A stretch of DNA of 64,000 bases from Thermoplasmata archaeon (lineage in GTDB: Archaea > Thermoplasmatota > Thermoplasmata > Lutacidiplasmatales > UBA184). The stretch lies in assembly GCA_028864975.1 (NCBI GenBank), contig JAGWLG010000011.1:26081-90080 (forward strand), read 5' to 3'. How positions within the stretch are numbered: the first letter of the stretch is position 1; each line of letters opens with the position of its first letter. A program made the translations under genes and the position numbers. Shown in pieces: positions 1-64,000 of the stretch. The notes beneath the pieces are model-generated. The model was given only the letters and a program-made list of their open reading frames with translations, made no database searches and had not been told where the DNA came from.

Positions 1-204
1 GTCTTCGGGGGGTCCGCCGTCGACATGAGGGGCGAAAGATGGGATTTCTAGCCTATCAATCCTTCTTTCCGCGTTAAAGAACCTGTGATTCAAGAAGTTG
101 AAGCTCCCGGCGTGTGCATAGAAATCGAGGCGCTTGCACCACGACATCCTGGGATCCGCGGCCTACATCGTGCCCCGGAGAGTGAAAGGGGCTCCGCGCG
201 GGGC

Positions 205-1371
205 TTAACGACGGCGTGGGGTGTTCTTGGGTGGGGAGGAGGAGGGCCGGGTCCCTGGCCGAACGGGCCTGCTTGTCGGCTTCGTTGCCCAGAGCAACTG
301 GGACGCGTGCCCCTTGAAGACGGGGATGGCCTCGAGCGGGACGCCTGCGACCTTCGCGAACTTCGTGAGGTCCGGGTGCTCGACCTTGATCCCGGTGAAC
401 CCCGCATCCTTGGCCAACGCGGCGAGTTCGCGGTCGCTGTAGTACCGGACCCGGCTCGCGATGGGTTCGGGGTCGGCGGGAGTCCCCCGAAGCGCCTCGG
501 TCGTGGTGTAGACTGCGACCCTCCCCCCGGGGGCGAGGGTCCGGAACATCTCCCGGAACGTCGCGGGGGCGTCCGGCAGGAAGCCGAGCACCCCGGTCAT
601 GACGGCGCGGGTGAACCTTCCATCGGCGAACGGAATGCGATCGGCCTCCGAGTGCACGAGCTCCAGCCGGTCTTGGGCGATCGCCTCCTGGTTCATCTCC
701 TCGGCCACCCGGAGCAGGTCCAGGCTGTGGTCGATGGCGGCGGCCCGACAACCGCTCTTCAAGGCATCCTGGAGGAAGGCCCCACCACCGCATCCCACCT
801 CGAGCAGGTCGTCCTGCTTCGTGAGCGAGAGCCTTTCCAAGATCGCGGCGAAGTTCGGCCGGTGGTAGAGCGGGTCGCGGTAGGTCTCCCGCCCGGCTCG
901 GCCGCTAGGGCGGCGAGCGTGACGGTCGGTAACCCAGTCTCCGAGGCGAGCGGGGCTTGTCGCACGGAAGAGGGTCGTCGCCACTTCGCTCGCGAACCAA
1001 CCGACCAGCTCCTCCCCCTCTTCGCTCAGGAGCCCGTGCCCGAAGCCTCGGTGCTCGATGGTGACCCGGGTCCCTCCTTGTTCCGGTGCGAGGCGGACCT
1101 CGACCTCGGTCGGAGCGTTCTTGGCCCAGGTCGGGGGGTGCCACCGGAAACGGATCCCCTCGCCCGGGTCCCAGGCCAGGATGCGAGCGACTTCGGTAGG
1201 ACGGCCTTTCTTAGGAGCCTCCAGAAGTCGCCCTCCCTTCTTCGGCTCCAGCTTGAGCTCCACCCCGCCCAGGGCGAGCGCGAGCTCCTCCACAAGCGAG
1301 GAGAAGACCTGGGAAGCGGGCAGCGGGAAGAACGTCGAGACCGAGAGGTCCATCGTGGGCGCCTCTGCCAT
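205..1371 (-). CDS. SRPBCC/AHSA1-like domain fused to class I SAM-dependent methyltransferase
   Basis: N-terminal half has an SRPBCC pattern (ILAWDPGEGIRFRW...EVEVRLAPEQGGTRVTIEH); C-terminal half has MTase motif I LLEVGCGGG and LAPGGRV. Confidence 0.75.
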   Translation of the reverse strand: MAEAPTMDLSVSTFFPLPASQVFSSLVEELALALGGVELKLEPKKGGRLLEAPKKGRPTEVARILAWDPGEGIRFRWHPPTWAKNAPTEVEVRLAPEQGGTRVTIEHRGFGHGLLSEEGEELVGWFASEVATTLFRATSPARLGDWVTDRHARRPSGRAGRETYRDPLYHRPNFAAILERLSLTKQDDLLEVGCGGGAFLQDALKSGCRAAAIDHSLDLLRVAEEMNQEAIAQDRLELVHSEADRIPFADGRFTRAVMTGVLGFLPDAPATFREMFRTLAPGGRVAVYTTTEALRGTPADPEPIASRVRYYSDRELAALAKDAGFTGIKVEHPDLTKFAKVAGVPLEAIPVFKGHASQLLWATKPTSRPVRPGTRPSSSPPKNTPRRR

Positions 1372-1466
1372 GCCGAGCGGATTGGAGGAGAGGAAGATAA
1401 GGGTGGGTCGTTGGCGGCAGGAGGCACGGAACGTTCATCTTCGTCCAGCGGCGTCCTTCGTGAGGA

Positions 1467-2213
1467 ATGACCCTCAGCACGCGGCTCGCGGTCCTCGTCC
1501 TGACCGTAGGGTTCATGATCGAGGGCGTCGGGGAGGCGTTCGAGTTCGTCTCGAAGCAGTGGCTCCTCGCCCACCTACCGAACGCCCTGCTCGACATCTA
1601 CTACATCGGCCCGGCGACCACGGTGGTGGGCTTCCTCTTCGCCTTCGCCGGACGCCACGAGTGGTCGGAACTCCACCGCAGGCACGTCCTGCATGGCCAC
1701 AAGGCCCTGCTCATCGCCATCGCCCTCCTGGGGTCCGTCGCGACGGTGGTCGCCCTCCTGGTCTACGAGTTCCCCGGTGCTGCGGTGCCCATCCTCCTCC
1801 CATGGGTCATGGGTGTCGCGGTCGCGGTGGGCCTGGGGAGCTCCTTCCTGAGCTACCTCCTGATCGGGTTCCACATCACCACACAACGGGGGAAGGCCTG
1901 CCTGGTCGCTGCCCTGGCCTGGGGCGTTCTGGTCTCGGTGATCGCCGGGTACGAGGTGGGGGCCAACTTCGTCTCGCTCGTGGCCTCGTTGCGAACGGGG
2001 AATCTTTCGGTCGCCAACTCGTTGAGCTCCCTGCTGGTGGTTACGACCATCCTCTTTGTGAGCTACTTCCTGCTCATGTTCGCCTACCGCGACGCCTACC
2101 AACAGCTCCTGCGGGGGATCCTACCGAAGGGCCACACCCCGGCGAAGCACTACCGAGGACCACCGCAGGGGGTGCCTCCCGCGGCTCCCTCGGTCCCGCC
2201 GAGCGGGAACTAG
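1467..2213 (+). CDS. Hypothetical multi-pass membrane protein (about 5-6 TM)
   Basis: ATG preceded by GTGAGG; several long hydrophobic stretches; no family recognised. Confidence 0.75.
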   Translation: MTLSTRLAVLVLTVGFMIEGVGEAFEFVSKQWLLAHLPNALLDIYYIGPATTVVGFLFAFAGRHEWSELHRRHVLHGHKALLIAIALLGSVATVVALLVYEFPGAAVPILLPWVMGVAVAVGLGSSFLSYLLIGFHITTQRGKACLVAALAWGVLVSVIAGYEVGANFVSLVASLRTGNLSVANSLSSLLVVTTILFVSYFLLMFAYRDAYQQLLRGILPKGHTPAKHYRGPPQGVPPAAPSVPPSGN

Positions 2214-2269
2214 GGTGGCGGTCCCCCGGCCACGCTCGGCTTTCATACGTGGGCTCCTCCTCGAACGTG

Positions 2270-3064
2270 ATGGCCCTCCCGGAGGCGCACGAGCGCATGG
2301 TGGACCTCGAAGGTTCTCCGGTCCACCTGTGGGAAGGCGGCGAGGGGCCTCCGCTGGTCTTCTTCCACGGGGCAGGGAGCATCGGTCAAGGCTGGGTCGG
2401 AGCGTTCCCCCTCCTCGCCCAGCATCATCGGGTGATCCTGCCCGACCTCCCGGGGTTCGGGCTCTCACCCGACAATCCACGCCTGAAGAACTTCCGCGAC
2501 CTCGGAGCGGCGCTCATCGAGCTCCTGAGGTCCGAGGGGCGCGGCCGCGTTGACCTGATGGGGAACTCGATGGGGGGCGGTATCGCCGCCGGCATCGCCC
2601 TCGAGCACCCCGAGCTCGTCCGCGGGCTGGTCCTTGCGGCACCTGGGGGATTGCATGAGAACGAGAACATGCACGCGGAGGCGGCGCGCGTCGTCCCGGG
2701 GGAGGTCAATCAGTGGCTCTTCTATCGCCCTGAGAGGGGCAGGGAGAGCTTCCCGACCCTCTCCCCGGAAGAGGTTCGAACGCGCTGGAGGTCGACCCGG
2801 CAGGCTCTGGGGCGTTGGGTGCAGCAGGGCTTCGTGAAACTGGACTACCCGAAGCTCAAGGTCCCGACGTTGATCGTCTGGGGTAGGCAGGACCGCATCC
2901 TCCCGAGCCAATGGGCGATCGAGCTTTCCGAGCGCATCCCCGGTAGTCGTGCTGTGGTCTTGGAGGAGTGTGGGCACATTCCTCAACTGGAGCTTCCCGG
3001 GGAGTTCACCCAGATCGTCGAGGGCTTCCTTTCCACGCTTCCCTCGACGAACGGGCAGAGCTAG
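2270..3064 (+). CDS. Alpha/beta fold hydrolase
   Basis: Start MALPEAHERM (ATG 2270) inside the long ORF 1058..3064; motifs FFHGAG, DLPGFG, nucleophile GNSMGG, WGRQD, CGHIPQLE. Confidence 0.9.
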   Translation: MALPEAHERMVDLEGSPVHLWEGGEGPPLVFFHGAGSIGQGWVGAFPLLAQHHRVILPDLPGFGLSPDNPRLKNFRDLGAALIELLRSEGRGRVDLMGNSMGGGIAAGIALEHPELVRGLVLAAPGGLHENENMHAEAARVVPGEVNQWLFYRPERGRESFPTLSPEEVRTRWRSTRQALGRWVQQGFVKLDYPKLKVPTLIVWGRQDRILPSQWAIELSERIPGSRAVVLEECGHIPQLELPGEFTQIVEGFLSTLPSTNGQS

Positions 3065-3098
3065 GCGGCCCACTCGCCGCAGCGCGCAAGGAGGAGGG

Positions 3099-3848
3099 AT
3101 GCCAGCGAGAACAGGGGAGGGCGGGACGGTCCCACGGGCGCCTCCCGACTGGGTTGAGGAGGAGAAGGAACACCTCGAGAGGTTGCGTTCGCTCCCCACC
3201 CCCGTCAAGGTGGAACAGGGCTTGCACCCTCCCGAGCACGCCTGTGCGGCGTGCACGGCCGCGAGGGCCCTACGCGCCCTCTTCGAACGCGAGAAGGTCC
3301 CCATCCTTTGGGTCGAGGTCGCCCACGTCCTTCCCGGACAAGAGGGCGTGGCCGCACCGCCCCCCTGGCTACGCATCCTCCTCCCAGGAGAGGAGACCGG
3401 CCCGGTGCGGTTCTTGGGCCCGCCCCGCGGCGACCTGCTGGAAGGGCTGACGATGGTCCTGCGAAGCATCGTGGTCCCCGAGGACCCTCCCCCGCTTCTT
3501 CCAGGGTGGAAGGACCTCGCCGCCCGGAGCAACCGGCACCACCACCTCCGGGTCTTTGCAGCCGCCCGGAACGCGGACGCACCGCCGGTGATCAGGACGC
3601 TCGGGCGCTTCGTCCACCTCAAGCCGGAACGATGGGCGCTCGACGTCATCGACGTCGAGACGTTCCCCAGGGAGGCGCGCCGAAGGGCGGTCCGCCATCT
3701 CCCCACGGTGACCATCGACGACTTCGCTCACTTCTACGGACCCCCCGACGAGGAGGAGCTCCTGGAAGCGGTCCGGCACGTGATGCCCTCCGGAGCGCTT
3801 CCGTACCTCGGGGTGAAGGGAGAGAGCCCCTTCGGCGGCGTACCGTAG
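3099..3848 (+). CDS. Protein disulfide oxidoreductase (PDO)/AhpF-N-like double thioredoxin-fold protein, degenerate
   Basis: ATG 3099 after GGAGGAGG; CAAC motif; RFLGPPRG resembles the PDO RF.G.P.G motif; second Trx unit DVIDVETFP...LPTVTID...FYGPPDEE. Confidence 0.6.
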   Translation: MPARTGEGGTVPRAPPDWVEEEKEHLERLRSLPTPVKVEQGLHPPEHACAACTAARALRALFEREKVPILWVEVAHVLPGQEGVAAPPPWLRILLPGEETGPVRFLGPPRGDLLEGLTMVLRSIVVPEDPPPLLPGWKDLAARSNRHHHLRVFAAARNADAPPVIRTLGRFVHLKPERWALDVIDVETFPREARRRAVRHLPTVTIDDFAHFYGPPDEEELLEAVRHVMPSGALPYLGVKGESPFGGVP

Positions 3849-3869
3849 ATTGAGGGGTGGTTTCCCCCC

Positions 3870-6461
3870 TCACGACCGCGCAACCTCGCCACCGGTCCGC
3901 GGCGCGCTGGCTGGGAGCGTCGCCAACCCCATGCGGGCAGGGGGAAGCGAGCGCCCGCGCCAGGCCTTGACGGGCTCGTACCAGCCGCCAGAGAGCAAGC
4001 CTGCCCCGACCCCGATCAGGAGGTCGCCCGGCGAGAGCGGAACGAAACGGAAGACCCCGGAAACCGCGGGGACGTAGAGGGCCGCGGCCAGCGCCATGAC
4101 GACGGCGGCGATGGCGGTGCGGAGGTAGGGATTCCTCCTCCCTTGCAGAGTCCGAAGGCTCTCTGTCCGGGACCGGCTGACCAACATGAGTGCGAGGTTC
4201 GAAGAGACCAGGGCCACGAAGGCTGTCGTGCGCGCCACGTCCTCTGTGCGCCCTGACGCGAGCATCAAGAGGAAGAGGGCGGCGACCCCTGCGAGCGCGC
4301 TGAACCCCAAGGTCAGGCTCCAGCGAAGGGTGCCCCCGCCATAGAGCGAGGCCTTCGGGTCCCGGGGTGGTCGGTCCATCGTGTCCGGTTCCGGGGGCTC
4401 GGCCTCAAAGACGACCGTGACGGTGGGGTCGATGATGAACTCCAAGAAGAGGATGTGCACCGGAAAGAGGACCAGCGGGAGACCGAGGAGCACCGGAAGG
4501 AACGCGATGCCGGCCAACGGGACGTGGACCGCAAGGAGGTACACGACGGCCTTTCGGAGGTTGTCGTAGATCGTCCGTCCTTCCCGGACAGCCCCGACGA
4601 TGGCGGGAAAGCTGTCCGAGAGCAGCACGAGCGAGGCGGCCTCACGAGCCACGTCCGTACCTCGTTCGCCCATGGCGATCCCGACCGTGGAAGCTCGGAG
4701 GGCGGGAGCGTCGTTCACTCCGTCCCCGGTCATGGTGACGACCTCCCCCGCATGCTGGAGCGCTCTGACCACGGAGAGCTTTTGCTCGGGTCGAACCCGG
4801 GCACAGACGGACACATGCCCGAGCCGCGCTCCCAGTTCCTGCTCGCGGAGGAGCGCGATCTGGGGGCCCGTCAGCACCTCTGCGCCCAAGGGCAGCCCTG
4901 CTTGGCGTGCTATCGACCGAGCCGTGGTCGGATGGTCCCCGGTGATCATCAGCACCCGGATGCCCGCTCGGCGCAGCGCTCGGACCGCGCGCGGGACGTC
5001 CGGCCTCAGAGGGTCCCGCAGGCCCACGAGGCCCAGCAACTCGAATCGAAGGCCCTCATCGGACCCTGGGAGGGGTCCCCCGGAGGGAAGCGTTGCCCGC
5101 GCGACCGCCAGCACCCGAAGACCCTCCCCTCCCATCCGGCCTACCTCGGCGAGGACTCTCTGCGTCTCGCTGTCCGAGAGATGGCAGAGCTCCGAGATCG
5201 ATTCCGGGGCGCCCTTGGCGGCCACCAAGAACCCGTCGCCCCCTCCGGTCAGCCAGACATGTGTGACCCAGAGGTGGTCCGAGCGGAGGGGATAGCTGCG
5301 TAGATGTCGCGGCTCAGGCGAGCGTTCGGGAGATCCGAGGTCGCGCTCGGACCTCAACAGGGCTTTCTCCATCGGGTCGACCGGGTCCGGGTCGCACGCC
5401 AGCGCCGCGATGCGGACTACCCTGGCACCCTCGACATTTCGGACCTGGGGCCCCCAGGCGACGGGAAGTTCTCCGAGGGGCTCGACAACCTCGAGCCGCA
5501 TGCGGTTCTCGGTCAGGGTCCCCGTCTTGTCCACGCAGAGGACCGTGGTCGAGCCTAGCCCCTCGATCGCCTCGAAGCGACGGGTGAGGACCCCTGCGCG
5601 CGAGATGCGCCACGCTCCCAGGGCCAGGAAGATCGTCAGCATAATCGGGATCTCCTCGGGGATGAGGGCCATGGCCAGGGTCACACCGGCCAGGAGTCCC
5701 TGGACCCAGGAGGAGAATCGCAGGTCGGAGAGCGCCGCGACCGAGACGATGGTGATGAGGGCCGCCACCCCCAGCCCCCGGACGAGGTGCCGGCTGTCCT
5801 GTTGCAGCCGTGTCGGCTCTGGTCGGAGCGTGCTGAGGCGTTCTCCGATCTTGCCGAACTCGGTCCGAGGTCCTGTGGCCACGACCTCCGCAACTCCGGA
5901 GCCTCGGACGACGAGCGTGTTCGCAAAGAGCTGGGGGCGGGCGCCCCCGCTCATCCCACCGGGTTCCTTCGGGACGGGGATAGATTCCCCGGTGAGCAGG
6001 GACTCGTCGGCTTCGAGGTGGTCACCCTCCACCAGAAGGACATCCGCGGGCACCCGTTCTCCCTCGTTCAGGAGGACTCGGTCCCCCCGCACGACCTCGC
6101 GGCAGGGGATGCGACGTCGTTGGCCTTCCCGGAGCACCTGCGCCCACGGGTCGGCCATGCGACGCAGGCTCTCGAGCGCACGCTCGGTCTTGCGCTCCTG
6201 ATGGATCGTCACGCCCACAATGATCGCGATGGAGGCGAGGAGGACTGCCGCGTCCCGCGGCTCTCCGAGGAACAGGTAGACCATCCCCGCGACCAGGAGA
6301 AGGGCGATCATCGGCTCGCTCACGACCTCCCACGCGAGGGACCACGCCCCGTGGTCGCGAGCCGTCGTGACCTCGTTCGGGCCCTCCTCGGAAAGGCGGC
6401 GAGCGGCCTCGGCCTCGGTCAGGCCAAGGGGCCCCGTCGACCCCGAGCTCGTGCCCGCCAT
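3870..6461 (-). CDS. Cation-transporting P-type ATPase (type II-like)
   Basis: TGES, DKTGTLT, MITGD, TGDGVNDAPAL motifs; ATG 6461 preceded by AAGGAG. Confidence 0.95.
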   Translation of the reverse strand: MAGTSSGSTGPLGLTEAEAARRLSEEGPNEVTTARDHGAWSLAWEVVSEPMIALLLVAGMVYLFLGEPRDAAVLLASIAIIVGVTIHQERKTERALESLRRMADPWAQVLREGQRRRIPCREVVRGDRVLLNEGERVPADVLLVEGDHLEADESLLTGESIPVPKEPGGMSGGARPQLFANTLVVRGSGVAEVVATGPRTEFGKIGERLSTLRPEPTRLQQDSRHLVRGLGVAALITIVSVAALSDLRFSSWVQGLLAGVTLAMALIPEEIPIMLTIFLALGAWRISRAGVLTRRFEAIEGLGSTTVLCVDKTGTLTENRMRLEVVEPLGELPVAWGPQVRNVEGARVVRIAALACDPDPVDPMEKALLRSERDLGSPERSPEPRHLRSYPLRSDHLWVTHVWLTGGGDGFLVAAKGAPESISELCHLSDSETQRVLAEVGRMGGEGLRVLAVARATLPSGGPLPGSDEGLRFELLGLVGLRDPLRPDVPRAVRALRRAGIRVLMITGDHPTTARSIARQAGLPLGAEVLTGPQIALLREQELGARLGHVSVCARVRPEQKLSVVRALQHAGEVVTMTGDGVNDAPALRASTVGIAMGERGTDVAREAASLVLLSDSFPAIVGAVREGRTIYDNLRKAVVYLLAVHVPLAGIAFLPVLLGLPLVLFPVHILFLEFIIDPTVTVVFEAEPPEPDTMDRPPRDPKASLYGGGTLRWSLTLGFSALAGVAALFLLMLASGRTEDVARTTAFVALVSSNLALMLVSRSRTESLRTLQGRRNPYLRTAIAAVVMALAAALYVPAVSGVFRFVPLSPGDLLIGVGAGLLSGGWYEPVKAWRGRSLPPARMGLATLPASAPRTGGEVARS

Positions 6462-6644
6462 GCTCCTTGCCGGCCGGGCCGGGGATGGCCCATGTCGTCG
6501 CGTCTCTCGAGCAGCAGGGGCCGCCGGTCGAAGCCGGGTATCTCTTCTTGGGTCCATGGGCCGATGAGGTTAGGGTCAATCGAGCTTCACTATGCTGTCG
6601 ACAGCTCCGTAGGAGGCTTCGCGTTCTGCCGGAGTTCCCCGACG

Positions 6645-8504
6645 TCAGGCTTCGGGCTTGGTCTTGCGCCGCTGTTGAGAAGAGGCCCCCGCGGGAGGTA
6701 CCCCTGGCGACGCCTCCACGGTGGCATCCCCCGAGGAGACCTTGCCATCCGCCGAGAACCTTCGAACGTGGCGGAGCATCGCCGACTCCCGTTTCCGTTC
6801 GGCCCGGTGGTACCCCTCGTCTCGGGTCCCCTGTGTCATCAGGATGACCACGCGCCCGGGGGCGCTCCTCCCCGTCCGCCCCTTCCGCTGGATGGTACGG
6901 ATCTCGCTCGGAAGGGCTTCGAAGAAGACCACCAGGTCGACGTTGGGGATGTCGATCCCCTCCTCGGCGACCGAGCTCGCCACCAGGACGGGGAACCTCC
7001 CGGAGCGGAAGTCCTCGAGGACCCGGGCCTGCTCCCTCTGGTCCATCCCCTTGTCCTCGTCCGACCGGGTGGCCTGCCCCACGAAGCGGCGCGCGACCAC
7101 CCCTCGCTCGGCGAGCCCCTCGACGATCGAACGGACCGTGTCGCGGAACTGTGCGAAGACCAGGATCTTGGCGGCGGAGTTCTTTTCGAGCGTCTCCTGG
7201 ACCACGGAGGCCAGCTCCGGGAGCTTCGGATGAGAAGCGCGGCCCTCGGGACCCAAGCTCACGCTTGCGGCCTCCCGGGACTTCGCGATCATCGGATGGG
7301 CGAGGAAGGCCTTGTCCGCCTTTCCGAGCTTGTCCTTCGCCGCAACGCGCTCGAAGTAGCCCAGGAGCGGGGCGACCCCCTGCGTCTCGAGAAGCTCTCC
7401 GGCGTGGTAGAAGTGCATGGCGAGCATCAATCGATAGAGGGCGCCGAACTTCCGCCCCATCGGGCCGGGGCGGGCCATGATCATCCCCCGCGTCGCGACG
7501 AGGTCCTTCACCCCGGTGACCCGGAGGGGCTTGTTCCGCAGGAACCCCATCTTCTGGAGGCTGTGCATCGACTCGTTCGCCGCCTCGCGGAGCCCCTTGC
7601 GCAGCTCCTCGAGCTCGGGGGGGAGCCGAACCCTGACGTGTTCGGTCTCGACAGCCTGGACATAGGCCGCGACGTCCGGGTCCTCGCGCGTCCGTGCCTC
7701 CACGCGGGAGATGGCGAGCGCCCCCAGGACCTCGTCGATCTTCGTCCCCTTCCCACCTGGGGATGCGGTGAGGCCGAGGACTCGACGGTCCTCGGGGCGC
7801 TGCGTCCGGTAGATGGCGGCGATCTTCACGTAGGCGTAGTTCCCGACGGCCCGGTGCGCCTCGTCGAAGACGAGCAACGCGACGTCCCGCAGGGAGTACC
7901 GCCCCTCCACCAGATCATTGACCACCAGCTGCGGCGTGGCGAAGACCGCCTGCGCAGGCTCCCAGGCCCCCTCCCGTTTCGGCGATCCTACCGTGCCAGT
8001 GAAGGTGGCCCGTGGGAGGGAGCGGAACCACCCCGCGAAGGAGCGGGCGTGCTGCTCCACCAACGGGCGGGTGGGAGCGAGGAACAGCACTTTCCCGCGG
8101 CGGCAACGCAGCCGCTCGGCCGCCGCCATCGCGGCGATCACGGTCTTCCCGAGCCCCGTGGGAAGAACCACCAGGACATCGGTCTCCAGCGCCATCCGTG
8201 TGATCGTGAGCTGGAAGGGGTAGGCCCGAACGCGGGAAGGTCGTAGCAAGGGATGGTCGACGAACTCGCTCGACGACTCTTGGAGGAGCATCCCCTCGGG
8301 CAGCGGCGGCTCGGGGGGAGGAAGGGCCGCGGCGGGCACGCCCACGGAAGGGTGCCCCGAGGGCTGCTCGCCTTCTTCCCCCCCGCCCACCAGAAAGTCG
8401 TCGAGGGTTCTCTGGGGCTTCGGCGCTACAGGGGAGGGAGGTCCGACGGGGGCGTCCGAGGAGGCCGCACCGGCCTTCTTCCCCGGGGCTCGCAGGCGCT
8501 CCAC
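6645..8504 (-). CDS. hef: Hef/FANCM-like SF2 DEAH helicase without ERCC4 nuclease domain
   Basis: LPTGLGKT, FLAPTRPLVEQH, VFDEAHRAVGNYAY, LGLTASPG, SSVAEEGIDIP, IQRKGRTGR. Confidence 0.9.
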   Translation of the reverse strand: MERLRAPGKKAGAASSDAPVGPPSPVAPKPQRTLDDFLVGGGEEGEQPSGHPSVGVPAAALPPPEPPLPEGMLLQESSSEFVDHPLLRPSRVRAYPFQLTITRMALETDVLVVLPTGLGKTVIAAMAAAERLRCRRGKVLFLAPTRPLVEQHARSFAGWFRSLPRATFTGTVGSPKREGAWEPAQAVFATPQLVVNDLVEGRYSLRDVALLVFDEAHRAVGNYAYVKIAAIYRTQRPEDRRVLGLTASPGGKGTKIDEVLGALAISRVEARTREDPDVAAYVQAVETEHVRVRLPPELEELRKGLREAANESMHSLQKMGFLRNKPLRVTGVKDLVATRGMIMARPGPMGRKFGALYRLMLAMHFYHAGELLETQGVAPLLGYFERVAAKDKLGKADKAFLAHPMIAKSREAASVSLGPEGRASHPKLPELASVVQETLEKNSAAKILVFAQFRDTVRSIVEGLAERGVVARRFVGQATRSDEDKGMDQREQARVLEDFRSGRFPVLVASSVAEEGIDIPNVDLVVFFEALPSEIRTIQRKGRTGRSAPGRVVILMTQGTRDEGYHRAERKRESAMLRHVRRFSADGKVSSGDATVEASPGVPPAGASSQQRRKTKPEA

Positions 8505-8531
8505 CTCATCTGGCAGGAGAGAGCCTTGGGC

Positions 8532-9860
8532 CTATGAGGCGTCGCCAGTCGCGACCGTTTCGGCCTTCGGGCGGAGGGCAGGGGGCGCGATCCGCTCCAC
8601 ACCCCCCATGTAGGGGCGCAGGACCTCGGGGACCGTGACGGTCCCGTCCGCGTTCTGATAGTTCTCCAGGATGACCGCCATCGCCCGGGAGGTGGCGACC
8701 GCGGTCGAGTTCAGCGTGTGCGGCACGACCTTGCCGGGCTTCCCTCGCTTGCCCATCCGGATACCGAGCCGCCGGGCCTGGTAGTCCGTGCAGTTGGAAC
8801 AGCTCACGACCTCGCGGTACGCCCCCTGCTTGGCGAAGTACGCTTCGATATCGTACTTCTTCGCGGCCACGGTGCCGATGTCGCCCGTGCAGACGTTGAC
8901 GACCCGGTAGGGCACGCGGAGCTTCTGGAAGATGTCCTCGGCGTTCGCGCGCAGCTCCTCGTGGATCCGATCGGAGTCCTCGGGCCGGCAAAAGACGAAC
9001 TGCTCGACCTTCTGGAACTGGTGCACGCGGAAGACCCCCTTCTGGTCCACACCATGGCCGCCGATCTCCCTTCGGAAGCACGGGGTGGCGGCGGTGAGGC
9101 GGATAGGGAGGTCCTCTTCCTCGAGGAGGTCCCCCAGGTGCAGGGCCCCCAGGGGGTGCTCGGCCGTGGCGATGAGGTAGAGGTCGTCCCCCTCGATCTT
9201 GTACATCACGTTCTCGAAGTCGGAGAGGTCCGTGACCCCCTCGTAGGGGGCCCTCCTCAACATCAAGGGGGGCGCGACGAGTCGAAACCCCTTGGCCAGG
9301 ATCAGATCGAGCGCGAAGCGCTGCAACGCGAGGTCGAGCTGGGCCAGTGCGCCCTCCAGGTAGAAGAAGCCGGCCCCGCTCGCACGCCGGGCACGGTCGA
9401 AGTCGGCGATGCCCAGCTTCTCCGCGAGCTCCCCGTGGGAGAGGAGCGGGAAGGAGGGTTTGGGGACCTCCCCCCAGGTCGCGACCGTCGCGTTGTCCCG
9501 GTCGTCCTTGCCGTACGGGACGCTCGTCTCGAGCAGGTTCGGCACCCGCATGAGGGTCCGGTCGCGCGTCTCCTGGGAGGTCCTCTCCAGGCGCTCGACC
9601 TCGGTCAGCTTGTCGGGAAGACCTTGGGCCTCTTCGCTCAGTTCCTTCGCGTCCTCCCCCTTCTTCCGAGCCTCCCCAAGGGCTCGGGAGAGCTCGTTGC
9701 GTCGCTTCCGAAGCCGGTCCCCCTCCTGGTGCAGACGCCGCCACTGGTTGTCGGCCGCCTGGACGGTCGCGAAGAGCTCCAGGTACTGGGGAACCTGCCG
9801 ACGCCCCAGGTTCTCCTTGACCTTCTCGGGCTCCCGGCGGACCAGGTCGAGGTCGATCAC
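8532..9860 (-). CDS. serS: Serine--tRNA ligase
   Basis: N-terminal coiled-coil arm; LIATAEHP, FRREIG, FRVHQFQK, EVVSCSNCTDYQARRL, HTLNSTA. Confidence 0.97.
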   Translation of the reverse strand: MIDLDLVRREPEKVKENLGRRQVPQYLELFATVQAADNQWRRLHQEGDRLRKRRNELSRALGEARKKGEDAKELSEEAQGLPDKLTEVERLERTSQETRDRTLMRVPNLLETSVPYGKDDRDNATVATWGEVPKPSFPLLSHGELAEKLGIADFDRARRASGAGFFYLEGALAQLDLALQRFALDLILAKGFRLVAPPLMLRRAPYEGVTDLSDFENVMYKIEGDDLYLIATAEHPLGALHLGDLLEEEDLPIRLTAATPCFRREIGGHGVDQKGVFRVHQFQKVEQFVFCRPEDSDRIHEELRANAEDIFQKLRVPYRVVNVCTGDIGTVAAKKYDIEAYFAKQGAYREVVSCSNCTDYQARRLGIRMGKRGKPGKVVPHTLNSTAVATSRAMAVILENYQNADGTVTVPEVLRPYMGGVERIAPPALRPKAETVATGDAS

Positions 9861-10000
9861 GGCGAGGGCTAGTCCGTCCCCCCCAAAGGCATTGCGAGAG
9901 ACCCCTACGAGGCCCGGAGGAGTGGTTCGCTTTCCGACCCTCGAGGTTTCACGGAAGCATTTTACCCGACCTTCCCTCGAGGGGGCAGGAGCAGGAAGCC

Positions 10001-11503
10001 ATGGCGCTCGCGAAGACCGTCCCGAAGGTCGAGGAATACGGACTGTTCATTGACGGCAAGTGGGAGTCCCCCGGGGGGGCCTCGCGGTTCACGACGAGGA
10101 ACCCTGCGACTGGAGAGGTTCTTGGGAGCTTCGTCTCGGCCACGGCCAAGGAGGTCGACCGGGCGGTCAGCGCCGCCGCGAAGGCCTTCCCGAAGTGGCG
10201 GGAGACGCCGGCCCCCAAGCGGGGACAGCTCCTCCTGCGGGTCGCCGAGATCTACCGGGAGCGCAAGGACGAGCTGGGCGAGACCGTGACGATGGAGATG
10301 GGCAAGATCCTCCCCGAAGGGAAGGGGGACGTCCAGGAGGCCATCGACTTCATCGAGTACATGAGCGGCGAGGGACGCCGCCTGCTCGGCGAAACGGTCC
10401 CCTCGGAGCTTCGCAACAAGTACTGCATGACCGTCCGACAGCCGAAGGGGGTCGTCGCGGCGATCACCCCGTGGAACTTCCCCACGGCCATCCCCAACTG
10501 GAAGATCGCGGCTGCGCTCATCAGTGGGAACACCGTCGTTTTCAAGCCGGCATCGAACACCTCGCTCTGCGGCACGAAGGTCGTCAAGGCCTACGAGGAT
10601 GCGGGGCTCCCTCCCGGGGTCCTGAACCTCGTGACGGGGGCGGGAGGGATCGTCGGGGACGCGCTCATCCGCGACCCCCGCGTCAAGGCCGTGAGCTTCA
10701 CCGGCGGAACGGACACGGGGAAGCAGGTCTATCTCAAGGGCGCGGAGCACCTCAAGTACGTCCACCTCGAGCTGGGGGGCAAGAACCCTCAGATCGTCCT
10801 CAACGACGCGAACCTCGACCTCGCGCTTGACGGGGTCCTCTTCGGGGCCTTCGGCTCGAGCGGGCAACGCTGCACGGCGACGAGCCGTCTCATCATCCAG
10901 GAAGGCGTCTACGACAGGTTCCTCGGCATGCTCTTGGACCGGCTCAAGTCGTTCAAGGTCGGGAACCCGGTGGACAGGGGGGTGGACATGGGCCCGGTTG
11001 CCAGTGCGGACCAGGAGAAGAAGGTCCTCACCTACATCGACGTGGGACAGAAGGAGGGGGCGAAGCTCCGCGCGGGGGGCAAGAAGCTCACGGGAGGGGA
11101 CTACGACAAGGGGTACTTCGTCGCGCCCACCGTCCTCGAGGCTAAGCACGGGATGAGGGTCACGAAGGAGGAGATCTTCGGCCCTGTCCTCTCGGTGATG
11201 AAGGTGAAGGACTTCGAGGAGGCGGTCCGGGTCGCGAACGACGTGGACTACGGGCTCTCCTCCTCGATCTACACGAAGGACGTGAACCTCTCGTTCCAGG
11301 CGATGGAGCGGCTCGAGGCGGGCATCACGTACATCAACGCCCCGACCATCGGGGCCGAGGTCCAGCTCCCGTTCGGAGGGATCAAGCAGACCGGCAACGG
11401 AGGTCGGGAGGCGGGGACCACCGCCATCGACGAGTTCACCGAGATCAAGACGGTCTTCGTCGACTTCTCGAACAAGCTCCAGAAGGCGCAGATCGAGGGC
11501 TGA
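10001..11503 (+). CDS. NAD(P)-dependent aldehyde dehydrogenase
   Basis: ITPWNFP, FKPAS, FTGGT, LELGGKN, catalytic GQRCTA, EEIFGP, PFGG. Confidence 0.95.
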   Translation: MALAKTVPKVEEYGLFIDGKWESPGGASRFTTRNPATGEVLGSFVSATAKEVDRAVSAAAKAFPKWRETPAPKRGQLLLRVAEIYRERKDELGETVTMEMGKILPEGKGDVQEAIDFIEYMSGEGRRLLGETVPSELRNKYCMTVRQPKGVVAAITPWNFPTAIPNWKIAAALISGNTVVFKPASNTSLCGTKVVKAYEDAGLPPGVLNLVTGAGGIVGDALIRDPRVKAVSFTGGTDTGKQVYLKGAEHLKYVHLELGGKNPQIVLNDANLDLALDGVLFGAFGSSGQRCTATSRLIIQEGVYDRFLGMLLDRLKSFKVGNPVDRGVDMGPVASADQEKKVLTYIDVGQKEGAKLRAGGKKLTGGDYDKGYFVAPTVLEAKHGMRVTKEEIFGPVLSVMKVKDFEEAVRVANDVDYGLSSSIYTKDVNLSFQAMERLEAGITYINAPTIGAEVQLPFGGIKQTGNGGREAGTTAIDEFTEIKTVFVDFSNKLQKAQIEG

Positions 11504-11652
11504 CCTCTCGGGCTGCCCGGGACCTCGACCCCCCCACCGGTGGGGTCATGCCCCGCCGTTCCGGATGTTTTGTGCATGGAGAGATGCAGCCTCCGAGTGA
11601 GAAAGGACCCCGGAAAGGAGCATAAGCAAGGAGAGTGCATGGTTTCCCTTCG

Positions 11653-14600
11653 ATGGCACGAACCGCTCCACGGTACCTTCGGGCATTCTGTGTGCTTTCC
11701 GTCGCGGCGCTTCTGACGGTCCCCGGCATCGCCACCGGGCACGCTCCAGCCCCACGACCAAGCTCCTTCCATCCCGCGCTCGAGGAGAAGCCCCCGAGGG
11801 CTCCCTCCTCCGCTCACCGGATTCCAGCAAGGCTCCCGCACATGCTGGGCCACAACCCAGCCCTTCCGCGCGCTTCCAGCGCCGGTTCTGTGTCGAATAC
11901 CCTGGTCCTACTGAACAACACGATCGTCGGCGGGAACTTCCTGCCCAAGAACGGCGCGAACCCTTGGGACGGGGCCCCGGACCCGGCGGACAACGAACTG
12001 TTCGTCACAGACTCCTCTAGCTCCCAAGTGACGGTCGTCAATTCCGGCACGAGCGCCCTCGCCGGCGCTCTGCCCGTGGGGTCGGGCCCGTCCGGCATCC
12101 TCTACGATGCCTCGAACCACGAGGTTTACGTGGCCAACTTCGGGTCCGACAATATCACGGTGTTCGATGCCACCACACGTGCGGTGGTAGCGTCCGTCCC
12201 CGTCGGCCTCGGCCCCATCGATCTTGCCCTGGACACCTCGAACGGATACCTCTACGTGGCGGACTACAGCTCGTACAACTTGACGGTCCTCAATACGGCC
12301 ACCAACCGCGTCGTGGGGTCCATCCCCATCGTGTTCACCCCTGCGAACCTCGCCTACAATCCCGTCTCCGGGGATCTCTACGTCGACGGCTTCTTCGGCA
12401 GCCAGGTCGCGGTCGTGAACCCCACGACCGCCACGGTCGTCTCGACCCTGAACGCCGGGGCGGGGTCCGCGGGAATCGCTGTGGACAACGTCAACGGGGA
12501 GACCTACGTCGCGAACGAATTCAGCTCCAACCTCACGGTCATCACCTCTTCGAACACGCTCGGTACCCCGGTCGCCATCGTGGGCTCCACGCCCGTCGAC
12601 GTCGTCTACGACCCGGTGAGCCTTGACCTCTATGTGGCGGACGCCTTCAACGCCGTTTGGGTCATCACTCCCGCCGGGGGGCTGCTCGGTTCGGTGCCGG
12701 TCGGCGGCAGTCCCACGGTGGCCTGCAATAGCGTCACCGGGACCATTTTCGCGACCAACTACTATTCCGACAACGTGAGCGTCATCGACAGCGCGACGGG
12801 CAAGCTGCAAGCGACTGTGCAGATCGGGACCGGCCCGGACGGGCTCGCCTTCGATCCGACCAACCACGACGTCTACGTCGCGGACCAGGCTATGGACACG
12901 GTGGATGTTGTCGACCCAATCTCGGGGCGGACCATCGCGTCCGCCCCGGTCGGCCTCCAACCGTATTCGGTGGCCTTCGACAGTACTAACGGCGATCTGT
13001 ACGTCCCGAATTGGAACTCGAACAACGTGAGCGTGATCGACACCGCGACGAACCGCGATGTCCTCTCCATCACGCTGCCGGGGTACGACGGGGAGGCGTC
13101 GGAGTATGACGGCACGACGAACGCCGTGTGGGTCTACGACCTCTGGCTCGGTGGTATCGACATCATCTCGGGAGCGACGAACCGCGTGGTGGGGAGCATC
13201 CCTCTGCCGGGTGGAAGCAACCTCGGGGACTTTGCGTGGGACCCGCAATCGGGGACCATCTACGCTTCCACCACCGTGAACGGCTACAACAACGTCACGG
13301 TGTTCGACCAAGCGACATGGTCCGTCGTGGCGCAGGTTCCCGTGGGGATCTCCCCGCTCGGGCTGGCCTACGATGCCGCGAAGGGCGAGGTGTTCGTGGC
13401 CGACTCCGGGTCCGCGAACGTCACGATCATCAACACGACGACCTACCGGACGGTGGGATCCATCCCGGTCGGTGGCAGCCCGATGGCCGTCGCGCTCGAT
13501 CCGCTCAACGGCTACCTCTACGTGACCGACACCGTCTCGGGAAGTACGGTGGTCGTCGACACATCCACCGATTCCGTGGTCGGATCGGTCCCGGTAGGCC
13601 TGGGCCCTGTCGCCTTGCTTTTCGACCCGATCACCGGCAACGTTGTGGTGGCGAACCAGTTCTCCGGTTCGCTTTCCTATCTCACACCCGCTTCCGTCAC
13701 GCCGGTCCTCACGGGGGTCCAGGCCACCCCGCCCTCCCGGACGATGGCCACCACCACCGTGGCGGACTTCGTCGCCGCGCCGGTCTGCGCGGGCGGGGCC
13801 TGCCCCGCCGGGACCACCTATAGCTGGTCGCAGACCCACGCACTCGGGACGTTCAACACGACGGTGAGCCGCTGGGTGGCGTTCACGGCAGGATCGACAA
13901 CCGGGACCGACACCCTCTTCGTGAACGCCACGCTCAACGGCGTCACCGTCCAGAGCAACCCTGTTGTCGTCACCATCACTGGCCCGATCCTCTCCGCCGT
14001 GGGCATCTCGCCTAGCCCGGCCTCAGTTCCGATCGGCCGAACGGTGTCCTTGTTGGCCTCGCCCAGCTGCTCCGGAGGCAGCTGCCCGAGCGGGACGAGC
14101 TACACCTGGACCCTCACGAACGCGCTCGGAACGTTGTCCGGGGCCTCCGGCAACACCGTCACCTTCACCGCCGGTACCCAGGCCGGGACGGACACGCTCT
14201 TCGTGAACGGGACCCTCAACGGTGTGCGGGTGCAGGGTAGCCCTGACGTGATCACGCTCTCTGCGGGCGCCGCCCTCGCGGGAGTAGCCGTGAGCCCCAT
14301 CGCCCCCTCGGTCCCGCTCGGAGGAGCGGTCTTCCTCTCGGCCTCTCCCAGCTGTACGGGGGCTCCGTGCCCGACGACCATCACCTATGCGTGGAGCCTA
14401 ACCAACACCCTCGGGCAGCTCTCCTCCGCATTAGGCTCGGGCACCACATTCCAGGCGGGGAACCTCGCCGGGCAAGCCACCGTCTTCCTCAACGCCTCGC
14501 TGAACGGGACGACCCGTGAGAGCTCGGCTTTGGTGACCATCTTGACGCCCTCGGTCTCGCTCCTCTCCGTCGCGATCACCCCGAGCTCGACGAGCATCGG

Positions 14601-15324
14601 CCAGGGTGGGGCCCAGACGTTCACGGCGACACCGACGTGCTCGGGGTCCTGCCCTTCCGCGGTCAGCTTCGCCTGGACGCTGAACAGCGCCTTCGGGAGC
14701 CTCAACCGAACCTCGGGCACCCAGGTGAACTTCGCCGCACCGTCCTCTTCGGGCGACAACCTGCTCTTCGTGGTCGCGTCCCTCAACGGTGTGGAGCACA
14801 CGGCGTGGGCGAACATCACGGTCGGGAGCGGGGGAGGGACCCCCACGATCCTCGGGGTCGCGGCACCTCTCGCCTACGGGCTTCTGGTGGTCATCGTGCT
14901 TCTCCTGGGCATACTCATTCTCATGATCGTCGTGGGGCGGCGAAGGCGTAAGCTCCCCTCGACCTCTCCGACCTCCGCGACCGCGGACGCTTCGCCCCCT
15001 CCACCACCTCCGCCGGCCCCCGAGCCCCCCGCGGACGACATCCCGCCTCCCCCTCCTCCGGAGACCTCCGCGGTAGAGGGGGAAGAGAAAGCCACACCGG
15101 CAGAGACCGAAGCAGCTCCGACTCCGCCGAGCGAGGAGCAAGACGGGGAGACCGCGCAGTCCGGCCCCATCGAGCCCTCGCCGAACACTGGGGTTGAGGT
15201 GGAGGAGCCCACATGGACGGAGGACTCCGAGGAAGGTCCTGCCCCCGATGTCGAAGTGCAGGACGAGCCGGCAGGCGACGCGGGGACGCCCCCCGGCGAC
15301 CCCTCCCCGCCGCCTTCGGAGTAG
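11653..15324 (+). CDS. Large cell-surface protein: signal peptide, YVTN/YncE beta-propeller repeats, four Ig-like repeats, C-terminal TM helix and acidic Pro-rich tail
   Basis: Repeated YVAN/NVSVID/PVG..P motifs; TM LAYGLLVVIVLLLGILILMIVV followed by RRRRK. Start could be 11635 or 11653. Confidence 0.9.
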   Translation: MARTAPRYLRAFCVLSVAALLTVPGIATGHAPAPRPSSFHPALEEKPPRAPSSAHRIPARLPHMLGHNPALPRASSAGSVSNTLVLLNNTIVGGNFLPKNGANPWDGAPDPADNELFVTDSSSSQVTVVNSGTSALAGALPVGSGPSGILYDASNHEVYVANFGSDNITVFDATTRAVVASVPVGLGPIDLALDTSNGYLYVADYSSYNLTVLNTATNRVVGSIPIVFTPANLAYNPVSGDLYVDGFFGSQVAVVNPTTATVVSTLNAGAGSAGIAVDNVNGETYVANEFSSNLTVITSSNTLGTPVAIVGSTPVDVVYDPVSLDLYVADAFNAVWVITPAGGLLGSVPVGGSPTVACNSVTGTIFATNYYSDNVSVIDSATGKLQATVQIGTGPDGLAFDPTNHDVYVADQAMDTVDVVDPISGRTIASAPVGLQPYSVAFDSTNGDLYVPNWNSNNVSVIDTATNRDVLSITLPGYDGEASEYDGTTNAVWVYDLWLGGIDIISGATNRVVGSIPLPGGSNLGDFAWDPQSGTIYASTTVNGYNNVTVFDQATWSVVAQVPVGISPLGLAYDAAKGEVFVADSGSANVTIINTTTYRTVGSIPVGGSPMAVALDPLNGYLYVTDTVSGSTVVVDTSTDSVVGSVPVGLGPVALLFDPITGNVVVANQFSGSLSYLTPASVTPVLTGVQATPPSRTMATTTVADFVAAPVCAGGACPAGTTYSWSQTHALGTFNTTVSRWVAFTAGSTTGTDTLFVNATLNGVTVQSNPVVVTITGPILSAVGISPSPASVPIGRTVSLLASPSCSGGSCPSGTSYTWTLTNALGTLSGASGNTVTFTAGTQAGTDTLFVNGTLNGVRVQGSPDVITLSAGAALAGVAVSPIAPSVPLGGAVFLSASPSCTGAPCPTTITYAWSLTNTLGQLSSALGSGTTFQAGNLAGQATVFLNASLNGTTRESSALVTILTPSVSLLSVAITPSSTSIGQGGAQTFTATPTCSGSCPSAVSFAWTLNSAFGSLNRTSGTQVNFAAPSSSGDNLLFVVASLNGVEHTAWANITVGSGGGTPTILGVAAPLAYGLLVVIVLLLGILILMIVVGRRRRKLPSTSPTSATADASPPPPPPPAPEPPADDIPPPPPPETSAVEGEEKATPAETEAAPTPPSEEQDGETAQSGPIEPSPNTGVEVEEPTWTEDSEEGPAPDVEVQDEPAGDAGTPPGDPSPPPSE

Positions 15325-15386
15325 GGGCCCACTCCCCGCTCCGCGGCTTGAAATATCCCCCCTGAGGTGAGGCGGTCGTCCATTCG

Positions 15387-15581
15387 ATGAACGACGAGCA
15401 GCTCGCGAGGGAGATCGAGACCATCCAGGAGATCGTGCGGGTCCGACTCCGCCGATACAACCGCGAGATGCGCGAGCTGGACCGCGACCTTCGTGAGCTC
15501 CGGGCGCTCCAGAGGGCGCGGCGCACTTCCCAGGTCAGCGTCGCGGAGCGCGAAACCGTCTCCGAGGAATCTTCTCCGTGA
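15387..15581 (+). CDS. Small coiled-coil hypothetical protein
   Basis: 64 aa with heptad-like charged helix; TATA-like TTGAAATAT upstream; stop overlaps the mfnA GTG start (GTGA). Confidence 0.65.
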   Translation: MNDEQLAREIETIQEIVRVRLRRYNREMRELDRDLRELRALQRARRTSQVSVAERETVSEESSP

Positions 15582-16801
15582 CCGCGCGCACCCGCGGTGC
15601 GCCGAAGAGCCCCCGAGTGCGCGGAGCGGTGTCTCCGACCCTGACGCTTCCCGACCGACCCATCCCGACAGCGCTGCTCCGGCGGCGCCTCCGGGAGGCC
15701 GTGGTCGAGGACTGGGACTTCTCCAACGGGCGGATCTTCGGGAGCATGTGCACCCAACCCCTCCCCGAGGCCGTGACGGCCTCTCGAGCGTTCCTGACCG
15801 CGAACCTCGGGAACCCTGGCCTGTGCCCTGGGACCGCTCGGCTGGAAGAGGAGGTCGTCTCGATGCTCCTCGATCTCTTCCATGGTCCCCAATTCGGCGC
15901 GGGAGGGTGGGTCCTGAGCGGCGGGACCGAGGCGAACCTTACCGCCCTCTGGATGGCGCGCAACGCTTCTCACCGGAACGAGGTCGTCCTCCCCGAGAGC
16001 GCCCACTTCTCCTTCGTGAAGGCGCTGGACCTCCTTCAGCTCGAGCCCAAGTGGGTCCCGCTGGACGCGGCGGGACGCTCTCGCCCCGAGGAGGTACGTC
16101 GGGCGATCTCCTCCCGGACCGCGGCGGTCGTCGCGGTAGCGGGATCCACGGAGCTAGGCGCGGTAGACCCTGTCCGGGAGATCGGGGAGATCGCCGCCGA
16201 CCGGGGCGTTCCCCTGCATGTCGACGCCGCCTTCGGGGGCTTCGTCCTCCCGTGGCTCCCCGGGGCCCCGGGGTTCGACCTTGGGCTCACGGGGGTGACG
16301 AGTCTCACCGTAGATCCTCACAAGATGGGCCTGGCCCCGGTCCCGGCGGGAGTTCTGCTCGTGCGCCACCGGGAGATGTCGGGGTCGATCTCGGTCGCGT
16401 CCCCCTATCTCTCCTCACCTCAGACGACCGGGCTCCTCGGGACCCGCGCATCTTCCGCGGTCGCGGCCACGTATGCGGCGCTGTTGTCCTTGGGAAGGCA
16501 GGGCTATTCGGCCCAGGCCGCGCGCACACTTCGGCTCACCCGAAAGCTCCTCGAGGGAGGCCGTCGCTGGGGCCTCGAGCCCGTGGTCGAGCCCACCGTC
16601 AACATCGTGGCCTTCCACCATCCCAACCCCATGGGAGTGCAGACCTGGATGCTGGAGCGGGGATGGGATGTGAGCTCGATCCGCACCCCGTCGGCGTTAC
16701 GGTTCGTCGTAATGCCCCACGCTTCCGACAGAAGTATCAGCGGGCTCCTTCGCTACCTGGGGAGGGCCCTCGAACGCTTCCCCGCATCGCGACGGGGGTA
16801 G
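15578..16801 (+). CDS. mfnA: L-tyrosine/L-aspartate decarboxylase (group II PLP decarboxylase)
   Basis: IFGSMCT, ANLGNPGL, SGGTEAN, HVDAAFGG, PLP lysine motif DPHKM. Confidence 0.9.
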   Translation: MTARTRGAPKSPRVRGAVSPTLTLPDRPIPTALLRRRLREAVVEDWDFSNGRIFGSMCTQPLPEAVTASRAFLTANLGNPGLCPGTARLEEEVVSMLLDLFHGPQFGAGGWVLSGGTEANLTALWMARNASHRNEVVLPESAHFSFVKALDLLQLEPKWVPLDAAGRSRPEEVRRAISSRTAAVVAVAGSTELGAVDPVREIGEIAADRGVPLHVDAAFGGFVLPWLPGAPGFDLGLTGVTSLTVDPHKMGLAPVPAGVLLVRHREMSGSISVASPYLSSPQTTGLLGTRASSAVAATYAALLSLGRQGYSAQAARTLRLTRKLLEGGRRWGLEPVVEPTVNIVAFHHPNPMGVQTWMLERGWDVSSIRTPSALRFVVMPHASDRSISGLLRYLGRALERFPASRRG

Positions 16802-16820
16802 GGACCCGAAACGGTCGGTC

Positions 16821-18251
16821 TCACTCTGGTATCGGGGTGAGCCCATCGGGACCGGGACCCGAGGACCGCGGGGCCGACCCCGTGCGGCGCTCCCCTGGGG
16901 TCTGGCCGTCGAACCTCCAGAGGTCGGTCTGCCCGAAGGTCCTCTGGCGGGAGAGGGGACGCAGCGTGGGATCCTCCTCGAGGACGCGAAGGGTCTCGTG
17001 GGAGGGAACGGCCGAGGAGATGAGCCGGGTCCTTCCGCGACGGCCCCCGGAGTGGATCTCGGTGTGCACCAGGCCCAGCGTCTCGAACTCGGTCACATAG
17101 TCGGCGACGGTGCGCGTGCCCAGGGGCTTGTGGCCCAGCTGGTGGCAGAGCGTCGAATAGCCGTGGTAGACCTCCCCCATCGAGACTCCCTCGCCCCGGC
17201 GCTTCTCGGAGAGCGAGATGACGACCCAGAGGAGGATCTTGTGCTGGAGCGTGAGCTTCCGAACGCAGTCCGCGATGACGTCCAATTCCAACTTGTTCTT
17301 GGCGTGGATGACGTGCTCGCTCCGGATGGTGTGGGAGCTCAGCTGGTCGGCGACCTCGGCACTCTTGCGGAGGAGGGCCAGGGCCCTTCGGGCGTCCCCG
17401 TGGTCCTGGGCCGCGTAGAGGGCGCAGCGGTCGAGGGCCTCGTTATCGAGGGCCCCTTCGACGAACACTTCCGCCGCCCGTTCCTTCAGGATGTCGCGGA
17501 GCTGCGGCTGGGTGTAGGGGGCGAAGGAGACCTTCTCCTCGGAGAGGCGGCTCTTGACGCGCGCGTCCAAGCGCTGGGCGAACTGGAGGTCGTTCGAGAT
17601 GCCGATGATGCCGACGCGGGCCTCCTTGAGGTCGCGGTTGATCTGCGCGAGCGTGTAGAGGATCGACGTTCCGGCGTCGGTCCCGCCGCTCTTGCCGAGG
17701 CAGTCGATCTCATCGAGGACCAGCAAGAGCACGCCCCCCCGCTTGTCCGAGAGCCGGCAGAGCGCCTGGTAGACCCGGTCCTGCGACCAACCCGTGGGGA
17801 TCATGTCCTCGTCAGAGAGCCCCTTCTGGACGATCTGGTTCGCGAGGTTCTGAAGAACGGCGTACTCACCGTTGACATTAGCGCAGTTCAAGTTGAGGAA
17901 GGTCACCTTCGCGTCGGCGGGAAGCCGTTTCGCGAACTCCTTCTGCACCTGCGTGACGACCGCGCTCTTCCCCGTCCCGACCTTCCCGTAGATGAAGAGG
18001 TGCGAGGGAAGGTTCCCCCGGACCGCCGGGGCGAGGACGCGGAGGACGTCCCGGATCTCGGTGTCGCGGTGCAAGAGCCGCGACGGGACGTAGTCCTCTT
18101 GGAGGGGCCGCAAGCTTCCCTTGTAGAGCTGGCTCCCCCGTTTCAGGATCTCGTCGAAGACGTCCCCTGGGGAGGCGGCGGGCGTCTCGGGGGGCCCGCC
18201 CGAGCCGCCGGGAGAAGGCTCACTGAGCTGCTGCTCGCGCGGCTGGTCCAT
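16821..18251 (-). CDS. cdc6: Orc1/Cdc6 replication initiation protein
   Basis: YVPSRLLHRD, Walker A GKVGTGKS, Walker B LVLDEID, YTQPQLRDIL, GDARRAL, C-terminal WH with LETLGLV and GRRGRTR. Confidence 0.95.
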   Translation of the reverse strand: MDQPREQQLSEPSPGGSGGPPETPAASPGDVFDEILKRGSQLYKGSLRPLQEDYVPSRLLHRDTEIRDVLRVLAPAVRGNLPSHLFIYGKVGTGKSAVVTQVQKEFAKRLPADAKVTFLNLNCANVNGEYAVLQNLANQIVQKGLSDEDMIPTGWSQDRVYQALCRLSDKRGGVLLLVLDEIDCLGKSGGTDAGTSILYTLAQINRDLKEARVGIIGISNDLQFAQRLDARVKSRLSEEKVSFAPYTQPQLRDILKERAAEVFVEGALDNEALDRCALYAAQDHGDARRALALLRKSAEVADQLSSHTIRSEHVIHAKNKLELDVIADCVRKLTLQHKILLWVVISLSEKRRGEGVSMGEVYHGYSTLCHQLGHKPLGTRTVADYVTEFETLGLVHTEIHSGGRRGRTRLISSAVPSHETLRVLEEDPTLRPLSRQRTFGQTDLWRFDGQTPGERRTGSAPRSSGPGPDGLTPIPE

Positions 18252-18495
18252 GGCACCGTGAAGAGGGAGCCGGCCCCGGAGCCCCCTTCAGGTGACCGAC
18301 TTCGTTGAAGCAATTAAGCACATCGGACGCGAAAGAGGAAGTTGCGCCTGGACGCTGTCTTCAACACGGGACCGGGGCGGGCGGGGAAGGGCTGCGCTTG
18401 CGCGGGGAGCAAGCGGGCGGACGGGCCAAGGGTCCCGTCCCGGGCCGCGGTTCGGAGAGAAGGGCTTAAGTCCGACCTGGCTAGCGCCGCTCCGC

Positions 18496-19701
18496 ATGCC
18501 CGCCGTCGAGCGCAACATCAACGTGGAGCCGCTGAAGACCCAGTTCATCGAGGAGCAGCCCGTTGAGCTCGTGGAACGAAAGGGCCTGGGACACCCTGAC
18601 AGCATCTGCGACGGGGTCTCCGAGGCCGTGAGCCGCGCCCTGTCGAAGATGTATCTCGATGAGTACGGAAGGATCCTCCACCACAACACTGACGAGACCC
18701 ACGTCGTCGGGGGCCAGGCCACGCCCGCCTTCGGTGCGGGGAAGGTCGCCCAGCCGGCCTACGTCTGCTTGGTGGGCCGCGCGACAACCGAGGTCAACGG
18801 CGAGAAGCTCCCGTTCCGACAGACCGCGATCGATGCGGCCAAGACCTACATCAAGGGCGTCTGCTCCCACCTGGACGCGGAGAAGCAGATCGACTACGAC
18901 TGCAAGATCGGTCAGGGCTCCGTCGACCTTCGCGGGGTGTTCGAACAGGAGGGCCACCTTGCCAACGACACCTCCTTCGGGTGCGGCTACGCCCCGCTCT
19001 CCGAGACCGAGACGCTCGTGCTGGAGACGGAGCGCTTCCTGACGCTCAAGCTCAAGAAGAAGGTCCGGTCGCTGGGTGAGGACGTCAAGGTCATGGGGTG
19101 CCGCCGGGGCGACGAGATCCGCCTAACGGTGGCCGCCGCGATGGTCGCGCGGGAGCTCAAGGGCCGGGACGACTACGTCTCGGCGATCCGCGAGATCCAC
19201 GACGAAGTGGAGAAGAACGCGGCGAAGTACACTCGCCGCCAGGTGAGCGTCGACATCAACACGGGCGACAACTACGACAAGGGTGTCTACTACCTCACCG
19301 TCACCGGCCTCTCCCTCGAGAACGGGGACGATGGGTCCACCGGCCGCGGGAACCGCGTGAACGGGCTCATCACACCGTACCGGCCGATGAGCATGGAGGC
19401 GACGAGCGGCAAGAACCCCGTCACCCACGTGGGGAAGATCTACAACCTCCTGTCGAAGGAGATCGCGAACGACATCGTGAAGAAGGCGGGGGGCAACGTC
19501 AAGGAGGTCCACGTCCGGATCCTCTCCCAGATCGGTAAGCCGGTCGACCAGCCGCTCGTGTGCGCCGTGAACGTGCTCACCACGGACTCGGCGAACAAGA
19601 ACGAGGTCTTCCACACCGCCCACGAGGTCGCGGACGGCTGGCTCACGAAGGCCCACACCATCCCCCAGCTCCTGCTCACCTCGAAGCTCACCACGTTCTG
19701 A
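18496..19701 (+). CDS. mat: Archaeal-type S-adenosylmethionine synthetase
   Basis: [64 protein letters not shown]; ATG 18496. Confidence 0.96.
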
Positions 19702-19759
19702 ACGGGGGGGCCGGGACCGGGCGTCGCGAGCCGTCCCGGGGTCGAGCGGAGCGACGCCG

Positions 19760-21070
19760 ATGAGGGTCTACGTCGAGGCCTACGGGTGCGCCCAGAACCT
19801 GGGGGAGGCGGAGGCGCTCCGAGCGCTCGCGACCTCGCAGGGACATCTCCTCGCCGACCGCCCGTCGGAGGCGGATGTCGGGGTCCTCGTGACGTGTGCG
19901 GTCATCGGCCACACGGAGGACCACATGGTCGAACGGTGGCGAGAGCTCTCAAGCGTGCTGCCGCACACCGTGGTCACGGGTTGCATGGTTCCCCTCCGCC
20001 AGGAGCGACTCACCGCTCCCGGGGCGCGGGGAACGACCCACCTGCTTCCGATCCGGGCGCAGGAGAAGCTCCCGGAGCTTCTGCGGTCCCTGCCCGGTCC
20101 CGGGGCGGTCGCGGCCCCCCCGGTCGGGAACGCCGAACATGGAGGGCTCCTCCAGGTTCGCCCCAAGGTCCCTCCGGCGGAAGCGACGGTCCACCGTGAG
20201 CTCGTCCTGGCCCAAGGGTGCACGAGCCACTGCACGTACTGCTTCTCTCGTCTGGCGAGGGGACCCCTCAAGAGCACCCCGCTCCCGCACTTGCTCGCCC
20301 AGGCACGCGCGGCGATCGCGGGGGGGGCGGTCGAGCTGCGGGTGAGCTCCCTGGACACCTCCTGCTGGGGCGAGGACCTGGGGGAGGGCGGTCCGCGCCT
20401 CCCCGAGGCCGTCCGCGAGCTCTCGGCCCTTCCCGCGCCCAAAGACTTCCGACTGCGCGTGGGCATGATGAGCCCGCAGACCCTTTCGACGATCTCCGAG
20501 CCCTACTTCGAGGCCCTCTCCTCCCTCCCCCGGATGTTCCGGTTCCTCCATCTTCCCGTCCAGTCAGGGTCCGACCGCGTGCTGAGCGCCATGAAGCGGG
20601 GCTACGCCGTCGAGACCTTCCTGAGGCTGGTCGCGAGGGCCCGGGAGCTCGTCCCCGACCTCATGCTGTCGACCGATGTTATCGTCGGCTTCCCCGGCGA
20701 AAGGCCCGAGGACCACGAATCGACGCTTCGGCTCCTCGAGAGCGTCCGCCCCGAGGTCCTGAATCTCACGAGGTTCTCCCCGCGCCCCATGACCCCTGCC
20801 GCACGATGGGAGCCGATCGTGAGCCGCGTCGTGAAGGAACGCTCCCGGGAGGTCACCGCGCTCAGGCTCCGACTGGCGAGAGGAAGAATGGAACGGTGGG
20901 TCGGATGGAAAGGCCGCGGGGTCGTGACCGAGCATGGGCCCGAGGGGACGTGCGTCGCCCGGATGCCGAACTACCTCCCCGTGGTCCTGCCCGAGCGCCG
21001 ACCCCTGGGGACCTGGCTCGACCTCACGGTCCGCGGAGCGCGCTCGACCTACCTGCTCGGTGAGAGCTAG
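19760..21070 (+). CDS. mtaB: tRNA methylthiotransferase (MtaB/e-MtaB, radical SAM)
   Basis: UPF0004 N-terminus YVEAYGC, CxxxCxxC (CTSHCTYC), FLHLPVQSGS, TDVIVGFPGE, C-terminal TRAM-like region. Confidence 0.85.
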   Translation: MRVYVEAYGCAQNLGEAEALRALATSQGHLLADRPSEADVGVLVTCAVIGHTEDHMVERWRELSSVLPHTVVTGCMVPLRQERLTAPGARGTTHLLPIRAQEKLPELLRSLPGPGAVAAPPVGNAEHGGLLQVRPKVPPAEATVHRELVLAQGCTSHCTYCFSRLARGPLKSTPLPHLLAQARAAIAGGAVELRVSSLDTSCWGEDLGEGGPRLPEAVRELSALPAPKDFRLRVGMMSPQTLSTISEPYFEALSSLPRMFRFLHLPVQSGSDRVLSAMKRGYAVETFLRLVARARELVPDLMLSTDVIVGFPGERPEDHESTLRLLESVRPEVLNLTRFSPRPMTPAARWEPIVSRVVKERSREVTALRLRLARGRMERWVGWKGRGVVTEHGPEGTCVARMPNYLPVVLPERRPLGTWLDLTVRGARSTYLLGES

Positions 21071-21127
21071 CACGCTATCCGACGAGAGGGCGCGTCTTTA
21101 TCTCTACGAAAATCGCTATCCCACGAC

Positions 21128-21628
21128 GTGGACGACATCGACCGTCGCATCCTCCAGCTGCTCAAGGAGGACGGACGGGCCACCAACGCCGAGGTCGGGA
21201 CGAAGATCGGCCTCTCGGAAGGGGCGGTGCGCCGGCGTATCGCCCGCATGCGGGCCGAGGGAACGATTCTTCGGTTCACCGTGGTCACCCTCCCCCTGGG
21301 ACCGGAAGGCCTGGTCCTGATCCGGTGCCGGCCCGGGAAGACGGCGACCATCCTCGAGCACGTCCGGCAGAGGGCCACCGAGGTCTTCGAGTCCTCGGGA
21401 GAGTACGACCTGGGGGCCATCATCGAGTGCGGAACGATGGACGCGCTCAATCGGGAGCTGGATGCGATCCGCGCCCTCGATGGAGTGGACGCCACGTTGA
21501 CCCTGATCCGTCTCACGCGATGGCAGAAGACCCCCCAGGCCGCGCCCGGAGGGGCGGCCCCGGTGGCTCCCTCCCGTGCCGCTCCCGCCCCTCCCCCTCG
21601 CCGACCCATGGGGAGCAAGGGGCGCTGA
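21128..21628 (+). CDS. Lrp/AsnC family transcriptional regulator
   Basis: DDIDRRILQLLKEDGRATNAEVG..IGLSEGAVRRRI wHTH; SGEYDL RAM domain; TATA-like CTTTATCT upstream. Confidence 0.92.
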   Translation: MDDIDRRILQLLKEDGRATNAEVGTKIGLSEGAVRRRIARMRAEGTILRFTVVTLPLGPEGLVLIRCRPGKTATILEHVRQRATEVFESSGEYDLGAIIECGTMDALNRELDAIRALDGVDATLTLIRLTRWQKTPQAAPGGAAPVAPSRAAPAPPPRRPMGSKGR

Positions 21629-21750
21629 CCGGGGGGCCCGACCTCTCCTTGCGAAGGCGTCCGATGGCCCCGTGTGACGCTCGAGGATCGGCCCGGTGGG
21701 AGGTCCACGAGGGACAACCCGTGGGGACACCTAGAGGGGCCTAGAACCTC

Positions 21751-22872
21751 ATGGCGACAGTCGCGATCGGTCCCATCTTCCTCGGTGTCGGGGTCCTCAT
21801 CGTCCTCGTGGTCGTCCTGATCCTGGTCTGGCGCGTCATCGTGCCGATGTGGGTGAAGCGACGCCAGGCCCAGGTCGCCGAGGGGACCGCCTGGATCGAG
21901 GACCGGGCCTGGAACCAGATCCAGGCCGCGAAGGCGCTCGCGGACTTCCTCGACCGGGAAGGGACCGACATCCGAGAAGCGGTCGTGCAGATCGAGGTGG
22001 CCACGGGAAAGTACGAGATGAGGCGCTACGTGGAGGCGCAGCGGCTTGCGAAGGAGGTCACCGAGAAGCTCGCGGCTCGCCGCAAGCGCCCCCGCGAAAC
22101 CCCGGGCGCCTCGACCCCCAAGCCGGTCGGCAAGCCGATCGTCGAGCCCGAACCCGAGGGCCCCACGCACCGAGACCTTGCCCGAAGGGTGGGCGACCCC
22201 GACCCCGAGGAGAGGCCCTCCCCGACCCGAGGGTCTATCTCCTCCCCTCCGCTCCGGGCCACCGAAGCTGGAGCGGGGGGAGACGTGGAGCACGACGAAG
22301 AGGAGGGGAGCGCTCCACCGGAGGAGATCGAGGACGGGACGATCACCGCCGAGCGCGCGAAGCGACCGAAGGACTTCATGGAGGCACGTTTCATGCTAAC
22401 TTCGCTCCAGAACGACCTCGATGCGGCTCCCGCCGAGCGGAAGCAGGACCCGGCGGTCCGGGAGGCCCGCGACTGGGCCCAGAAGAGCCAGGCTTCCTTC
22501 GACCGGAAGGACTACACCGAGAGCCTGCGTCTTGCCATGCGGGGACGAAGGAGGCTCGGCGGGGCCGGGATCTCGACCATCAGTGTTGGGGCGGGGACCG
22601 TCGTCGAGGCTCCCCCGGAGGAGCTCTCCCCTACGGCGCGCCGCTCCTCGGCTCCACCCCCAACGGCCGCCACCTCCGCGCCCCCTTCCGCCACGGCCCC
22701 AACGTCCCCGGCGATGTCGTGTGGCCGGTGCGGTCGGGTCAACAACTCCGGGGACCGGTTCTGTCGGGGCTGCGGAGCCATGCTGGCTCCTCCCAGCTGT
22801 CCCCGGTGCCACCGCCCTGTGGAAGCGGACGACAGGTTCTGCCACGGCTGCGGAAGCCCGCTCGGGGGCTGA
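21751..22872 (+). CDS. Membrane-anchored protein with C-terminal double zinc ribbon
   Basis: N-terminal TM helix; C-terminal CGRCG...FCRGCG and CPRCH...FCHGCG. Confidence 0.8.
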   Translation: MATVAIGPIFLGVGVLIVLVVVLILVWRVIVPMWVKRRQAQVAEGTAWIEDRAWNQIQAAKALADFLDREGTDIREAVVQIEVATGKYEMRRYVEAQRLAKEVTEKLAARRKRPRETPGASTPKPVGKPIVEPEPEGPTHRDLARRVGDPDPEERPSPTRGSISSPPLRATEAGAGGDVEHDEEEGSAPPEEIEDGTITAERAKRPKDFMEARFMLTSLQNDLDAAPAERKQDPAVREARDWAQKSQASFDRKDYTESLRLAMRGRRRLGGAGISTISVGAGTVVEAPPEELSPTARRSSAPPPTAATSAPPSATAPTSPAMSCGRCGRVNNSGDRFCRGCGAMLAPPSCPRCHRPVEADDRFCHGCGSPLGG

Positions 22873-22929
22873 ACGCTCTCGCGAGGCCCCCTGGCGAGGC
22901 TGGTCCCGACGCAAGAGGAGGGACACGTC

Positions 22930-23895
22930 TTGCTCCAGGACCCGACGCTTGCGTGGTTGCTCGAACGCGAGCAGCCCGCCGTGCGCTACCGCGCCCTGAC
23001 CGAGCTCCTGGGAAGGCCGAAGAGCGACCCCCAGGTCCGCGAGGCCCGGGCGGAGATCCCTCGGCGGGGGTGGGCCGCGGACCTCCTCGCAAGGCGGGAC
23101 CCGGGGGGTTGGTGGGTGAGCCCGAAGAGCCTCTACACGCCGAAGTACCTCAGCACGAACTGGCAGCTGCTGGTCCTCTCCGACCTTGGCCTCACGCGGG
23201 CCCATCCCCAGATCCGGCGGTCCTGCGAGCTCTGGATGAAGGTCTTCGCGCTCGAGGGAGGGGGCGTGGGAAGGAACTCGAAGGGAAAGGGCCACCACTG
23301 CGTCGTGGGCAACATGACCCGGGCGCTGATCCGGTTCGGGTACGTGGACGACCCTCGCATTCGACGGAGCCTCGAGTGGCTGGTCCAAACGGCCCACCCA
23401 CGCGGGGGATGGTCCTGTTTCAGCGACTACTGGGCCGGGCGGAACCTCGACTCGTGGGAAGGCCTCTCCGCCTTTACGGTCTACCCGCGGTCGAAGTGGT
23501 CCCCGGCGATGAAGGAGTGCGTCCAGAAGGGGGCCGAGTTCTTTCTGGAACGGGAGCTACATCGCCAGGGTGCGCGCTACGCGCCCTGGTACCGCCTCCA
23601 CTACCCGGTCCACTACTACTACGACCTGCTGGTGGGTCTGGACGTGCTGACCGCCCTGGGCTACGGGTCGGACCCTCGCCTGAGCTTCGTGTTGAAGTGG
23701 CTGCGCTCTAAGCGACGCAGGGATGGGCGGTGGGACCTCGACGCCCAGCATCCGGATGCGGGGGGCGCCTACGGTCGATGGATGCGGGAGCATCCCCGAC
23801 AACGACCGACCCCGCTCGTCCTGGAAAGGCCCGGAGAACCGAGCAAGATGGTCACGCTGCGTGCCCTCACGGTGCTCTTGAGGGTGGGGGGCTGA
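22930..23895 (+). CDS. Prenyltransferase/squalene-oxidase-repeat (alpha/alpha barrel) family protein
   Basis: WLLEREQPAVRY...LYTPKYLSTNWQL..., repeated L.WL..Q..GGW-like units, YYYDLL.GL..L..LG. Confidence 0.65.
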   Translation: MLQDPTLAWLLEREQPAVRYRALTELLGRPKSDPQVREARAEIPRRGWAADLLARRDPGGWWVSPKSLYTPKYLSTNWQLLVLSDLGLTRAHPQIRRSCELWMKVFALEGGGVGRNSKGKGHHCVVGNMTRALIRFGYVDDPRIRRSLEWLVQTAHPRGGWSCFSDYWAGRNLDSWEGLSAFTVYPRSKWSPAMKECVQKGAEFFLERELHRQGARYAPWYRLHYPVHYYYDLLVGLDVLTALGYGSDPRLSFVLKWLRSKRRRDGRWDLDAQHPDAGGAYGRWMREHPRQRPTPLVLERPGEPSKMVTLRALTVLLRVGG

Positions 23896-23899
23896 AGAG

Positions 23900-24550
23900 C
23901 TGCCAGCCCTCCCTGCCCCCCGGTCCACAACAGCCGCGGGGCCTCCCGGGTACGAGGGGCGCTTCGACCTCGCAGGCTGGGACCTGATCCATGCCCTCGG
24001 GCGGCAGAGCAAGCGCCTCCCCCGAAGGGAACGTGCTCTGATCGATCTGGGCATGGGCCGCGGACGTGACCTGATCTTCCTCTCGCGCCACGGTTTCCGG
24101 GTCCTGGGGGTGGACCGTGACCCGATGGCGATCGCGAGGGCCCGGCGGCGGGCGGCAGGTCTCGGGCTGCCTATACGAACGGAGCTCGCGGACCTTCGGA
24201 CCTACCGGCTCCGGGGCTCCTACGAGGTCCTCTTCTCCTCCTCGGCCCTGAACCACCTGCCGCCCAGCGGACGGGCACGACGCTTCGCCCACTTCCAGCG
24301 TGCGACCGTCCCGGAGGGGATCCACGCCATCAACGTGTTCGACGCGAAGGAGTACGCCCGACCGTCGCCGGACATCGATCCCGGAGGACTCCCCTTCCGC
24401 CGGGGGGAACTTCGGTCCTACTACCGCCGCTGGTCGGTCCTCGAGGACCGCGAACTCGCTCTGGAGTGCAGGTTCGGTGGCCGTCCCCATCGGCACTTCT
24501 GGCAGGTGATCGTCGCGCAGAAGCCCAAGTCAGGGGCCATGACGAGGTAG
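23900..24550 (+). CDS. TehB-like class I SAM methyltransferase (start uncertain)
   Basis: Motif I ALIDLGMGRGRD straddles the ATG at 24053. The frame is open from 23882 with no ATG/GTG/TTG before 24053; 23900 is a CTG candidate. Confidence 0.65.
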   Translation: MPALPAPRSTTAAGPPGYEGRFDLAGWDLIHALGRQSKRLPRRERALIDLGMGRGRDLIFLSRHGFRVLGVDRDPMAIARARRRAAGLGLPIRTELADLRTYRLRGSYEVLFSSSALNHLPPSGRARRFAHFQRATVPEGIHAINVFDAKEYARPSPDIDPGGLPFRRGELRSYYRRWSVLEDRELALECRFGGRPHRHFWQVIVAQKPKSGAMTR

Positions 24551-24592
24551 CCAGCCCCGCTCCTCCTCGAGGGCGGGTCCGAGCGCGAAACC

Positions 24593-25915
24593 TCAGGCGA
24601 ACTGCTCGAGCCGCCTCTGGTGCTTCCAGTCCTTGAGCCAGTGGCTCTGGGTGAGCCATCTTCCCACGGGGATCTCGAAGAACGAGGAGATCCTGCGGAC
24701 CACGTCTTCGTAGGTCGCCAGCCGCTCGGGTGGATGGGTCAGCGCGGCGCGGACGTGCTCCCGGACGTTCCAGACCCCGAGGGGCATGACCTGCTCCGGA
24801 TGGGTCTCCCGCAGGACGACAACGCCCGCCTGCCGCTGCAGGCACTCGAGGTGCTCGCTCGTCGCCAGTCGGGCCGCGTAGTAGCACCCCCCCATCCCGG
24901 CGTAGGTGGTCCGCCCCTGGTTCCCCTCCCAGTCCCCCAGCATGACGACCTGCTCCCCGAGGGGGTTCCAGAGCGTGCCAGGGTACCAGGCCTCGATCGA
25001 TTCGTATCTCCAGGCCCCAGGAAGCAGGAGCAGGAACCAGCGGTCCCCGAGGGCGTTCAGCGTGTAGAGAAGGAACTCGGAGAGCTCGGGAAGGTCCCGA
25101 ACCTGCTCCAGGTTCTCCTTCGAGAGGAGGTCGTCGACCGCCGTGATCGACCAACGCGTGGGGACGAACCTCCGATGGCCACGACGTCCGAGGGTCCCGG
25201 CGCTGAAGGCGCGTTGGATCCGGGAAACGGGTACCTCCTTCTCGTAGAGCTCGGCCACCCCGATCCGGGCCGTCGCGTGAAGGTCATCGGAGGCCTTCTC
25301 CAGGCGAGCGTCGACCTTCCTCACCTCCGAGCGGAAGTCGTCCAGGGGGGCCGACGCTCCGAAGGGCGGAGCTTCGTCGGAGAGCTCCAGGCGGACGCGG
25401 GGAGCCCGGTGGAAGTGGGCCTCGGTCTCCGCGCTGTCTTGGGCGAGCGCCACCAGCTGGACATCTTGGATGAGCCGCGTGCCGCTCTCGGCGTCCGTGA
25501 CCTTCACGGGGGCGGTCCCACGCACCAGGGAGGTACGGTAGTTCACGATCTCCTGGAGGGGCCGTCCGACCCAGCGCTCGGGCGTATCGTAGAGGAGCGT
25601 GTCCCCGTGCTCCGGAGAGAGGAGCGGACCGATGCTCACGTGGGGGTAGCCGATCCTGCCGACGAAGATCCCCGGGGGCGTGCTCCCCTCCCAGTCCTTC
25701 TGCCCGAGCATCGGGAGGGTCCTCCCCAGGCCATTGTAACGAAGGAGGAGCGGACAGACCGGTTTCCCGCAGAGGAGCTGAGCCGAACGGCACCTCAGGC
25801 ACATCGTCGGGTCCTCTCGGAGCCCGGGGATGGTCCAGATCAGAGAGGGGTCGGACGAGGCCCCGGGGAGGGGAGAGCTCACCCGACGGCTCTCGGGGAA
25901 GATGTCCGTGCTCAT
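24593..25915 (-). CDS. nreA: Nre family DNA repair protein
   Basis: N-terminal CxxC-x6-C-x4-CP, GSTPPGIFVGRIGYP, VPTRWSITAVDD, GGCYYAARL, C-terminal PIP box QRRLEQF. Confidence 0.92.
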   Translation of the reverse strand: MSTDIFPESRRVSSPLPGASSDPSLIWTIPGLREDPTMCLRCRSAQLLCGKPVCPLLLRYNGLGRTLPMLGQKDWEGSTPPGIFVGRIGYPHVSIGPLLSPEHGDTLLYDTPERWVGRPLQEIVNYRTSLVRGTAPVKVTDAESGTRLIQDVQLVALAQDSAETEAHFHRAPRVRLELSDEAPPFGASAPLDDFRSEVRKVDARLEKASDDLHATARIGVAELYEKEVPVSRIQRAFSAGTLGRRGHRRFVPTRWSITAVDDLLSKENLEQVRDLPELSEFLLYTLNALGDRWFLLLLPGAWRYESIEAWYPGTLWNPLGEQVVMLGDWEGNQGRTTYAGMGGCYYAARLATSEHLECLQRQAGVVVLRETHPEQVMPLGVWNVREHVRAALTHPPERLATYEDVVRRISSFFEIPVGRWLTQSHWLKDWKHQRRLEQFA

Positions 25916-25991
25916 CGTTGGACCGACAAAGTACGGTCGTGGTGCTCAAATAGAGCGACCAGATGGTGAAACGGTCCGCCACGTGCGGCTT

Positions 25992-26066
25992 GGGTCTGTG
26001 GGCTAGCTTGGTCTAGACTTGGGCGTTCGGGACGCTCAGACTCCGGTTCAAATCCGGACAGACCCA
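25992..26066 (+). tRNA. tRNA-Pro (CGG)
   Basis: Acceptor GGGTCTG/CAGACCC plus A; anticodon arm GGGCG-TTCGGGA-CGCTC; T-arm CCGG-TTCAAAT-CCGG; no intron, no encoded CCA. Confidence 0.95.
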
Positions 26067-26219
26067 TACTCATCAAGGCCGCCCGCTCTCGCCCTCTCTT
26101 CTCGACCCCTCCTCGCGGGAAGGGTCGGTCAAGCCCGAGAGGCCTTCCCTTCCCTTCCCCGCCTCCGTGCGTATGACCGACAGCTCCGGCCGAGGCGAGA
26201 CGGATCGGCATGCGGGAGC

Positions 26220-27116
26220 TCAAGCGAGGAGATGGTCGAGATACCCCGAAACCCCATCAAGGTCGCGAACGGGGGGCGGGAAGGACATTCGTTCACCAAG
26301 ATCCCGGGCGAGCCAGGAGAAGAGGTCGCGTCCTGACCTCAGCGCGTCCGCGATCGACCCCCGGTCGTATCTTGCGACGGTGCGGGAAAAGTCACGTACG
26401 GCGCGCGGATCCGCCCACGTTTCGAAGAACCTCGCATCATGCCAAACGTCCACGGCACGGTTGCTTCTCGCTAGGGCGTGCCATCGCACCATCTGGACCA
26501 GCAGGACTCGCAGGTACCCGTTGGTGGCACCCAACGATGTGAGGAGCTCGCCTCGCCGGAGCTTCTTGGCGGTCCAGATGAGATGGAACCAGTAGTCGTT
26601 CGAGAGATTGGCGAACTCGTCCGACGTAGGCAGCTTCGGCGGCTCCGCCTTCACCGCCGTGGGCATGACGATCCCGTCCTTGTTCGTCAGGACCCGGAAC
26701 CCGCGTGCCAGGACCTCGGCCGCGCCGGGGGTCCGGAGGACCACCTCCTCGGGGTGGCGCATTAGCCGTTTCAGAGCGTAGTAGAGGAAGAGCGAACCCC
26801 GCCCCACGAAGGGGAAGACCGCCAGATCCACATCCTGGCCGTCCTCGAAGAGCACGCGGACCTCCTCCCCCGAGCCCAAGCCGTTCGGCTCGCGATGGAC
26901 GGTCCAGGGACGGCCCAGCTTCTCAACCCACGCAAATTCGCGAAGCAGCAGACCGGGCTGACGGACGAAGAGCGCGACGTCAATGTCCGAGAAGGCGTCC
27001 GCCGGTCTATTCGTTCGCGCTTGCGAACCCACGAGGATCGCCAGGCGGACGTTCCCGTCGGCTTCCGACCAGTGTGCAAGGCGGGGGATCCACTCAGCGG
27101 CAGGAGGCGCGGGCAT
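26220..27116 (-). CDS. Aminoglycoside 6-adenylyltransferase (AadK-like) family nucleotidyltransferase
   Basis: VRLAILVGSQAR...DAFSDIDV, VLFEDGQDVD, NDYWFHLIWTAKKLRRGEL, RFFETWAD. Start could extend to the GTG at 27203. Confidence 0.8.
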   Translation of the reverse strand: MPAPPAAEWIPRLAHWSEADGNVRLAILVGSQARTNRPADAFSDIDVALFVRQPGLLLREFAWVEKLGRPWTVHREPNGLGSGEEVRVLFEDGQDVDLAVFPFVGRGSLFLYYALKRLMRHPEEVVLRTPGAAEVLARGFRVLTNKDGIVMPTAVKAEPPKLPTSDEFANLSNDYWFHLIWTAKKLRRGELLTSLGATNGYLRVLLVQMVRWHALARSNRAVDVWHDARFFETWADPRAVRDFSRTVARYDRGSIADALRSGRDLFSWLARDLGERMSFPPPVRDLDGVSGYLDHLLA

Positions 27117-27480
27117 CTTCACGGGACCCGTCTCCGGGTTCTTGATGGTGCCGTCGCGGTGGTGGCACCTTTGTTCCTCCTTGAGCCCGGATGGCCCGAG
27201 CACCGCCCCCGCACGTCAATAGGGGGGGCTCTTCGCGTCTCGCCGGGACCGGATAGTCTCGTGCCGCCCCTCGGTTCAGTCGCGATGCCAGAGCCCCGAT
27301 GGACGAGGACAGGCGGCGCCCATCCCTATCCACCCAGGAATCTCCCGTTGTTCTCGTCACCTCTCTACCTTTCCCCTGGTCAAGGCGCCCGTTCGTGATG
27401 TCCGGTTCTGACCCGCGTGGAACCCTGAGGGTCCAGCAGCGCGTGGGACTGACCCTCGGGACACCCGCCCCTCGGGGGAT

Positions 27481-27500
27481 GAATTGGAATCCACCAATTC
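27481..27500 (+). promoter_or_regulatory. Inverted repeat GAATTGG-N6-CCAATTC, putative operator of the mfnB operon
   Basis: Perfect 7-bp AT-rich arms in GC-rich context, 78 bp upstream of ATG 27578. Confidence 0.6.
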
Positions 27501-27577
27501 TCTAAGACCTCCCAGCCGAGATGAGGCTCGAACCGGCCCAACTCCTCGAGGGCGAGGGCGGTCAAGAGCGTGGGACC

Positions 27578-28342
27578 ATGATGTTGATGGTGAGCGTCCA
27601 GGACCTCAAGGAGGCCCGAGAGAGCGTCGCCGGCGGCGCGGACATCGTCGATGTCAAGAACCTCCAGGAGGCGCTGGTCGGTTCCAACTTCCCCCCGGTG
27701 GTCCGTGAGGTCCGAAGGGCGTTCCCGAAGCGCATCCACGTGAGCGTAACCTTGGGGGTCGCGCCCAACCAACCCGGCACGGTGGCCATGGCCGTGTATG
27801 GCGCCGCCGCGCTCGAGGCGACCTCGGTCAAGGTCGGGTTCGTCCAGACGCACTACGCCACGGCGCTCGACATCCTCAAGGAGAGCCGAAGGGCGCTCGA
27901 AGGCTCGCAGACGAAGCTCATCGCCGCGACCTTCGCGGACGCTCCCCTTTTCCCCGGTGGCATCGACCCCAAACTGGTGGTCCGACTGGGGAAGGAGAGC
28001 CGCAGCGATGGGATCCTCATCGACACCCTGACCAAGGATGGCAGGAACCTCTTCGACTTCCTGGACGAGGCCACGCTTCGTTCGCTCGTCACCGAGGGCA
28101 AGGAGGCGGGGATGAGCACGGCCCTCTCCGGTCACCTGAGGATCCCGAACCTGAACGCCCTCGTCCGGATCAACCCGGACATCGTGGGGGTCCGGGGCGC
28201 GGTCTGCGCCAACGGGGACCGGGAGAAAGGCGCGGTCGCCGCCTCGGCCGTAGCGAGGCTCCGCACCGAGCTTGACGCGAGGCTCACCGGCAGGGTCGAT
28301 GTCTACTCGGAACCTGGCCCCCCCGACGTGCTGGTGGCCTGA
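27578..28342 (+). CDS. mfnB: (5-formylfuran-3-yl)methyl phosphate synthase (DUF556) family
   Basis: GGADIVDVKN, PGTVAMA..GAA, SVKVG, LIDTLTKDG, PDIVGVRGAVC..GDR. Confidence 0.88.
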   Translation: MMLMVSVQDLKEARESVAGGADIVDVKNLQEALVGSNFPPVVREVRRAFPKRIHVSVTLGVAPNQPGTVAMAVYGAAALEATSVKVGFVQTHYATALDILKESRRALEGSQTKLIAATFADAPLFPGGIDPKLVVRLGKESRSDGILIDTLTKDGRNLFDFLDEATLRSLVTEGKEAGMSTALSGHLRIPNLNALVRINPDIVGVRGAVCANGDREKGAVAASAVARLRTELDARLTGRVDVYSEPGPPDVLVA

Positions 28343-28352
28343 GGGAGCGAAC

Positions 28353-28619
28353 ATGCCTCCTGTCGCACTGACCATCGATGGGACGGACCGGACCTGCAAG
28401 GGGGTCATCGCGAAGCTCGAGACCGGCCTCCATGACCTTCCAGTGGGGAGCCTCTTCATGGCGATCGTCGGCGACGTACCGACCCGTGTCGATGTGCGGG
28501 CCTGGGCCGACCGGAGGGGGCACCGCGTGCTCGAGGACCGTACCCGCGATCGAGGAGGCGGCTTCGAGCTCCTACTCGCCAAAGGGCCTTCCATGGACCA
28601 CGGCGAGATCGGGAGCTGA
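28353..28619 (+). CDS. TusA/SirA-like sulfur carrier family protein
   Basis: About 88 aa: IDGTDRTCKG...L.VG.LF.....D..T.VDV.AWA...GH.V...FELLLAK. Confidence 0.7.
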   Translation: MPPVALTIDGTDRTCKGVIAKLETGLHDLPVGSLFMAIVGDVPTRVDVRAWADRRGHRVLEDRTRDRGGGFELLLAKGPSMDHGEIGS

Positions 28620-28630
28620 GGGAGGGGGCG

Positions 28631-29662
28631 ATGAGGTACACCCGGAAGGAGGCGAAGTCCTGGGCCCGTGAGAAGATGGTCGGTCAGTGGACGACCATGA
28701 TGACCCCCTTCTCCACGGACGGGGAGCTGGACCTTCGCGGACTCGCCTCCAACATCGAGCGCGTTCTCCAGCTCGGCACGAAGGGGCTGGGCTTCTCCTG
28801 GAACATGGGGGAGTTCTGGAGCCTGACCCACGAGGAGCGGCTTCGTCTCATGGAGGCGGTCCCTCCTCTCGTCCGCGGCCGTGCCTTGACCGCCTTTCAA
28901 GTGACCCACACGTCTGAGCGCGAGGTGGTCGCGCTCGCCCGACGAGCTCAGGAGCTGGGGTACGACCTAGCGATCCTCGCGGCCCCCTACATCATGACGA
29001 AGACCGAGGAGCAGGTCCTGGACTTCGTCTCCCGCGTTGCGAATCAGGTGGACCTGGGCCTGGCGTTCTACAACTCTCCTCAGTTCGGCATCGTCCTCTC
29101 GGCCAAGGCCCTTTCCACGATGGCGGATCTTCCGACCCTGGTCGCCATCAAGGAAGCGAGCTTCAACCTCTCCCTCTCGATCGACACGCACCTGCAGGCC
29201 GGGGCGAAGGCGGTGGTCAGCGTGCCGGACGAGGAGATCTTCTTCGTCGGGGAGCCGTACGGGATCCACCAGCAGGTGATGTTCGCCAACACCAGCGACT
29301 GGCGCTTCGACACCCCCTCCCGGCATGACTACGTCCGGTTCATCGACCTCGCGACGCGCGGCGACCTCGAGGAGGCGCGGGCCCTCTATCCCAGGATCTG
29401 GCCCGTGAAGCGCGTCTCCCGGAAGTGGTGGGGAAAGCTCGCCGGCAGGACCGGTGGTGCCCTCCCTGTCCAGATGGTGAAGTACTGGGGGGAGCTAGTC
29501 GGGATGGTCCATGGGCCGGTCCGCCCCCCGGTCCTGCCGCTCACCTCGGCGGAGATGACGGAGCTCCGCTCAGACCTGGAGCCCCTCGGGCTCCTCCAGG
29601 GAGGACAAGAGAGGTCCAAGGGGGGAAGGGCATCGTATGGTCCTGCCATCATCGCGCCCTGA
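28631..29662 (+). CDS. Dihydrodipicolinate synthase-family class I aldolase/lyase
   Basis: TPFSTDGELD, GEFWSLTHEER, FYNSP (Tyr), AIKEAS (Schiff-base Lys), GPVRPPVLPLT; GSTGE motif replaced by WNMGE. Confidence 0.85.
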   Translation: MRYTRKEAKSWAREKMVGQWTTMMTPFSTDGELDLRGLASNIERVLQLGTKGLGFSWNMGEFWSLTHEERLRLMEAVPPLVRGRALTAFQVTHTSEREVVALARRAQELGYDLAILAAPYIMTKTEEQVLDFVSRVANQVDLGLAFYNSPQFGIVLSAKALSTMADLPTLVAIKEASFNLSLSIDTHLQAGAKAVVSVPDEEIFFVGEPYGIHQQVMFANTSDWRFDTPSRHDYVRFIDLATRGDLEEARALYPRIWPVKRVSRKWWGKLAGRTGGALPVQMVKYWGELVGMVHGPVRPPVLPLTSAEMTELRSDLEPLGLLQGGQERSKGGRASYGPAIIAP

Positions 29663-30449
29663 GGACGAGCTCGCTCTCGGGCGGGTCCGTGAGGGCCTTC
29701 GGCCGATGCGCCAGACCTTCACCGTGGTCGATGGCGGTCGAAGGGTCCGCCTTCGCGTGTCCAGGGTCGGGGTTGGTGCCCTCCTCACCAGGTACGGCCG
29801 GTTCTACCAGAGCGAGTTCGAGGTCTCGGACCGCTGGCGTCGCTACGCGGTCCTCTCTCCGGGAGAGCTCGGCGAGCGGCTCCTTCCGAGGCTCGACCGG
29901 GGGAGGGCGCTCCCCCTTCGGATCGATTCGGGATGCGACACGGGACAGACAGGGGGCGACCTGACCTGCGACTGCCGAGCGCAGCTTGACCGGTCCCTCC
30001 AGAGGATGGCGCGGCGCCACCGGGGCTTTGTGATCCGCGTCCCGGAGCAAGAGGGGAAGGGGTGGGGTCTCCACCACAAGCTCGCAGCGCATTGGCTGCA
30101 GGAGCAGCTTGGCATCAGCAACCTGGAAGCGGTGAGCCGACTCGACCCGGGAGCGGAGCTCGACCAGCGGACGTACGGGGGCGTGGCGGCCGTGCTCAGG
30201 TCCCTCGGGGTTCCCGTGGGGGCTCGCCTCCAGCTGATGACGAACAACCCGGAGAAGGTCCGTGGCCTGGAGGCGAACGGCTTCCGCGTGGTCCGGGAGC
30301 CTCTGGTCATCCGTCCGACGCCGTTGACCCGCCTCAACCTCATGGCGAAGCAGCGGGTCCTCCACCACATCGGGCTGGTCCCGGAGGAGAAGGAGGAGCG
30401 TCGGAACGCGGCTGGGGACGCGAGGACCCGAGTTCCGATCACGGCGTGA
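29637..30449 (+). CDS. GTP cyclohydrolase II (RibA)-like protein, divergent
   Basis: RIDSGCDTGQTGGDLTCDC (Cx10CxC Zn ligands), QEGKGWG, DQRTY, LMTNNPEKV. Confidence 0.8.
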   Translation: MVLPSSRPEDELALGRVREGLRPMRQTFTVVDGGRRVRLRVSRVGVGALLTRYGRFYQSEFEVSDRWRRYAVLSPGELGERLLPRLDRGRALPLRIDSGCDTGQTGGDLTCDCRAQLDRSLQRMARRHRGFVIRVPEQEGKGWGLHHKLAAHWLQEQLGISNLEAVSRLDPGAELDQRTYGGVAAVLRSLGVPVGARLQLMTNNPEKVRGLEANGFRVVREPLVIRPTPLTRLNLMAKQRVLHHIGLVPEEKEERRNAAGDARTRVPITA

Positions 30450-30561
30450 ACCTCCGCGCGGCTCGGAGCGCGCACGGGTGTGCGTGAACTTGGAGAGACT
30501 GACGAGAATAGTACTCTCCGCGGGAAGTGTTTAGGCTCCGAGCGGAGCGGGAAAGGAAAGC

Positions 30562-31053
30562 ATGCTCGCAAAGAAACCCCACCCGACGACCACGACGACC
30601 ACCCTGCGGACGACCCCGGCCCGGGGTTTGTCGAACTACATGGACCAGCTCTTCGAGAACTTCCGGGAAGAAATGATGACGGGGCTCCTCCCCCGGTCGA
30701 CCCTCTTCGAAGGATGGCCCAGTGGACGTTGGTTCCCTGCCCTTCTGGATGTGGAGGACAAGGGAAGCACCTACGAGATCCGCACGGACCTCCCCGGTGC
30801 CCGGAAGGACGAGATCGAGGTGAAGGTCTCGGGGCACAGCCTCCAGATCCAGGCTCAACAGACCCACGAGCTCTCCGAGGAGAGGAAGAACTACCTGTGC
30901 CACGAAAGGACCTACGGAGGATTCGAGAGGACCGTCGATCTCCCGGAGGACGTCGTCCCGGAGAAGATCTCGGCTCAGTACAAGGACGGGGTCCTGATGG
31001 TGAGCGTCCCCAAGGCGCACCCGGTCCCCGAAAGAAAGATCCCGGTCGGCTGA
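30562..31053 (+). CDS. Small heat shock protein Hsp20/alpha-crystallin
   Basis: PALLDVEDKG..YEIRTDLPG, ERTYGGFERTVDLP, AQYKDGVL.VSVPK, C-terminal IPV. Confidence 0.93.
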   Translation: MLAKKPHPTTTTTTLRTTPARGLSNYMDQLFENFREEMMTGLLPRSTLFEGWPSGRWFPALLDVEDKGSTYEIRTDLPGARKDEIEVKVSGHSLQIQAQQTHELSEERKNYLCHERTYGGFERTVDLPEDVVPEKISAQYKDGVLMVSVPKAHPVPERKIPVG

Positions 31054-31072
31054 ACCCTCGCCACCCGGGCTG

Positions 31073-31104
31073 CCCGGTCGGAGCTTATCGCCGCTCCGAC
31101 CGGG
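31073..31104 (+). terminator. 12-bp perfect hairpin downstream of hsp20
   Basis: CCCGGTCGGAGC-TTATCGCC-GCTCCGACCGGG; no U-tract. Confidence 0.4.
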
Positions 31105-31481
31105 GGAGGAAGGTGCAAGATTCCCCCGCGCACACGCGACCTCGAACTTCGGGTCCGTCACCTGTCGTCCACGTGCTCACCGACATGAACGGGCCCGTTC
31201 ATGGCCCCGAACGTGAGTGTCTTCCCATATGTCGAGCTCGATCGCGCAGCGCTTCTGGGGCCTCTGGCCCAGCCGCGGGACCCATGGGTCGCCGTCGGCC
31301 CCCAGTCCCCGGTCCCACCGGCGGGAAGGTGATGACCTCGAGGTCGCACTTCGTGAGGCCTTGAGAGAACTCTCGAAGGTTCGCACAGGTCCGCGGCAGA
31401 GTGTCGCGCCGTGACCTCCAGGCCACTACGTTAGCTTCGGGATCGCGACCGTTCAATTCCTACCCCCAGCATCCCCCCCGG

Positions 31482-31754
31482 ATGAGGAGCACCACGACCT
31501 TTCGCCCCGCCATGCGGTGGATGATCGAGGCGGACGGACGGGGGTCCGAGCTCCGTGAAGGACGCTCCTGGCCTCAGACCACCCGAGCGAGTGCGCCACG
31601 CGACGTGGAACCGGCCTTCCGCGAACTGATGCGGGAGATCGAGGGCCTGCAGGACCGGACCCGTTTGAACCTGGAGATGATCCGGCTCGAGATCGGGAAC
31701 GGAAAGGCCCCGGGTCCGAGGGACCGGTCGCGGGAGAGACCTCAGCCACGGTAG
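31482..31754 (+). CDS. Small hypothetical protein
   Basis: Amphipathic helix FRELMREIEGLQDRTRLNLEMIRLEI; weak TATA-like TTCAATT upstream. Confidence 0.4.
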   Translation: MRSTTTFRPAMRWMIEADGRGSELREGRSWPQTTRASAPRDVEPAFRELMREIEGLQDRTRLNLEMIRLEIGNGKAPGPRDRSRERPQPR

Positions 31755-31854
31755 CCGCTCCGGCGGAGCGCCTTCGTCGGGTCGGTGGCCCGGCTCCTCG
31801 GTGCCTCACCCGTGCGGTCGTACCGATTAGCCCCGGCCCCGCGTCGCCTCCTCG

Positions 31855-32457
31855 ATGGAGAGGTCGACGGGAGCTCCCCTTCCGGGAGGGCGGGGACTCT
31901 ACGAGGTGCGTTTCCACGGTCGAGGAGGACAAGGCACGGTCATCGCCTCGGTCCTGCTCGCCGAGGCCGCCTTTCATGAGGGAAAGGGGGTCCAGGCGTT
32001 CCCTTTCTTCGGCGTCGAGCGAAGGGGAGCCCCCGTCGTCGCGCACACGCGGATCGCGGACGGACAGATCCGTCTCGCGTGCGATGTCGACCGCCCTGAC
32101 GCCCTCATCGTCATGGACCCCTCGCTCATCTCGAGCGTCGCGGGGCCCTCCCTGAAGGCCTTGCGGCCCGGAGGTTTCGCCCTTCTCAATTCCTCAAGGT
32201 CGGCGAAGGAACTGGGCCTCTCGGACGTGGCCGGCCACGTCGTCTGCTTCGATGCCTCGACCATCGCCCGGGAGCACGGGCTCGGCTCCGCCGCGAGCCC
32301 CATCGTGAACACGGTCGTGCTGGGAGCGTTCTCCCGCCTTACCGGGGTCGTCTCCTGGCCCTCCCTGCGAGCTGCGATCGAAAAGAAGGTCCCCACGAAG
32401 ACCGAGGCGAACATCGCCGCCGCCCAGAAGGCCTACACGGCCAAGGGGTCCCCGTGA
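31855..32457 (+). CDS. porC: 2-oxoacid:ferredoxin oxidoreductase gamma subunit
   Basis: EVRFHGRGGQG, PFFGVERRGAPV, PDALIVMD, PIVNTVVLGA. Confidence 0.93.
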   Translation: MERSTGAPLPGGRGLYEVRFHGRGGQGTVIASVLLAEAAFHEGKGVQAFPFFGVERRGAPVVAHTRIADGQIRLACDVDRPDALIVMDPSLISSVAGPSLKALRPGGFALLNSSRSAKELGLSDVAGHVVCFDASTIAREHGLGSAASPIVNTVVLGAFSRLTGVVSWPSLRAAIEKKVPTKTEANIAAAQKAYTAKGSP

Positions 32458-32726
32458 CGCGTCTCGATTCCCGAGAGATCACCGTCCCCTACGCCTGGCG
32501 GTCGACGCGGGAGATCTCCTCGGCCGCCTCTTGGCGCTCCCAGCGGCCGATCCTGGAGCTCGACAAGTGCACCGGTTGCATGGTCTGCTGGAAGTTCTGT
32601 CCCGAGCCGGCGATCATCCCCGACGGGAAGAAGGTCCGGTTCGACCTCTCCGCCTGCAAGGGGTGCGGCGTCTGCGAGGAGACCTGCGCACCGAGGGCCA
32701 TCCACATGGAGACGGAGGGGCTCTGA
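32454..32726 (+). CDS. porD: 2-oxoacid:ferredoxin oxidoreductase delta subunit (2x[4Fe-4S])
   Basis: WRSQRP, CTGCMVCWKFCP, CKGCGVCEETC; GTGA overlap with porC. Confidence 0.93.
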   Translation: MTRLDSREITVPYAWRSTREISSAASWRSQRPILELDKCTGCMVCWKFCPEPAIIPDGKKVRFDLSACKGCGVCEETCAPRAIHMETEGL

Positions 32727-33904
32727 TGGCGGCGGAACTGCTGAGCGGGAACCAGGCCGTGGGGGAGGCCGTCCGCCTCGCCAAGGCCCAGGTCGTCTCC
32801 GCCTATCCCATCACGCCGCAGACCACGATCGTGGAACATCTGGCGGAGCTCATCGGTTCACGCCGTCTCGCTGCGGACTACATCACCGTCGAGAGCGAGC
32901 ACTCCGCGATGGCCGCGTGCATCGGGGCCTCCCTTGCGGGCGCGAGGACCTTCACGGCGACCTCCAGCCAGGGCCTCGCGCTGATGCACGAGATGCTCCA
33001 CTGGGCGAGCGGGCAGAGGGCTCCGATCGTCATGGCCAACGTCAACCGGGCGCTGGCGCCCCCATGGAACATCTGGGTCGACCACTCGGACTCGATGTCC
33101 CAGCGCGACACCGGATGGATCCAGCTCTACGCCGAGACGAACCAGGAGGCCCTCGACACGGTCCTCCAGGCCTTCCGCGTCGCCGAAGACCCGTCGATCA
33201 TGCTCCCCGCGATGGTGATGCTGGACGCCTTCGTCCTCTCGCACACCTACATGCCGGTCGAGCTACCCGATGCCCGCGTCGTCGATCGCTTCCTGCCCTC
33301 GTTCTCGCCGGTCGAGAAGCTCACGCCAGGGAGCATGCAGCTCTTCGGCTCCTTCTCCCCGCCGAACCTCTGCTTCATGGAGCTGCGGTCCGCCATGGCG
33401 GAGGCCATGGGTCGGGCACGCGGGCTCCTGCTCCGGGCGAGCAAGGAGTATGCCGAGCTCACCGGTCGGCCTGCGCTCGGGCTCGTCGAGGAGTACCGCA
33501 CCGAGGGCGCGGACGTGGTCCTCCTCGCCGCCGGGTCGCTGGCCGCGACGGCCCGGGACGCGGTCGACCTCCTGCAGAACGAGGGAAAGAGGGTCGGGCT
33601 CGTCCGGGTCCGGGCCTTCCGCCCGTTCCCGGAGAAGGAGGTCCGTGCCCTGGGGCGGCGGTTCGGGACCCTGGGCGTGCTCGACCGAGCCTACTCGTAT
33701 GGCGCCGGGGGTCCGATCGCTTCCGAGGTACGTGCCGCCCTCTACGGGCTACCGCGTCCACCCAGGGTCGCCTCGTTCATCCTGGGGCTGGGGGGCCGGG
33801 ATGTGCGACCTGACGACCTGGTGAAGCTCTATCGCCGTCTGCTCAGAGGGGAGACCCCGAAGGAAGAGTGGGTGGGGCTCCACGCACCCGCGGGAGGGAC
33901 CTGA
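32726..33904 (+). CDS. porA: 2-oxoacid:ferredoxin oxidoreductase alpha subunit
   Basis: LSGNQAV, AYPITPQT, VESEHSAM, FTATSSQGLALMHE, RVRAFRPFP, LGGRD; ATG 32726. Confidence 0.95.
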   Translation: MAAELLSGNQAVGEAVRLAKAQVVSAYPITPQTTIVEHLAELIGSRRLAADYITVESEHSAMAACIGASLAGARTFTATSSQGLALMHEMLHWASGQRAPIVMANVNRALAPPWNIWVDHSDSMSQRDTGWIQLYAETNQEALDTVLQAFRVAEDPSIMLPAMVMLDAFVLSHTYMPVELPDARVVDRFLPSFSPVEKLTPGSMQLFGSFSPPNLCFMELRSAMAEAMGRARGLLLRASKEYAELTGRPALGLVEEYRTEGADVVLLAAGSLAATARDAVDLLQNEGKRVGLVRVRAFRPFPEKEVRALGRRFGTLGVLDRAYSYGAGGPIASEVRAALYGLPRPPRVASFILGLGGRDVRPDDLVKLYRRLLRGETPKEEWVGLHAPAGGT

Positions 33905-33906
33905 CC

Positions 33907-35040
33907 ATGGCGAAGCTCACCCTCCCCGAGCGGGAGCTCGTCGAACCCGGTCACCTGGCCTGTCAGGGATGCGGGGCCGCGCTCGCGATGCGCCTCTTCC
34001 TGAAGGGGACGGGACCGGACACGGCGCTCGTCATCCCCGCCTGCTGCTGGGCCGTGATCGCGGGACCCATGCCCACGACCTGCCTCAAGGTCCCCACCGC
34101 CTTCTCCGCCTTCGAGGCGACGGCCTCGGTCGCCTCGGGGATTAAGGCCGGCCTCCGACGGACCGGTCGCGGCGAGACGCTCGTCGCGGGGTTCGCGGGC
34201 GACGGAGGGACCGCCGATATCGGGATCCAGGCGCTCTCGGGGGCGGCCGAGCGCAACGAGGACATGATCTACGTCTGCTACGACAACGAGGCGTACATGA
34301 ACACCGGGATCCAGCGGAGCGGCTCGACGCTCCCGGGGACCTGGACGACGACCACTCCCGCCGGGGTCGGCAAGACCACCCCGAAGAAGGACATGCCCGC
34401 CATCATGGCCGCGCACGCCATCCCGTACGTGGCCACGCTCAACCCGTCGTTCCCGGAGGACTTCGTCGCGAAGGTGAAGAAAGCCGCCTCGATGCACGGG
34501 CTGCGCTACCTGCACGTCCTGGCCGACTGCCCGACGGGGTGGAAGCACGACCCGTCGCTGATGGTGAAGGTGGGAAGGCTCGCGACCACGAGCCACCTCT
34601 GGCCCCTCTACGAGGTCGTCGAGGGCGCCTACCGCGTGACCTGGGAGCCGTCGAATCCGACCCCGCTCGAGGAGTATCTCAAACTGCAAGGACGCTTCGC
34701 GGGGATGAGCCCCGCCGAGGTGGCATCGTTGAAGAAGATGGTAGAGGAACGGTGGAAGGCGCTGAAAGCACGAACCACGACGGGGACCTTGGCGACGGGG
34801 AGCTCTCCGCCCTCGTCGGCCACCGTGGCACCGGTGCCGTCTGCCCCGAGTCCTCGGGCTCCCGCCCCTGCATCGACCTCCAAGATGGGTCCTCCGGCCA
34901 TTTCCGCCACCTCGAGGGCGGAGGCGGCCGAACTGCCGCTCTGCTACAAGACGGCGAAGCGTTGCGATGGGAGCTGTGGGATGCTCCAACCGGGAGGACT
35001 ATGCTGGGAGCTCTTCGCGTTGGGGCCCAGGCACTTCTGA
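33907..35040 (+). CDS. porB: 2-oxoacid:ferredoxin oxidoreductase beta subunit with C-terminal extension
   Basis: GHLACQGCG, TPP motif GDGGTADIG...YDNEAYMNTGIQ, CPTGW, YLKLQGRF; extra linker and Cys4 tail. Confidence 0.93.
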   Translation: MAKLTLPERELVEPGHLACQGCGAALAMRLFLKGTGPDTALVIPACCWAVIAGPMPTTCLKVPTAFSAFEATASVASGIKAGLRRTGRGETLVAGFAGDGGTADIGIQALSGAAERNEDMIYVCYDNEAYMNTGIQRSGSTLPGTWTTTTPAGVGKTTPKKDMPAIMAAHAIPYVATLNPSFPEDFVAKVKKAASMHGLRYLHVLADCPTGWKHDPSLMVKVGRLATTSHLWPLYEVVEGAYRVTWEPSNPTPLEEYLKLQGRFAGMSPAEVASLKKMVEERWKALKARTTTGTLATGSSPPSSATVAPVPSAPSPRAPAPASTSKMGPPAISATSRAEAAELPLCYKTAKRCDGSCGMLQPGGLCWELFALGPRHF

Positions 35041-35109
35041 CGGCCGTACGGCCTTCCCCACGGGTCTGAACTAGCCCGGAGATGCGGCTGTCCCACGAGA
35101 AGCTCTGAG

Positions 35110-35427
35110 CTAGGCCACTTGGGCCCGAAGGTCATCGAGCTCCCGGACGACATCCACGCGAAGCCCCATTTCGACGACGCGCTGGTCCACGGTCCGGATG
35201 TCCGCCTTTAACTCGCTCCGAAGGGAGTCGATCTTCAGGTCCACCCTAGCGATATCGCTCTTCGTGGTGCCCTCGACGCGCGCCACATCCGAGCGAAGCG
35301 CCGCGAGCTCTCCCCGAACGGCGGTGATCTCCCCCCGAACGCCCGCGAGTTCTCCCTTGATCTCGCTCAGCTTGGGCAGCAGGAGCCGCTCGAGCCACCC
35401 CGGGACCTTCTCCACCGCTGCTCCCAC
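35110..35427 (-). CDS. Coiled-coil repeat hypothetical protein (DUF1640/CCDC90-like)
   Basis: KVPGWLERLLLPKLSEIKGE followed by heptad repeats. Confidence 0.6.
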   Translation of the reverse strand: MGAAVEKVPGWLERLLLPKLSEIKGELAGVRGEITAVRGELAALRSDVARVEGTTKSDIARVDLKIDSLRSELKADIRTVDQRVVEMGLRVDVVRELDDLRAQVA

Positions 35428-35781
35428 CGTCGCTCCTACCAGGCCTCTGCCTCCTCTTCAAGCCGCAGTCTTCGCGCATCACGCCACGAACGGCTCCAAA
35501 AGCCGAAGGAGACCTGGGCGCAGCGTGTAAGGTGCCTCGCCGGCCCGGGGGGAGATGAGAGGATAGCTTCCCCTGCTACCCCGTGACGTGAGTGAGGAAT
35601 TTCGAGGAGACCTCGGGGAGAAGTCTGCGGAACTGACACGTCGAGGTTCCAAGTCGACGCGTCGTCCCGAGGCCTGCGGGACGGCACTCTGCGACCCGGA
35701 CCCGACGGTCCCCCTACATCTCACTCACGAGGCGAAAACGAGGGACGTGAAGCCCCCGAGGGTTCGGATATCGCGACTCGT

Positions 35782-36198
35782 TTACGGGAGTCCAGGGACC
35801 CAGAGAGTTTCTGAGAGCCCTTCGAAATGGGCATCTCCGGTCGCGACCCGGGTCCCGAAGCGCCGCGCCGTTGCGAGGACAACCCCGTCGCCCAGGCCCG
35901 GGAGGGGGGACTTGCGCGAACGCGCCCGGGACCGAAGCTCGTCGGCGGCGCGCGCCCCTTCGACAGCAAGGGCAGGGTCGGTCGGGATCACGTAGGTGAA
36001 GACCCCCACTTGGGCCAGGTCCTGGAGCACCTGGGCGTCGGGTCTTCCCTTTCGGCGGCCGAACGCGGCGAGCTCGGCCAGGACGAGGGCCGGGCAGACG
36101 CAGAAGTCCGCCTGCTCGATCTGCTGACGGACCTTCCGGCCCATCTCCGTGCCCTCCAGCAGCTCGACCCACGCCCATGAGTCAATCGTGAGATTCAA
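35782..36198 (-). CDS. vapC: PIN-domain toxin (VapC)
   Basis: IDSWAWVE, LVLAEL, GDGVVLATA, ATGDAHF acidic PIN residues; TTG start overlaps the antitoxin end. Confidence 0.85.
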   Translation of the reverse strand: MNLTIDSWAWVELLEGTEMGRKVRQQIEQADFCVCPALVLAELAAFGRRKGRPDAQVLQDLAQVGVFTYVIPTDPALAVEGARAADELRSRARSRKSPLPGLGDGVVLATARRFGTRVATGDAHFEGLSETLWVPGLP

Positions 36199-36388
36199 GG
36201 CGGTCCGCCTCCGTGAAGGGCCCCACCCTCTTCCAGCTCCCCTGGAGCTTGTCCAGCGCCCTCGACCGACGCTCCTTCAGCAGCCGGCGAATCGTCTCCT
36301 CTGCGGTAGTTGTGTGGTAAACCTCTCGGAGGTGCTCGAGGTCCCTCAGCGTGGCGCGTGAGACTCGGACGGAAGTCAGGGCTGCCAT
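36182..36388 (-). CDS. Cognate antitoxin (VapB-like, RHH-type)
   Basis: 68 aa, TSVRVSRATLRDL...EETIRRLL; overlaps vapC. Confidence 0.75.
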   Translation of the reverse strand: MAALTSVRVSRATLRDLEHLREVYHTTTAEETIRRLLKERRSRALDKLQGSWKRVGPFTEADRLESHD

Positions 36389-36587
36389 GGCGTACGCATG
36401 CACGCATGCGTCTCAAGAGTTGCGCGGGCCGTCCTCGGACAACGATGACATTGTGCCGGGAGTTCCTCGATGTCATGGTCATGGAACCCACCTTTGCAAC
36501 ATCCCGGCTTGGCGGTCGGTGGTCTGGGGCGCGTATCCTGGTATTCGAACCTGCGAGGCGCCGGTAAGGCACCGGTCCCCCCCTGGG

Positions 36588-38786
36588 CTACGGGCCGGGG
36601 GGAGCGGGAGGGGGGCCGACCCTTGGCCGTGCCTCCCCCAGCAAGACATCCAGGATCTCGCGCCCGTAGCGTTCGCACTTCGTGTAGCCGATGCCTCGAC
36701 AGAGCCGTAGTTCGGGGAGGGAGGCAGGGCGCCGCTCGACGATAGTGCGCAGGGTCGTGTCGTGCATAATCACGTACGCCGGCACCGCGTCCTGTCGCGC
36801 CCGCCTCCTCCGCCACTCTCGCAGGGCCTGTTCGAGGTGGGCCGAGCCGACCCTCTCTGCCGTGGTCGGTCCCGGGACCGGCTCGACAGGAAGGGCACCG
36901 TGCGGCGTGGGAGGAACGTGGCCCGAGACCTCCTCCATTCCTCGCGTCCCCGCGGGCACCTGCCCGTGCCCGTGCGATGGACTCGGAGGGGGAGCGGAGC
37001 CGAGGGGAAGAGCGGGGGAAAGCTTGGGATGAAGCTCGAGAATGGCCAGGACCTCCTCTGGGCGCACCTCCGGAGGGAGACGTACTCCCCGCAGGACCCG
37101 GAGCTCGGCGTCGGTACGGGGCCGGGCCTGTGCGATCTCGCGGAGGGCCCGTGTCCGAAGCACCTCACGGTGGCGGAGCCCGAGTCGGGAGGCGGTAGAG
37201 TTCCTCCACACCACGAGAGCTCGGAGAAGGGTCTCCTCCTCCGACGTCCACGACGACGTAGAAGGGGACGAAGAGGCACCAAGGTATCCCGTGTCCGAAG
37301 AGGGGGAGCGGAGAGGGGAGGGAGCTCGAGGAACGGAGACCCGAGCCGGTGAGCAAACGTCGCAGCAGGGTTCTGGGCGCCGAGGGAGGACCTGTCCAAA
37401 GTACCGGAGCAGAAACTCCCGCCGGCAGAACCTGCTCTCCGCGTAGCGTCGCATGTACTGAAGGTTACGAAGGCGGATCTCCTGGCGGCGGTGCATGGCC
37501 TCGAGGATCGCCCGTCGGTCCTCGTCCCCGATCGTCCGGTGAAGCACCACGGGGGACCAGGGGTCCCGGCCGCGCTGGCGCTCCAGGAGCTCCCTTGCCG
37601 CCAGGTAGGAGATGAGGTTGCGTGCGGCGTCCTCCTCCTCCGCGCTACGTGCCACGTGCCAGACGTCCCCTACGTGGAGCGCTCGGGCCTCCTCGAACTT
37701 GCCTTCGAGCCACGACCAGTTAGGCTCGTTCTTCTCCGCGAGGAACTCCTGCGTCCTCAGATCGCGGCAAGGGACGCAGGCCAGGATGCCGCGGGCCGCT
37801 TCACCATCGCGGCCGGCCCTGCCGACCTCCTGGGTGTAGGCCTCCAGCGACGAGGGGAGGCCCAGGTGGAGCACGGTCCGCAGGTCCGGCTTGTCCACCC
37901 CCATCCCGAAGGCGATGGTGGCGACCACCGCCCGCACTTCCCCCGCCATGAACCGGGTCTGGACCTCCTCCCGCCGCACCGGGTCCATCCCGGCATGGTA
38001 GGAGGGGACCGGTTCCCCGAGCCAGCCCTGGATCTTGGCCGCCCACTCGTCCGCGGCGTTGCGGCTCAGCGCGTAGGCTAGGAAGGGGCCCTTGAGGCCC
38101 CTCACCTGCTCCTCCAACCACAGTTCGTGGTCGGACGGTTTCCGGAAGGTCGTGACGTGGTATGAGAGGTTGGGCCGGTCCATGGGGGCGACCACGGGCT
38201 CCACCGGCGCCCGCAGCTCCTGGACGATCTCTTGTTGGACCGAGGGGGTGGCCGTTGCGGTGAGCGCGATCACCGGCGGGTGGCCCAACTGTTCGCGAAA
38301 GTAGGGGAGCAATCGGTAGAGCGGACGGAAGTCGTGTCCCCACTGGGAGAGGCAGTGGGCCTCGTCCACGGCGAGCAAGCTCCAACGCGACCCCTGGCAG
38401 GCCGAGAGGAACTCGGGCTGCCACAGCCTCTCGGGGGCGGCATACACGAGACGCGTCCCCTCGTCGCGGATGCGTTCCAGGTTGCGGGAGGTCGTCTCGG
38501 GGGGGTCGGTGCCCGTGACCGCGACGGCGTCGACCCCTCTCCTCTTCAGGGAGGCCACCTGGTCCTTCATCAGGGAGATGAGGGGGGAGACGACGAGGGT
38601 CTTGCCGGGAAGGAGCAGCGCGGGGAGCTGATAGCACAGGGACTTCCCGGAAGAGGTAGGGAGGACCGCGAGGACCGAACGGCCCGCGAGCACGCGCTCC
38701 ACGATCTCCCGCTGGAAAGGACGGAACGCTTCGAAGCCGAAGCGGTCGTGGAGCGTCCGTTCGAGCTCTACGTCCCACCGCTCCAT
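36588..38786 (-). CDS. recQ: RecQ family ATP-dependent DNA helicase with two HRDC domains
   Basis: [60 protein letters not shown], Zn site CRR...CCDVC, two HRDC repeats; ATG 38786. Confidence 0.93.
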
Positions 38787-39259
38787 GGGGAAGGCACCTC
38801 CCAATCGGGGAGGCGAAGCAGGAGCTCCTGGAACTCCTCCTCGGAGAGCTTCCAGAGCGTGCGGTCCCACTCGCCCGCCCGCCCCACCACGAACTCCGAG
38901 AGGTCCTTGCGATGCCAGACGAAGAAGGAGGGGACCGGATGGCGCTGCGAGACCGAGAGGACCTCTCCCAGGCGAAGCATGACCGATTCCTTTCCCGCGT
39001 AGGGGGCGAGGACGCGGAGGAGGGACGCCGGCGGGACCGCCCGGTCCCAGGCGATGAGGTCGTAGAGCCCGACCACATCCAGGGTACCGTCGGGGAGGAT
39101 GCGGTACTCGATCTTGTCGACGTCCATGCAATACGCTCTTCGGGGGAGCTTTTGCTTGTGCCAGTCCCCGAAGTCCTTGGGCTCTCCAGGACCGGACGGG
39201 TGGCGGGGGCGGCTCTCCCACCGCGGGATGGGCGCGCTCTCGAGAGCTCGCGTGGACAT
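38768..39259 (-). CDS. Hypothetical protein, possible PD-(D/E)XK-like fold
   Basis: [21 protein letters not shown] motif; 3' end overlaps the recQ start by 19 bp. Confidence 0.55.
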
Positions 39260-39384
39260 GTGGGGCCCTAAGACTACGGTGGATAATAAGATATCTCACT
39301 ATGCAAACCGCTCAGCTCCTGAGCGCGGTCCCCCGATGGATTGATGTCGCCGCTTCTTACTCGTAGGGCACTGTAGTCTCCTCC

Positions 39385-40563
39385 ATGGCCCACCGCACGT
39401 CCCCTCTACCCCGCGAATATGATGCCCTGGTCCTCGGAGGGGGCATCGCCGGGAACGCTCTCGCGTACCACCTCGCCCACGAGCACGGCTGGAAGGTCTT
39501 CCTCTACGAGCGCGGGGCCCCCGGCGGGGGGGCGTCCGGGAAAGCGGCAGGGATCGTCTCATCGCAGTGCTGGAACTCCTGGGACGTGAAGGCTGTCGAG
39601 ACCTCCCGGCGGGAGTATCACCGTCTTTCCCGGGAGCACGACCCCACGCTCTTCCAGACCACGGGGGGAATCCGAGTTGTGTCCACCGAGAAGGGTGAGG
39701 AAGAGCTCGAACTCGCCCGCGCACGCCTGCGCGAAGCGCGGGTCCAAGTAGAGGTCCTCTCCCCTGCCGAGATTGGCAAGCTCCTGCCCTCCGCGAACCT
39801 CGAGGGCGTGCGGGCGGGCCTCCACACCCCGCTGGACGCGGTGGTGGCTCCGACGGACCTGACCCTGCTCTACGGGCGCCTCGCCCGAGAGAACGGCGCG
39901 GTCGTCGAGTCGGATCTGGGGGACGTCCGAGCGGAGCGAACGGGGGAGGGGTGGTCGCTCAGCGGTGAGCGCGTCCACGCGGAGGCGCCGCGGCTGATCC
40001 TGGCGTGCGGGGCTTGGACGAAGGGGGTCCTCTCCACGCTCGGACATCCCCTCCCGCTCGCGCCGTACCTGACCCGCGCCTGCTTGCTCAAGGCGGGCCA
40101 GAAGAGGGCCTTCCCCTGGGTGCACGACGCCGACCTCGACGTCTACGTCCGTCCCTTCCCTGGCGGGGACGTGCTCGCGGGCGACGGGACCGAGCTCAAG
40201 GAGGTCGACCCGGAGCACCTCACTCCCTCCAGCGACCTGCCCTTCCTCGAGAACGTGGCTTCGTTCATGGAGCGGCGGTTCCCGAAGTGGGCCTCCGCCT
40301 CCGTAGGGTCCTCCTGGCACGGCGTGTGCGTCTCCACCCCCGACCGACGCCCTCTGATCGGGGCGGTGCCGGGGGCCCAAGGCCTGCACGTCATCAGCGG
40401 GTTCAACGGCTTCGGGGTCATGCGCGCCGGGGCGTCCTCCCGGTGGTTGGCCGACGCGATGGCCAAGGGCTCCTCCCCTGAGCTTCGCCCGGTCGACCCT
40501 GCGAGGTTCCCCCTTCCCTACCCCCCCTTCGAGCCCCGGCCGGGATTCACGCTCGAGCCCTAG
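39385..40563 (+). CDS. FAD-dependent oxidoreductase (sarcosine oxidase beta/DAO family)
   Basis: LVLGGGIAG, GASGKAAG, ILACGAWT, TPDRRPLIG, GFNGFG. Confidence 0.9.
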   Translation: MAHRTSPLPREYDALVLGGGIAGNALAYHLAHEHGWKVFLYERGAPGGGASGKAAGIVSSQCWNSWDVKAVETSRREYHRLSREHDPTLFQTTGGIRVVSTEKGEEELELARARLREARVQVEVLSPAEIGKLLPSANLEGVRAGLHTPLDAVVAPTDLTLLYGRLARENGAVVESDLGDVRAERTGEGWSLSGERVHAEAPRLILACGAWTKGVLSTLGHPLPLAPYLTRACLLKAGQKRAFPWVHDADLDVYVRPFPGGDVLAGDGTELKEVDPEHLTPSSDLPFLENVASFMERRFPKWASASVGSSWHGVCVSTPDRRPLIGAVPGAQGLHVISGFNGFGVMRAGASSRWLADAMAKGSSPELRPVDPARFPLPYPPFEPRPGFTLEP

Positions 40564-40674
40564 CGGGAACGGCGGAGAACGGCTCGAGCCCACCTCGTCC
40601 CTCGCTCACTTTCTGGGAATCACGTATCGTGGGCCTCCCGGCCCCCTGGAGTAGGTCTTCCACGTGGTTCCGGC

Positions 40675-41040
40675 ATGGGCGGACCCACCCTCCTCCTGCT
40701 CGAGGAGACCCCCTCTCTCGCGTCCGGCCTGGCGACCGTCCTAGCCCAGGGGGGGTTCGAGGTCGTCCCTACCCGCGCGACGTCGGAGGCCCTGAGGTAC
40801 GTGCGCTCCCCCCGAGGCCTTCGGCTCCGGTTGATCCTGGTCGTCAGCGACGAACCGGTCTCGGGTGCGACGAAGGCCCTTATGCGCGACCTCGAGGGCC
40901 CCGCGCGCCGGGTGCCACGACTGCTCGTCCACGGACCTCGGTTCCGCCTCACCCCGGGCGTGCAGCGGGAGTTCGAGGCGGTCCCGGCCTCGGGACGATC
41001 CGAATCCCTCGTGGCGCGCTGCCGAGAGCTCGCGAAGTGA
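40675..41040 (+). CDS. Degenerate stand-alone response-regulator receiver-like protein
   Basis: LLLLEE..SLASGLATVL..GGFEVV...TSEAL, then LILVVSD, VPRLLV; canonical catalytic residues not intact. Confidence 0.55.
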   Translation: MGGPTLLLLEETPSLASGLATVLAQGGFEVVPTRATSEALRYVRSPRGLRLRLILVVSDEPVSGATKALMRDLEGPARRVPRLLVHGPRFRLTPGVQREFEAVPASGRSESLVARCRELAK

Positions 41041-41049
41041 CAAGAGGAC

Positions 41050-44000
41050 CTACGCGTCCGACGCGTCATCCCCGCCCGAGGCGACCTCGTCGGAGCTCGG
41101 ACCTGGGCTCGCCTTGCTGGGCTCGTCCGCACTGGGCGGACCGGCGCGACCCCCGTCGTCCGAAGCGGCAGAAGAAGAGCTCCCTGAGGAGGGAGGATCA
41201 CCTGCGGGAGCTTCCGAGGGCTCCTCGATCGAGATGGGGGAGGTGTCCTCGGACGCGGGCTTCTCGTCCGTGGGAAGAACGCTGGCCGGAGCCTCGGCGG
41301 GGGGCTCTTCGGTTTCCGGTCGAGCCGATGCGGGTCCGGAGGAGCTCTCCGCGCGGGGTTCCTCTTTGGCTCCGCTCTGCATCAGGGCCGCCCCCCCGGC
41401 GCCGCCGGACTCTGCGGTCGTCGGCAGCCCCTTGCTGCGCCGCCGTCCGAACGCGAGCGCCAGGATGAGCGCGATCGCGAGGGCGATGACCAAGGCGATC
41501 AGCCCCCAGTCGAGGGTGCTGAGCCCCTTGTTCTGCGGCGCGATGGACGTGCTCGAGCTGCTGGGCCGGAACACGGAGATGGCGACAGAGGTCGCGCCGG
41601 ACACGCCCCGGACCGTCGCACTGAAGGTCTCGAGCGACGCCCCGGTGGTCGAACCGGCCGTGAAATTGAACCAGGCCAGGCCCATGCCATTGGTCGTCTC
41701 GGTGTTGCTGGCGAAAGTGCCGAGCGCGGGAGGGGACGCTGTGACGACCATGCCAGCTTCGACCGAGCCAGAGGTGCCGTTCGTGAGGGTGACCACGAAT
41801 CCGGTGACGTTCCCCGGCCAGATCGCGACGGACGTAGGGGTCGCCACCAGGCTGAGCACCCACCCCCGGCTACCGGGCGGCGGCGCCGCGAGGGTCTCGA
41901 TCGCGGACGACGCGGTCGTCGAGTTGTACCCGTTCAGGGTGGCGGTCCCGACGACCAGGCTCGTCGCCGACTGGGAGAGGCTCGTCGAGCCTGTGAAGTT
42001 CGTGAACACCTCGCCGGCTCCGTTGGCTGTGCCCGTCGTCGGGCTCACGGATCCCGGGCCCGAGGCGACCTGCATGAAGACCGACGCTCCGTTCGCGGGA
42101 ACGCCGCCCCCGCTCGTCGGCCTGTGAACGGTGAAGATGAGCTCCACCGTGGGCGCGGTCCAGTTCACCGTGTGGGTCAGAGGGGAGACGGTCATAGAGA
42201 GCGCCTTGGGCCCACCCCCACCCCCGCCGCCGCCCGAGCCTCCCGCAAGGACCGTGACCGTGGAAGAGGACGCCGCGCTTACGTTCATGGGCGCCCAAGC
42301 GGTCGAGTTCAGCGCGACGGTGTAGGGCACCGGGGAAACCGCGGGAGCGGTCCAGTTGGAGTAGGCATATCCCGCGCTGTCGGCGGTCGTTGTGGCGGGG
42401 AAGAACGTCCCGAGCGCCGCGGAGAAGTTGACCAACGCACCCGCCGCCGGGCCGCCCAGCGCCCCGCCAGGCTTGTGCCATTGGACCTGGGCGACGAGCG
42501 CCGTGGGTTGGCCCGAGGCGACGGGGTTCGTCGCGATGGTGGTGGCGAGCGAAAGCCGGTTGACCCCCGGTCCCGGCGCGGGGCCGAAAGCGGTGAGGTT
42601 TCCCGTTGTCCCTCCGCCCACCGGGTCGGAAGCGGCGAAGAGGCGGCTGTAGGCGAGAGCGAAGTTGCTCCGGACCGCCGCCGAGAGGGTGGTGCTCCAC
42701 TCCACGTTCCCGGTGTTCACACTGAGAGCGTAGAGGTCGCCCGCGGAATCCGCGACGTAGGCGACGTCCCCCGCGATGGCCGCCGAGCCGACAGGTGTCC
42801 CGCCCAGGGTGCGGTTCCATTGCTGCGAGAGCTGGGCCCCCCCGGAGGATACGGTGAAGTTCCAACGGCTGACCGTGCCGTTGAGGTCGGTGACGACGAG
42901 CCCTACCCCATGCCTCCAGTCCGAAACGATCGTTGGGGTAGAAACGAGACCGCAGTCGGTGGCGGGGTTGGTGGTCTGGAGCAGGGCGACCCCGGGATAG
43001 CTGTGCGCGGTGAGGTTCATCGCGACCAGATGGCTCGCCGCCCCCGGGCCTGCGTCGTCACCGAAGAACCCGTACGGCCACAACGAGGTGCCCCCGGCCG
43101 TCATGTTGGCGACGGATATGGACCCCGTGTCGGTCCCGGTCCAAGCGAGGGCCTGTCCGCCGCCGAGCCCGTTCGGAGCCGGGTAGCCGGGGACGTTGGG
43201 ATAGGCCGTCGCCCCGTTCAATTGGTAGCCGCGCACGACGTTGTGGCCGCCTCCTCCACCGTTGCCGTCGAGGTAGAATGCCCCCCAAACCGGGCTTCCC
43301 CCTCCCCCGATACCTGGGAGAAGGGCGATGGAGGGGGAGCTCGTGGTACGGGTCCCCCCGGCCCTCGCCGCTGCGTTAGAGCCGAGGAAGGTCAGAGCGG
43401 TGCCGCTCCAGGTGTAGCTGTACACGAAACCGTAGAAGTCGGTGAAGAGCAATCCGGCGTTGCCCCCGAAATCGGGCCCGCTCAGGGGGACCGGGGAGTT
43501 GGGCGCCGCGCCGCCACCCCACTGCCCCGCGGTCTGCGGGATCGACTGCATGATCGTCCCGTTGGTGGCATTCAGCGCGTAGAGGGAGCTGCAGCCGGCG
43601 GCCGCTCCGCCGGTGCAGGGAGGAAAGCCGCCCAGGTCCTGGGAGAGGAAGAGCATGCCGCGCCACAGGGCGGGCGTTCCGTCGACGGCGACGCCGGGGA
43701 CCCCCCGGTCGAGCGTCGTGTTCCAGACTCTAGCCCCCGTCGTCGCGTTGAGCGCGAGGATGTCATCTCCTGCCGCGAAGAAGACCAAGCCCTGACCAAC
43801 GACCGGCGACGAGACCATGGGATAGTCGCCCCCGTCGGGGAAGTTGGGCAATGTCGTGTTCCAATCGACGTTGGAGGCGACCGGAGTGTCCCCGGAGAGC
43901 CCGGAGTTCGCAGAGTCGTGCTGGAACTCCGTCCAGGTGTCCTGCCCGTAGTTGGGACGAACGGTCCCGGAGGCGGCGGCGGCATGGACAGGTGCGGGAG

Positions 44001-44097
44001 TCCCCCAGGTAGCGGGAGGCGCGGCCCCCACGTTCGGCAGGGCCATCAGCAGGGCGATCGACACGACCATCAGCAGTGCGGGCCGGCTCGCGAACAT
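41050..44097 (-). CDS. Cell-surface protein: signal peptide, PQQ/BamB-like beta-propeller, Ig-like domains, C-terminal TM and acidic tail
   Basis: WTEFQHDSANSG, SSPVVGQG, LALNATTGARVW, LYALSVNTGNVEW; TM WGLIALVIALAIALILALAF followed by RRRSK. Confidence 0.88.
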   Translation of the reverse strand: MFASRPALLMVVSIALLMALPNVGAAPPATWGTPAPVHAAAASGTVRPNYGQDTWTEFQHDSANSGLSGDTPVASNVDWNTTLPNFPDGGDYPMVSSPVVGQGLVFFAAGDDILALNATTGARVWNTTLDRGVPGVAVDGTPALWRGMLFLSQDLGGFPPCTGGAAAGCSSLYALNATNGTIMQSIPQTAGQWGGGAAPNSPVPLSGPDFGGNAGLLFTDFYGFVYSYTWSGTALTFLGSNAAARAGGTRTTSSPSIALLPGIGGGGSPVWGAFYLDGNGGGGGHNVVRGYQLNGATAYPNVPGYPAPNGLGGGQALAWTGTDTGSISVANMTAGGTSLWPYGFFGDDAGPGAASHLVAMNLTAHSYPGVALLQTTNPATDCGLVSTPTIVSDWRHGVGLVVTDLNGTVSRWNFTVSSGGAQLSQQWNRTLGGTPVGSAAIAGDVAYVADSAGDLYALSVNTGNVEWSTTLSAAVRSNFALAYSRLFAASDPVGGGTTGNLTAFGPAPGPGVNRLSLATTIATNPVASGQPTALVAQVQWHKPGGALGGPAAGALVNFSAALGTFFPATTTADSAGYAYSNWTAPAVSPVPYTVALNSTAWAPMNVSAASSSTVTVLAGGSGGGGGGGGPKALSMTVSPLTHTVNWTAPTVELIFTVHRPTSGGGVPANGASVFMQVASGPGSVSPTTGTANGAGEVFTNFTGSTSLSQSATSLVVGTATLNGYNSTTASSAIETLAAPPPGSRGWVLSLVATPTSVAIWPGNVTGFVVTLTNGTSGSVEAGMVVTASPPALGTFASNTETTNGMGLAWFNFTAGSTTGASLETFSATVRGVSGATSVAISVFRPSSSSTSIAPQNKGLSTLDWGLIALVIALAIALILALAFGRRRSKGLPTTAESGGAGGAALMQSGAKEEPRAESSSGPASARPETEEPPAEAPASVLPTDEKPASEDTSPISIEEPSEAPAGDPPSSGSSSSAASDDGGRAGPPSADEPSKASPGPSSDEVASGGDDASDA

Positions 44098-44236
44098 CGC
44101 CGGGTCTAACGGACGTGGCTCCTCATGAAGCTACGCTCGAGGGGGTTCCGGCCTAGCCGTGGGGACCCTCCCAGGGCCCCTGAACCTTGGGGCCCCTTCC
44201 AGGTCCGGGCCGCCGTGGAGGCAGCGGCCGCGACCC

Positions 44237-44905
44237 CTAGGCCTGTGTGATGGAGAGAACGATCTGGTCCTGCTGGACCCACGCCAAGGTCCCCCGCGCT
44301 CCCGTCCCGGCGATCTCCTCTGTGAGGACGATCGTCGCGGTCCCTCCGGGGGCGCCCAACGTGGTCGTGATCCGGGGACCGAACGCGCGGGCGGCCTGAA
44401 GCGGGTTCAGGGACGTCGAGAGCGGGGGAACGCTCGTGCTCTGCAAGTTCATCGTGTTGGTCGTGCATCCCGCGCCGGCCCTCGCCAGGCAGACCGCGAC
44501 CCGTCCCATGTTCGCGGTCCAAGAGTTCGAGCTGAGGCCGATCTCCCCCCGGGTCCCGCGAAGAGCGGTGAATCGCACGGGCTCGGCGAAAGTGAAGGCG
44601 GTCCCCCGACAGCCGCGAGGCAGGGTGATGGTGACCTGAGCGCGAGTGGAGGAGGGGTACACCGTGGTCGTGACCACCGCGGTCCCACATCGCAGACGGA
44701 CGTTGGCGGCGGCGCTGGAGAGCGGCACAGGGGTGGCCTGGCTTCCCCCGGAGCCGAGGTTGTCCTCGGCCACCGCCACATGGGCCACACTGTCGGGGAG
44801 GAGGAGCAGGACGAGGAGGAACAGGGCACCCGCTCCCGCCCACGGTGCCCACTTCCCTCGGGGCCCGGTCTCTCTCCACGACCCGACGCGCAAGGCTCCG
44901 CCCAT
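44237..44905 (-). CDS. Secreted protein, divergent member of the local pilin-like paralog family
   Basis: Basic n-region and hydrophobic h-region; GSGGSQATP aligns with GSVGSAGSP of the upstream gene; four Cys; starts 15 bp after 44921. Confidence 0.7.
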   Translation of the reverse strand: MGGALRVGSWRETGPRGKWAPWAGAGALFLLVLLLLPDSVAHVAVAEDNLGSGGSQATPVPLSSAAANVRLRCGTAVVTTTVYPSSTRAQVTITLPRGCRGTAFTFAEPVRFTALRGTRGEIGLSSNSWTANMGRVAVCLARAGAGCTTNTMNLQSTSVPPLSTSLNPLQAARAFGPRITTTLGAPGGTATIVLTEEIAGTGARGTLAWVQQDQIVLSITQA

Positions 44906-44920
44906 CTCGCTTCGACCCTC

Positions 44921-45673
44921 CTACGCCACCGCCAACACCGTGATGGTAGCGGGGGTTGTCGTCGAGGCCCCGGTGTTCGTGACCGCCAGTAGGAAGGAGA
45001 AGTAGAGGACCGTGACCCCCGCGCCCGTCCCCGACGCCACGATGATGCTCGCGCCGGAGCCGACGGCCGTGATGGGCAGGTTCACCTGGGTCCCCGCGCA
45101 GGTGGGCGCGTAGATCGCCCAGGGGTTCCCGTTGCCGTCGATCCCGCTCGCCAGAGCGGGACCCGTGTCCGCGACCCCCGTGGGGGCCGCGGTGCAGTAG
45201 GACACGTAGGCCGCGTTGACCCCCGTCGCGACGAGCGCGGAGCTGACGGCCACGTTCAGGGTCCAGGCGACCGTGGTTGCGACCACGGTCTGGAACGCGA
45301 GCGTGTCGAGCGTGTAGGTCGAGGCGGCGCCGTCCGCGCCATTGACGGCCACGGTCACGGAGGTCTGGGCGGCGTTCGCGTACGTGTCGAGCTGGAAGCC
45401 CTGGGCGCTCGCTGTGGCGTAGTTGGCCCCATTGACGAACTTGAAGGGGCTTCCGGCCGACCCCACCGACCCGAAGGCACGGTAGGCGAGGATCACATCC
45501 GCCGCGACCACGCCCGCCCCCACGGACAGGCCTACCAGGGAGGCGACCGCGATCCACGCCGCGGGCGACCACCGTGCTGTCCGACGTCGGGACCCCCCCG
45601 AAGAGCGGGGCGCCCGGGTGATGCGGATCGGTCCCAGGTCCACATGCCAAGAAGCGCTCCCCCCAGATATCAC
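44921..45673 (-). CDS. Secreted pilin/fibre-subunit-like protein (ADVILxY family, copy 1)
   Basis: Signal-like N-terminus, AA|DVILAY...GSPFKFVNGANY; beta-rich body. The true start may be GTG 45643. Confidence 0.8.
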   Translation of the reverse strand: MISGGSASWHVDLGPIRITRAPRSSGGSRRRTARWSPAAWIAVASLVGLSVGAGVVAADVILAYRAFGSVGSAGSPFKFVNGANYATASAQGFQLDTYANAAQTSVTVAVNGADGAASTYTLDTLAFQTVVATTVAWTLNVAVSSALVATGVNAAYVSYCTAAPTGVADTGPALASGIDGNGNPWAIYAPTCAGTQVNLPITAVGSGASIIVASGTGAGVTVLYFSFLLAVTNTGASTTTPATITVLAVA

Positions 45674-45834
45674 ACTTTAGCCACGCCGGCTCGGGGGGGT
45701 TATACGGGTACGCATGAACCTGTATTGACTCGGGTTTCGGGCCCAAGGGGCCCGCCCTTCCGTCACGGGGGGAACGACCGAGGAATCCTTGAGGAGGCTT
45801 GTCCTCGCCTGGAAGGAGGGACCGCGCGCAAACC

Positions 45835-48810
45835 ATGGACGGCGAACGGGGGGGTACAGCCCACCTTATCGGACGGGAGGAGGAGCTGGGGAGGCTGCGG
45901 AACGGCCTCGAACGGGCGGACCACGGCCAGGGCGGAGCCTGGCTCTTGCTGGGACCGGGGGGGATCGGCAAGACCCAGGTCCTCCGGTGGCTCGAGGAGG
46001 AGGCCCGTGCCCGGGGGTTCGAGGTCCGCTGGGGCTACGCCCTCAAGGATGAGATCTCGCCGTTCTTCGCGTTCCAGCAGGCCTTCCGCCGCCCGGCCAA
46101 CGAGGAGTGGGATGCGTTCGCCTCTCCCGAGGGTGGATCGGCCCCCCTTCCCGAGGCCCTCGCGCCGCTCGTGATCCTGGAGGAAGGGGCGGACCGGCGA
46201 TGGCCCTCGATGCTCACCACCCTGGCCCGTTCCCGACCGCTCCTGCTCTTCACCCGTCGGCAGGCACCTCGGCCGTTCCTTCCCGGGGGGACCCAGGGAG
46301 TAGGGGCGGTCATCCTCTCGCGCGTCGAAGGCGTGGACCACCTGCCTCCGACGTCCCTGGACCTGATCGCCGAACGAGCGGAGGAGCACTTGCTCAGGCA
46401 TCCCGGCGGGGCGGTTGCGTTCGAGAACCTGGAGTTCCTCTGCAGCCAGAACCCCGTGCGCTCCGTCCTCCAGTTGCTCCAGTACGTCCGCGACACCGCG
46501 CTTGCCCATCGAGGCACGGTCCTCGTGAGCTTGCGACCGGGGGCGTTCCATCCCCGCGACCTTGCTCTCCTCGAGACGGACGCGCAGGTCCTTCGCGCTC
46601 CCCCTCCGAACGTTCCGGGCTCCTCGTCTCGGACCGCGGGGCAAGTCTCCACCCCCGCGGTCACGATGTTGGGCTATCTCAGCATCCTCGAGGAGGCGGG
46701 ACGACGGGCGGCTCAGCTCCTGATCGTGGACGACCTGCACTGGGCCGACGCGCTCTCCGGTCTCGCCTTCCAGTTCCTGGGACGGAACACATCGGACCTT
46801 CGGCTGATGCTGGTCGGGGCGGCCCGGGAGGAGGATCTCCCGGTCGGGAGTGACGACGGAGGCCCCTCCCTCATCTCGCGGTTTGACGCCCTGGAGAGAG
46901 AGGGACGACTCCAGCGGGTCGCGCTCCGCCCCTTCGGGCCGTCGGAGGTTCGTGAGCTCTCGCGGCAGCTCATCGGGAGCTCCCCGGCCCCGCCTTCGGA
47001 CGAGGCCGTCGCGGCCCTGCTCAAGCGGACGGAAGGGAACCCCTACTTCCTTCGGGAGATCCTTCTCCAGTGGCAGGAGGAAGGTCAGCTCCATCGCCTG
47101 GGCCCGACCGAAGTGCCGGAACTGACGGGGGAGACCGGCCGCGTCGCCGCGGCCAACGCGGTCCCGCCGTCCATCCGTAGGTTCGTCCTCCACAGACTTT
47201 CGCGCCTCTCGAAGGAGCAACGTGCTTGGTTGGACGCGGCCGCGGTCGCGGGCAGCGAGTTCGAGGTGGCTCCCCTGCCCGCGGCGCTCGGCCTCTCGCT
47301 GGAGCGGACCCTTGCGATCGCCGAGGAGCTCTCGTTCCAATATCGTCTCATCGAGCCTGCCACCGGGACCGCCGAGGAGGGATGGTCGTTCGCCCATCCG
47401 ATGGTCTGGGAGGCGGTGATCGAGACCCTCGTCCCATCGCACCGACGGGCCTATGCCCTCTCGCTCCTCGGATGGTGGGAGATCCACCGGTCCGGGGACC
47501 TCGGCGCCCTCGCGCGACTGGGCCACGACACCGGGGAGGTCCCGCGAGCCCTTCCTTGGGTCCGCAAGGCGCTGAAGGATGCGGCCGAGCGGCTGGCCCC
47601 CGAGGCGACGTTGACCTACCTCGCGTGGGAGCACGAGCTCACCAGGTCCGCCGGCCGCCGCCCCATGCCCTCGGAACTTGAGGACGAGACCGAGGACATC
47701 GGCCGCGCTTCGAACGCAGGGGGTGGGCGAAGCGCCATGAACGCCCTCAGGGGCCTCCTTGCCGAGGAACTGGGTCCGTCGCTACGCTGGAGGGTCCGCA
47801 CCCAGCTCGCCATGGGCCTGGCACGTTTGGACCGCAGGGAGCATGTGGCCATGTTGGAGACCCTCCAGCAGGAGATCGAGCGCGGTGGGGACGACGTTCC
47901 CGGGTTCGCGCGGCACCGCGTCCAGATCATGCGCGCCGACCTGGCGTTCGATCTGCAGAAGTTCGAGGAGGCCTCCGCCCTCTACCGCTTGGCCGTGGAG
48001 GCCCCCCCGTCGGACCTCCCGCCTCTCTTGCGGGTGGGAGCGTTCCGGAACTTGATCATGTGCGAGCAGGCCCTGGGGCGGGGCGACCATGTGCCGGGTT
48101 GGCTCTCCCGGGCGGAGCCGTATGTCAGGGACGACCCCCGGGCCGCCTCTCCTCTCAGGAACGCGGAGGCGTATTGCCGCTTCGTGGCGGGCGACATGCA
48201 AGCTGCCGTCCGGCTTAGCCTGGAGGCGGCGAAGATCGAGCGAGAGCAAGGGTTCCTCAGTGCCGCGGTGACCGACGAGTACAATGCCGCCAACATCCTC
48301 ATGGACCTGGACGAAAGGGAGGAGGCCGAGCGGCTCGCCAAGGGGATCTTCGAGGTGGGGAGGAAGTTCGACATCGCGCGCACACGCTACCTCGGTGCGC
48401 TGCTCTTGGCTCAGCTCTCTTCCCGCGCGGGCGACCATTCCGCCGCTCTCCGCTGGGCCGCCCGGGCGAGGGCGGAGGCGGCAGAGACCCAGATCACCGG
48501 CGACGTCCGGGAAGGGCGCATTGTGGAAGCCGTGGTGATAGGACGGTCAGGTGACCTCCCCCGCGCCATCTCCGCCTTCGACGAGCTTGACCGTGAGGGG
48601 GCCTTCACCGGGGCGCCGCAGGCGGAGTCCTCCCTGCCGGACCTTTGCGACTTCCTGGAGCGAAACGGAGACCTGCCGCGGGCCCTCGAGATCGCCCGAC
48701 GCGTCCAGGCCGCCGCAGAGGCCCTCCATAATGCTCCCTCCTCCCAGAAGGCCCGCATGAGGGTGGATCGCCTGGTCGAGCAGATCGGAACACCGGGTCC
48801 CCCCTCTTGA
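45835..48810 (+). CDS. STAND-type AAA ATPase with inserted DUF835-like domain and C-terminal TPR-like repeats
   Basis: LIGREEEL, Walker A GPGGIGKT, DUF835-like insert, Walker B LLIVDDLHWAD, TEGNPYFLRE, YRFSH-like WSFAHP; ATG 45835. Confidence 0.88.
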   Translation: MDGERGGTAHLIGREEELGRLRNGLERADHGQGGAWLLLGPGGIGKTQVLRWLEEEARARGFEVRWGYALKDEISPFFAFQQAFRRPANEEWDAFASPEGGSAPLPEALAPLVILEEGADRRWPSMLTTLARSRPLLLFTRRQAPRPFLPGGTQGVGAVILSRVEGVDHLPPTSLDLIAERAEEHLLRHPGGAVAFENLEFLCSQNPVRSVLQLLQYVRDTALAHRGTVLVSLRPGAFHPRDLALLETDAQVLRAPPPNVPGSSSRTAGQVSTPAVTMLGYLSILEEAGRRAAQLLIVDDLHWADALSGLAFQFLGRNTSDLRLMLVGAAREEDLPVGSDDGGPSLISRFDALEREGRLQRVALRPFGPSEVRELSRQLIGSSPAPPSDEAVAALLKRTEGNPYFLREILLQWQEEGQLHRLGPTEVPELTGETGRVAAANAVPPSIRRFVLHRLSRLSKEQRAWLDAAAVAGSEFEVAPLPAALGLSLERTLAIAEELSFQYRLIEPATGTAEEGWSFAHPMVWEAVIETLVPSHRRAYALSLLGWWEIHRSGDLGALARLGHDTGEVPRALPWVRKALKDAAERLAPEATLTYLAWEHELTRSAGRRPMPSELEDETEDIGRASNAGGGRSAMNALRGLLAEELGPSLRWRVRTQLAMGLARLDRREHVAMLETLQQEIERGGDDVPGFARHRVQIMRADLAFDLQKFEEASALYRLAVEAPPSDLPPLLRVGAFRNLIMCEQALGRGDHVPGWLSRAEPYVRDDPRAASPLRNAEAYCRFVAGDMQAAVRLSLEAAKIEREQGFLSAAVTDEYNAANILMDLDEREEAERLAKGIFEVGRKFDIARTRYLGALLLAQLSSRAGDHSAALRWAARARAEAAETQITGDVREGRIVEAVVIGRSGDLPRAISAFDELDREGAFTGAPQAESSLPDLCDFLERNGDLPRALEIARRVQAAAEALHNAPSSQKARMRVDRLVEQIGTPGPPS

Positions 48811-48979
48811 AGGGCCACCTGGCCCCGACGTGGCGGCGCGCGAATGGCGGAACGCCCTGGAGGGCTCCGCGGCCAAGGGAGATCCCTGCGCGAGGTGCTT
48901 GGGATCGAAGCACCTTCGGAGAAGGGAGACCCAGGGATTGATTACCTGGGTCGCGTTGGCCCACGCACGGGTGACCGAC

Positions 48980-49183
48980 ATGGTCCAACGCATCACCGAG
49001 GTCGTAGGGATCTCGAAGAAGAGCTTCGCCGACGCCGCATCGAACGCCATCGAGACCGCTTCCAAGACGGTCCGTGGGATCAAGTGGTTCCGCGTATCCG
49101 AGATGGAAGGCCGCTGCGAGAACGGCAAGGTCGTGGAGTACCACGCTAGCCTGAGGATCTACTTCGAGTACGAAGGAAAATAG
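48980..49183 (+). CDS. Dodecin family flavin-binding protein
   Basis: ITEVVGISKKSFADAASNAIETASKTVRGIKWFRVSE...EYHASLRIYF. Confidence 0.92.
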   Translation: MVQRITEVVGISKKSFADAASNAIETASKTVRGIKWFRVSEMEGRCENGKVVEYHASLRIYFEYEGK

Positions 49184-49977
49184 CGGCGAAGGGCCGGGGG
49201 CACGCAGCCCCCCTTTTCACCTGATGCGAGCCGCTCCAAGGGCCTCCCTCGTTTCGGGCCGTTGCGGCCCACCACACCGCTCTGGCGGTTCGTGGTGCGG
49301 CTCTTTGGTTGTAGTGCGCCGGGGGCCGCGGTAGATGTCGAGCGATCGACCTCACGTAGCGCGCCCGCCGGCTTCGTTCGCGCGTCCGTACCCTTCTCCT
49401 CCGGGCGCAGGAGCCCTGCGCGCTCGGCCTCTTCTCGGACCCGCTCGATCCGTTCGGCCACCCGGGGCCCGACCCCGAAGCGGGAGGCGAGGCGCTTGAC
49501 CTGCGTCATGAGTCCCCAAGGTGCGCCGGCGCGAAGGTCGCGCAGGACCTTCTGGACCTGGACCAACCAGGCCTCCCCCTCGATGGACAGGCGCATGTAC
49601 CAGACCACGGGGACCGTAGCCATCCTCCCCTCCGGGGCTTCCTTCGAACCGTACCTCACCACGTGATCGAAGAACTCGTCCCCCGTTAGAGTCCCGCTGA
49701 ACGCGCTTGGATTCAGCAGATCGAACCGGACCAGCGTCGGACCGACCACGAAGTGCCCCCCCGCCATCTCACCGGATTCGCGGGTCATGGACTCAATAGA
49801 GGGGTCGTGGTCCAAGGCCTCGACGGCTCGGTCGTAGTCGCGGGCCACCATCAGCACATCCACGTCCCGTGACTCGGAGGGATAGACGGTGAGGACGGCC
49901 GCCCCCCCGACAACGACGAAGCGGACCCCGTTCCGCGAGAGCATCCGAGCGAACGCTCGCACGTGCTCTCGGTTCAT
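49159..49977 (-). CDS. Nucleotidyltransferase-fold protein (AbiEii/DUF6036-like putative toxin)
   Basis: FVVVGGAAV...SRDVDV GG/DxD motif, FDLL; ATG 49977 overlaps the upstream stop (ATGA). Confidence 0.7.
   Translation of the reverse strand: MNREHVRAFARMLSRNGVRFVVVGGAAVLTVYPSESRDVDVLMVARDYDRAVEALDHDPSIESMTRESGEMAGGHFVVGPTLVRFDLLNPSAFSGTLTGDEFFDHVVRYGSKEAPEGRMATVPVVWYMRLSIEGEAWLVQVQKVLRDLRAGAPWGLMTQVKRLASRFGVGPRVAERIERVREEAERAGLLRPEEKGTDARTKPAGALREVDRSTSTAAPGALQPKSRTTNRQSGVVGRNGPKRGRPLERLASGEKGGCVPPALRRYFPSYSK
49196..49216 (+). terminator. Hairpin plus T-tract after dodecin
   Basis: GGGGGC-ACGCA-GCCCCC-TTTT. Confidence 0.55.
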
Positions 49978-50537
49978 AGCCGCCCACCGACCCAGGCATT
50001 GCGGTCTTGGAGCTCCAAACTCGAGCGAGGGAGGCTCTCGCCCACCCGCGGCAGTCCCGGGACGAGTTCCTGAAGACCGACGAGCGTCGCGCTCCTCTCC
50101 TGGTCCTCTTGCAGGATGCGCTTGAGGAGACGATCCGGATGGAGGAACTTCCGGTGGCGCATGGCCAGGGCGCGGGCCAGGAGGGGCTCTCGCATGAGGA
50201 GCACGACTACCAGGTCCTCCAGGGTGGGCCTTCTGGCCGCCTCCTCCGACCGCAGAGCGAGGACAGGGAAGCTGGTCCCGACGAGCCCCACGAGCCCCTT
50301 CGCCACCACGAGCCACGTCCCCCCGGAGCGAGGAAAGCCCCAGGCGGCCGTCACCTCCGGCGGGATCGCATGGACGGGAAGCCCGGCCCGACCGGCCTCC
50401 CTCGCGTCCTCGATGGTCCGTATGCGCAACCGGAAGGTCCGGTGCGGACGATGGGCAGGACGCCGCTCTGGTAGGACGAGGGCTCGCGGAACGTGCCGGT
50501 CCTTTGGCGAGTGGACGAGCGTCGTCGCTAGCCGCAC
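49974..50537 (-). CDS. Hypothetical protein, putative cognate antitoxin/partner
   Basis: Coupled to the NTase gene by ATGA overlap; GTG start 23-30 bp downstream of a TATA-like element. Confidence 0.65.
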   Translation of the reverse strand: MRLATTLVHSPKDRHVPRALVLPERRPAHRPHRTFRLRIRTIEDAREAGRAGLPVHAIPPEVTAAWGFPRSGGTWLVVAKGLVGLVGTSFPVLALRSEEAARRPTLEDLVVVLLMREPLLARALAMRHRKFLHPDRLLKRILQEDQERSATLVGLQELVPGLPRVGESLPRSSLELQDRNAWVGGRL

Positions 50538-50569
50538 GTTAGTTAAGAAGTCACGTTAGTATTAATACT
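50535..50569 (-). promoter_or_regulatory. Promoter/operator: direct repeats CACGTTAGT x2 and palindrome AGTATTAATACT
   Basis: Repeats at 50535-50543 and 50552-50560; perfect 12-bp palindrome 50558-50569 containing TATTAATA. Confidence 0.7.
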
Positions 50570-50734
50570 TCAGTGAACGGAAATGTCAATCATCCGTGGG
50601 CGACCTGGTGGGACGGACAGACAACGGGAAGGCTGTTGCGTAGCACCCGGTCCCGCGGAACGACTTCGGCTGCGAAGGGCCGAAGCAGGGGCCAATCGAG
50701 CGGGGCTCGCTGCCGCCGATCGCTTCCGAGCGCC

Positions 50735-51166
50735 CTACTTCGGGTTCGGCTCGCTCGGGTGGTTCCACTCCTCGAGCGGGTCGTGGTAGGTCCCCGCCGC
50801 CCTCGCGAAGCCCTTCTGGGCCCCCTTCTTGGCGGCCTTGATCCCGCGGGCGGTGTAGACGACGGGCGCCTCGGCCGCGATCTTCGCGCCGGACTTTACG
50901 GCGCGGCCCGCTTTCTTCAGGTCCTCCTCGACGTGCTTCGGGAAGTCCTTGAGCGACTTGTGGGCCTTGTAGCTCAGCCTTGCGAGCTTGAACTCGATCT
51001 CCTCGTGCAGGACCGAGTAGTCATGGCCGATCGTGTGGGGCAGACGGGCGATGTCCTTCTCGACGTCCTTGAACTCGATCTCGATGTCCTTCCCGATCCC
51101 GTGGGTCGCTTCTCGTAGCAGCTGTACGTGGGCTCGGAATCGTGGTGCATCATCCTCGGCGCTCAT
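50735..51166 (-). CDS. Hypothetical helical protein
   Basis: 143 aa, K/E/A/H-rich amphipathic helices; codon style like other genes in the window. Confidence 0.7.
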   Translation of the reverse strand: MSAEDDAPRFRAHVQLLREATHGIGKDIEIEFKDVEKDIARLPHTIGHDYSVLHEEIEFKLARLSYKAHKSLKDFPKHVEEDLKKAGRAVKSGAKIAAEAPVVYTARGIKAAKKGAQKGFARAAGTYHDPLEEWNHPSEPNPK

Positions 51167-51330
51167 GGGGGCTCCAATCCGGCAACGTTCAGCAGCATAA
51201 AAGCGGGGGTCTGGACATGCAAGGCTCCGGGGGCGGATCTTCCCGCCCGGGGCGCCCCCTCGGCATCCCTATAGACGCTCTGGAAGGACGAAACGCTATA
51301 CCTGGCCCGCCCTCGGTAGGTCGGAGTTCG

Positions 51331-54300
51331 ATGAGTCCCCGACTCGCCTTCCGAGTGCCCCTGCTGCTGACGGTTCTTGGGATCACCGGCCTCATGGCGC
51401 TGCCGACGGGGGTGTTGGCCCCGGTGGGACCCCTCAGTACTGAGGCGTCGGGCGGCCCCAGGACGCCACATGCCACGCACGAGAACCCCTCCACACCTTC
51501 CTCCATCCGGACCGCGACGCCCATCCAGCACGTGATCGTCATCATCCAGGAGAACCACGGAACGGACAACTACTTCAACCAGTTCCCGGGCGCCTTTGGG
51601 CTCCCGCCCGGGGGCGTACCTCAGCCGGCCAACCAGTCGGGCATCCAGTACTACGGGAACCAGTACACTCTCGGCTGGAACTACAGCGGGAACCAGAGCT
51701 CCGGGGATCCCGCTCACGGCGTCGAGAACATCGACCGCAACATCGACAACGGGACGATGGACGGGTACATGTACACGGACAGCCAGACCTCGAACGGGAT
51801 CTACCCCTCCTACATCGTCCCCAACGAACTGGGCCTCGCGCAGGAGTACGGGTTCGCGGACCAGTACTTCCACGCCTACGCGGGCCCCACGCTGCCGAAC
51901 CGCTTCTACGACTACGCGATCACCTCGGGGTCGGTCCTGGACAACAGCGGCCCCTCCAATGGTTCGAACCTGGTCTACTTCAACAGCCTCCCCCAGGAGC
52001 TCCAGAGCTCGGGGGTCAGCTGGGCGTCCTTCGACGGGTCCTACAACTCGGGGAGCTCGGTCTATGCTTGCTGGATGGGCGTGGTGGGCTACTTCCCGCC
52101 CAATCCTTGCTGGTACTTTGACACGACGCTCTCCCAGTTGATGCCCATGCTTTACTTCAACTGGATCCAGAACGGCAGCCTCTCGGACCTCCAGCCCTGG
52201 AGCAACCTCTACTCCGACCTCTACACGAACAATCTTCCGTCGGTCTCCTGGTACACCCAGGACTACCTCAATGGGACCGAGCACCCGGGGACCATCGCGG
52301 GGTTCGGGGGGAACGTGACGAACGGCCAGGCGGGCCTTGACGGGGTGGTCCGTGCCGTGGAGAACTCCCCCTACTGGAACTCGACCGCCATCTTCCTCAC
52401 CTACGACGAAGGAGGAGGGTTCTTCGACCACGTGCCGCCCCCGAGCGTGACGGGGCTGGGGGATGGGATCCGCATCCCGCTCGTGGTCATCTCCCCCTGG
52501 GCGAAGGAGGGGTACGTCTCCCAGACCTACTACACCCCCTCCTCGCTGCTCCACTTCATCGAGTGGAACTGGAACCTCCCCGCACTGGGCTCCCTCGACG
52601 GGATCTCGAACCTCCCGCTCGATTTCTTCAACTTCAGCGCCCCGCAGCCGCGCCCACCCCTCCCCCAGAGCGACTGGGGATTGCCGAACGAGCTCACGGC
52701 CTTCCCGTGGCCCCAGCAGCCCCCCAGCGTCGGCCTGGGCGGAGGGAGCTACACGCCCGCCCTGATCTCCGGAGGGAATCTCTCTTGGGCAATCCCCACC
52801 CAGAACTCCCAGCTCGCAAGCCCGACAGCGACCTCCGATGGCACCCGACTTTACGTGGCCGGCATGGATGGCATCCTCAGGGCGCTCGACCCGTTCACAG
52901 GTCAAGAGCTCTGGAGCGATGCTCTGGGCACCGCGTCCCGCACCCCCACTGCGCTCCTGCCCGGGGACGGGGTCATCGCCACGACGCTTCGAGGGACGAT
53001 CGTGGCGTACTCCAGTTCGAACACCCTGCTCTGGAACCTGAGCGTGGGGGCCCCGATCTACAGCGGGCTCACGACCGTGCAAGGCACCTACTACGGGGCC
53101 ACGACGAACGGGTCCGTCTTCGCGGTGTCCGAGAACGGGACCCTGCTCTGGTGGCACCAGGTCACGAAGGACCGGGTCTACGCGCCGCTCGCGTACGACC
53201 CGAGCGACAGTCTCCTCATCCTGGGGACGGCGAACCCCTCGGGAGGCGACGTCATCGGGGTCGACCTGTCGGGAAGCGTTCACTGGACCTCCCCCGTCCC
53301 GGGCGGCATCTTCGGTGGCGGCGCCGTGGCGTCGGGGACCTACTACGCCACCACCACGTCGGGCGGGGTCTACCCCGTCGTCACCAGCTCGGGTGTCGTT
53401 GGTACTCCCGCGGCCTTGCCCGGCTCCTCTGTCACGGCGCCGCTGATCGACGGGTCCACGCTCATTGCTGGGAACGAGACCGGGTTCCTCCAGGCCTACG
53501 CTCTGCCGAGCCTGGCCACCTCGTGGAGCGCCTCCCTCTGGGGGGACATCGCCGGTACCCCCGCGGTGAGCGGCAACAACATCTGGGTGGGGACCGGAGC
53601 AGGCTATCTCTACGAGATCCCCGCCGCTGGCGGGACCCCGATCCAGGTGCTCCACAGCGGGACCTCGTTCTACCGGGGTCCCACCGTCGTCCCCGGGGGG
53701 CTCTACATCACGGCCGAGGACGGGGAGGTCTACGGGTGGGTCCATCCGGGATGGGTCGCGGGCACGGTCACGAACGTCTCCTCCGGGGCGCCCATCAGCG
53801 GAGCCTCGGTCCTCTTCACGACGCCACGGGGGCCGGTGACGGCCACGACGGGCGCGGGAGGCAACTTCAACGCCTCCCTCCCCGGGGGGAGCTATGCGTT
53901 CTTCTTGAACGTCAGTGGCTATCTGCCGAAGACCGGCAGCACGAGCGTCACCCCCTCCCAGACGACCACGCTGAACGTGGCGCTCACCCCCTCCGGCATC
54001 CACCCCGGCTTCGCCGACGTTCGACTCGCTCCTACCAACGCCATTCTTTCGGTGAACGGGACCGCGCAGCCGATCGCGGCCGGCGGGACCTATTCGCTCT
54101 CCCTGATCCCTGGCCCGTACGTGCTCGCGGCGACGGCGACGGGGTACAACCCTCAATCGACCACGATCGCGGTCCGCTCCTACCTGACCACGTTCTGGAA
54201 CGCGACGCTCCAGCCGGTCGGAGGCGCCCATCCCGGATGGGCGGCAGGCGTGATCACGAACAGCAGCACCGGCGCTCCGCTCTCCGCGGTCAATGTGCTG

Positions 54301-55080
54301 CTCCGCTCGGCGGCAGGACCGGTCGCTGCGACCTCGGGCACGAGCGGGGCGTACAATGTGAGCCTGAACCCGGGCTCGTACTCCGTCTTCGCGAACTCCA
54401 CAGGCTACCATCCGTTCTGGGGGAACGCGACCGTGAGCGCGTCGTCGACCACGACGCTCAACATCCCCCTCGTCCCGGTCCCCCGTGTGGTCCAGCCCGG
54501 TGTCGTGTCCGGGACGGTCTACGGCGGCTCGGCCGCCTCGGGCAACGGGCTCTCGCTCATCCACCTCTACTTCTTCCCCGGAGGAGAGGCCACGATCTCC
54601 AGTACCGGGGGGATCTATTCCATCTCTCTCCCCGCCGGGACCTACTCCGTCTTCGTGAACGCGACGAACTACCAGCCCTACGCGACGAACGGCATCGTGG
54701 TCACTTCTGGTGGAACGACCAGCCAGAACGTGGTCCTGCTCTCCGTGGCCTGCACCGCGGGCTCGAACCTGTGCAACGCGCATAAGGCCGGCACGAACGT
54801 CACGGCAATCAATTGGGTCCTCTGGGCGTTGGTCGTGGCCGCGGTGGCGGCCGCGCTGCTGATGCTCGCGGTCGTGGTCCGCAGGGGCAAGCGGGGGCCC
54901 CCCGCGGCCGTTCCCACCGAAGCCGAATCGATGAGCGAGGAGGCGGGCGCCGGAGCCATGGTGGGGACGACCCAGGCGCTCCCGCCGACGGCGGACGAAC
55001 GTGTGTACTCGGAGCAACTGGTGAGTGGGCTCAATGACCCGTCGAACGACGAGCCGCCGCCGGACAGCGATGCCATCTGA
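51331..55080 (+). CDS. Cell-surface phosphoesterase (PLC/AcpA family) fused to PQQ-like beta-propeller, carboxypeptidase-regulatory-like repeats and C-terminal TM
   Basis: IQHVIVIIQENH..DNYF, PNRFY, EHP, TYDEGGGFFDHVPPP, RIPLVVISPWAK; propeller LRALDPFTGQELW; GTVTN..SGAPISGA.V repeats; ATG 51331. Confidence 0.9.
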   Translation: MSPRLAFRVPLLLTVLGITGLMALPTGVLAPVGPLSTEASGGPRTPHATHENPSTPSSIRTATPIQHVIVIIQENHGTDNYFNQFPGAFGLPPGGVPQPANQSGIQYYGNQYTLGWNYSGNQSSGDPAHGVENIDRNIDNGTMDGYMYTDSQTSNGIYPSYIVPNELGLAQEYGFADQYFHAYAGPTLPNRFYDYAITSGSVLDNSGPSNGSNLVYFNSLPQELQSSGVSWASFDGSYNSGSSVYACWMGVVGYFPPNPCWYFDTTLSQLMPMLYFNWIQNGSLSDLQPWSNLYSDLYTNNLPSVSWYTQDYLNGTEHPGTIAGFGGNVTNGQAGLDGVVRAVENSPYWNSTAIFLTYDEGGGFFDHVPPPSVTGLGDGIRIPLVVISPWAKEGYVSQTYYTPSSLLHFIEWNWNLPALGSLDGISNLPLDFFNFSAPQPRPPLPQSDWGLPNELTAFPWPQQPPSVGLGGGSYTPALISGGNLSWAIPTQNSQLASPTATSDGTRLYVAGMDGILRALDPFTGQELWSDALGTASRTPTALLPGDGVIATTLRGTIVAYSSSNTLLWNLSVGAPIYSGLTTVQGTYYGATTNGSVFAVSENGTLLWWHQVTKDRVYAPLAYDPSDSLLILGTANPSGGDVIGVDLSGSVHWTSPVPGGIFGGGAVASGTYYATTTSGGVYPVVTSSGVVGTPAALPGSSVTAPLIDGSTLIAGNETGFLQAYALPSLATSWSASLWGDIAGTPAVSGNNIWVGTGAGYLYEIPAAGGTPIQVLHSGTSFYRGPTVVPGGLYITAEDGEVYGWVHPGWVAGTVTNVSSGAPISGASVLFTTPRGPVTATTGAGGNFNASLPGGSYAFFLNVSGYLPKTGSTSVTPSQTTTLNVALTPSGIHPGFADVRLAPTNAILSVNGTAQPIAAGGTYSLSLIPGPYVLAATATGYNPQSTTIAVRSYLTTFWNATLQPVGGAHPGWAAGVITNSSTGAPLSAVNVLLRSAAGPVAATSGTSGAYNVSLNPGSYSVFANSTGYHPFWGNATVSASSTTTLNIPLVPVPRVVQPGVVSGTVYGGSAASGNGLSLIHLYFFPGGEATISSTGGIYSISLPAGTYSVFVNATNYQPYATNGIVVTSGGTTSQNVVLLSVACTAGSNLCNAHKAGTNVTAINWVLWALVVAAVAAALLMLAVVVRRGKRGPPAAVPTEAESMSEEAGAGAMVGTTQALPPTADERVYSEQLVSGLNDPSNDEPPPDSDAI

Positions 55081-55097
55081 CACGAGCTATCCGCGGT

Positions 55098-55571
55098 ATG
55101 GCGAGTGACCCTGCGGCCTCGGCGGCTCAGGTGGTCGTCCACTTCGATGGGGCCTGTCAGCCGCCGAACTCGAGCGGGATTGCGACCTGGGCGTTCACGG
55201 TGGAGGGGGCGGGACTGGACCGTGAGGACTCCGGGCTGGCGGCGCCGCCATTTTCCCCGGGCTCGACCAACAACGTCGCCGAGTACACGGGGGCGATCCG
55301 GGCGCTGGAATACCTCCTTGCGCGGGGATATCGCGGCCCGGTGCTCGTAATGGGCGACTCCGAACTAGTTATACGGCAGATGGAGGGGCGGTACCAGGTT
55401 CGGAAGGACCACCTGAAGTCCCTTCACCGGCGACTCAGTGCGCTGGCGGGGCAGTTCGCGCCCTCGATACGGTTCATCTCGGTGCCGCGCGAGAGGAACA
55501 CGCGCGCGGATGCGCTTACGAAAGAGGCGATTGATAAGGCCCGACGGGCGCTCGACCCACCGAACCAGTAG
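55098..55571 (+). CDS. rnhA: Ribonuclease HI (archaeal/actinobacterial type)
   Basis: VHFDGAC, TNNVAEY, GDSELVIRQMEG.Y, VPRERN.RADAL. Confidence 0.92.
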   Translation: MASDPAASAAQVVVHFDGACQPPNSSGIATWAFTVEGAGLDREDSGLAAPPFSPGSTNNVAEYTGAIRALEYLLARGYRGPVLVMGDSELVIRQMEGRYQVRKDHLKSLHRRLSALAGQFAPSIRFISVPRERNTRADALTKEAIDKARRALDPPNQ

Positions 55572-55696
55572 GGACGCACACGGAGCCATGCGTATTTAGA
55601 CGTAGTGGTCCCGCGCCGCCGCGACGTGCGCCGCCACACTTATTACACCCCTTCGGCAATTCTATCTCTGCGACCCGTAAGGGGGAGCGTGGTTGG

Positions 55697-56497
55697 ATGA
55701 ACACTGGATCAAGGAGCAAGGCGACGCGGGACACTCGGAATGGACGACACAAGCCCGTACGGTGGATGTCCGTACTGATGAGCGTCGCTGTCTTGACAGT
55801 CAGCGGAGCCGTCCTGGCCGACGTGGTCTTGACCTACTTCGCGAGCACGAACACGGGAGCCGGTACGACCCCCTTCGGCTTTGAGAACGCTGGAAACTAC
55901 AACCTTGCCTCTCACTACAACCTGGTGGTCAACACCTTCACTACGGCCAGCGCCCACGAGGCAGTTCTTGCCACGCTTGGTCTCGTCCAGGACGTCCAGA
56001 TCGAAGCGGTCAACGTAACCAGCTTCAACTTGACAAATGCCCTAGCTCTTCACGAGCATGCCTACATCAAGTCCCCTGGGACATTTGGTTCTGTCTCGGC
56101 GGGGGTGAATGGGATTGTTTGCGCCTACGCCATCGTGACCACCTACTTCCCGTCGGGGAACGTAACTTCTCTCGGTGGTGTCAGCACTTCCGGGGCTAAC
56201 TGCGGGGCGTTCATTCCTGGGCCCGCTCTAGGCGTGAACGGTGCGACCGCAACAGGGCAAGGATGCATCGGGGGAAAGAACTACGCGGTGTTCAATCTGA
56301 CGTCGGGAGTCGAAGACTCAGAGTCAGGGATGGCAGCGGGAGCGACGCTCTGCTCCCTCTCATCGTTCAGCACCGTCAGCCCGGGCGAGACCGGATCTCT
56401 CTTCGTGACCTATTCCTTTACCAGCGACCTTGTGGTCACCTCTGGAACGGTCCTTGACGGATTCTCGGTCCCGGTGACCATGACGCAGGGATCGTAG
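55697..56497 (+). CDS. Secreted pilin/fibre-subunit-like protein (ADVILxY family, copy 2)
   Basis: LA|DVVLTY...GTTPFGFENAGNY; CAYAIVT; C-terminal LFVTYS...FSVPVTM. Confidence 0.8.
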   Translation: MNTGSRSKATRDTRNGRHKPVRWMSVLMSVAVLTVSGAVLADVVLTYFASTNTGAGTTPFGFENAGNYNLASHYNLVVNTFTTASAHEAVLATLGLVQDVQIEAVNVTSFNLTNALALHEHAYIKSPGTFGSVSAGVNGIVCAYAIVTTYFPSGNVTSLGGVSTSGANCGAFIPGPALGVNGATATGQGCIGGKNYAVFNLTSGVEDSESGMAAGATLCSLSSFSTVSPGETGSLFVTYSFTSDLVVTSGTVLDGFSVPVTMTQGS

Positions 56498-56699
56498 GTG
56501 TCAAGACAACCCTTCCGAGTGCCCGGACTATCGGTGGGCCGGGGCGCGGCGGCGCCCAGGTCCACCAACCCATTCTTCCATATTCGTGGGCAGGGAGCGA
56601 TGAATTAGTGGCTATCTTCGCCCGAAGAATCGGAAACGGGCGTGGTACATCCCTGTCGAAGTAAACCGGCCTTGCGATGAAAGCCAGGCTTGCACACAG

Positions 56700-57527
56700 A
56701 TGGCCCCGCATAACTTCGGTGACAGACTTAAAGGACTGAGCGTGCGTATTACACGCACAGGTGTCGGCTTGTTCGGCTACCGATTGAAACTAGAACGCGC
56801 ACCCAGAAAGGACGATCAGAAATCCCGGCGACGCACCCTGATGGGCTTGGCGGTCCTCGTGGCCGCAATCACGTTCTCCGCCTTCGTGACTGCGGACGTG
56901 ATCCTCGTCTACACCGCGAAGAACTCGGTCAACAGCGCCGGCAGCTCGCCGTTCGCTTTCAACAACGGCGCCAACGAACCCCTCGCCAACAGCTTTGGGA
57001 TTCTGACCAACACCTGGCCGGCGGGGGGACCGGCGGGCCCTACGGTCTCGACCCTGGTCTCCGGTGTGAAGGATGTGCCGGTTGAAGTCCTCCAGGGAAC
57101 GATCTTCCAATTGAATGCGAACCTAGCGGCGGCAGACACCGCAACCTTCGGAACGATCAACGTGGGGACCGGGTCGTTCACGGCCGGGGGCCTGACCTGC
57201 GCCTATGCCTTCATCACCAATTTCCCACCGACCTCGGTCTCTGGAACGCTAACGGGGACCTCCGCTTGCGGCATCTACAATCCCACGGTCCCGGTGGCCG
57301 CGTCCACCTACTGTGGGAACGACGCGATGGTCACAGTCGACCTGACCAATGCAGTTGCTCCCTCAGGAGGCCCGATCTCCTGCACGATGAACGGTGCGCT
57401 CACCGCCCCCATCACAGTCCTCTACGTGAGTTATGGAGTGTCGCTTACCGATGCCTATGCGGGGGGGACGACTGTCCTCGATACCTACTCGATCCCGGTG
57501 ACCATCTGTCCCACCGCGGGCTGCTGA
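56700..57527 (+). CDS. Secreted pilin/fibre-subunit-like protein (ADVILxY family, copy 3)
   Basis: TA|DVILVY...GSSPFAFNNGAN; CAYAFIT; C-terminal LYVSYG...YSIPVTI. The true start may be TTG 56769 or 56784. Confidence 0.8.
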   Translation: MAPHNFGDRLKGLSVRITRTGVGLFGYRLKLERAPRKDDQKSRRRTLMGLAVLVAAITFSAFVTADVILVYTAKNSVNSAGSSPFAFNNGANEPLANSFGILTNTWPAGGPAGPTVSTLVSGVKDVPVEVLQGTIFQLNANLAAADTATFGTINVGTGSFTAGGLTCAYAFITNFPPTSVSGTLTGTSACGIYNPTVPVAASTYCGNDAMVTVDLTNAVAPSGGPISCTMNGALTAPITVLYVSYGVSLTDAYAGGTTVLDTYSIPVTICPTAGC

Positions 57528-57681
57528 GCCGGTTCGAACCTCACTTTCGAGAAGGCCCGACCCCCGCGCACAGTGCGGTAGTCGCGGCCTTCTCTGACGG
57601 CCGACGCGAGTGAAAGGACTATTGCACCCCGGACCATGATAGGGGAGGGGGCCGGTCGCCCGTAGGGCACAAGGTCAACTC

Positions 57682-59367
57682 GTGGTCGAAGAAGCCCGTG
57701 ACATCCGCGACCGCGGATACCTGGCCATCAACCTCCTCCTCGGGGGGATTGCGACGGCGGTCGGGCTGTTCAACATGTTCGCGCTCCACAACTTCGGAGC
57801 AGCCCCGATGTTCGACGCCCTGCTCGGGATGTCGATGATCAGCGTGGGTGCCTTGTTCATCGCGCCCTACATGGCGCCCCGGGAGCTCGGCCTTCCCGCA
57901 CCCGGTGTGCGGATGGCCCGGCGCCCTTACCTGCCCTTCCCTGTCCCGATCCCCGCGTCGCTCGAGCGCGGACGCCGAGGCCGAGAGGAGTTCGAGGGAG
58001 AGGAGGAGCTCCCGATGCTCCCTGCGCCCAGACGGAGGCCTGCGGGAGCCGCTGCTCGACCGAGAGCTGTCCCCGCCCCTTCCCCCGTGTCCCCTCCAAT
58101 GGCTGGAGTCGCAGCTTCCGCGGGCCTCCGAGCCGCAACTCCGATGGAAGCCGCGGCCACGATAGCGGAGCTCGAAGCCCTGGGAACAGCACCGGTAGCC
58201 CCGAGACCCGCTCCACCGCGTCCTCACCTCCCACCCTTCCGACCAACCGCACCTCCCCCGGCGGAATACCTCGAGGAGGAAGAGGCGGTGGCGAGCCTGG
58301 CCGTGACGCCCGAGCTCGAACCCCAGTTCAAGAGAGCGTTGGAGGATCTTGCAGGGGCGGCAGCGCTGCAGACCAATGGCGCACACCCGCTCGCCCTCGT
58401 CAACGGGAAGCCCCCGGAGCGTACGCTCTCGGACCTCGAAGAGGTTCTCCGTCAGCCCTCTCCCTCGGCCCCTCAAGAGCCCCGGTTGCCCCAGTCCATG
58501 CGACCCCCCATCTCGACCTCCACCGTTCCACAGGAGGCGGTAGGCGAAGTGGACCAGCTGGAGCAGGAGCTCCAGACCATGCCCCGTGTTGAATCGGTTC
58601 TTCCCGCGCCGATCTCGACACCCGTAGAGGAACCGTTCCCTGCCACCATAGCGGAAGCGTCGACTCCCTCGTCTGCCCTTCCCGAGCCAGAGCTCCCAGC
58701 TCCCCTCCCCCTACCTGTGGAGCCATTGAGCGGGCCGGTTCCCGGCGCCTCCCCACCGTCCGAGGAGGCCCCTGGACCTACCACAGTAGCACCGAGCGAA
58801 GTCGCACCCGCGACCGACATGAAGGACGCTGCCTCGAGCCTGCCCACGATCGAGGAGGCGTTGGGCACGAAGGAGGGCCAGCTGGAGGAGATGGCGCGGA
58901 CCCTCGAGAGCATGGTCTCCCAGATCCGTTCTGAGCCGGAGGTGGTCCCTCCCGAGCCAGTCCCCTCTCTGACGGAAGCGGCAGCCCCCGCGCCGCCCGC
59001 CCCCGAGCCGACCGCACCCCTCACACCTGAGACGTTCTCGGAAGAGAACGAACCTGCTCCCGCCATCGACGATCTCGAACGGCAACTGGCCGCCATGCGG
59101 TCGACCCTCGTCCGTGAAGGGCCCAAGCCCCTCCCCCGGCCGGGATCGGCGCCACGGAAGGCTCCAGAGGCAGCGACGCTCCCTCTACCGCTTCCCCCAG
59201 CTCCCTCTCCCGAGGAAGCGAAGGAGGTCGAGCCTCCAAAGGAGGCGGAGAGCGTGGACGAACTGGACCAGCTCCTCGAAGACGCGTCATCCGCCGCGAA
59301 GCTGACCCAGGAGCGGCACATCGACCATGAGAAGAACGCACGCCGACGACGGAAGAGCGGGCCGTAG
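57682..59367 (+). CDS. Membrane-anchored (2 TM) protein with long Pro/Glu/Ala-rich disordered region
   Basis: Two N-terminal hydrophobic helices, then low-complexity sequence with short helices (LEQLEQEL, IDDLERQL, VDELDQLL). Confidence 0.7.
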   Translation: MVEEARDIRDRGYLAINLLLGGIATAVGLFNMFALHNFGAAPMFDALLGMSMISVGALFIAPYMAPRELGLPAPGVRMARRPYLPFPVPIPASLERGRRGREEFEGEEELPMLPAPRRRPAGAAARPRAVPAPSPVSPPMAGVAASAGLRAATPMEAAATIAELEALGTAPVAPRPAPPRPHLPPFRPTAPPPAEYLEEEEAVASLAVTPELEPQFKRALEDLAGAAALQTNGAHPLALVNGKPPERTLSDLEEVLRQPSPSAPQEPRLPQSMRPPISTSTVPQEAVGEVDQLEQELQTMPRVESVLPAPISTPVEEPFPATIAEASTPSSALPEPELPAPLPLPVEPLSGPVPGASPPSEEAPGPTTVAPSEVAPATDMKDAASSLPTIEEALGTKEGQLEEMARTLESMVSQIRSEPEVVPPEPVPSLTEAAAPAPPAPEPTAPLTPETFSEENEPAPAIDDLERQLAAMRSTLVREGPKPLPRPGSAPRKAPEAATLPLPLPPAPSPEEAKEVEPPKEAESVDELDQLLEDASSAAKLTQERHIDHEKNARRRRKSGP

Positions 59368-59412
59368 GGCCGCAAGCTCCATTGGCCCGCGTCCGCCTGC
59401 CCTTCCCAGGGC

Positions 59413-59754
59413 ATGATCTACCGCAACCGGGACATCAGGCTGTTTCGGAGCGTGGTGGTCGCGGTCTCGTTCGCCACCCTCGCGGTGGCGGCCCTCACGT
59501 ACGTCCAGTGCAGCTCCACCCGCCCTCCGTCCTGCGGCCCGATCGAACCCCAGATCCTGGTGGCTGTCGTCTTCGCGGTGATCCTCTACGGCGTAGGGGA
59601 GTGGCTCCTTCCCGTCCCCCTGGAACCGCCGCGGACCCCCACGCCGCAGCCCAAGCCTCCTCGGATGAGGGCGTGGCGCCGCGGTCCCGCCCGGAGCACG
59701 CTCGGCCCCGTTCCGCCCTCGGGGGAGGCTACGTCCAACCGTAAGCGGCGTTGA
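59413..59754 (+). CDS. Small 2-TM membrane protein
   Basis: Two hydrophobic helices separated by a CSSTRPPSC loop. Confidence 0.6.
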   Translation: MIYRNRDIRLFRSVVVAVSFATLAVAALTYVQCSSTRPPSCGPIEPQILVAVVFAVILYGVGEWLLPVPLEPPRTPTPQPKPPRMRAWRRGPARSTLGPVPPSGEATSNRKRR

Positions 59755-60439
59755 GAATGAACAGGATCCGGGCGCAGGCCACGAGCGCGACGAAGAACAG
59801 CGGCAAGGTGGTCGCGCCGAGGGCCCGCAGTCCCAGGACCGGGCGGCCCCAGCGAGCCCGGTGCTCGATCCCGGCGGTGAGCATCACCGCGACCATGCCG
59901 AAGGGGGTCGCGTTCAGCGCGAAGGACCCGACCGCCCATCCATCGATGGGGGTCGGGACGAGGACCGCCAGCAGGAGTCCCGTGGTCGTCCCCGCCGCGG
60001 CGATGCGGAAGAAGAGCTCCCGGTGCCAGGCCTTGTCCTGGACGAAGTAGCCGACCAGCAGGATCGCGGCCCCTCCGCTCGTCGCGCCCAGCGCGGCGAT
60101 CACCGCTTCGGACCAGGTCTGATCGAACCCGGCGGGGAAGAGGAACTGCATCACGAGGGCCGGGAAGAGGAGGAAGAAGAGCCCGAAGGAGCAGTCGAAG
60201 AGGAAAAGCAGGAGCGGTAAGGTGGGGATGACGTTCACCGCACAGACCTTGTGGCACTCGCCGTTCTTGATGAGCTCGCGCTCAAAGACGCACGAGGCGC
60301 AGGGTTCCCGTCGATGGGGGAGCCCGCTCTTCCAAGCGACACGCCACAGGAAGACCGTGAAGATCGTCGCCAGGGAGATGCAGATGAAGAACGGGACCGC
60401 GATGTCCCAGAGGTTCGACCACTGCAGGACGAGGGGCAC
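59729..60439 (-). CDS. Multi-pass membrane protein with Cys4 loop
   Basis: About 6 TM helices; loop CASC-x11-CHKVC. Confidence 0.7.
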   Translation of the reverse strand: MPLVLQWSNLWDIAVPFFICISLATIFTVFLWRVAWKSGLPHRREPCASCVFERELIKNGECHKVCAVNVIPTLPLLLFLFDCSFGLFFLLFPALVMQFLFPAGFDQTWSEAVIAALGATSGGAAILLVGYFVQDKAWHRELFFRIAAAGTTTGLLLAVLVPTPIDGWAVGSFALNATPFGMVAVMLTAGIEHRARWGRPVLGLRALGATTLPLFFVALVACARILFILNAAYGWT

Positions 60440-60508
60440 GTCTCTTCTACGCCGCCGGAGGCTGAAGAACGTTCCGGGGAGGGTCGGGGGGAGCGCGGCC
60501 CGGGGGAG

Positions 60509-63500
60509 TCAAGGAGCCCGTGCCGAGCGCAGAGCGGGGAGGGCCTTCCCCACCCCCGTCGTCGGTACGGGGCGGGGGACGGACGGCACACCGGGACCCG
60601 GACCGGGTCGCAACGGGCCCCTGGAGGACGCGTCGAACCCCGGAGAGGTCGGAAGTAGCACCCGTTCATCGAGGTCGACCCGGACCAGATGGGGTCGCAG
60701 CTCCTGAAGCCAGGCGCTCCCCTTCCGTCGGTCCCCCTCCTCGACCTCATGCACGGCCCGGTAGACCTGCGGGAGGAGCAACGCCCCCTCGAGGCCGAGC
60801 CCTCCGAAGACCTCCTGCACCTCGGCGAACACCCGCTCGGACTCCCCCTTCCGACCCTGACCCCACAGCCACTGCCCCCAACGGTACTTGGCCCAGACCG
60901 CGTGGACCGAGAGGTCGAACTTCTGGGCCAGCCCCTGGAGCTCCTGGATCGTTCTCCGAGCGGCGCCGTGGTCGTGCAGGGTCAGTTCCGCCGCGGCCCG
61001 GTTCGCTAGGAGGCTCGAGAGGGTCGTGACATTCCCGATGCGGCGGGCGAGTCGTTGTCCCTCATCGAATCGCCGAAGGGCCCCGGGGGCATCGCCGAGG
61101 ACCTGCCGAACGCGGCCTTCGATGTTGTCCAGGAAGGCGAGGAACGGCAGGAAGAGCTCCCCACGGTAGCGGGAACGTGCGCTCTCGCATTCCGCCAGGG
61201 CCTCGCTCGCCCGCCCCAGGCACAGCAACGCGATGGACCGCGAGACGATGGCCCAGGTGGTCCAGATCCAGTCGTTCGCCTGGGCGAGCCGTTCGAGGGC
61301 ATCCTCGGACTCTTGCAGGCAGTCCTCCCAAGCTCCCGCCTGCCCGTAGAGGAAAGCCGCGACGGCGCGGACCTGTCCCTCAAGGAGAGGGGTCGGACGA
61401 GCGTCGGACTCCTGAATCTCCCTCCGAAGGTCCTCCAGCCGGCGACGGGCGGAACCGGGGTCCGTCGCGGCCATGACGTTCGAGAGCGACGCCTCCGCCT
61501 CCCATCGGAGCGTCCTCGGCAGGGGGATGGAAAGGACGAGGTCGAGGATGCCAAGGGCCGTCGACGTTGCCCCGAGCGTCCAAAGGCGGTTCGCGAGGGC
61601 CACGTCGTGCGCCGAGCGCTCCGCGCGGGCCTGAGGTCGCGTGGAGAGCAGGTCATGGGCCGACCGCACGAGCTCCTCGATGGTCTCGTACTCCTGCCTT
61701 CGAAGCAGGTCGCGGACCGCCGACTCGATCCAGGGGAGCGCGCGCGCGGGGTCCCGGGCCGAGGAGAATAGACGCGCGATCGTGGTCGCATCGCCGGGGC
61801 GCTCGCGTTCCCACCACTCCGCGAGCCGCGCGGCCCACTGCCTCCGCTCGAGACCCTGTCCCTCGAGCACCTCGAGGATCACGAGATGGGAGAAGGCGTA
61901 TCGGCGGGGTCCGTCCGGCCGCAGGAGGTGCCGTCGGCGGGAGAGCTCTTCGAGCAGGTCACGGACCTGGACCCCACGCATCGAGGGGTCCATCGTCGCG
62001 AGGGATTCCAGGGGGGCGATCTCGAAGATCTCGCCCAGGCACGAAGCCATCTCGAGCAGTCGGGTCTGGGTCGGTGGAAGCCCCTCCATCCTGGCAAGCA
62101 CGAGACGCCGCACCACCGGGGGCACCGGTAGGGTGCCCTCCAGGGGCCCTGCGGACCGCGGCCGTCCCCCCTCCCCGACCCGACGGGACCTCGGTGCCGC
62201 AGGGTCGGCTGGGTCGGTCTGGAGGTCCCGGATCCCCTCGAGCAGGAAGAGAGGGTTCCCCTGCGCGCGGCGGATGACCTCTCGTAATCGGCGGGCGTCG
62301 GCTCCTTGCCCCACTCCTTCCCCGAGGCTCGCCCCCGCGAGGACCCGGCACTCCTGGAGGGTCAGCGGCCCGAGCGGGACGACCCCCGACCGTTCCGAGA
62401 CGGACCTCCGCAGCACGTCCAGCACCTGGACCAACTGCCGGGAGCGAGGGGTTTCCACCCCCGGAGCGAACCAGTTCTCGTCCCTCGAAGCCGCGACCAG
62501 AAGGACCGGGGCATCGAGACGGGGGATGTTCGTGGCCAGGAAGTGGAAGACCTGCAGGGCGGAAGGGGAGGCGCGTTCAAGGTCGTCCACGACCAGCAGG
62601 ACCGGCCCCTCCCGTGCCATCCGTTCGAGGCGTTCGAGATAGCCTAGCATCCTCCGGATCCGAGAAAGGCCACCTCGAGGCCCGGTAGGCGCGACCAAGT
62701 CCGGCCGCTCTGGGGCCGGCGGCGCCCCCCGGCCACGAGGGGGGGTCCCCTCACGGTGTTCGGTCGCACCGAGCATCTCCTCGAACGGGGAGAAAGGGAG
62801 GGACGGCCCTGCGAGGGCTTGGCCGTGAAGAGCGTGCACCCCCGCTCCCACTGCCGCCTCTTCGAGGAATTGGAGCAGACGGCTCTTGCCGACCCCGGCG
62901 GGACCCAAGAGCACCAGGACTTCCCCGCGCGCCGGGACGGCCCTCAAACGGCCCAGAGCCCGCGCGAGACGGTACCTTTCGTTGATCCGGCCGACGAGGG
63001 GCAGCGGCCCGGAGGTAGGGATTGGCGTGGTGGAGGCCGCGCCACGGGCTGCTCGTGGACCGAGCTCCTGTCGTGCTACGAGGTCATCTTCGGGACGGTG
63101 CAAGGCCAAGAGGTCCTCGGGCGACCCGCCGGACCGGGAGTCGTTCAGGAGCTTGGTCAAGGGCACCCCCTGGAACGTGGTCTCGAGCTCTCCCAGACTT
63201 ACCGAGGAGCCCGGCCATCGGAGCGCCCGCACCTCCGACACGAGCGAGGAGAGGCGATCGGTCCCAGTGGGGGTGAGGGAGTAGCCCTGCTCGAAGGCTG
63301 CGCCGAGCGCCGAGACCGGATGGACCCGGACCCACCCGCCACGGGAGAGACGTGCGAGCGCGCGGGAGACGGTGGGCTGGGAGGTCCGGAGCTGTGTCGT
63401 GAGCTGTCGCTGGGTGAGAAGCGCTCCGCGGACCATGCCCTCTCCCATGCGGAGCAGGAGCAGCTCGTCCCAGCCGAGATCGGTGCTCGGCCGCGTCGTC

Positions 63501-63598
63501 TCGGGTGACGGACGGACCGGGCCCTTGGCTCCCGTGGCTCGCTCGGACCGCACCGAGTAAGTGGAGGGGTCGGTCTGGATCGACAACGCCGGCCACAA
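60509..63598 (-). CDS. wHTH-STAND AAA ATPase-TPR putative transcriptional regulator
   Basis: N-terminal LTQRQL..QLRTSQPTVSRALARLSRGGWV wHTH; LVGRINER, GPAGVGKS, LLVVDDLE, AQGNPLFLLE, YAFSH; MalT-like TPR C-terminus. Start uncertain. Confidence 0.88.
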   Translation of the reverse strand: MWPALSIQTDPSTYSVRSERATGAKGPVRPSPETTRPSTDLGWDELLLLRMGEGMVRGALLTQRQLTTQLRTSQPTVSRALARLSRGGWVRVHPVSALGAAFEQGYSLTPTGTDRLSSLVSEVRALRWPGSSVSLGELETTFQGVPLTKLLNDSRSGGSPEDLLALHRPEDDLVARQELGPRAARGAASTTPIPTSGPLPLVGRINERYRLARALGRLRAVPARGEVLVLLGPAGVGKSRLLQFLEEAAVGAGVHALHGQALAGPSLPFSPFEEMLGATEHREGTPPRGRGAPPAPERPDLVAPTGPRGGLSRIRRMLGYLERLERMAREGPVLLVVDDLERASPSALQVFHFLATNIPRLDAPVLLVAASRDENWFAPGVETPRSRQLVQVLDVLRRSVSERSGVVPLGPLTLQECRVLAGASLGEGVGQGADARRLREVIRRAQGNPLFLLEGIRDLQTDPADPAAPRSRRVGEGGRPRSAGPLEGTLPVPPVVRRLVLARMEGLPPTQTRLLEMASCLGEIFEIAPLESLATMDPSMRGVQVRDLLEELSRRRHLLRPDGPRRYAFSHLVILEVLEGQGLERRQWAARLAEWWERERPGDATTIARLFSSARDPARALPWIESAVRDLLRRQEYETIEELVRSAHDLLSTRPQARAERSAHDVALANRLWTLGATSTALGILDLVLSIPLPRTLRWEAEASLSNVMAATDPGSARRRLEDLRREIQESDARPTPLLEGQVRAVAAFLYGQAGAWEDCLQESEDALERLAQANDWIWTTWAIVSRSIALLCLGRASEALAECESARSRYRGELFLPFLAFLDNIEGRVRQVLGDAPGALRRFDEGQRLARRIGNVTTLSSLLANRAAAELTLHDHGAARRTIQELQGLAQKFDLSVHAVWAKYRWGQWLWGQGRKGESERVFAEVQEVFGGLGLEGALLLPQVYRAVHEVEEGDRRKGSAWLQELRPHLVRVDLDERVLLPTSPGFDASSRGPLRPGPGPGVPSVPRPVPTTGVGKALPALRSARAP

Positions 63599-63780
63599 TT
63601 CGAGGCCTTCGGGGTCCTCTTTAGCTTTGGGTCGGAGAAATACCGGTCTAAATAGCCTCTACATGTATATTTTATGCACATACTATTACGTACACGGCCC
63701 AACCCGTTCGGCCGCCGTCCGGTCGGCCTCGTCAGGGATTCCCCCTTTCGGATCGGGGCCGCAAGGGCTGAATCACGGTG

Positions 63781-63818
63781 AATGAGCTCGAGGGGATTAT
63801 CCCCCCTCGGCGCTCATT
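63781..63818 (+). promoter_or_regulatory. Long imperfect inverted repeat immediately upstream of a secreted-protein gene
   Basis: AATGAGC..CGAGGGG / CCCCTCG..GCTCATT with core GGGGAT-T-ATCCCC. Confidence 0.55.
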
Positions 63819-63820
63819 GG

Positions 63821-64000
63821 ATGGGCATGCGCCTCGCCCATGCCGTCCGCCAATCAGACTCGTGGCCGGTCGTCGCGATGCTATCGCTCCTCCTGCTCCT
63901 GCCCTTTCCGACCGGCCTCGCTGGCCACGCCACTGGGCCCCACGTCGCCCCTCCCCGCGGGGGGGAGGTCTTCGCCGCGGCCCGCGACGCGCGTCCCTCC
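63821..64000 (+). CDS. Partial secreted protein (5' end, runs off the window)
   Basis: MGMRLAHAVRQSDSWPVVAMLSLLLLLPFPTGLAGHA has signal-peptide character like the other surface proteins; frame open to the window end. Confidence 0.6.
   Translation, partial: MGMRLAHAVRQSDSWPVVAMLSLLLLLPFPTGLAGHATGPHVAPPRGGEVFAAARDARPS

Follow-up and report, generated by a model that had tools for sequence, protein, structure and literature searches.

A co-inherited trio of MfnB-like, TusA-like and DHDPS-like genes in archaea and bacteria, with a rare GTP cyclohydrolase II-like neighbour

Our analysis of a 64,000-nucleotide stretch of archaeal DNA (the window) shows that three neighbouring genes, encoding an MfnB-like barrel protein, a TusA-like cysteine protein and a DHDPS-like aldolase, are linked far beyond chance. 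Across two domains of life the three proteins are inherited together, encoded side by side or fused. Each belongs to a tightly constrained subfamily of its own, and in this genome they have no link to the synthesis of methanofuran, lysine, riboflavin or thiamine. The module probably makes an undescribed small molecule. The fourth gene of the cluster, encoding a GTP cyclohydrolase II-like (GCH2-like, RibA-like) protein, represents a very rare subfamily and is a lineage-specific neighbour of the module. It is not co-conserved with the other three, since it adjoins the module in three loci only.

All four genes lie on the forward strand. The MfnB-like gene (27578..28342) matches PF04476 (E = 6e-58) and encodes a class I aldolase-type TIM barrel of the 4-HFC-P synthase family, in a module-linked clade. 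The TusA-like gene (28353..28619) matches PF01206 with an E value of 3.7e-5 and a score of 23.9 bits, below the Pfam gathering score of 28.6. Next come the gene for the DHDPS/NAL-family Schiff-base enzyme (28631..29662; PF00701, E = 1e-28) and the GCH2-like gene (29637..30449; PF00925, E = 5e-26). The sequence-only reading had described four tightly spaced genes, and both the spacing and its four domain calls were confirmed. Read directly, the junctions are a 10-nt gap (gggagcgaac) after the MfnB-like gene, an 11-nt gap (gggagggggcg) after the TusA-like gene and a 26-nt overlap between the last two genes. A GGAGG-like motif precedes the start of each of genes 2–4; from this and the spacing, co-transcription of the four genes is plausible. 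The start of the MfnB-like gene at 27578 (MMLMVS) agrees with the starts of its orthologues and of MJ1099, and a longer open reading frame from 27521 was rejected since the extra stretch is not conserved. For the GCH2-like gene the start at 29637, and hence the overlap, is likely because the alternative Met24 codon at 29706 is not preceded by an SD-like motif.

The linkage of the first three genes was followed in 80 related loci from Thermoplasmata, Microcaldota/Marsarchaeota, Chloroflexota and Planctomycetota, fetched using the DHDPS-like protein; at loci in high-GC DNA the reading frames were called by a GC3-based caller. The MfnB-like gene is adjacent to the DHDPS-like gene in 68 of the 80 loci and the TusA-like gene is found in 66, which is also the number of loci holding all three. 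Where a TusA-like gene is found (66 of the 68 loci with an MfnB-like gene), it always stands directly after the MfnB-like gene or is fused to the C-terminus of its product. Loci L039 and L044, both of one bacterial lineage, have the MfnB-like and aldolase genes and no TusA-like gene within 8 kb. A single open reading frame of 671–746 aa joins DHDPS, MfnB and TusA domains in 21 loci, P0155 (699 aa) being an independent representative, and an MfnB-TusA fusion occurs in five loci. The predicted model of the fused protein has a pTM of 0.52, too low to read domain contacts. Genome-wide, PF04476 and the DHDPS-like gene are present in exactly the same 3 genomes among 41 relatives, and when the aldolase gene is unlinked, as in five genomes, the MfnB-TusA pair is located elsewhere in four of them. 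An earlier suggestion that the cluster is a unit with a product outside described pathways is borne out for these three genes by the fusions and the genome-wide co-occurrence. Co-conservation had been made the test of the four-gene reading, and it holds for the MfnB-like, TusA-like and DHDPS-like genes (66/80 loci, fusions, 3/41 genomes) but not for the GCH2-like gene.

The distribution of the module is patchy and island-like; the cluster is not present in same-genus genomes, and identity between domains of life is 50–80%. No orthologous partner gene recurs beside the module across phyla, and neither a kinase nor a transporter or regulator accompanies it consistently from lineage to lineage. 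An AMP-binding neighbour seemingly conserved between Thermoplasmata and Chloroflexota turned out to be an artefact of loose clustering, as the proteins are 28% identical and one resembles acetyl-CoA synthetase; this genome has only distant AMP-binding paralogues (29–34% identity). A furoyl-CoA-like degradation context (CoA ligase with Mo-hydroxylase) was rejected as restricted to single lineages. We found no description of the module in the literature on MfnB with DHDPS, DUF556 or furancarboxaldehyde. In our estimate the chances are about even that genes 1–3 are a self-contained biosynthetic module that is horizontally transferred and needs only central metabolites.

To our knowledge, no enzyme other than MfnB turns triose phosphate directly into a furan ring, and we know of no role for it so far outside methanofuran and methylofuran. 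The reference enzyme, M. jannaschii MJ1099 (PDB 4RC1/4U9P; PF04476; EC 4.2.3.153), is a 4-(hydroxymethyl)-2-furancarboxaldehyde-phosphate synthase. The window protein aligns with it (4RC1) at E = 3.7e-47 and about 45% identity, and matches PF04476 over profile positions 1–227 of 228 with 196.7 bits (cut-off 22.4). It is the sole PF04476 protein of the genome. The TIM-barrel fold is shared, the modelled fold of a fused homologue matching MJ1099 at TM 0.91 and rmsd 1.7 Å. In the MJ1099 alignment the catalytic tetrad D25, K27 (Schiff base), K85 and D151(149) is kept, together with K153, D121, R206 and C210. Asp25, Lys27, Lys85 and Asp151 are invariant in 64 module-type MfnB sequences and conserved to at least 97% in 114 other family representatives; the role of the essential residues of MfnB has been described (PMC6604932). 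Nevertheless, the protein falls under all cut-offs of the NCBIfam equivalog, (5-formylfuran-3-yl)methyl phosphate synthase (NF002573, 207.8 bits vs 341; NF002575, 185.3 vs 304). Unlike other MfnBs, module-linked MfnBs form one separate clade on a long stem (SH-aLRT 99), with a constant TusA-like partner beside them and in genomes without detected Ftr or Mch. Two tyrosines conserved in the family are replaced by S83 and F119, and P29 by Leu. Because of these replacements the product may differ from 4-HFC-P.

The TusA-like protein resembles TusA, SirA and YeeD (PF01206; PDB 3LVJ, 1DCJ, 1PAV, 8K1R) in its two-layer alpha/beta fold and D...(W/F)...H pattern. Its AlphaFold model (pLDDT 90) finds E. 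coli TusA (3LVJ_C) as best Foldseek match with TM 0.75/0.84, and the family profile matches 1PAV at 2.4e-5. This modelling confirms the predicted TusA fold with a cysteine at the N-terminus of helix 1; in the alignment this Cys15 falls on Cys19, which carries the persulfide in E. coli TusA. The surroundings of the cysteine are different, however: TusA has CPxP, whereas C-(K/A/T)-G-(V/I/A/L) is found in all 27 TusA-like sequences and Cys-Pro-x-Pro in none, Cys15-x-Gly17 being invariant. Other invariant residues are L22, D47, W51 and H57. Apart from the motif and the sub-threshold Pfam score, the protein differs from TusA in its partner, which is an aldolase-type barrel instead of sulfur-relay, tRNA-thiolation or Dsr proteins.

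Likeness of the DHDPS-like protein to the DapA/N-acetylneuraminate-lyase superfamily (PF00701) comprises the same predicted fold (TMt 0.84–0.87 to DapA structures, which are also its nearest sequence relatives in the PDB), the Schiff-base lysine in (I/V)KE(A/S) and the tyrosine in YN(x)P. K174 (AIKEAS) and Y147 (FYNSP), corresponding to DapA Lys161 and Tyr133, are both invariant. A NahE-type hydratase-aldolase was considered as closest relative and rejected, as sequence and fold searches put DapA and NAL first. In DapA, the 4-hydroxy-tetrahydrodipicolinate synthase EC 4.3.3.7, Thr44-Thr45 of GTTGE, Tyr107 and Arg138 make up the proton relay and the aspartate semialdehyde site. In the DHDPS-like protein, by contrast, GTTGE is changed to WNMGE (T44/T45 to N58/M59), Y107 is I121 and R138 is absent (gap or Phe). 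The Thr-Thr pair binds the pyruvate carboxylate in nearly all members of the DHDPS family, and because it is lost here, pyruvate may not be the substrate of the aldolase. The score against TIGR00674 is 69 bits (cut-off 206), and of the three DHDPS paralogues that the genome encodes, this one has diverged most. There are about 35 C-terminal residues more than in DapA; the window protein has an 18-aa C-terminal extension missing from its homologues. The subfamily itself is strongly constrained, with about 100 invariant residues, many invariant aromatics among them, and 63–77% identity to orthologues in other phyla.

The GCH2-like protein resembles RibA (PF00925; PDB 2BZ0) in the zinc cysteine triad, the equivalent of Arg128 and the TNNP-K motif. 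Arg128 is the nucleophile of RibA. The zinc ligands C100, C111 and C113 (RibA Cys54/65/67) and R178 (E. coli R128) are invariant in the subfamily, but the protein has three inserted residues and a different N-terminal domain, HSEC is changed to DSGC and EGRG to EGKG. All NCBIfam cut-offs are missed (TIGR00505, 89 bits vs 206; NF001591, 92 vs 148). GTP cyclohydrolase II works in two steps via the formylamino intermediate AFRPP (PMC9478397). The position of RibA Tyr105 is occupied by H152 in the window protein and by Leu in P0122 and P0123. A paralogue of GTP cyclohydrolase II from S. coelicolor, studied by Spoonamore and Bandarian, reportedly stops at a formylamino-pyrimidine. With the change of Tyr105 to His, the GCH2-like protein may stop at this intermediate too. 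Close homologues were not found in 400 genomes of the phylum, and a word-limited search of 5.8 billion proteins returned three weak relatives only. The subfamily has no member among the 80 metagenome loci kept and examined, where every RibA is canonical. Of about 68 loci with an MfnB-like gene, 3 have the GCH2-like gene next to the module: the window, L042 and L045. In the latter two, gene and module run convergently instead of in the same direction. The whole 13-kb segment around the gene is variable.

If all four genes formed one pathway, a GTP-derived pyrimidine could be joined to the furan or 2-oxo-acid product to give a pterin-, lumazine- or flavin-like cofactor, maybe sulfur-containing. 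The 26-nt overlap and the SD-like motif that precedes the start codon (ATG) at 29637 agree with this, as does the presence of the GCH2-like subfamily beside the module in all three loci whose context is known, and a canonical RibA elsewhere leaves the second copy free for another role. However, the gene is missing from about 65 other MfnB-like loci, and its rarity, its convergent orientation in L042 and L045 and its variable surroundings argue in the same direction. We consider such a pathway unlikely. The four-gene pathway of the sequence-only reading was not upheld by the locus and genome counts, and we found no support for the pterin product that it had offered. According to another idea, the ring (head group) of a prenylated respiratory quinone is what the module makes, and it would replace the missing early menaquinone steps. 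A MenA-like UbiA gene is divergent from the aldolase gene at 21–61 bp in six archaeal loci, an MqnL-like UbiD gene lies 10–11 bp downstream in L043 and L053 and 3–6 kb away in L015, L061 and L067, and this genome has MqnL (TIGR03701, 522.7 bits vs 495.9), a UbiA pair and no MqnA/D that we could find. Yet UbiA or UbiD occurs within 7 kb in only 11 of the 80 loci, and this genome encodes nothing close to the MenA-like UbiA. Among 24 genomes of the family UbiD is present in 23, MqnA/D in none and the module in two, so the late quinone genes are independent of the module, and we regard a quinone role as quite improbable. The module could also be catabolic. Its two class I aldolase-type enzymes would then release pyruvate and trioses from a phosphorylated 3-deoxy-2-ulosonic acid or a related sugar acid, and the TusA-like protein would be structural or regulatory. 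Both barrels come from lyase families with reversible reactions, the distribution is that of an island, and transporters, aldehyde dehydrogenase and Mo-hydroxylases are near some loci. It is improbable, however, in view of the intact MfnB catalytic set for multistep furan synthesis and the absence of accessory genes kept across lineages, and it does not explain the invariant cysteine or the constant MfnB-TusA adjacency.

Ordinary housekeeping functions in methanofuran synthesis, tRNA thiolation, lysine or riboflavin synthesis would fit the Pfam family matches and nothing further. Against them are the missed equivalog cut-offs, the loss of DapA T44, T45, Y107 and R138 and of RibA Tyr105, the better paralogues in the same genome and the same-genus genomes that do without the cluster. 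Ftr and Mch (PF01913, PF02289) were not found in this 90%-complete genome, where the controls gave matches, and the methanofuran role was rejected on this ground. A canonical RibA (218 bits) is encoded on contig C53 and two better DHDPS paralogues are present elsewhere. Together, these findings mean that the cluster does not serve methanofuran, riboflavin or lysine synthesis, and the earlier view that it is not an operon for methanofuran or riboflavin was correct. With the genome 90% complete, apparent gene absences are provisional. We find housekeeping roles very improbable. We judge just as poorly the idea that the module is an alternative synthase for the thiazole of thiamine, assembling the thiazole phosphate skeleton from triose phosphate and pyruvate with a sulfur carrier. 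The ThiG-ThiS pair offers a chemical analogy, in L042 ThiL-like and ThiE genes immediately precede the module on its own strand, and ThiD is near the fused gene in Dehalococcoidia loci. But the thiamine genes do not recur as neighbours from locus to locus, and no nitrogen donor is evident. Moreover, ThiE, ThiN, ThiC, ThiD and Thi4 were not found in this 90%-complete genome, leaving no enzyme to use the thiazole, and Thi4 is absent from the whole family.

For the three-gene module as a source of an undescribed small molecule, we would guess at a furan-aldehyde phosphate that is lengthened by a 2-oxo acid and possibly thiolated. Lys27 of the MfnB-like barrel would condense two triose phosphates to 4-(hydroxymethyl)-2-furancarboxaldehyde phosphate or a close C6 intermediate, possibly less dehydrated; for this step we see slightly better than even chances. 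Cys15 of the TusA-like protein could then deliver persulfide sulfur to a carbonyl of the intermediate, or tether the intermediate as a thiohemiacetal, and incorporation of sulfur is possible with the odds against it. Finally, a 2-oxo acid, by default pyruvate, would be held on Lys174 of the DHDPS-like enzyme and its enamine added to the aldehyde, giving a C9 furyl (or thio-substituted) 2-oxo acid; this step is tentative. The pairs ThiG-ThiS (thiazole synthase) and BexX-CysO (2-thiosugar synthase) are precedents for a Schiff-base TIM barrel working with a small sulfur carrier. By analogy, the module might likewise combine a Lys-Schiff-base barrel with a carrier to form a C–S bond on a sugar-phosphate-derived carbonyl. 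Their carriers are beta-grasp thiocarboxylates of unrelated families, whereas the carrier here has a predicted TusA fold and its sulfur transfer is putative. The GCH2-like protein would be a rare accessory, probably translationally coupled in the window, and it is doubtful that it feeds the same pathway. In its most elaborate form, which we think rather unlikely, the trio would be a complete mobile synthase. Starting from a 2-oxo acid and triose phosphate, and with sulfur delivered by the TusA-like cysteine, it would make an undescribed sulfur-carrying metabolite or cofactor of furan or thiophene type, and a dedicated GCH2 variant would add or supply a pyrimidine here and in a few Marsarchaeota/Microcaldota.

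In the module, then, a distinct MfnB clade is firmly tied to an aldolase of altered DapA type and to a cysteine protein of TusA type. The module is hosted by aerobic or facultative archaea and by bacteria of the abundant ocean SAR202 group and Dehalococcoidia. The cross-domain identity, the invariant residues of the aldolase and the fusions indicate that a defined, selectable product exists. Its discovery would open a new branch of furan, possibly organosulfur, biochemistry and explain what a gene frequent in marine and soil metagenomes does. It would also supply biocatalysis with a new pair of Schiff-base enzymes for furan building blocks. For dissection protein by protein, the unfused archaeal form found in the window is the easiest.

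The source organism of the window is an uncultured soil archaeon. In the 374-nt intergenic region 5' of the cluster there is a 7-bp inverted repeat, GAATTGG-N6-CCAATTC (27481..27500, no strand assigned), read from the sequence, which is a candidate regulator site.

The cluster consists of four ORFs on the forward strand: an MfnB-like gene (27578-28342; PF04476, 4-HFC-P synthase, E 6e-58), a gene for a TusA-like protein of 88 aa (28353-28619; PF01206, E 3.7e-5, its 23.9 bits being below the gathering score of 28.6), a DHDPS-like aldolase gene (28631-29662; PF00701, E 1e-28) and a GCH2-like, i.e. RibA-like, gene (29637-30449; PF00925, GTP cyclohydrolase II, E 5e-26). The junctions described in the sequence-only reading, gaps of 10 and 11 nt followed by a 26-nt overlap, were confirmed from the sequence. 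For the MfnB-like gene, the start at 27578 (MMLMVS...) agrees with that of the orthologues and of the Methanocaldococcus jannaschii MfnB MJ1099 (4RC1), and each of the three downstream genes has a GGAGG-like motif 5-10 nt before its start. Since the alternative GCH2-like start at Met24 (29706) is without a Shine-Dalgarno-like motif, the start at 29637 is favoured. Cotranscription of the four genes is plausible from this arrangement.

The same reading had taken the four genes as one novel operon. Our results indicate that the MfnB/TusA/DHDPS part of it, hereafter the module, is indeed one conserved unit, as judged from adjacency, fusions and genome co-occurrence. Close relatives of the DHDPS-like protein, 63-77% identical, number in the hundreds and are found in Thermoplasmata, Marsarchaeota, Thermoprotei and some bacteria. 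In 80 loci fetched around such relatives, an MfnB-like gene adjoins the aldolase gene in 68 and a TusA-like gene in 66, as seen by tblastn and profile search. Archaeal loci have the order MfnB-TusA-aldolase, those of Chloroflexota and Planctomycetota the order aldolase-MfnB-TusA. Moreover, a single ORF of 671-746 aa holds all three in 21 bacterial loci, MfnB and TusA are fused in 5 further loci, and a 699-aa fusion (P0155) was found independently in a representative protein library. Among 41 relatives of the host, the aldolase and PF04476 coincide in three genomes (G000, G010 and G018) and occur in no others. The aldolase lies apart from MfnB in five genomes, four of which carry an MfnB-TusA pair elsewhere; the MfnBs of these unlinked pairs share 71-74% identity with that of the window. 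The tightest pair within the module is MfnB-TusA. Two loci of one bacterial lineage (L039 and L044) have MfnB and aldolase genes but none for a TusA-like protein within 8 kb. This one lineage also has, divergent from the module, a gene for a beta-eliminating lyase of the tryptophanase/tyrosine-phenol-lyase type (5608-6984); lyases of this type form pyruvate and can also liberate sulfide.

The MfnB-like protein matches MJ1099 with an E-value of 3.7e-47 and keeps D25, K27, K85 and D151. These two Lys and two Asp residues are essential in MfnB, Lys27 forming the Schiff base (PMC6604932). When 64 module-type sequences were compared with 114 other representatives of the family, a wider catalytic core was common to both; module-type proteins differ by S83 and F119 in place of two family-conserved Tyr residues and by L29 in place of Pro29. 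In a quick maximum-likelihood tree, all 16 sampled module-linked MfnBs form one group with a stem of 1.32 changes per site (SH-aLRT 99) and with very short internal branches as compared to the other family representatives. In an all-against-library search, scores drop from 273 bits for the module type to 178 and then to about 150 bits for the remaining family (>1500 clusters). The chemistry is probably the same as in MfnB or a close variant of it.

In the aldolase the Schiff-base Lys (K174) and the YNxP Tyr (Y147) of DapA are retained, but N58-M59 replace Thr44-Thr45, Ile replaces Tyr107 and Arg138 has no counterpart. The enzyme is not a DapA, and it may use a 2-oxo acid other than pyruvate. 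About 100 of its approximately 325 residues, many of them aromatic, are invariant in 11 sequences from both domains of life. In the TusA-like protein the invariant residues are C15, G17, L22, D47, W51 and H57. A search with its profile matched Thermoplasma Ta1170 (1PAV) at 2.4e-5 with Cys15 aligned to the TusA Cys, and the closest structure to its model (pLDDT 90) is E. coli TusA. The CPxP motif is missing. In a model of the fused protein each domain is well folded, the MfnB domain matching MJ1099 (TM 0.91) and the aldolase domain DapA (TM about 0.85); with a pTM of 0.52, the mutual arrangement of the domains is not fixed.

Directly established for the module are only the family assignments, the residues, the fusions and the co-occurrence. 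The simplest mechanism fitting this anatomy would have three steps. The MfnB-like enzyme would convert triose phosphate to a phosphorylated furan aldehyde or a closely related compound, its ever-present TusA-like partner would thiolate or tether this product through Cys15, and the DapA-derived aldolase would add a 2-oxo-acid enamine to the aldehyde.

As to the fourth gene, about 95% of modules are without it, and the data do not support a four-gene operon that would encode a conserved pathway. All three known contexts of the GCH2-like subfamily nevertheless touch the module: the gene adjoins it in the window and in loci L042 and L045, being convergent in the latter two, whose GCH2-like proteins are 47-49% identical to the window's. 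We read the gene as an optional accessory, and the window's module as the unfused archaeal form with a rare GCH2-like neighbour. The subfamily is very rare: 400 genomes of the phylum yielded no member, a search of 5.8 billion proteins, word-limited, gave only P0122-P0124 as weak relatives, and the best 80 metagenome loci among the matches listed all read as canonical RibA, none as the GCH2-like subfamily. The three zinc-binding Cys residues and the counterpart of Arg128 of RibA are conserved in the protein; Tyr105 is replaced by His, HSEC by DSGC and EGRG by EGKG. In a Streptomyces GCH2 paralogue, a natural Tyr-to-Met change reportedly halts the reaction at the formylamino-pyrimidine. The GTP cyclohydrolase II reaction has two steps (PMC9478397). 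A C-terminal extension of 18 residues in the DHDPS-like protein (29609-29662), missing from all homologues, is what makes its gene overlap the start of the GCH2-like one. This feature suggests that the 3' end of the aldolase gene was the site at which the GCH2-like gene inserted.

None of the four proteins reaches any NCBIfam equivalog cut-off. PF04476 is represented by a single gene in the genome, and Ftr and Mch were not detected there by searches that matched in methanogen controls; methanofuran synthesis is thus unsupported. In line with the sequence-only reading, the cluster is not a riboflavin operon either, since a canonical RibA (218 bits) is present on contig C53. Two better-fitting DHDPS paralogues (183 and 127 bits) are encoded elsewhere in the genome. 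A thiamine role has in its favour L042, from a Marsarchaeota MAG, where the module is immediately preceded, in the same orientation, by genes for ThiL-like (AIRS) and ThiE proteins (1240-2830); it was rejected, as Thi4, ThiE, ThiN, ThiC and ThiD are undetected in the window's genome. Thi4 is missing from all 24 family genomes searched, and to judge from these undetected genes, thiamine auxotrophy is probable for the lineage. On the other side of the L042 module are NUDIX-UDG fusion and exosortase-like genes, followed by the convergent GCH2-like gene.

A quinone role could be considered from MenA-like UbiA and MqnL-like UbiD genes that adjoin the aldolase in some archaeal loci. In the family genomes, UbiD occurs in 23 of 24, MqnA/MqnD (PF02621) in none and the module in 2, and therefore the late quinone genes do not depend on the module. 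The family thus has late genes of the futalosine type but not the known early ones; on contig C6 of the host (8019-10384) an MqnL-type UbiD decarboxylase gene (TIGR03701, 522.7 bits against a cut-off of 495.9) overlaps one for an MqnP/UbiA-like prenyltransferase. No orthologous partner gene recurs in loci of different phyla. An apparently shared AMP-binding neighbour proved to be two distinct enzymes with 28% identity. Genes for Mo-hydroxylase, aldehyde dehydrogenase, citrate synthase, spermidine synthesis and other neighbours are each limited to one lineage.

The window (68% G+C) is part of contig C29 of a 3.6-Mb genome in 124 contigs, 90% complete, whose proteins have their closest relatives in Thermoplasmata archaeon MAGs from soil and peat. 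The cluster is missing from same-genus genomes, and in two of these the interval between the Nre and DAO orthologues is without the entire 26.0-39.3 kb segment. The cluster thus lies within a variable, probably acquired stretch of about 13 kb (26000-39300), which also holds an ANT(6)-like nucleotidyltransferase gene, Hsp20, a pyruvate:ferredoxin oxidoreductase operon, a PIN-domain gene and a RecQ-like helicase gene. Hsp20 follows the cluster after a 112-nt gap. Just 3' of it (31401-35040) is the operon for the archaeal-type 2-oxoacid (pyruvate):ferredoxin oxidoreductase, a pyruvate-handling enzyme, with four genes: the gamma, alpha and beta subunits and an unassigned 117-aa ORF at the delta position. 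On the upstream side, a 374-nt intergenic region separates the cluster from the divergent nucleotidyltransferase gene. Within this otherwise G+C-rich region, about 80 nt 5' of the MfnB-like start, a perfect 7-bp inverted repeat, GAATTGG-N6-CCAATTC (27481-27500), may be a regulator binding site.

Follow-up and report, generated by a model that had tools for sequence, protein, structure and literature searches.

A rare Thermoplasmata protein family with predicted similarity to the subunits of archaeal threads and bundling pili

The window analyzed here is a stretch of 64,000 nucleotides from an uncultured Thermoplasmata archaeon. It contains four genes for thread-like proteins and the genes of two membrane proteins that accompany them, as follows.

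44237-44905, minus strand: P0001, divergent thread-like protein, 222 aa
44921-45673, minus strand: P0002, 'A-type' thread-like pilin, 250 aa counted from a GTG start
45476-45499, minus strand: encodes DVILAYRA (P0002), predicted to be the mature N-terminus and donor strand
55697-56497, plus strand: P0003, 'B-type' thread-like pilin, 266 aa
55820-55843, plus strand: encodes DVVLTYFA (P0003), predicted to be the donor strand
56700-57527, plus strand: P0004, 'B-type' thread-like pilin, 275 aa counted from the ATG at 56700
56895-56918, plus strand: encodes DVILVYTA (P0004), predicted to be the donor strand
57682-59367, plus strand: PRO561, conserved partner, Pro-rich membrane protein
59729-60439, minus strand: MEM236, conserved partner, Cys4 polytopic membrane protein
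60230-60319, minus strand: Cys4 loop of MEM236, nearly invariant HRRE-C-x2-C...C-x3-C-AVN

The coordinates of the four open reading frames, and their arrangement as two tandem pairs, are as given in an earlier note on this DNA. The gaps are 15 nt between P0002 and P0001 and 202 nt between P0003 and P0004, and a GGAGG box (ribosome-binding site) precedes P0001.

P0002, P0003, and P0004 are true paralogues. P0003 and P0004 are similar over their full length (BLASTP, E 2e-22), while P0002 matches P0004 (E 4e-12) and P0003 (E 2e-11) over the N-terminal ~85 residues. The A-type and B-type alignments are matched over 224 columns (hhalign, 99.5%, E 2.5e-22). The motifs quoted in the earlier note were verified, namely RAPR...SRRRT (in P0002 and P0004), A|DV[IV]L.Y, SPF.F.N[GA][AG]N, and the C-terminal LY[VF]S[FY] strand. 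In P0002, the basic n-region with RAPR..SRRRT is followed by an h-region (residues 35-58) and a predicted cleavage site, A58|D59; Cys160 and Cys192 are invariant across its seven orthologues (identity 48-59%). Cleavage is predicted at A41|D42 in P0003, which has four Cys and four N-x-S/T sequons, and at A65|D66 in P0004, which has six Cys. The database gene call of P0004 begins at M48, and the basic n-region is therefore missing from it.

The length of the h-region is constant in the family (19-24 residues), and the consensus after the predicted cleavage is DV[IV]L[TV]Y, with one aromatic residue, at +6. Neither A65 nor D66 (P0004 numbering) varies in the B-type (A7) or the A-type (A4) alignment, and of the 39 motif matches in library representatives whose N-terminus is intact, 29 have A|D. 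The best-conserved segment of the family is the first ~31 mature residues, with a majority fraction of 0.61 versus 0.38-0.50 elsewhere.

The claim of four paralogues, which stands for these three proteins, does not extend to P0001. It exhibits no pairwise or single-sequence profile similarity to the other three, and it was accordingly rejected as a sequence paralogue, assigned to a separate sequence family, and kept as a relative by fold, synteny, and N-terminal module. A profile of P0001 orthologues aligns with the pilin family in the signal peptide and the N-terminal strand and nowhere else (hhalign, 94.4%, E 8.7e-8). Its description as a more distant member is correct in that GSGGSQATP is present versus GSVGSAGSP, but P0001 and the trio have no more in common than N-terminal module, fold, and locus. 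P0001 is signal-like up to A41 and continues with the tail HVAVAE, with His where the conserved N-terminal Asp of the trio stands. Its four Cys (73, 99, 139, and 147) are invariant in the orthologue alignment (A6), and its orthologues lie directly 3' of pilin genes in genomes G001, G002, G003, and G010.

The family is rare. A profile search for its distribution, which had been suggested in the earlier note, gave 85 clusters among 1.84 billion representatives, all in Thermoplasmata, with two to four pilin paralogues per genome. A word-indexed homologue search with P0004 returned only itself and one metagenomic protein, and the family was recovered only via whole-genome searches of relatives and an exhaustive profile search. 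It is named 'hypothetical protein' wherever any source names it, and Pfam and NCBIfam give nothing meaningful for the four proteins or for all 27 family members. With such labels and without a model in either collection, the loci are at present invisible to annotation. Shorter relatives (~180 aa) also exist, including one in Thermoplasma acidophilum.

The fold was assessed by monomer structure prediction and Foldseek, as had likewise been suggested, and both models match two archaeal filament subunits first: AbpA of the Pyrobaculum calidifontis bundling pilus (7ueg_A) and Saci_0406 of the Sulfolobus acidocaldarius thread (7pnb_A). The AF2 model of P0004 (pLDDT 74) has a helix at residues 39-60 and a body at residues 81-275 with pLDDT 80-90. 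Among 48,161 PDB chains, its best match is 7ueg_A (Z 9.8, 146 aa, rmsd 3.5), followed by 7pnb_A (Z 9.0, 147 aa, rmsd 3.8); Foldseek ranks 7pnb_A first and 7ueg_A second. The third match is the cannula protein CanA (Z 5.9), followed by CS20, Hyper2, Tafi, FimA-type pilins, and TasA. For the P0001 model (pLDDT 72.8), the top two among the same 48,161 chains are again 7ueg_A (Z 9.8) and 7pnb_A (Z 9.2, 142 aa), although the margin is small in comparison with generic Ig-like, pilin, and adhesin folds at ~8. Z values of ~9-10 exceed only modestly the 7-8 that the comparison tool gives as a typical best score by chance. A fold search of the ESM Atlas with P0004 gave three unannotated archaeal clusters of ~180 aa at TM 0.68, from Thermoproteota, Thermoplasmatota, and Bathyarchaeota.

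In the P0004 model, residues 65-72 form a strand of low confidence (pLDDT ~55), and the fold may thus be complete by itself. This does not decide for or against strand exchange, because monomer models of AbpA likewise self-complement, according to its authors (PMC9245690).

In the Saci_0406 thread (PDB 7PNB, arCOG10215), the subunit is cleaved at LVA23/D24V, and cryo-EM has identified the mature N-terminal strand as the donor strand of a head-to-tail polymer. Asp24 is conserved in all homologues and forms an isopeptide bond with Asn57, from subunit n to n+2 (PMC9715654). The predicted cleavage motifs VTA|DV (P0004), VLA|DV (P0003), and VAA|DV (P0002) are in register with LVA|DVIYYYQ of Saci_0406. 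When the family profile was compared with all PDB sequences, 7pnb_A was second of 177,635, over the N-terminal 80 residues only and with an E value (1.1) that is non-significant alone; full-length sequence similarity is thus not significant by this search. The alignment pairs the h-region and 'VLVADVIYYYQGQITVGNVAPPMYF' of 7pnb_A with 'ADVILTYQA..SVG...SPFeF' of the family, and the same N-terminal segment is aligned with Saci_0406 by hhalign (77.5%, E 1.9e-5). The similarity is confined to ~33 residues, part of the hydrophobic signal included. The triple-Tyr hallmark of the threads (DVIYYYQ) is absent, the family reading DV[IV]L[TV]Y, and the nearly invariant Asn of the family (N92 in P0004) aligns with N49 of Saci_0406, not with the isopeptide partner N57. 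A bridge to Saci_0406 through the ~180-aa relatives was tried and rejected; their profile (A5) gave nanobody-like PDB noise, and 7pnb_A was not listed.

With respect to export, SipW-like neighbours had been considered in the earlier note, but neither these nor any other signal peptidase is found at the locus or among the conserved neighbours. TIGR02228, PF00717, and the SPase domain of a relative have no match on this genome. PF10502 detects the sole type I signal peptidase candidate of the genome, on another contig (52 bits), and the idea of a genome without SPase I was therefore dropped. TatC is present in the genome. Roughly half of the family members carry twin arginines near the h-region, a few as RRRFL, and P0003 is not among them; the h-regions are strongly hydrophobic and Sec-like in appearance.

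Taken together with the fold matches, the in-register cleavage site and strand make it probable that the proteins of the locus are subunits of a surface fibre, thread-like or bundling-pilus-like, that forms by donor-strand assembly. The same evidence favours the secreted donor-strand polymer put forward in the earlier note. Under this proposal, P0002, P0003, and P0004 would be exported, more likely by Sec, with Tat possible for the copies that have RR in the n-region. The general type I signal peptidase would cut at the conserved VxA|D, remove the hydrophobic signal of 19-24 residues, and expose the N-terminal Asp and the strand DV[IV]L[TV]Y. As in threads of Saci_0406 and pili of AbpA, the exposed strand would then insert into the neighbour's beta-sandwich, and the product may be an adhesive or biofilm fibre that is thin and very stable.

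Other explanations may be weighed against this one. The proteins could be non-polymerising surface proteins, possibly adhesins or lectins, that are anchored by an uncleaved helix and belong to a disordered glycoprotein coat replacing the S-layer. Such h-regions suffice to span the membrane, Thermoplasmatales are reported to have an unordered glycoprotein layer (PMC12448462), and the four sequons of P0003 would suit a coat protein. Moreover, the beta-sandwich is generic, and the P0001 model reaches Z ~7-8 with FimH/FmlH lectin domains, CfaE, and PapD-like domains as well. An anchored coat protein, however, needs neither a near-invariant Asp right after the helix nor the most conserved strand next to it, while the cleaved thread subunit has both in the same register; the best fold matches of both models are two filament subunits and not coat proteins. 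A coat role is therefore considered unlikely. Far less probable still is a type IV pilin-like filament, in which the prepilin peptidase would remove the basic leader and the hydrophobic helix would become the filament core. The layout of basic leader, hydrophobic helix, and beta-rich head is superficially similar. Nevertheless, there is no [KR]-G/A cleavage motif ahead of the helix, which agrees with the absence of a class III signal stated in the earlier note, and the helix is less conserved than the following strand (0.49 versus 0.61), whereas type IV pilins show the opposite. Neither model has a type IV pilin among its top 50 fold matches, no PilB/PilC-type gene is among the scanned or conserved neighbours, and threads of the same N-terminal layout are assembled without PibD (PMC9715654).

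A third explanation retains the mechanism but assigns the proteins to a different family, either TasA/camelysin-type matrix proteins or Tat-exported Tafi-type pilins. It is in keeping with the best fold match, AbpA, being itself a TasA homologue, and with the twin arginines and the TatC gene. The assignment is nonetheless improbable, for the 27 family members were all without a match to PF12389 (E<=1), a scan of the genome with this model was negative, and the Z values are only 3.7 for TasA and 4.5 for TafE. A more remote relationship to PF12389, such as HHpred shows for AbpA, may nevertheless exist. The N-terminal motif fits Saci_0406 and not AbpA, which is cleaved at AMA|TL (PMC9245690). As for Tat export, the strong hydrophobicity of the h-regions argues against it, and Arg can replace Lys in a genome of 68% G+C; the n-regions of low-G+C relatives are K-rich.

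Judged by the predicted models, the four proteins are most likely remote relatives, so far unannotated, of the subunits that form the Sulfolobus thread and the Pyrobaculum bundling pilus. The three pilins resemble Saci_0406 in the signal peptide, the ~19-residue h-region ending in VxA|DV, and the N-terminal Asp followed by a hydrophobic strand, and a similar beta-sandwich head is predicted for P0004 and P0001 (Z 9.0-9.2). In both cases the locus has no chaperone, usher, ATPase, or dedicated peptidase, and the proteins have no Pfam family; a dedicated peptidase or chaperone is not known for threads (PMC9715654). Saci_0406 also has a co-transcribed neighbour of similar fold, Saci_0405, a putative cap (PMC9715654), to which the adjacent co-oriented P0001 may be compared. 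By this analogy, P0001, with the same fold and N-terminal module and a different disulfide-bonded body, is a candidate minor subunit (cap, nucleator, or tip). In contrast to the thread subunit, the family occurs in Thermoplasmata rather than Crenarchaeota, has two to four paralogues per genome, mature subunits of 192-225 residues (183 in Saci_0406), and conserved Cys pairs. The conserved partners PRO561 and MEM236 are a further difference, unless they should prove to be relatives of Saci_0407/0408.

AbpA (PDB 7UEG), of the AbpA/AbpB bundling pilus, has the highest Z with both models and would share with the locus a Sec-type signal and a chaperone-free donor-strand fibre. The AbpA operon likewise holds membrane proteins of unknown role (PMC9245690). 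On the other hand, AbpA has no N-terminal Asp-Val motif, and no AbpB/TapA-like gene is recognised at the locus. The haloarchaeal Tafi pilins TafE/TafA (PDB 9P0A; PMC12337348, PMC11821415) are similar in forming a 'euryarchaeal' strand-donation pilus from several paralogous subunits and in the twin arginines of some copies, and Tat and Sec signals are interchangeable in that system. Their fold match (9p0a_C) is weak, however, and the h-regions here are Sec-like. The Tafi authors regard the topology of TafE as distinct, and their search recovered no Saci_0406-type proteins. Cannulae (CanA, PDB 9H8B) also assemble chaperone-free, by donor-strand complementation between jelly-roll subunits, but they are wide calcium-dependent tubes, have no sequence link to the family, and reach only Z 5.2-5.9. 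Chaperone-usher pilins (FimA, CfaB/CfaE, CS20), in which an incomplete Ig-like fold is completed by the N-terminal strand of a neighbour, are present in the match lists of both models (Z 4-8). With no periplasmic chaperone, usher, or outer membrane here, the likeness is one of analogy, not membership.

The term 'undescribed archaeal filament' in the earlier note is therefore too strong, because the subunits of threads and bundling pili, both described in 2022, are the top fold matches. Novelty lies in the phylum, in a sequence family that has gone without annotation, and in the accessory genes. Threads have been placed in Crenarchaeota (PMC9715654), and a 2025 survey of Thermoplasmatales surfaces gives type IV pili and archaella only (PMC12448462). 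If correct, a thread-like family in Thermoplasmata carries donor-strand fibres into another archaeal phylum, and the distant member in the culturable T. acidophilum makes the idea testable in the laboratory.

The accessory genes and the pilin genes form a conserved cassette whose parts are co-inherited. PRO561 has an N-terminal VVEE.RD motif and a two-helix membrane hairpin, followed by a long Pro/Glu-rich low-complexity stretch with conserved helical segments at its end; a Pfam scan assigns it to no family. It lies directly 3' of the pilin genes in 10 of the 18 loci compared, and MEM236, whose Cys4 loop comes after the first membrane helix, adjoins them in 12. In a class sample of 301 genomes, MEM236 is found in 9, exactly the 9 family f1 genomes that carry pilins. 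Pfam gives only a sub-threshold MFS match for MEM236, and neither the ESM Atlas nor a comparison with the membrane protein beside the short pilin genes of another genome gave a useful lead. The two proteins probably anchor the fibre or aid its assembly. It is conceivable, if rather doubtful, that they constitute a dedicated anchoring or assembly platform, and that A-type, B-type, and P0001 proteins form a heteropolymeric fibre in which the shaft and the tip or cap have subunits of their own. Since the assembly and anchoring machinery is unknown for threads, bundling pili, and cannulae, the cassette supplies concrete candidates. Genes for a STAND regulator, a dodecin, an RNase H-like protein, and large PQQ proteins also sit between or beside the two pairs; they were rejected as parts of the cassette, as their conservation with it stops at the genus or family.

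The locus most likely encodes a new variant, without annotation to date, of a type of archaeal fibre that is already described; cleavage and polymerisation of its subunits are inferred. The earlier note had proposed an undescribed filament. Its mechanism class is supported by the fold matches to Saci_0406 (Sulfolobus acidocaldarius thread subunit, PDB 7PNB) and AbpA (Pyrobaculum calidifontis bundling pilin, PDB 7UEG) and by the N-terminal match to Saci_0406, but 'undescribed' is not, because the thread or bundling-pilus kind is already known. The four ORFs that the note claimed in this window (G+C 66-70%) were found exactly where it placed them. They and two nearby genes are as follows:

44237-44905 (-), P0001
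44921-45673 (-), P0002, an A-type pilin
55697-56497 (+), P0003, a B-type pilin
56700-57527 (+), P0004, a B-type pilin
57682-59367, PRO561, a membrane protein whose conserved hairpin is followed by a long region rich in Pro and Glu
59729-60439, MEM236, a polytopic protein with a nearly invariant HRRE-CxxC...CxxxC-AVN loop

P0003 and P0004 share 30% identity from end to end (pairwise BLASTP, E 2e-22), and P0002 matches P0004 and P0003 (E 4e-12 and 2e-11, respectively) over the N-terminal ~85 residues. Once orthologues are included, the alignment of A-type with B-type pilins spans 224 columns (hhalign 99.5%, E 2.5e-22). In the strict sense, the proposed set of four paralogues is reduced to three: P0001 has no similarity to P0002, P0003 or P0004, pairwise or by single-sequence profile, but shares with them the N-terminal module, predicted fold and synteny. 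The public gene call of P0004 (228 aa from M48) loses the basic n-region (RAPRKDDQKSRRRT, window 56700-56840); since this region is conserved in P0002 and in orthologues, the start is probably mis-called.

The 27 aligned pilin-family sequences (A3) begin with a basic n-region and an h-region whose length is constant at 19-24 residues. A near-invariant A|D comes next, then V[IV]L[TS]Y and SPFxF..G.NY; one strand in the centre reads G[VL]..CAYA and one at the C-terminus LY[VI]S[FY]. Conservation is highest over the ~31 residues at the start of the mature protein.

In the AlphaFold model of P0004 (pLDDT 74, pTM 0.66), residues 39-60 form a helix and residues 65-72 a strand of low confidence; the beta body is predicted with confidence. 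In a Foldseek comparison with the PDB, of the kind the earlier note had suggested, Saci_0406 (7pnb_A) ranks first, AbpA (7ueg_A) second and FimA third. With an independent exhaustive structure aligner the scores are Z 9.8 for AbpA and Z 9.0 for Saci_0406, well separated from CanA (5.9), followed by CS20, Hyper2, Tafi (4.5), chaperone-usher pilins and TasA (3.7). By the sequence-only family profile, 7pnb_A ranks second among 177,635 PDB chains, with an E of 1.1 that is not significant alone; a place in the top two of both this independent sequence search and the structure search is unlikely to be a coincidence. The profile alignment crosses the h-region and sets ...VLVA|DVIYYYQGQITVGNVAPPMYF of Saci_0406 on ...A|DVILTYQA..SVG...SPFeF of the family (hhalign over the h-region and N-terminal segment, 77.5%, E 1.9e-5). 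Saci_0406 is cleaved at Ala23/Asp24 (LVA/DV), the strand at its mature N-terminus serves as the donor, and Asp24, for which an isopeptide bond is proposed, is conserved in all homologues (PMC9715654). Its cleavage site and donor strand align, in register, with the predicted A|DV site and N-terminal strand of the present family.

Less probably, these are coat proteins with an uncleaved N-terminal anchor; this would leave the invariant Asp and the conserved strand after it unexplained. A type IV pilin reading conflicts with the signal motif, with the way conservation is distributed, with the genes nearby and with the fold matches, in agreement with the earlier statement that no class III (prepilin) signal is present. 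Membership of the TasA and Tafi families is unsupported, considering the low Z values of the P0004 fold against them and the lack of a PF12389 match in the 27 members (at E<=1) or the genome.

Threads have been placed in Crenarchaeota, with homologues of Saci_0406, itself without a Pfam domain, found there only (PMC9715654), and a TafE search did not retrieve proteins of the Saci_0406 type (PMC12337348, PMC11821415). For Thermoplasmatota, TasA homologues of the PF12389 type, not the present family, have been noted (PMC9245690), and the only surface filaments in a 2025 study of the Thermoplasmatales cell surface are type IV pili and archaella (PMC12448462).

A word-indexed homologue search with P0004 recovered only the protein itself and one metagenomic protein. 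Six-frame searches located the family in 15 of 41 related genomes, mostly as adjacent pairs. The source is an uncultured archaeon, and every named relative with these genes is entered as 'MAG: Thermoplasmata archaeon'. Profile searching of 1.84 billion representatives, done exhaustively, gave only 85 clusters at E<=1e-3 (48 at E<=1e-10), and in a class sample 22 of 301 genomes have a match. A second tier of homologous proteins of ~180-200 aa (hhalign 99.4%), annotated 'hypothetical' throughout, comes from Thermoplasmata/Thermoplasmatales MAGs, except one labelled Nitrososphaerota; it includes Thermoplasma acidophilum WP_048161564.1/CAC11524.1 (N-terminus ...AVA|DVMV). The complete 2.23-Mb genome G282 has three tandem short paralogues (L056:4108-5955 (-); 191-205 aa, each ...AVA|DVMITG); the gene after them encodes a polytopic membrane protein of 264 aa with no detectable relation to MEM236.

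The arrangement that recurs across the 18 loci compared starts with two pilin genes, continues with (P0001-like) and PRO561, and ends with MEM236, encoded on the opposite strand. MEM236 occurs in nine of the 301 sampled genomes, exactly the nine pilin-bearing genomes of one family-rank group (f1); within one genus among these, 2 of 28 genomes have both. This patchy joint presence, in genomes that are related and not independent, points to one cassette.

The cassette in this genus is in two parts, ~10 kb apart. None of the intervening STAND regulator, dodecin or surface protein genes is conserved with it. The STAND-type ATPase (45799-48810 (+); AAA_16, DUF835 and MalT-like TPR), divergently oriented to P0002, is not conserved beside the cassette in the other genomes compared. 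The dodecin gene (48830-49183 (+); PF07311, E 3e-23) has an N-terminal extension of ~50 residues if a GTG start is used, and the 1312-aa secreted protein between the pilin pairs (51142-55080 (+)) combines a phospholipase C-like phosphoesterase, a PQQ beta-propeller, three CarboxypepD_reg domains and a C-terminal anchor. An RNase H-like gene (55098-55571 (+)) immediately precedes the B-type pilin gene in seven loci, and an uncharacterised gene for a 143-aa product (50735-51166 (-)) recurs nearby in eight; both probably reflect family-level synteny, not a functional link.

P0001 begins 15 nt after P0002, with a GGAGG box, and its orthologues are directly downstream of pilin genes in G001, G002, G003 and G010. 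The P0001 family has four invariant Cys (alignment A6), and its profile aligns with that of the pilins along the signal peptide and N-terminal strand, the cleavage sites being in register (hhalign 94.4%, E 8.7e-8). The predicted cleavage region is G|DVVVQ, A|DVVDS or A|DIVAS in orthologues and A|HVAVAE in P0001 itself. The P0001 model (pLDDT 72.8, tail 33-56 disordered) best matches AbpA (Z 9.8) and Saci_0406 (Z 9.2); generic Ig-like, pilin and adhesin folds follow at Z ~8, a narrower gap than for P0004. Saci_0405, the co-transcribed neighbour of Saci_0406, resembles it in fold and is a possible cap (PMC9715654); by analogy, P0001 is read as a divergent, Saci_0405-like minor subunit rather than a strict fourth paralogue. 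The next gene downstream on the same strand (41050-44097 (-)) encodes a PQQ/beta-propeller surface protein of 1015 aa that is anchored in the membrane at its C-terminus and has an acidic tail; syntenic within the genus only (four loci), it may extend the P0002-P0001 operon there.

About half of the pilin-family members have RR near the h-region, and TatC is present in the genome. The n-regions of low-G+C relatives are K-rich, so Arg may replace Lys in this high-G+C genome; for this reason, and because the h-regions are strongly hydrophobic, export by Sec appears more likely than by Tat. A check for SipW-like neighbours, also suggested earlier, returned no peptidase gene in the locus. Three signal peptidase I probes (TIGR02228, PF00717 and a relative's SPase domain) had no match in the 89.6%-complete genome; the PF10502 profile gave a candidate on contig C20 (52 bits), and general SPase I, assumed for Saci_0406 and AbpA alike, is therefore available. 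In the relative G009 (C11, L063:68-1303 (+)), one fused protein has an Rce1-like CPBP membrane protease domain (PF02517) in front of its signal peptidase I domain (PF10502/TIGR02228), and in other relatives the SPase matches lie in open frames of ~450-570 aa, which suggest that the fusion is common in this order. In Thermoplasma acidophilum, a 264-aa membrane protein (L057:738-1532 (+)) ~1.5 kb upstream of the thread-like gene (L057:3061-3675 (+)) matches archaeal signal peptidase I weakly, below the threshold (E 4.4e-4), and may be a locus-linked peptidase.
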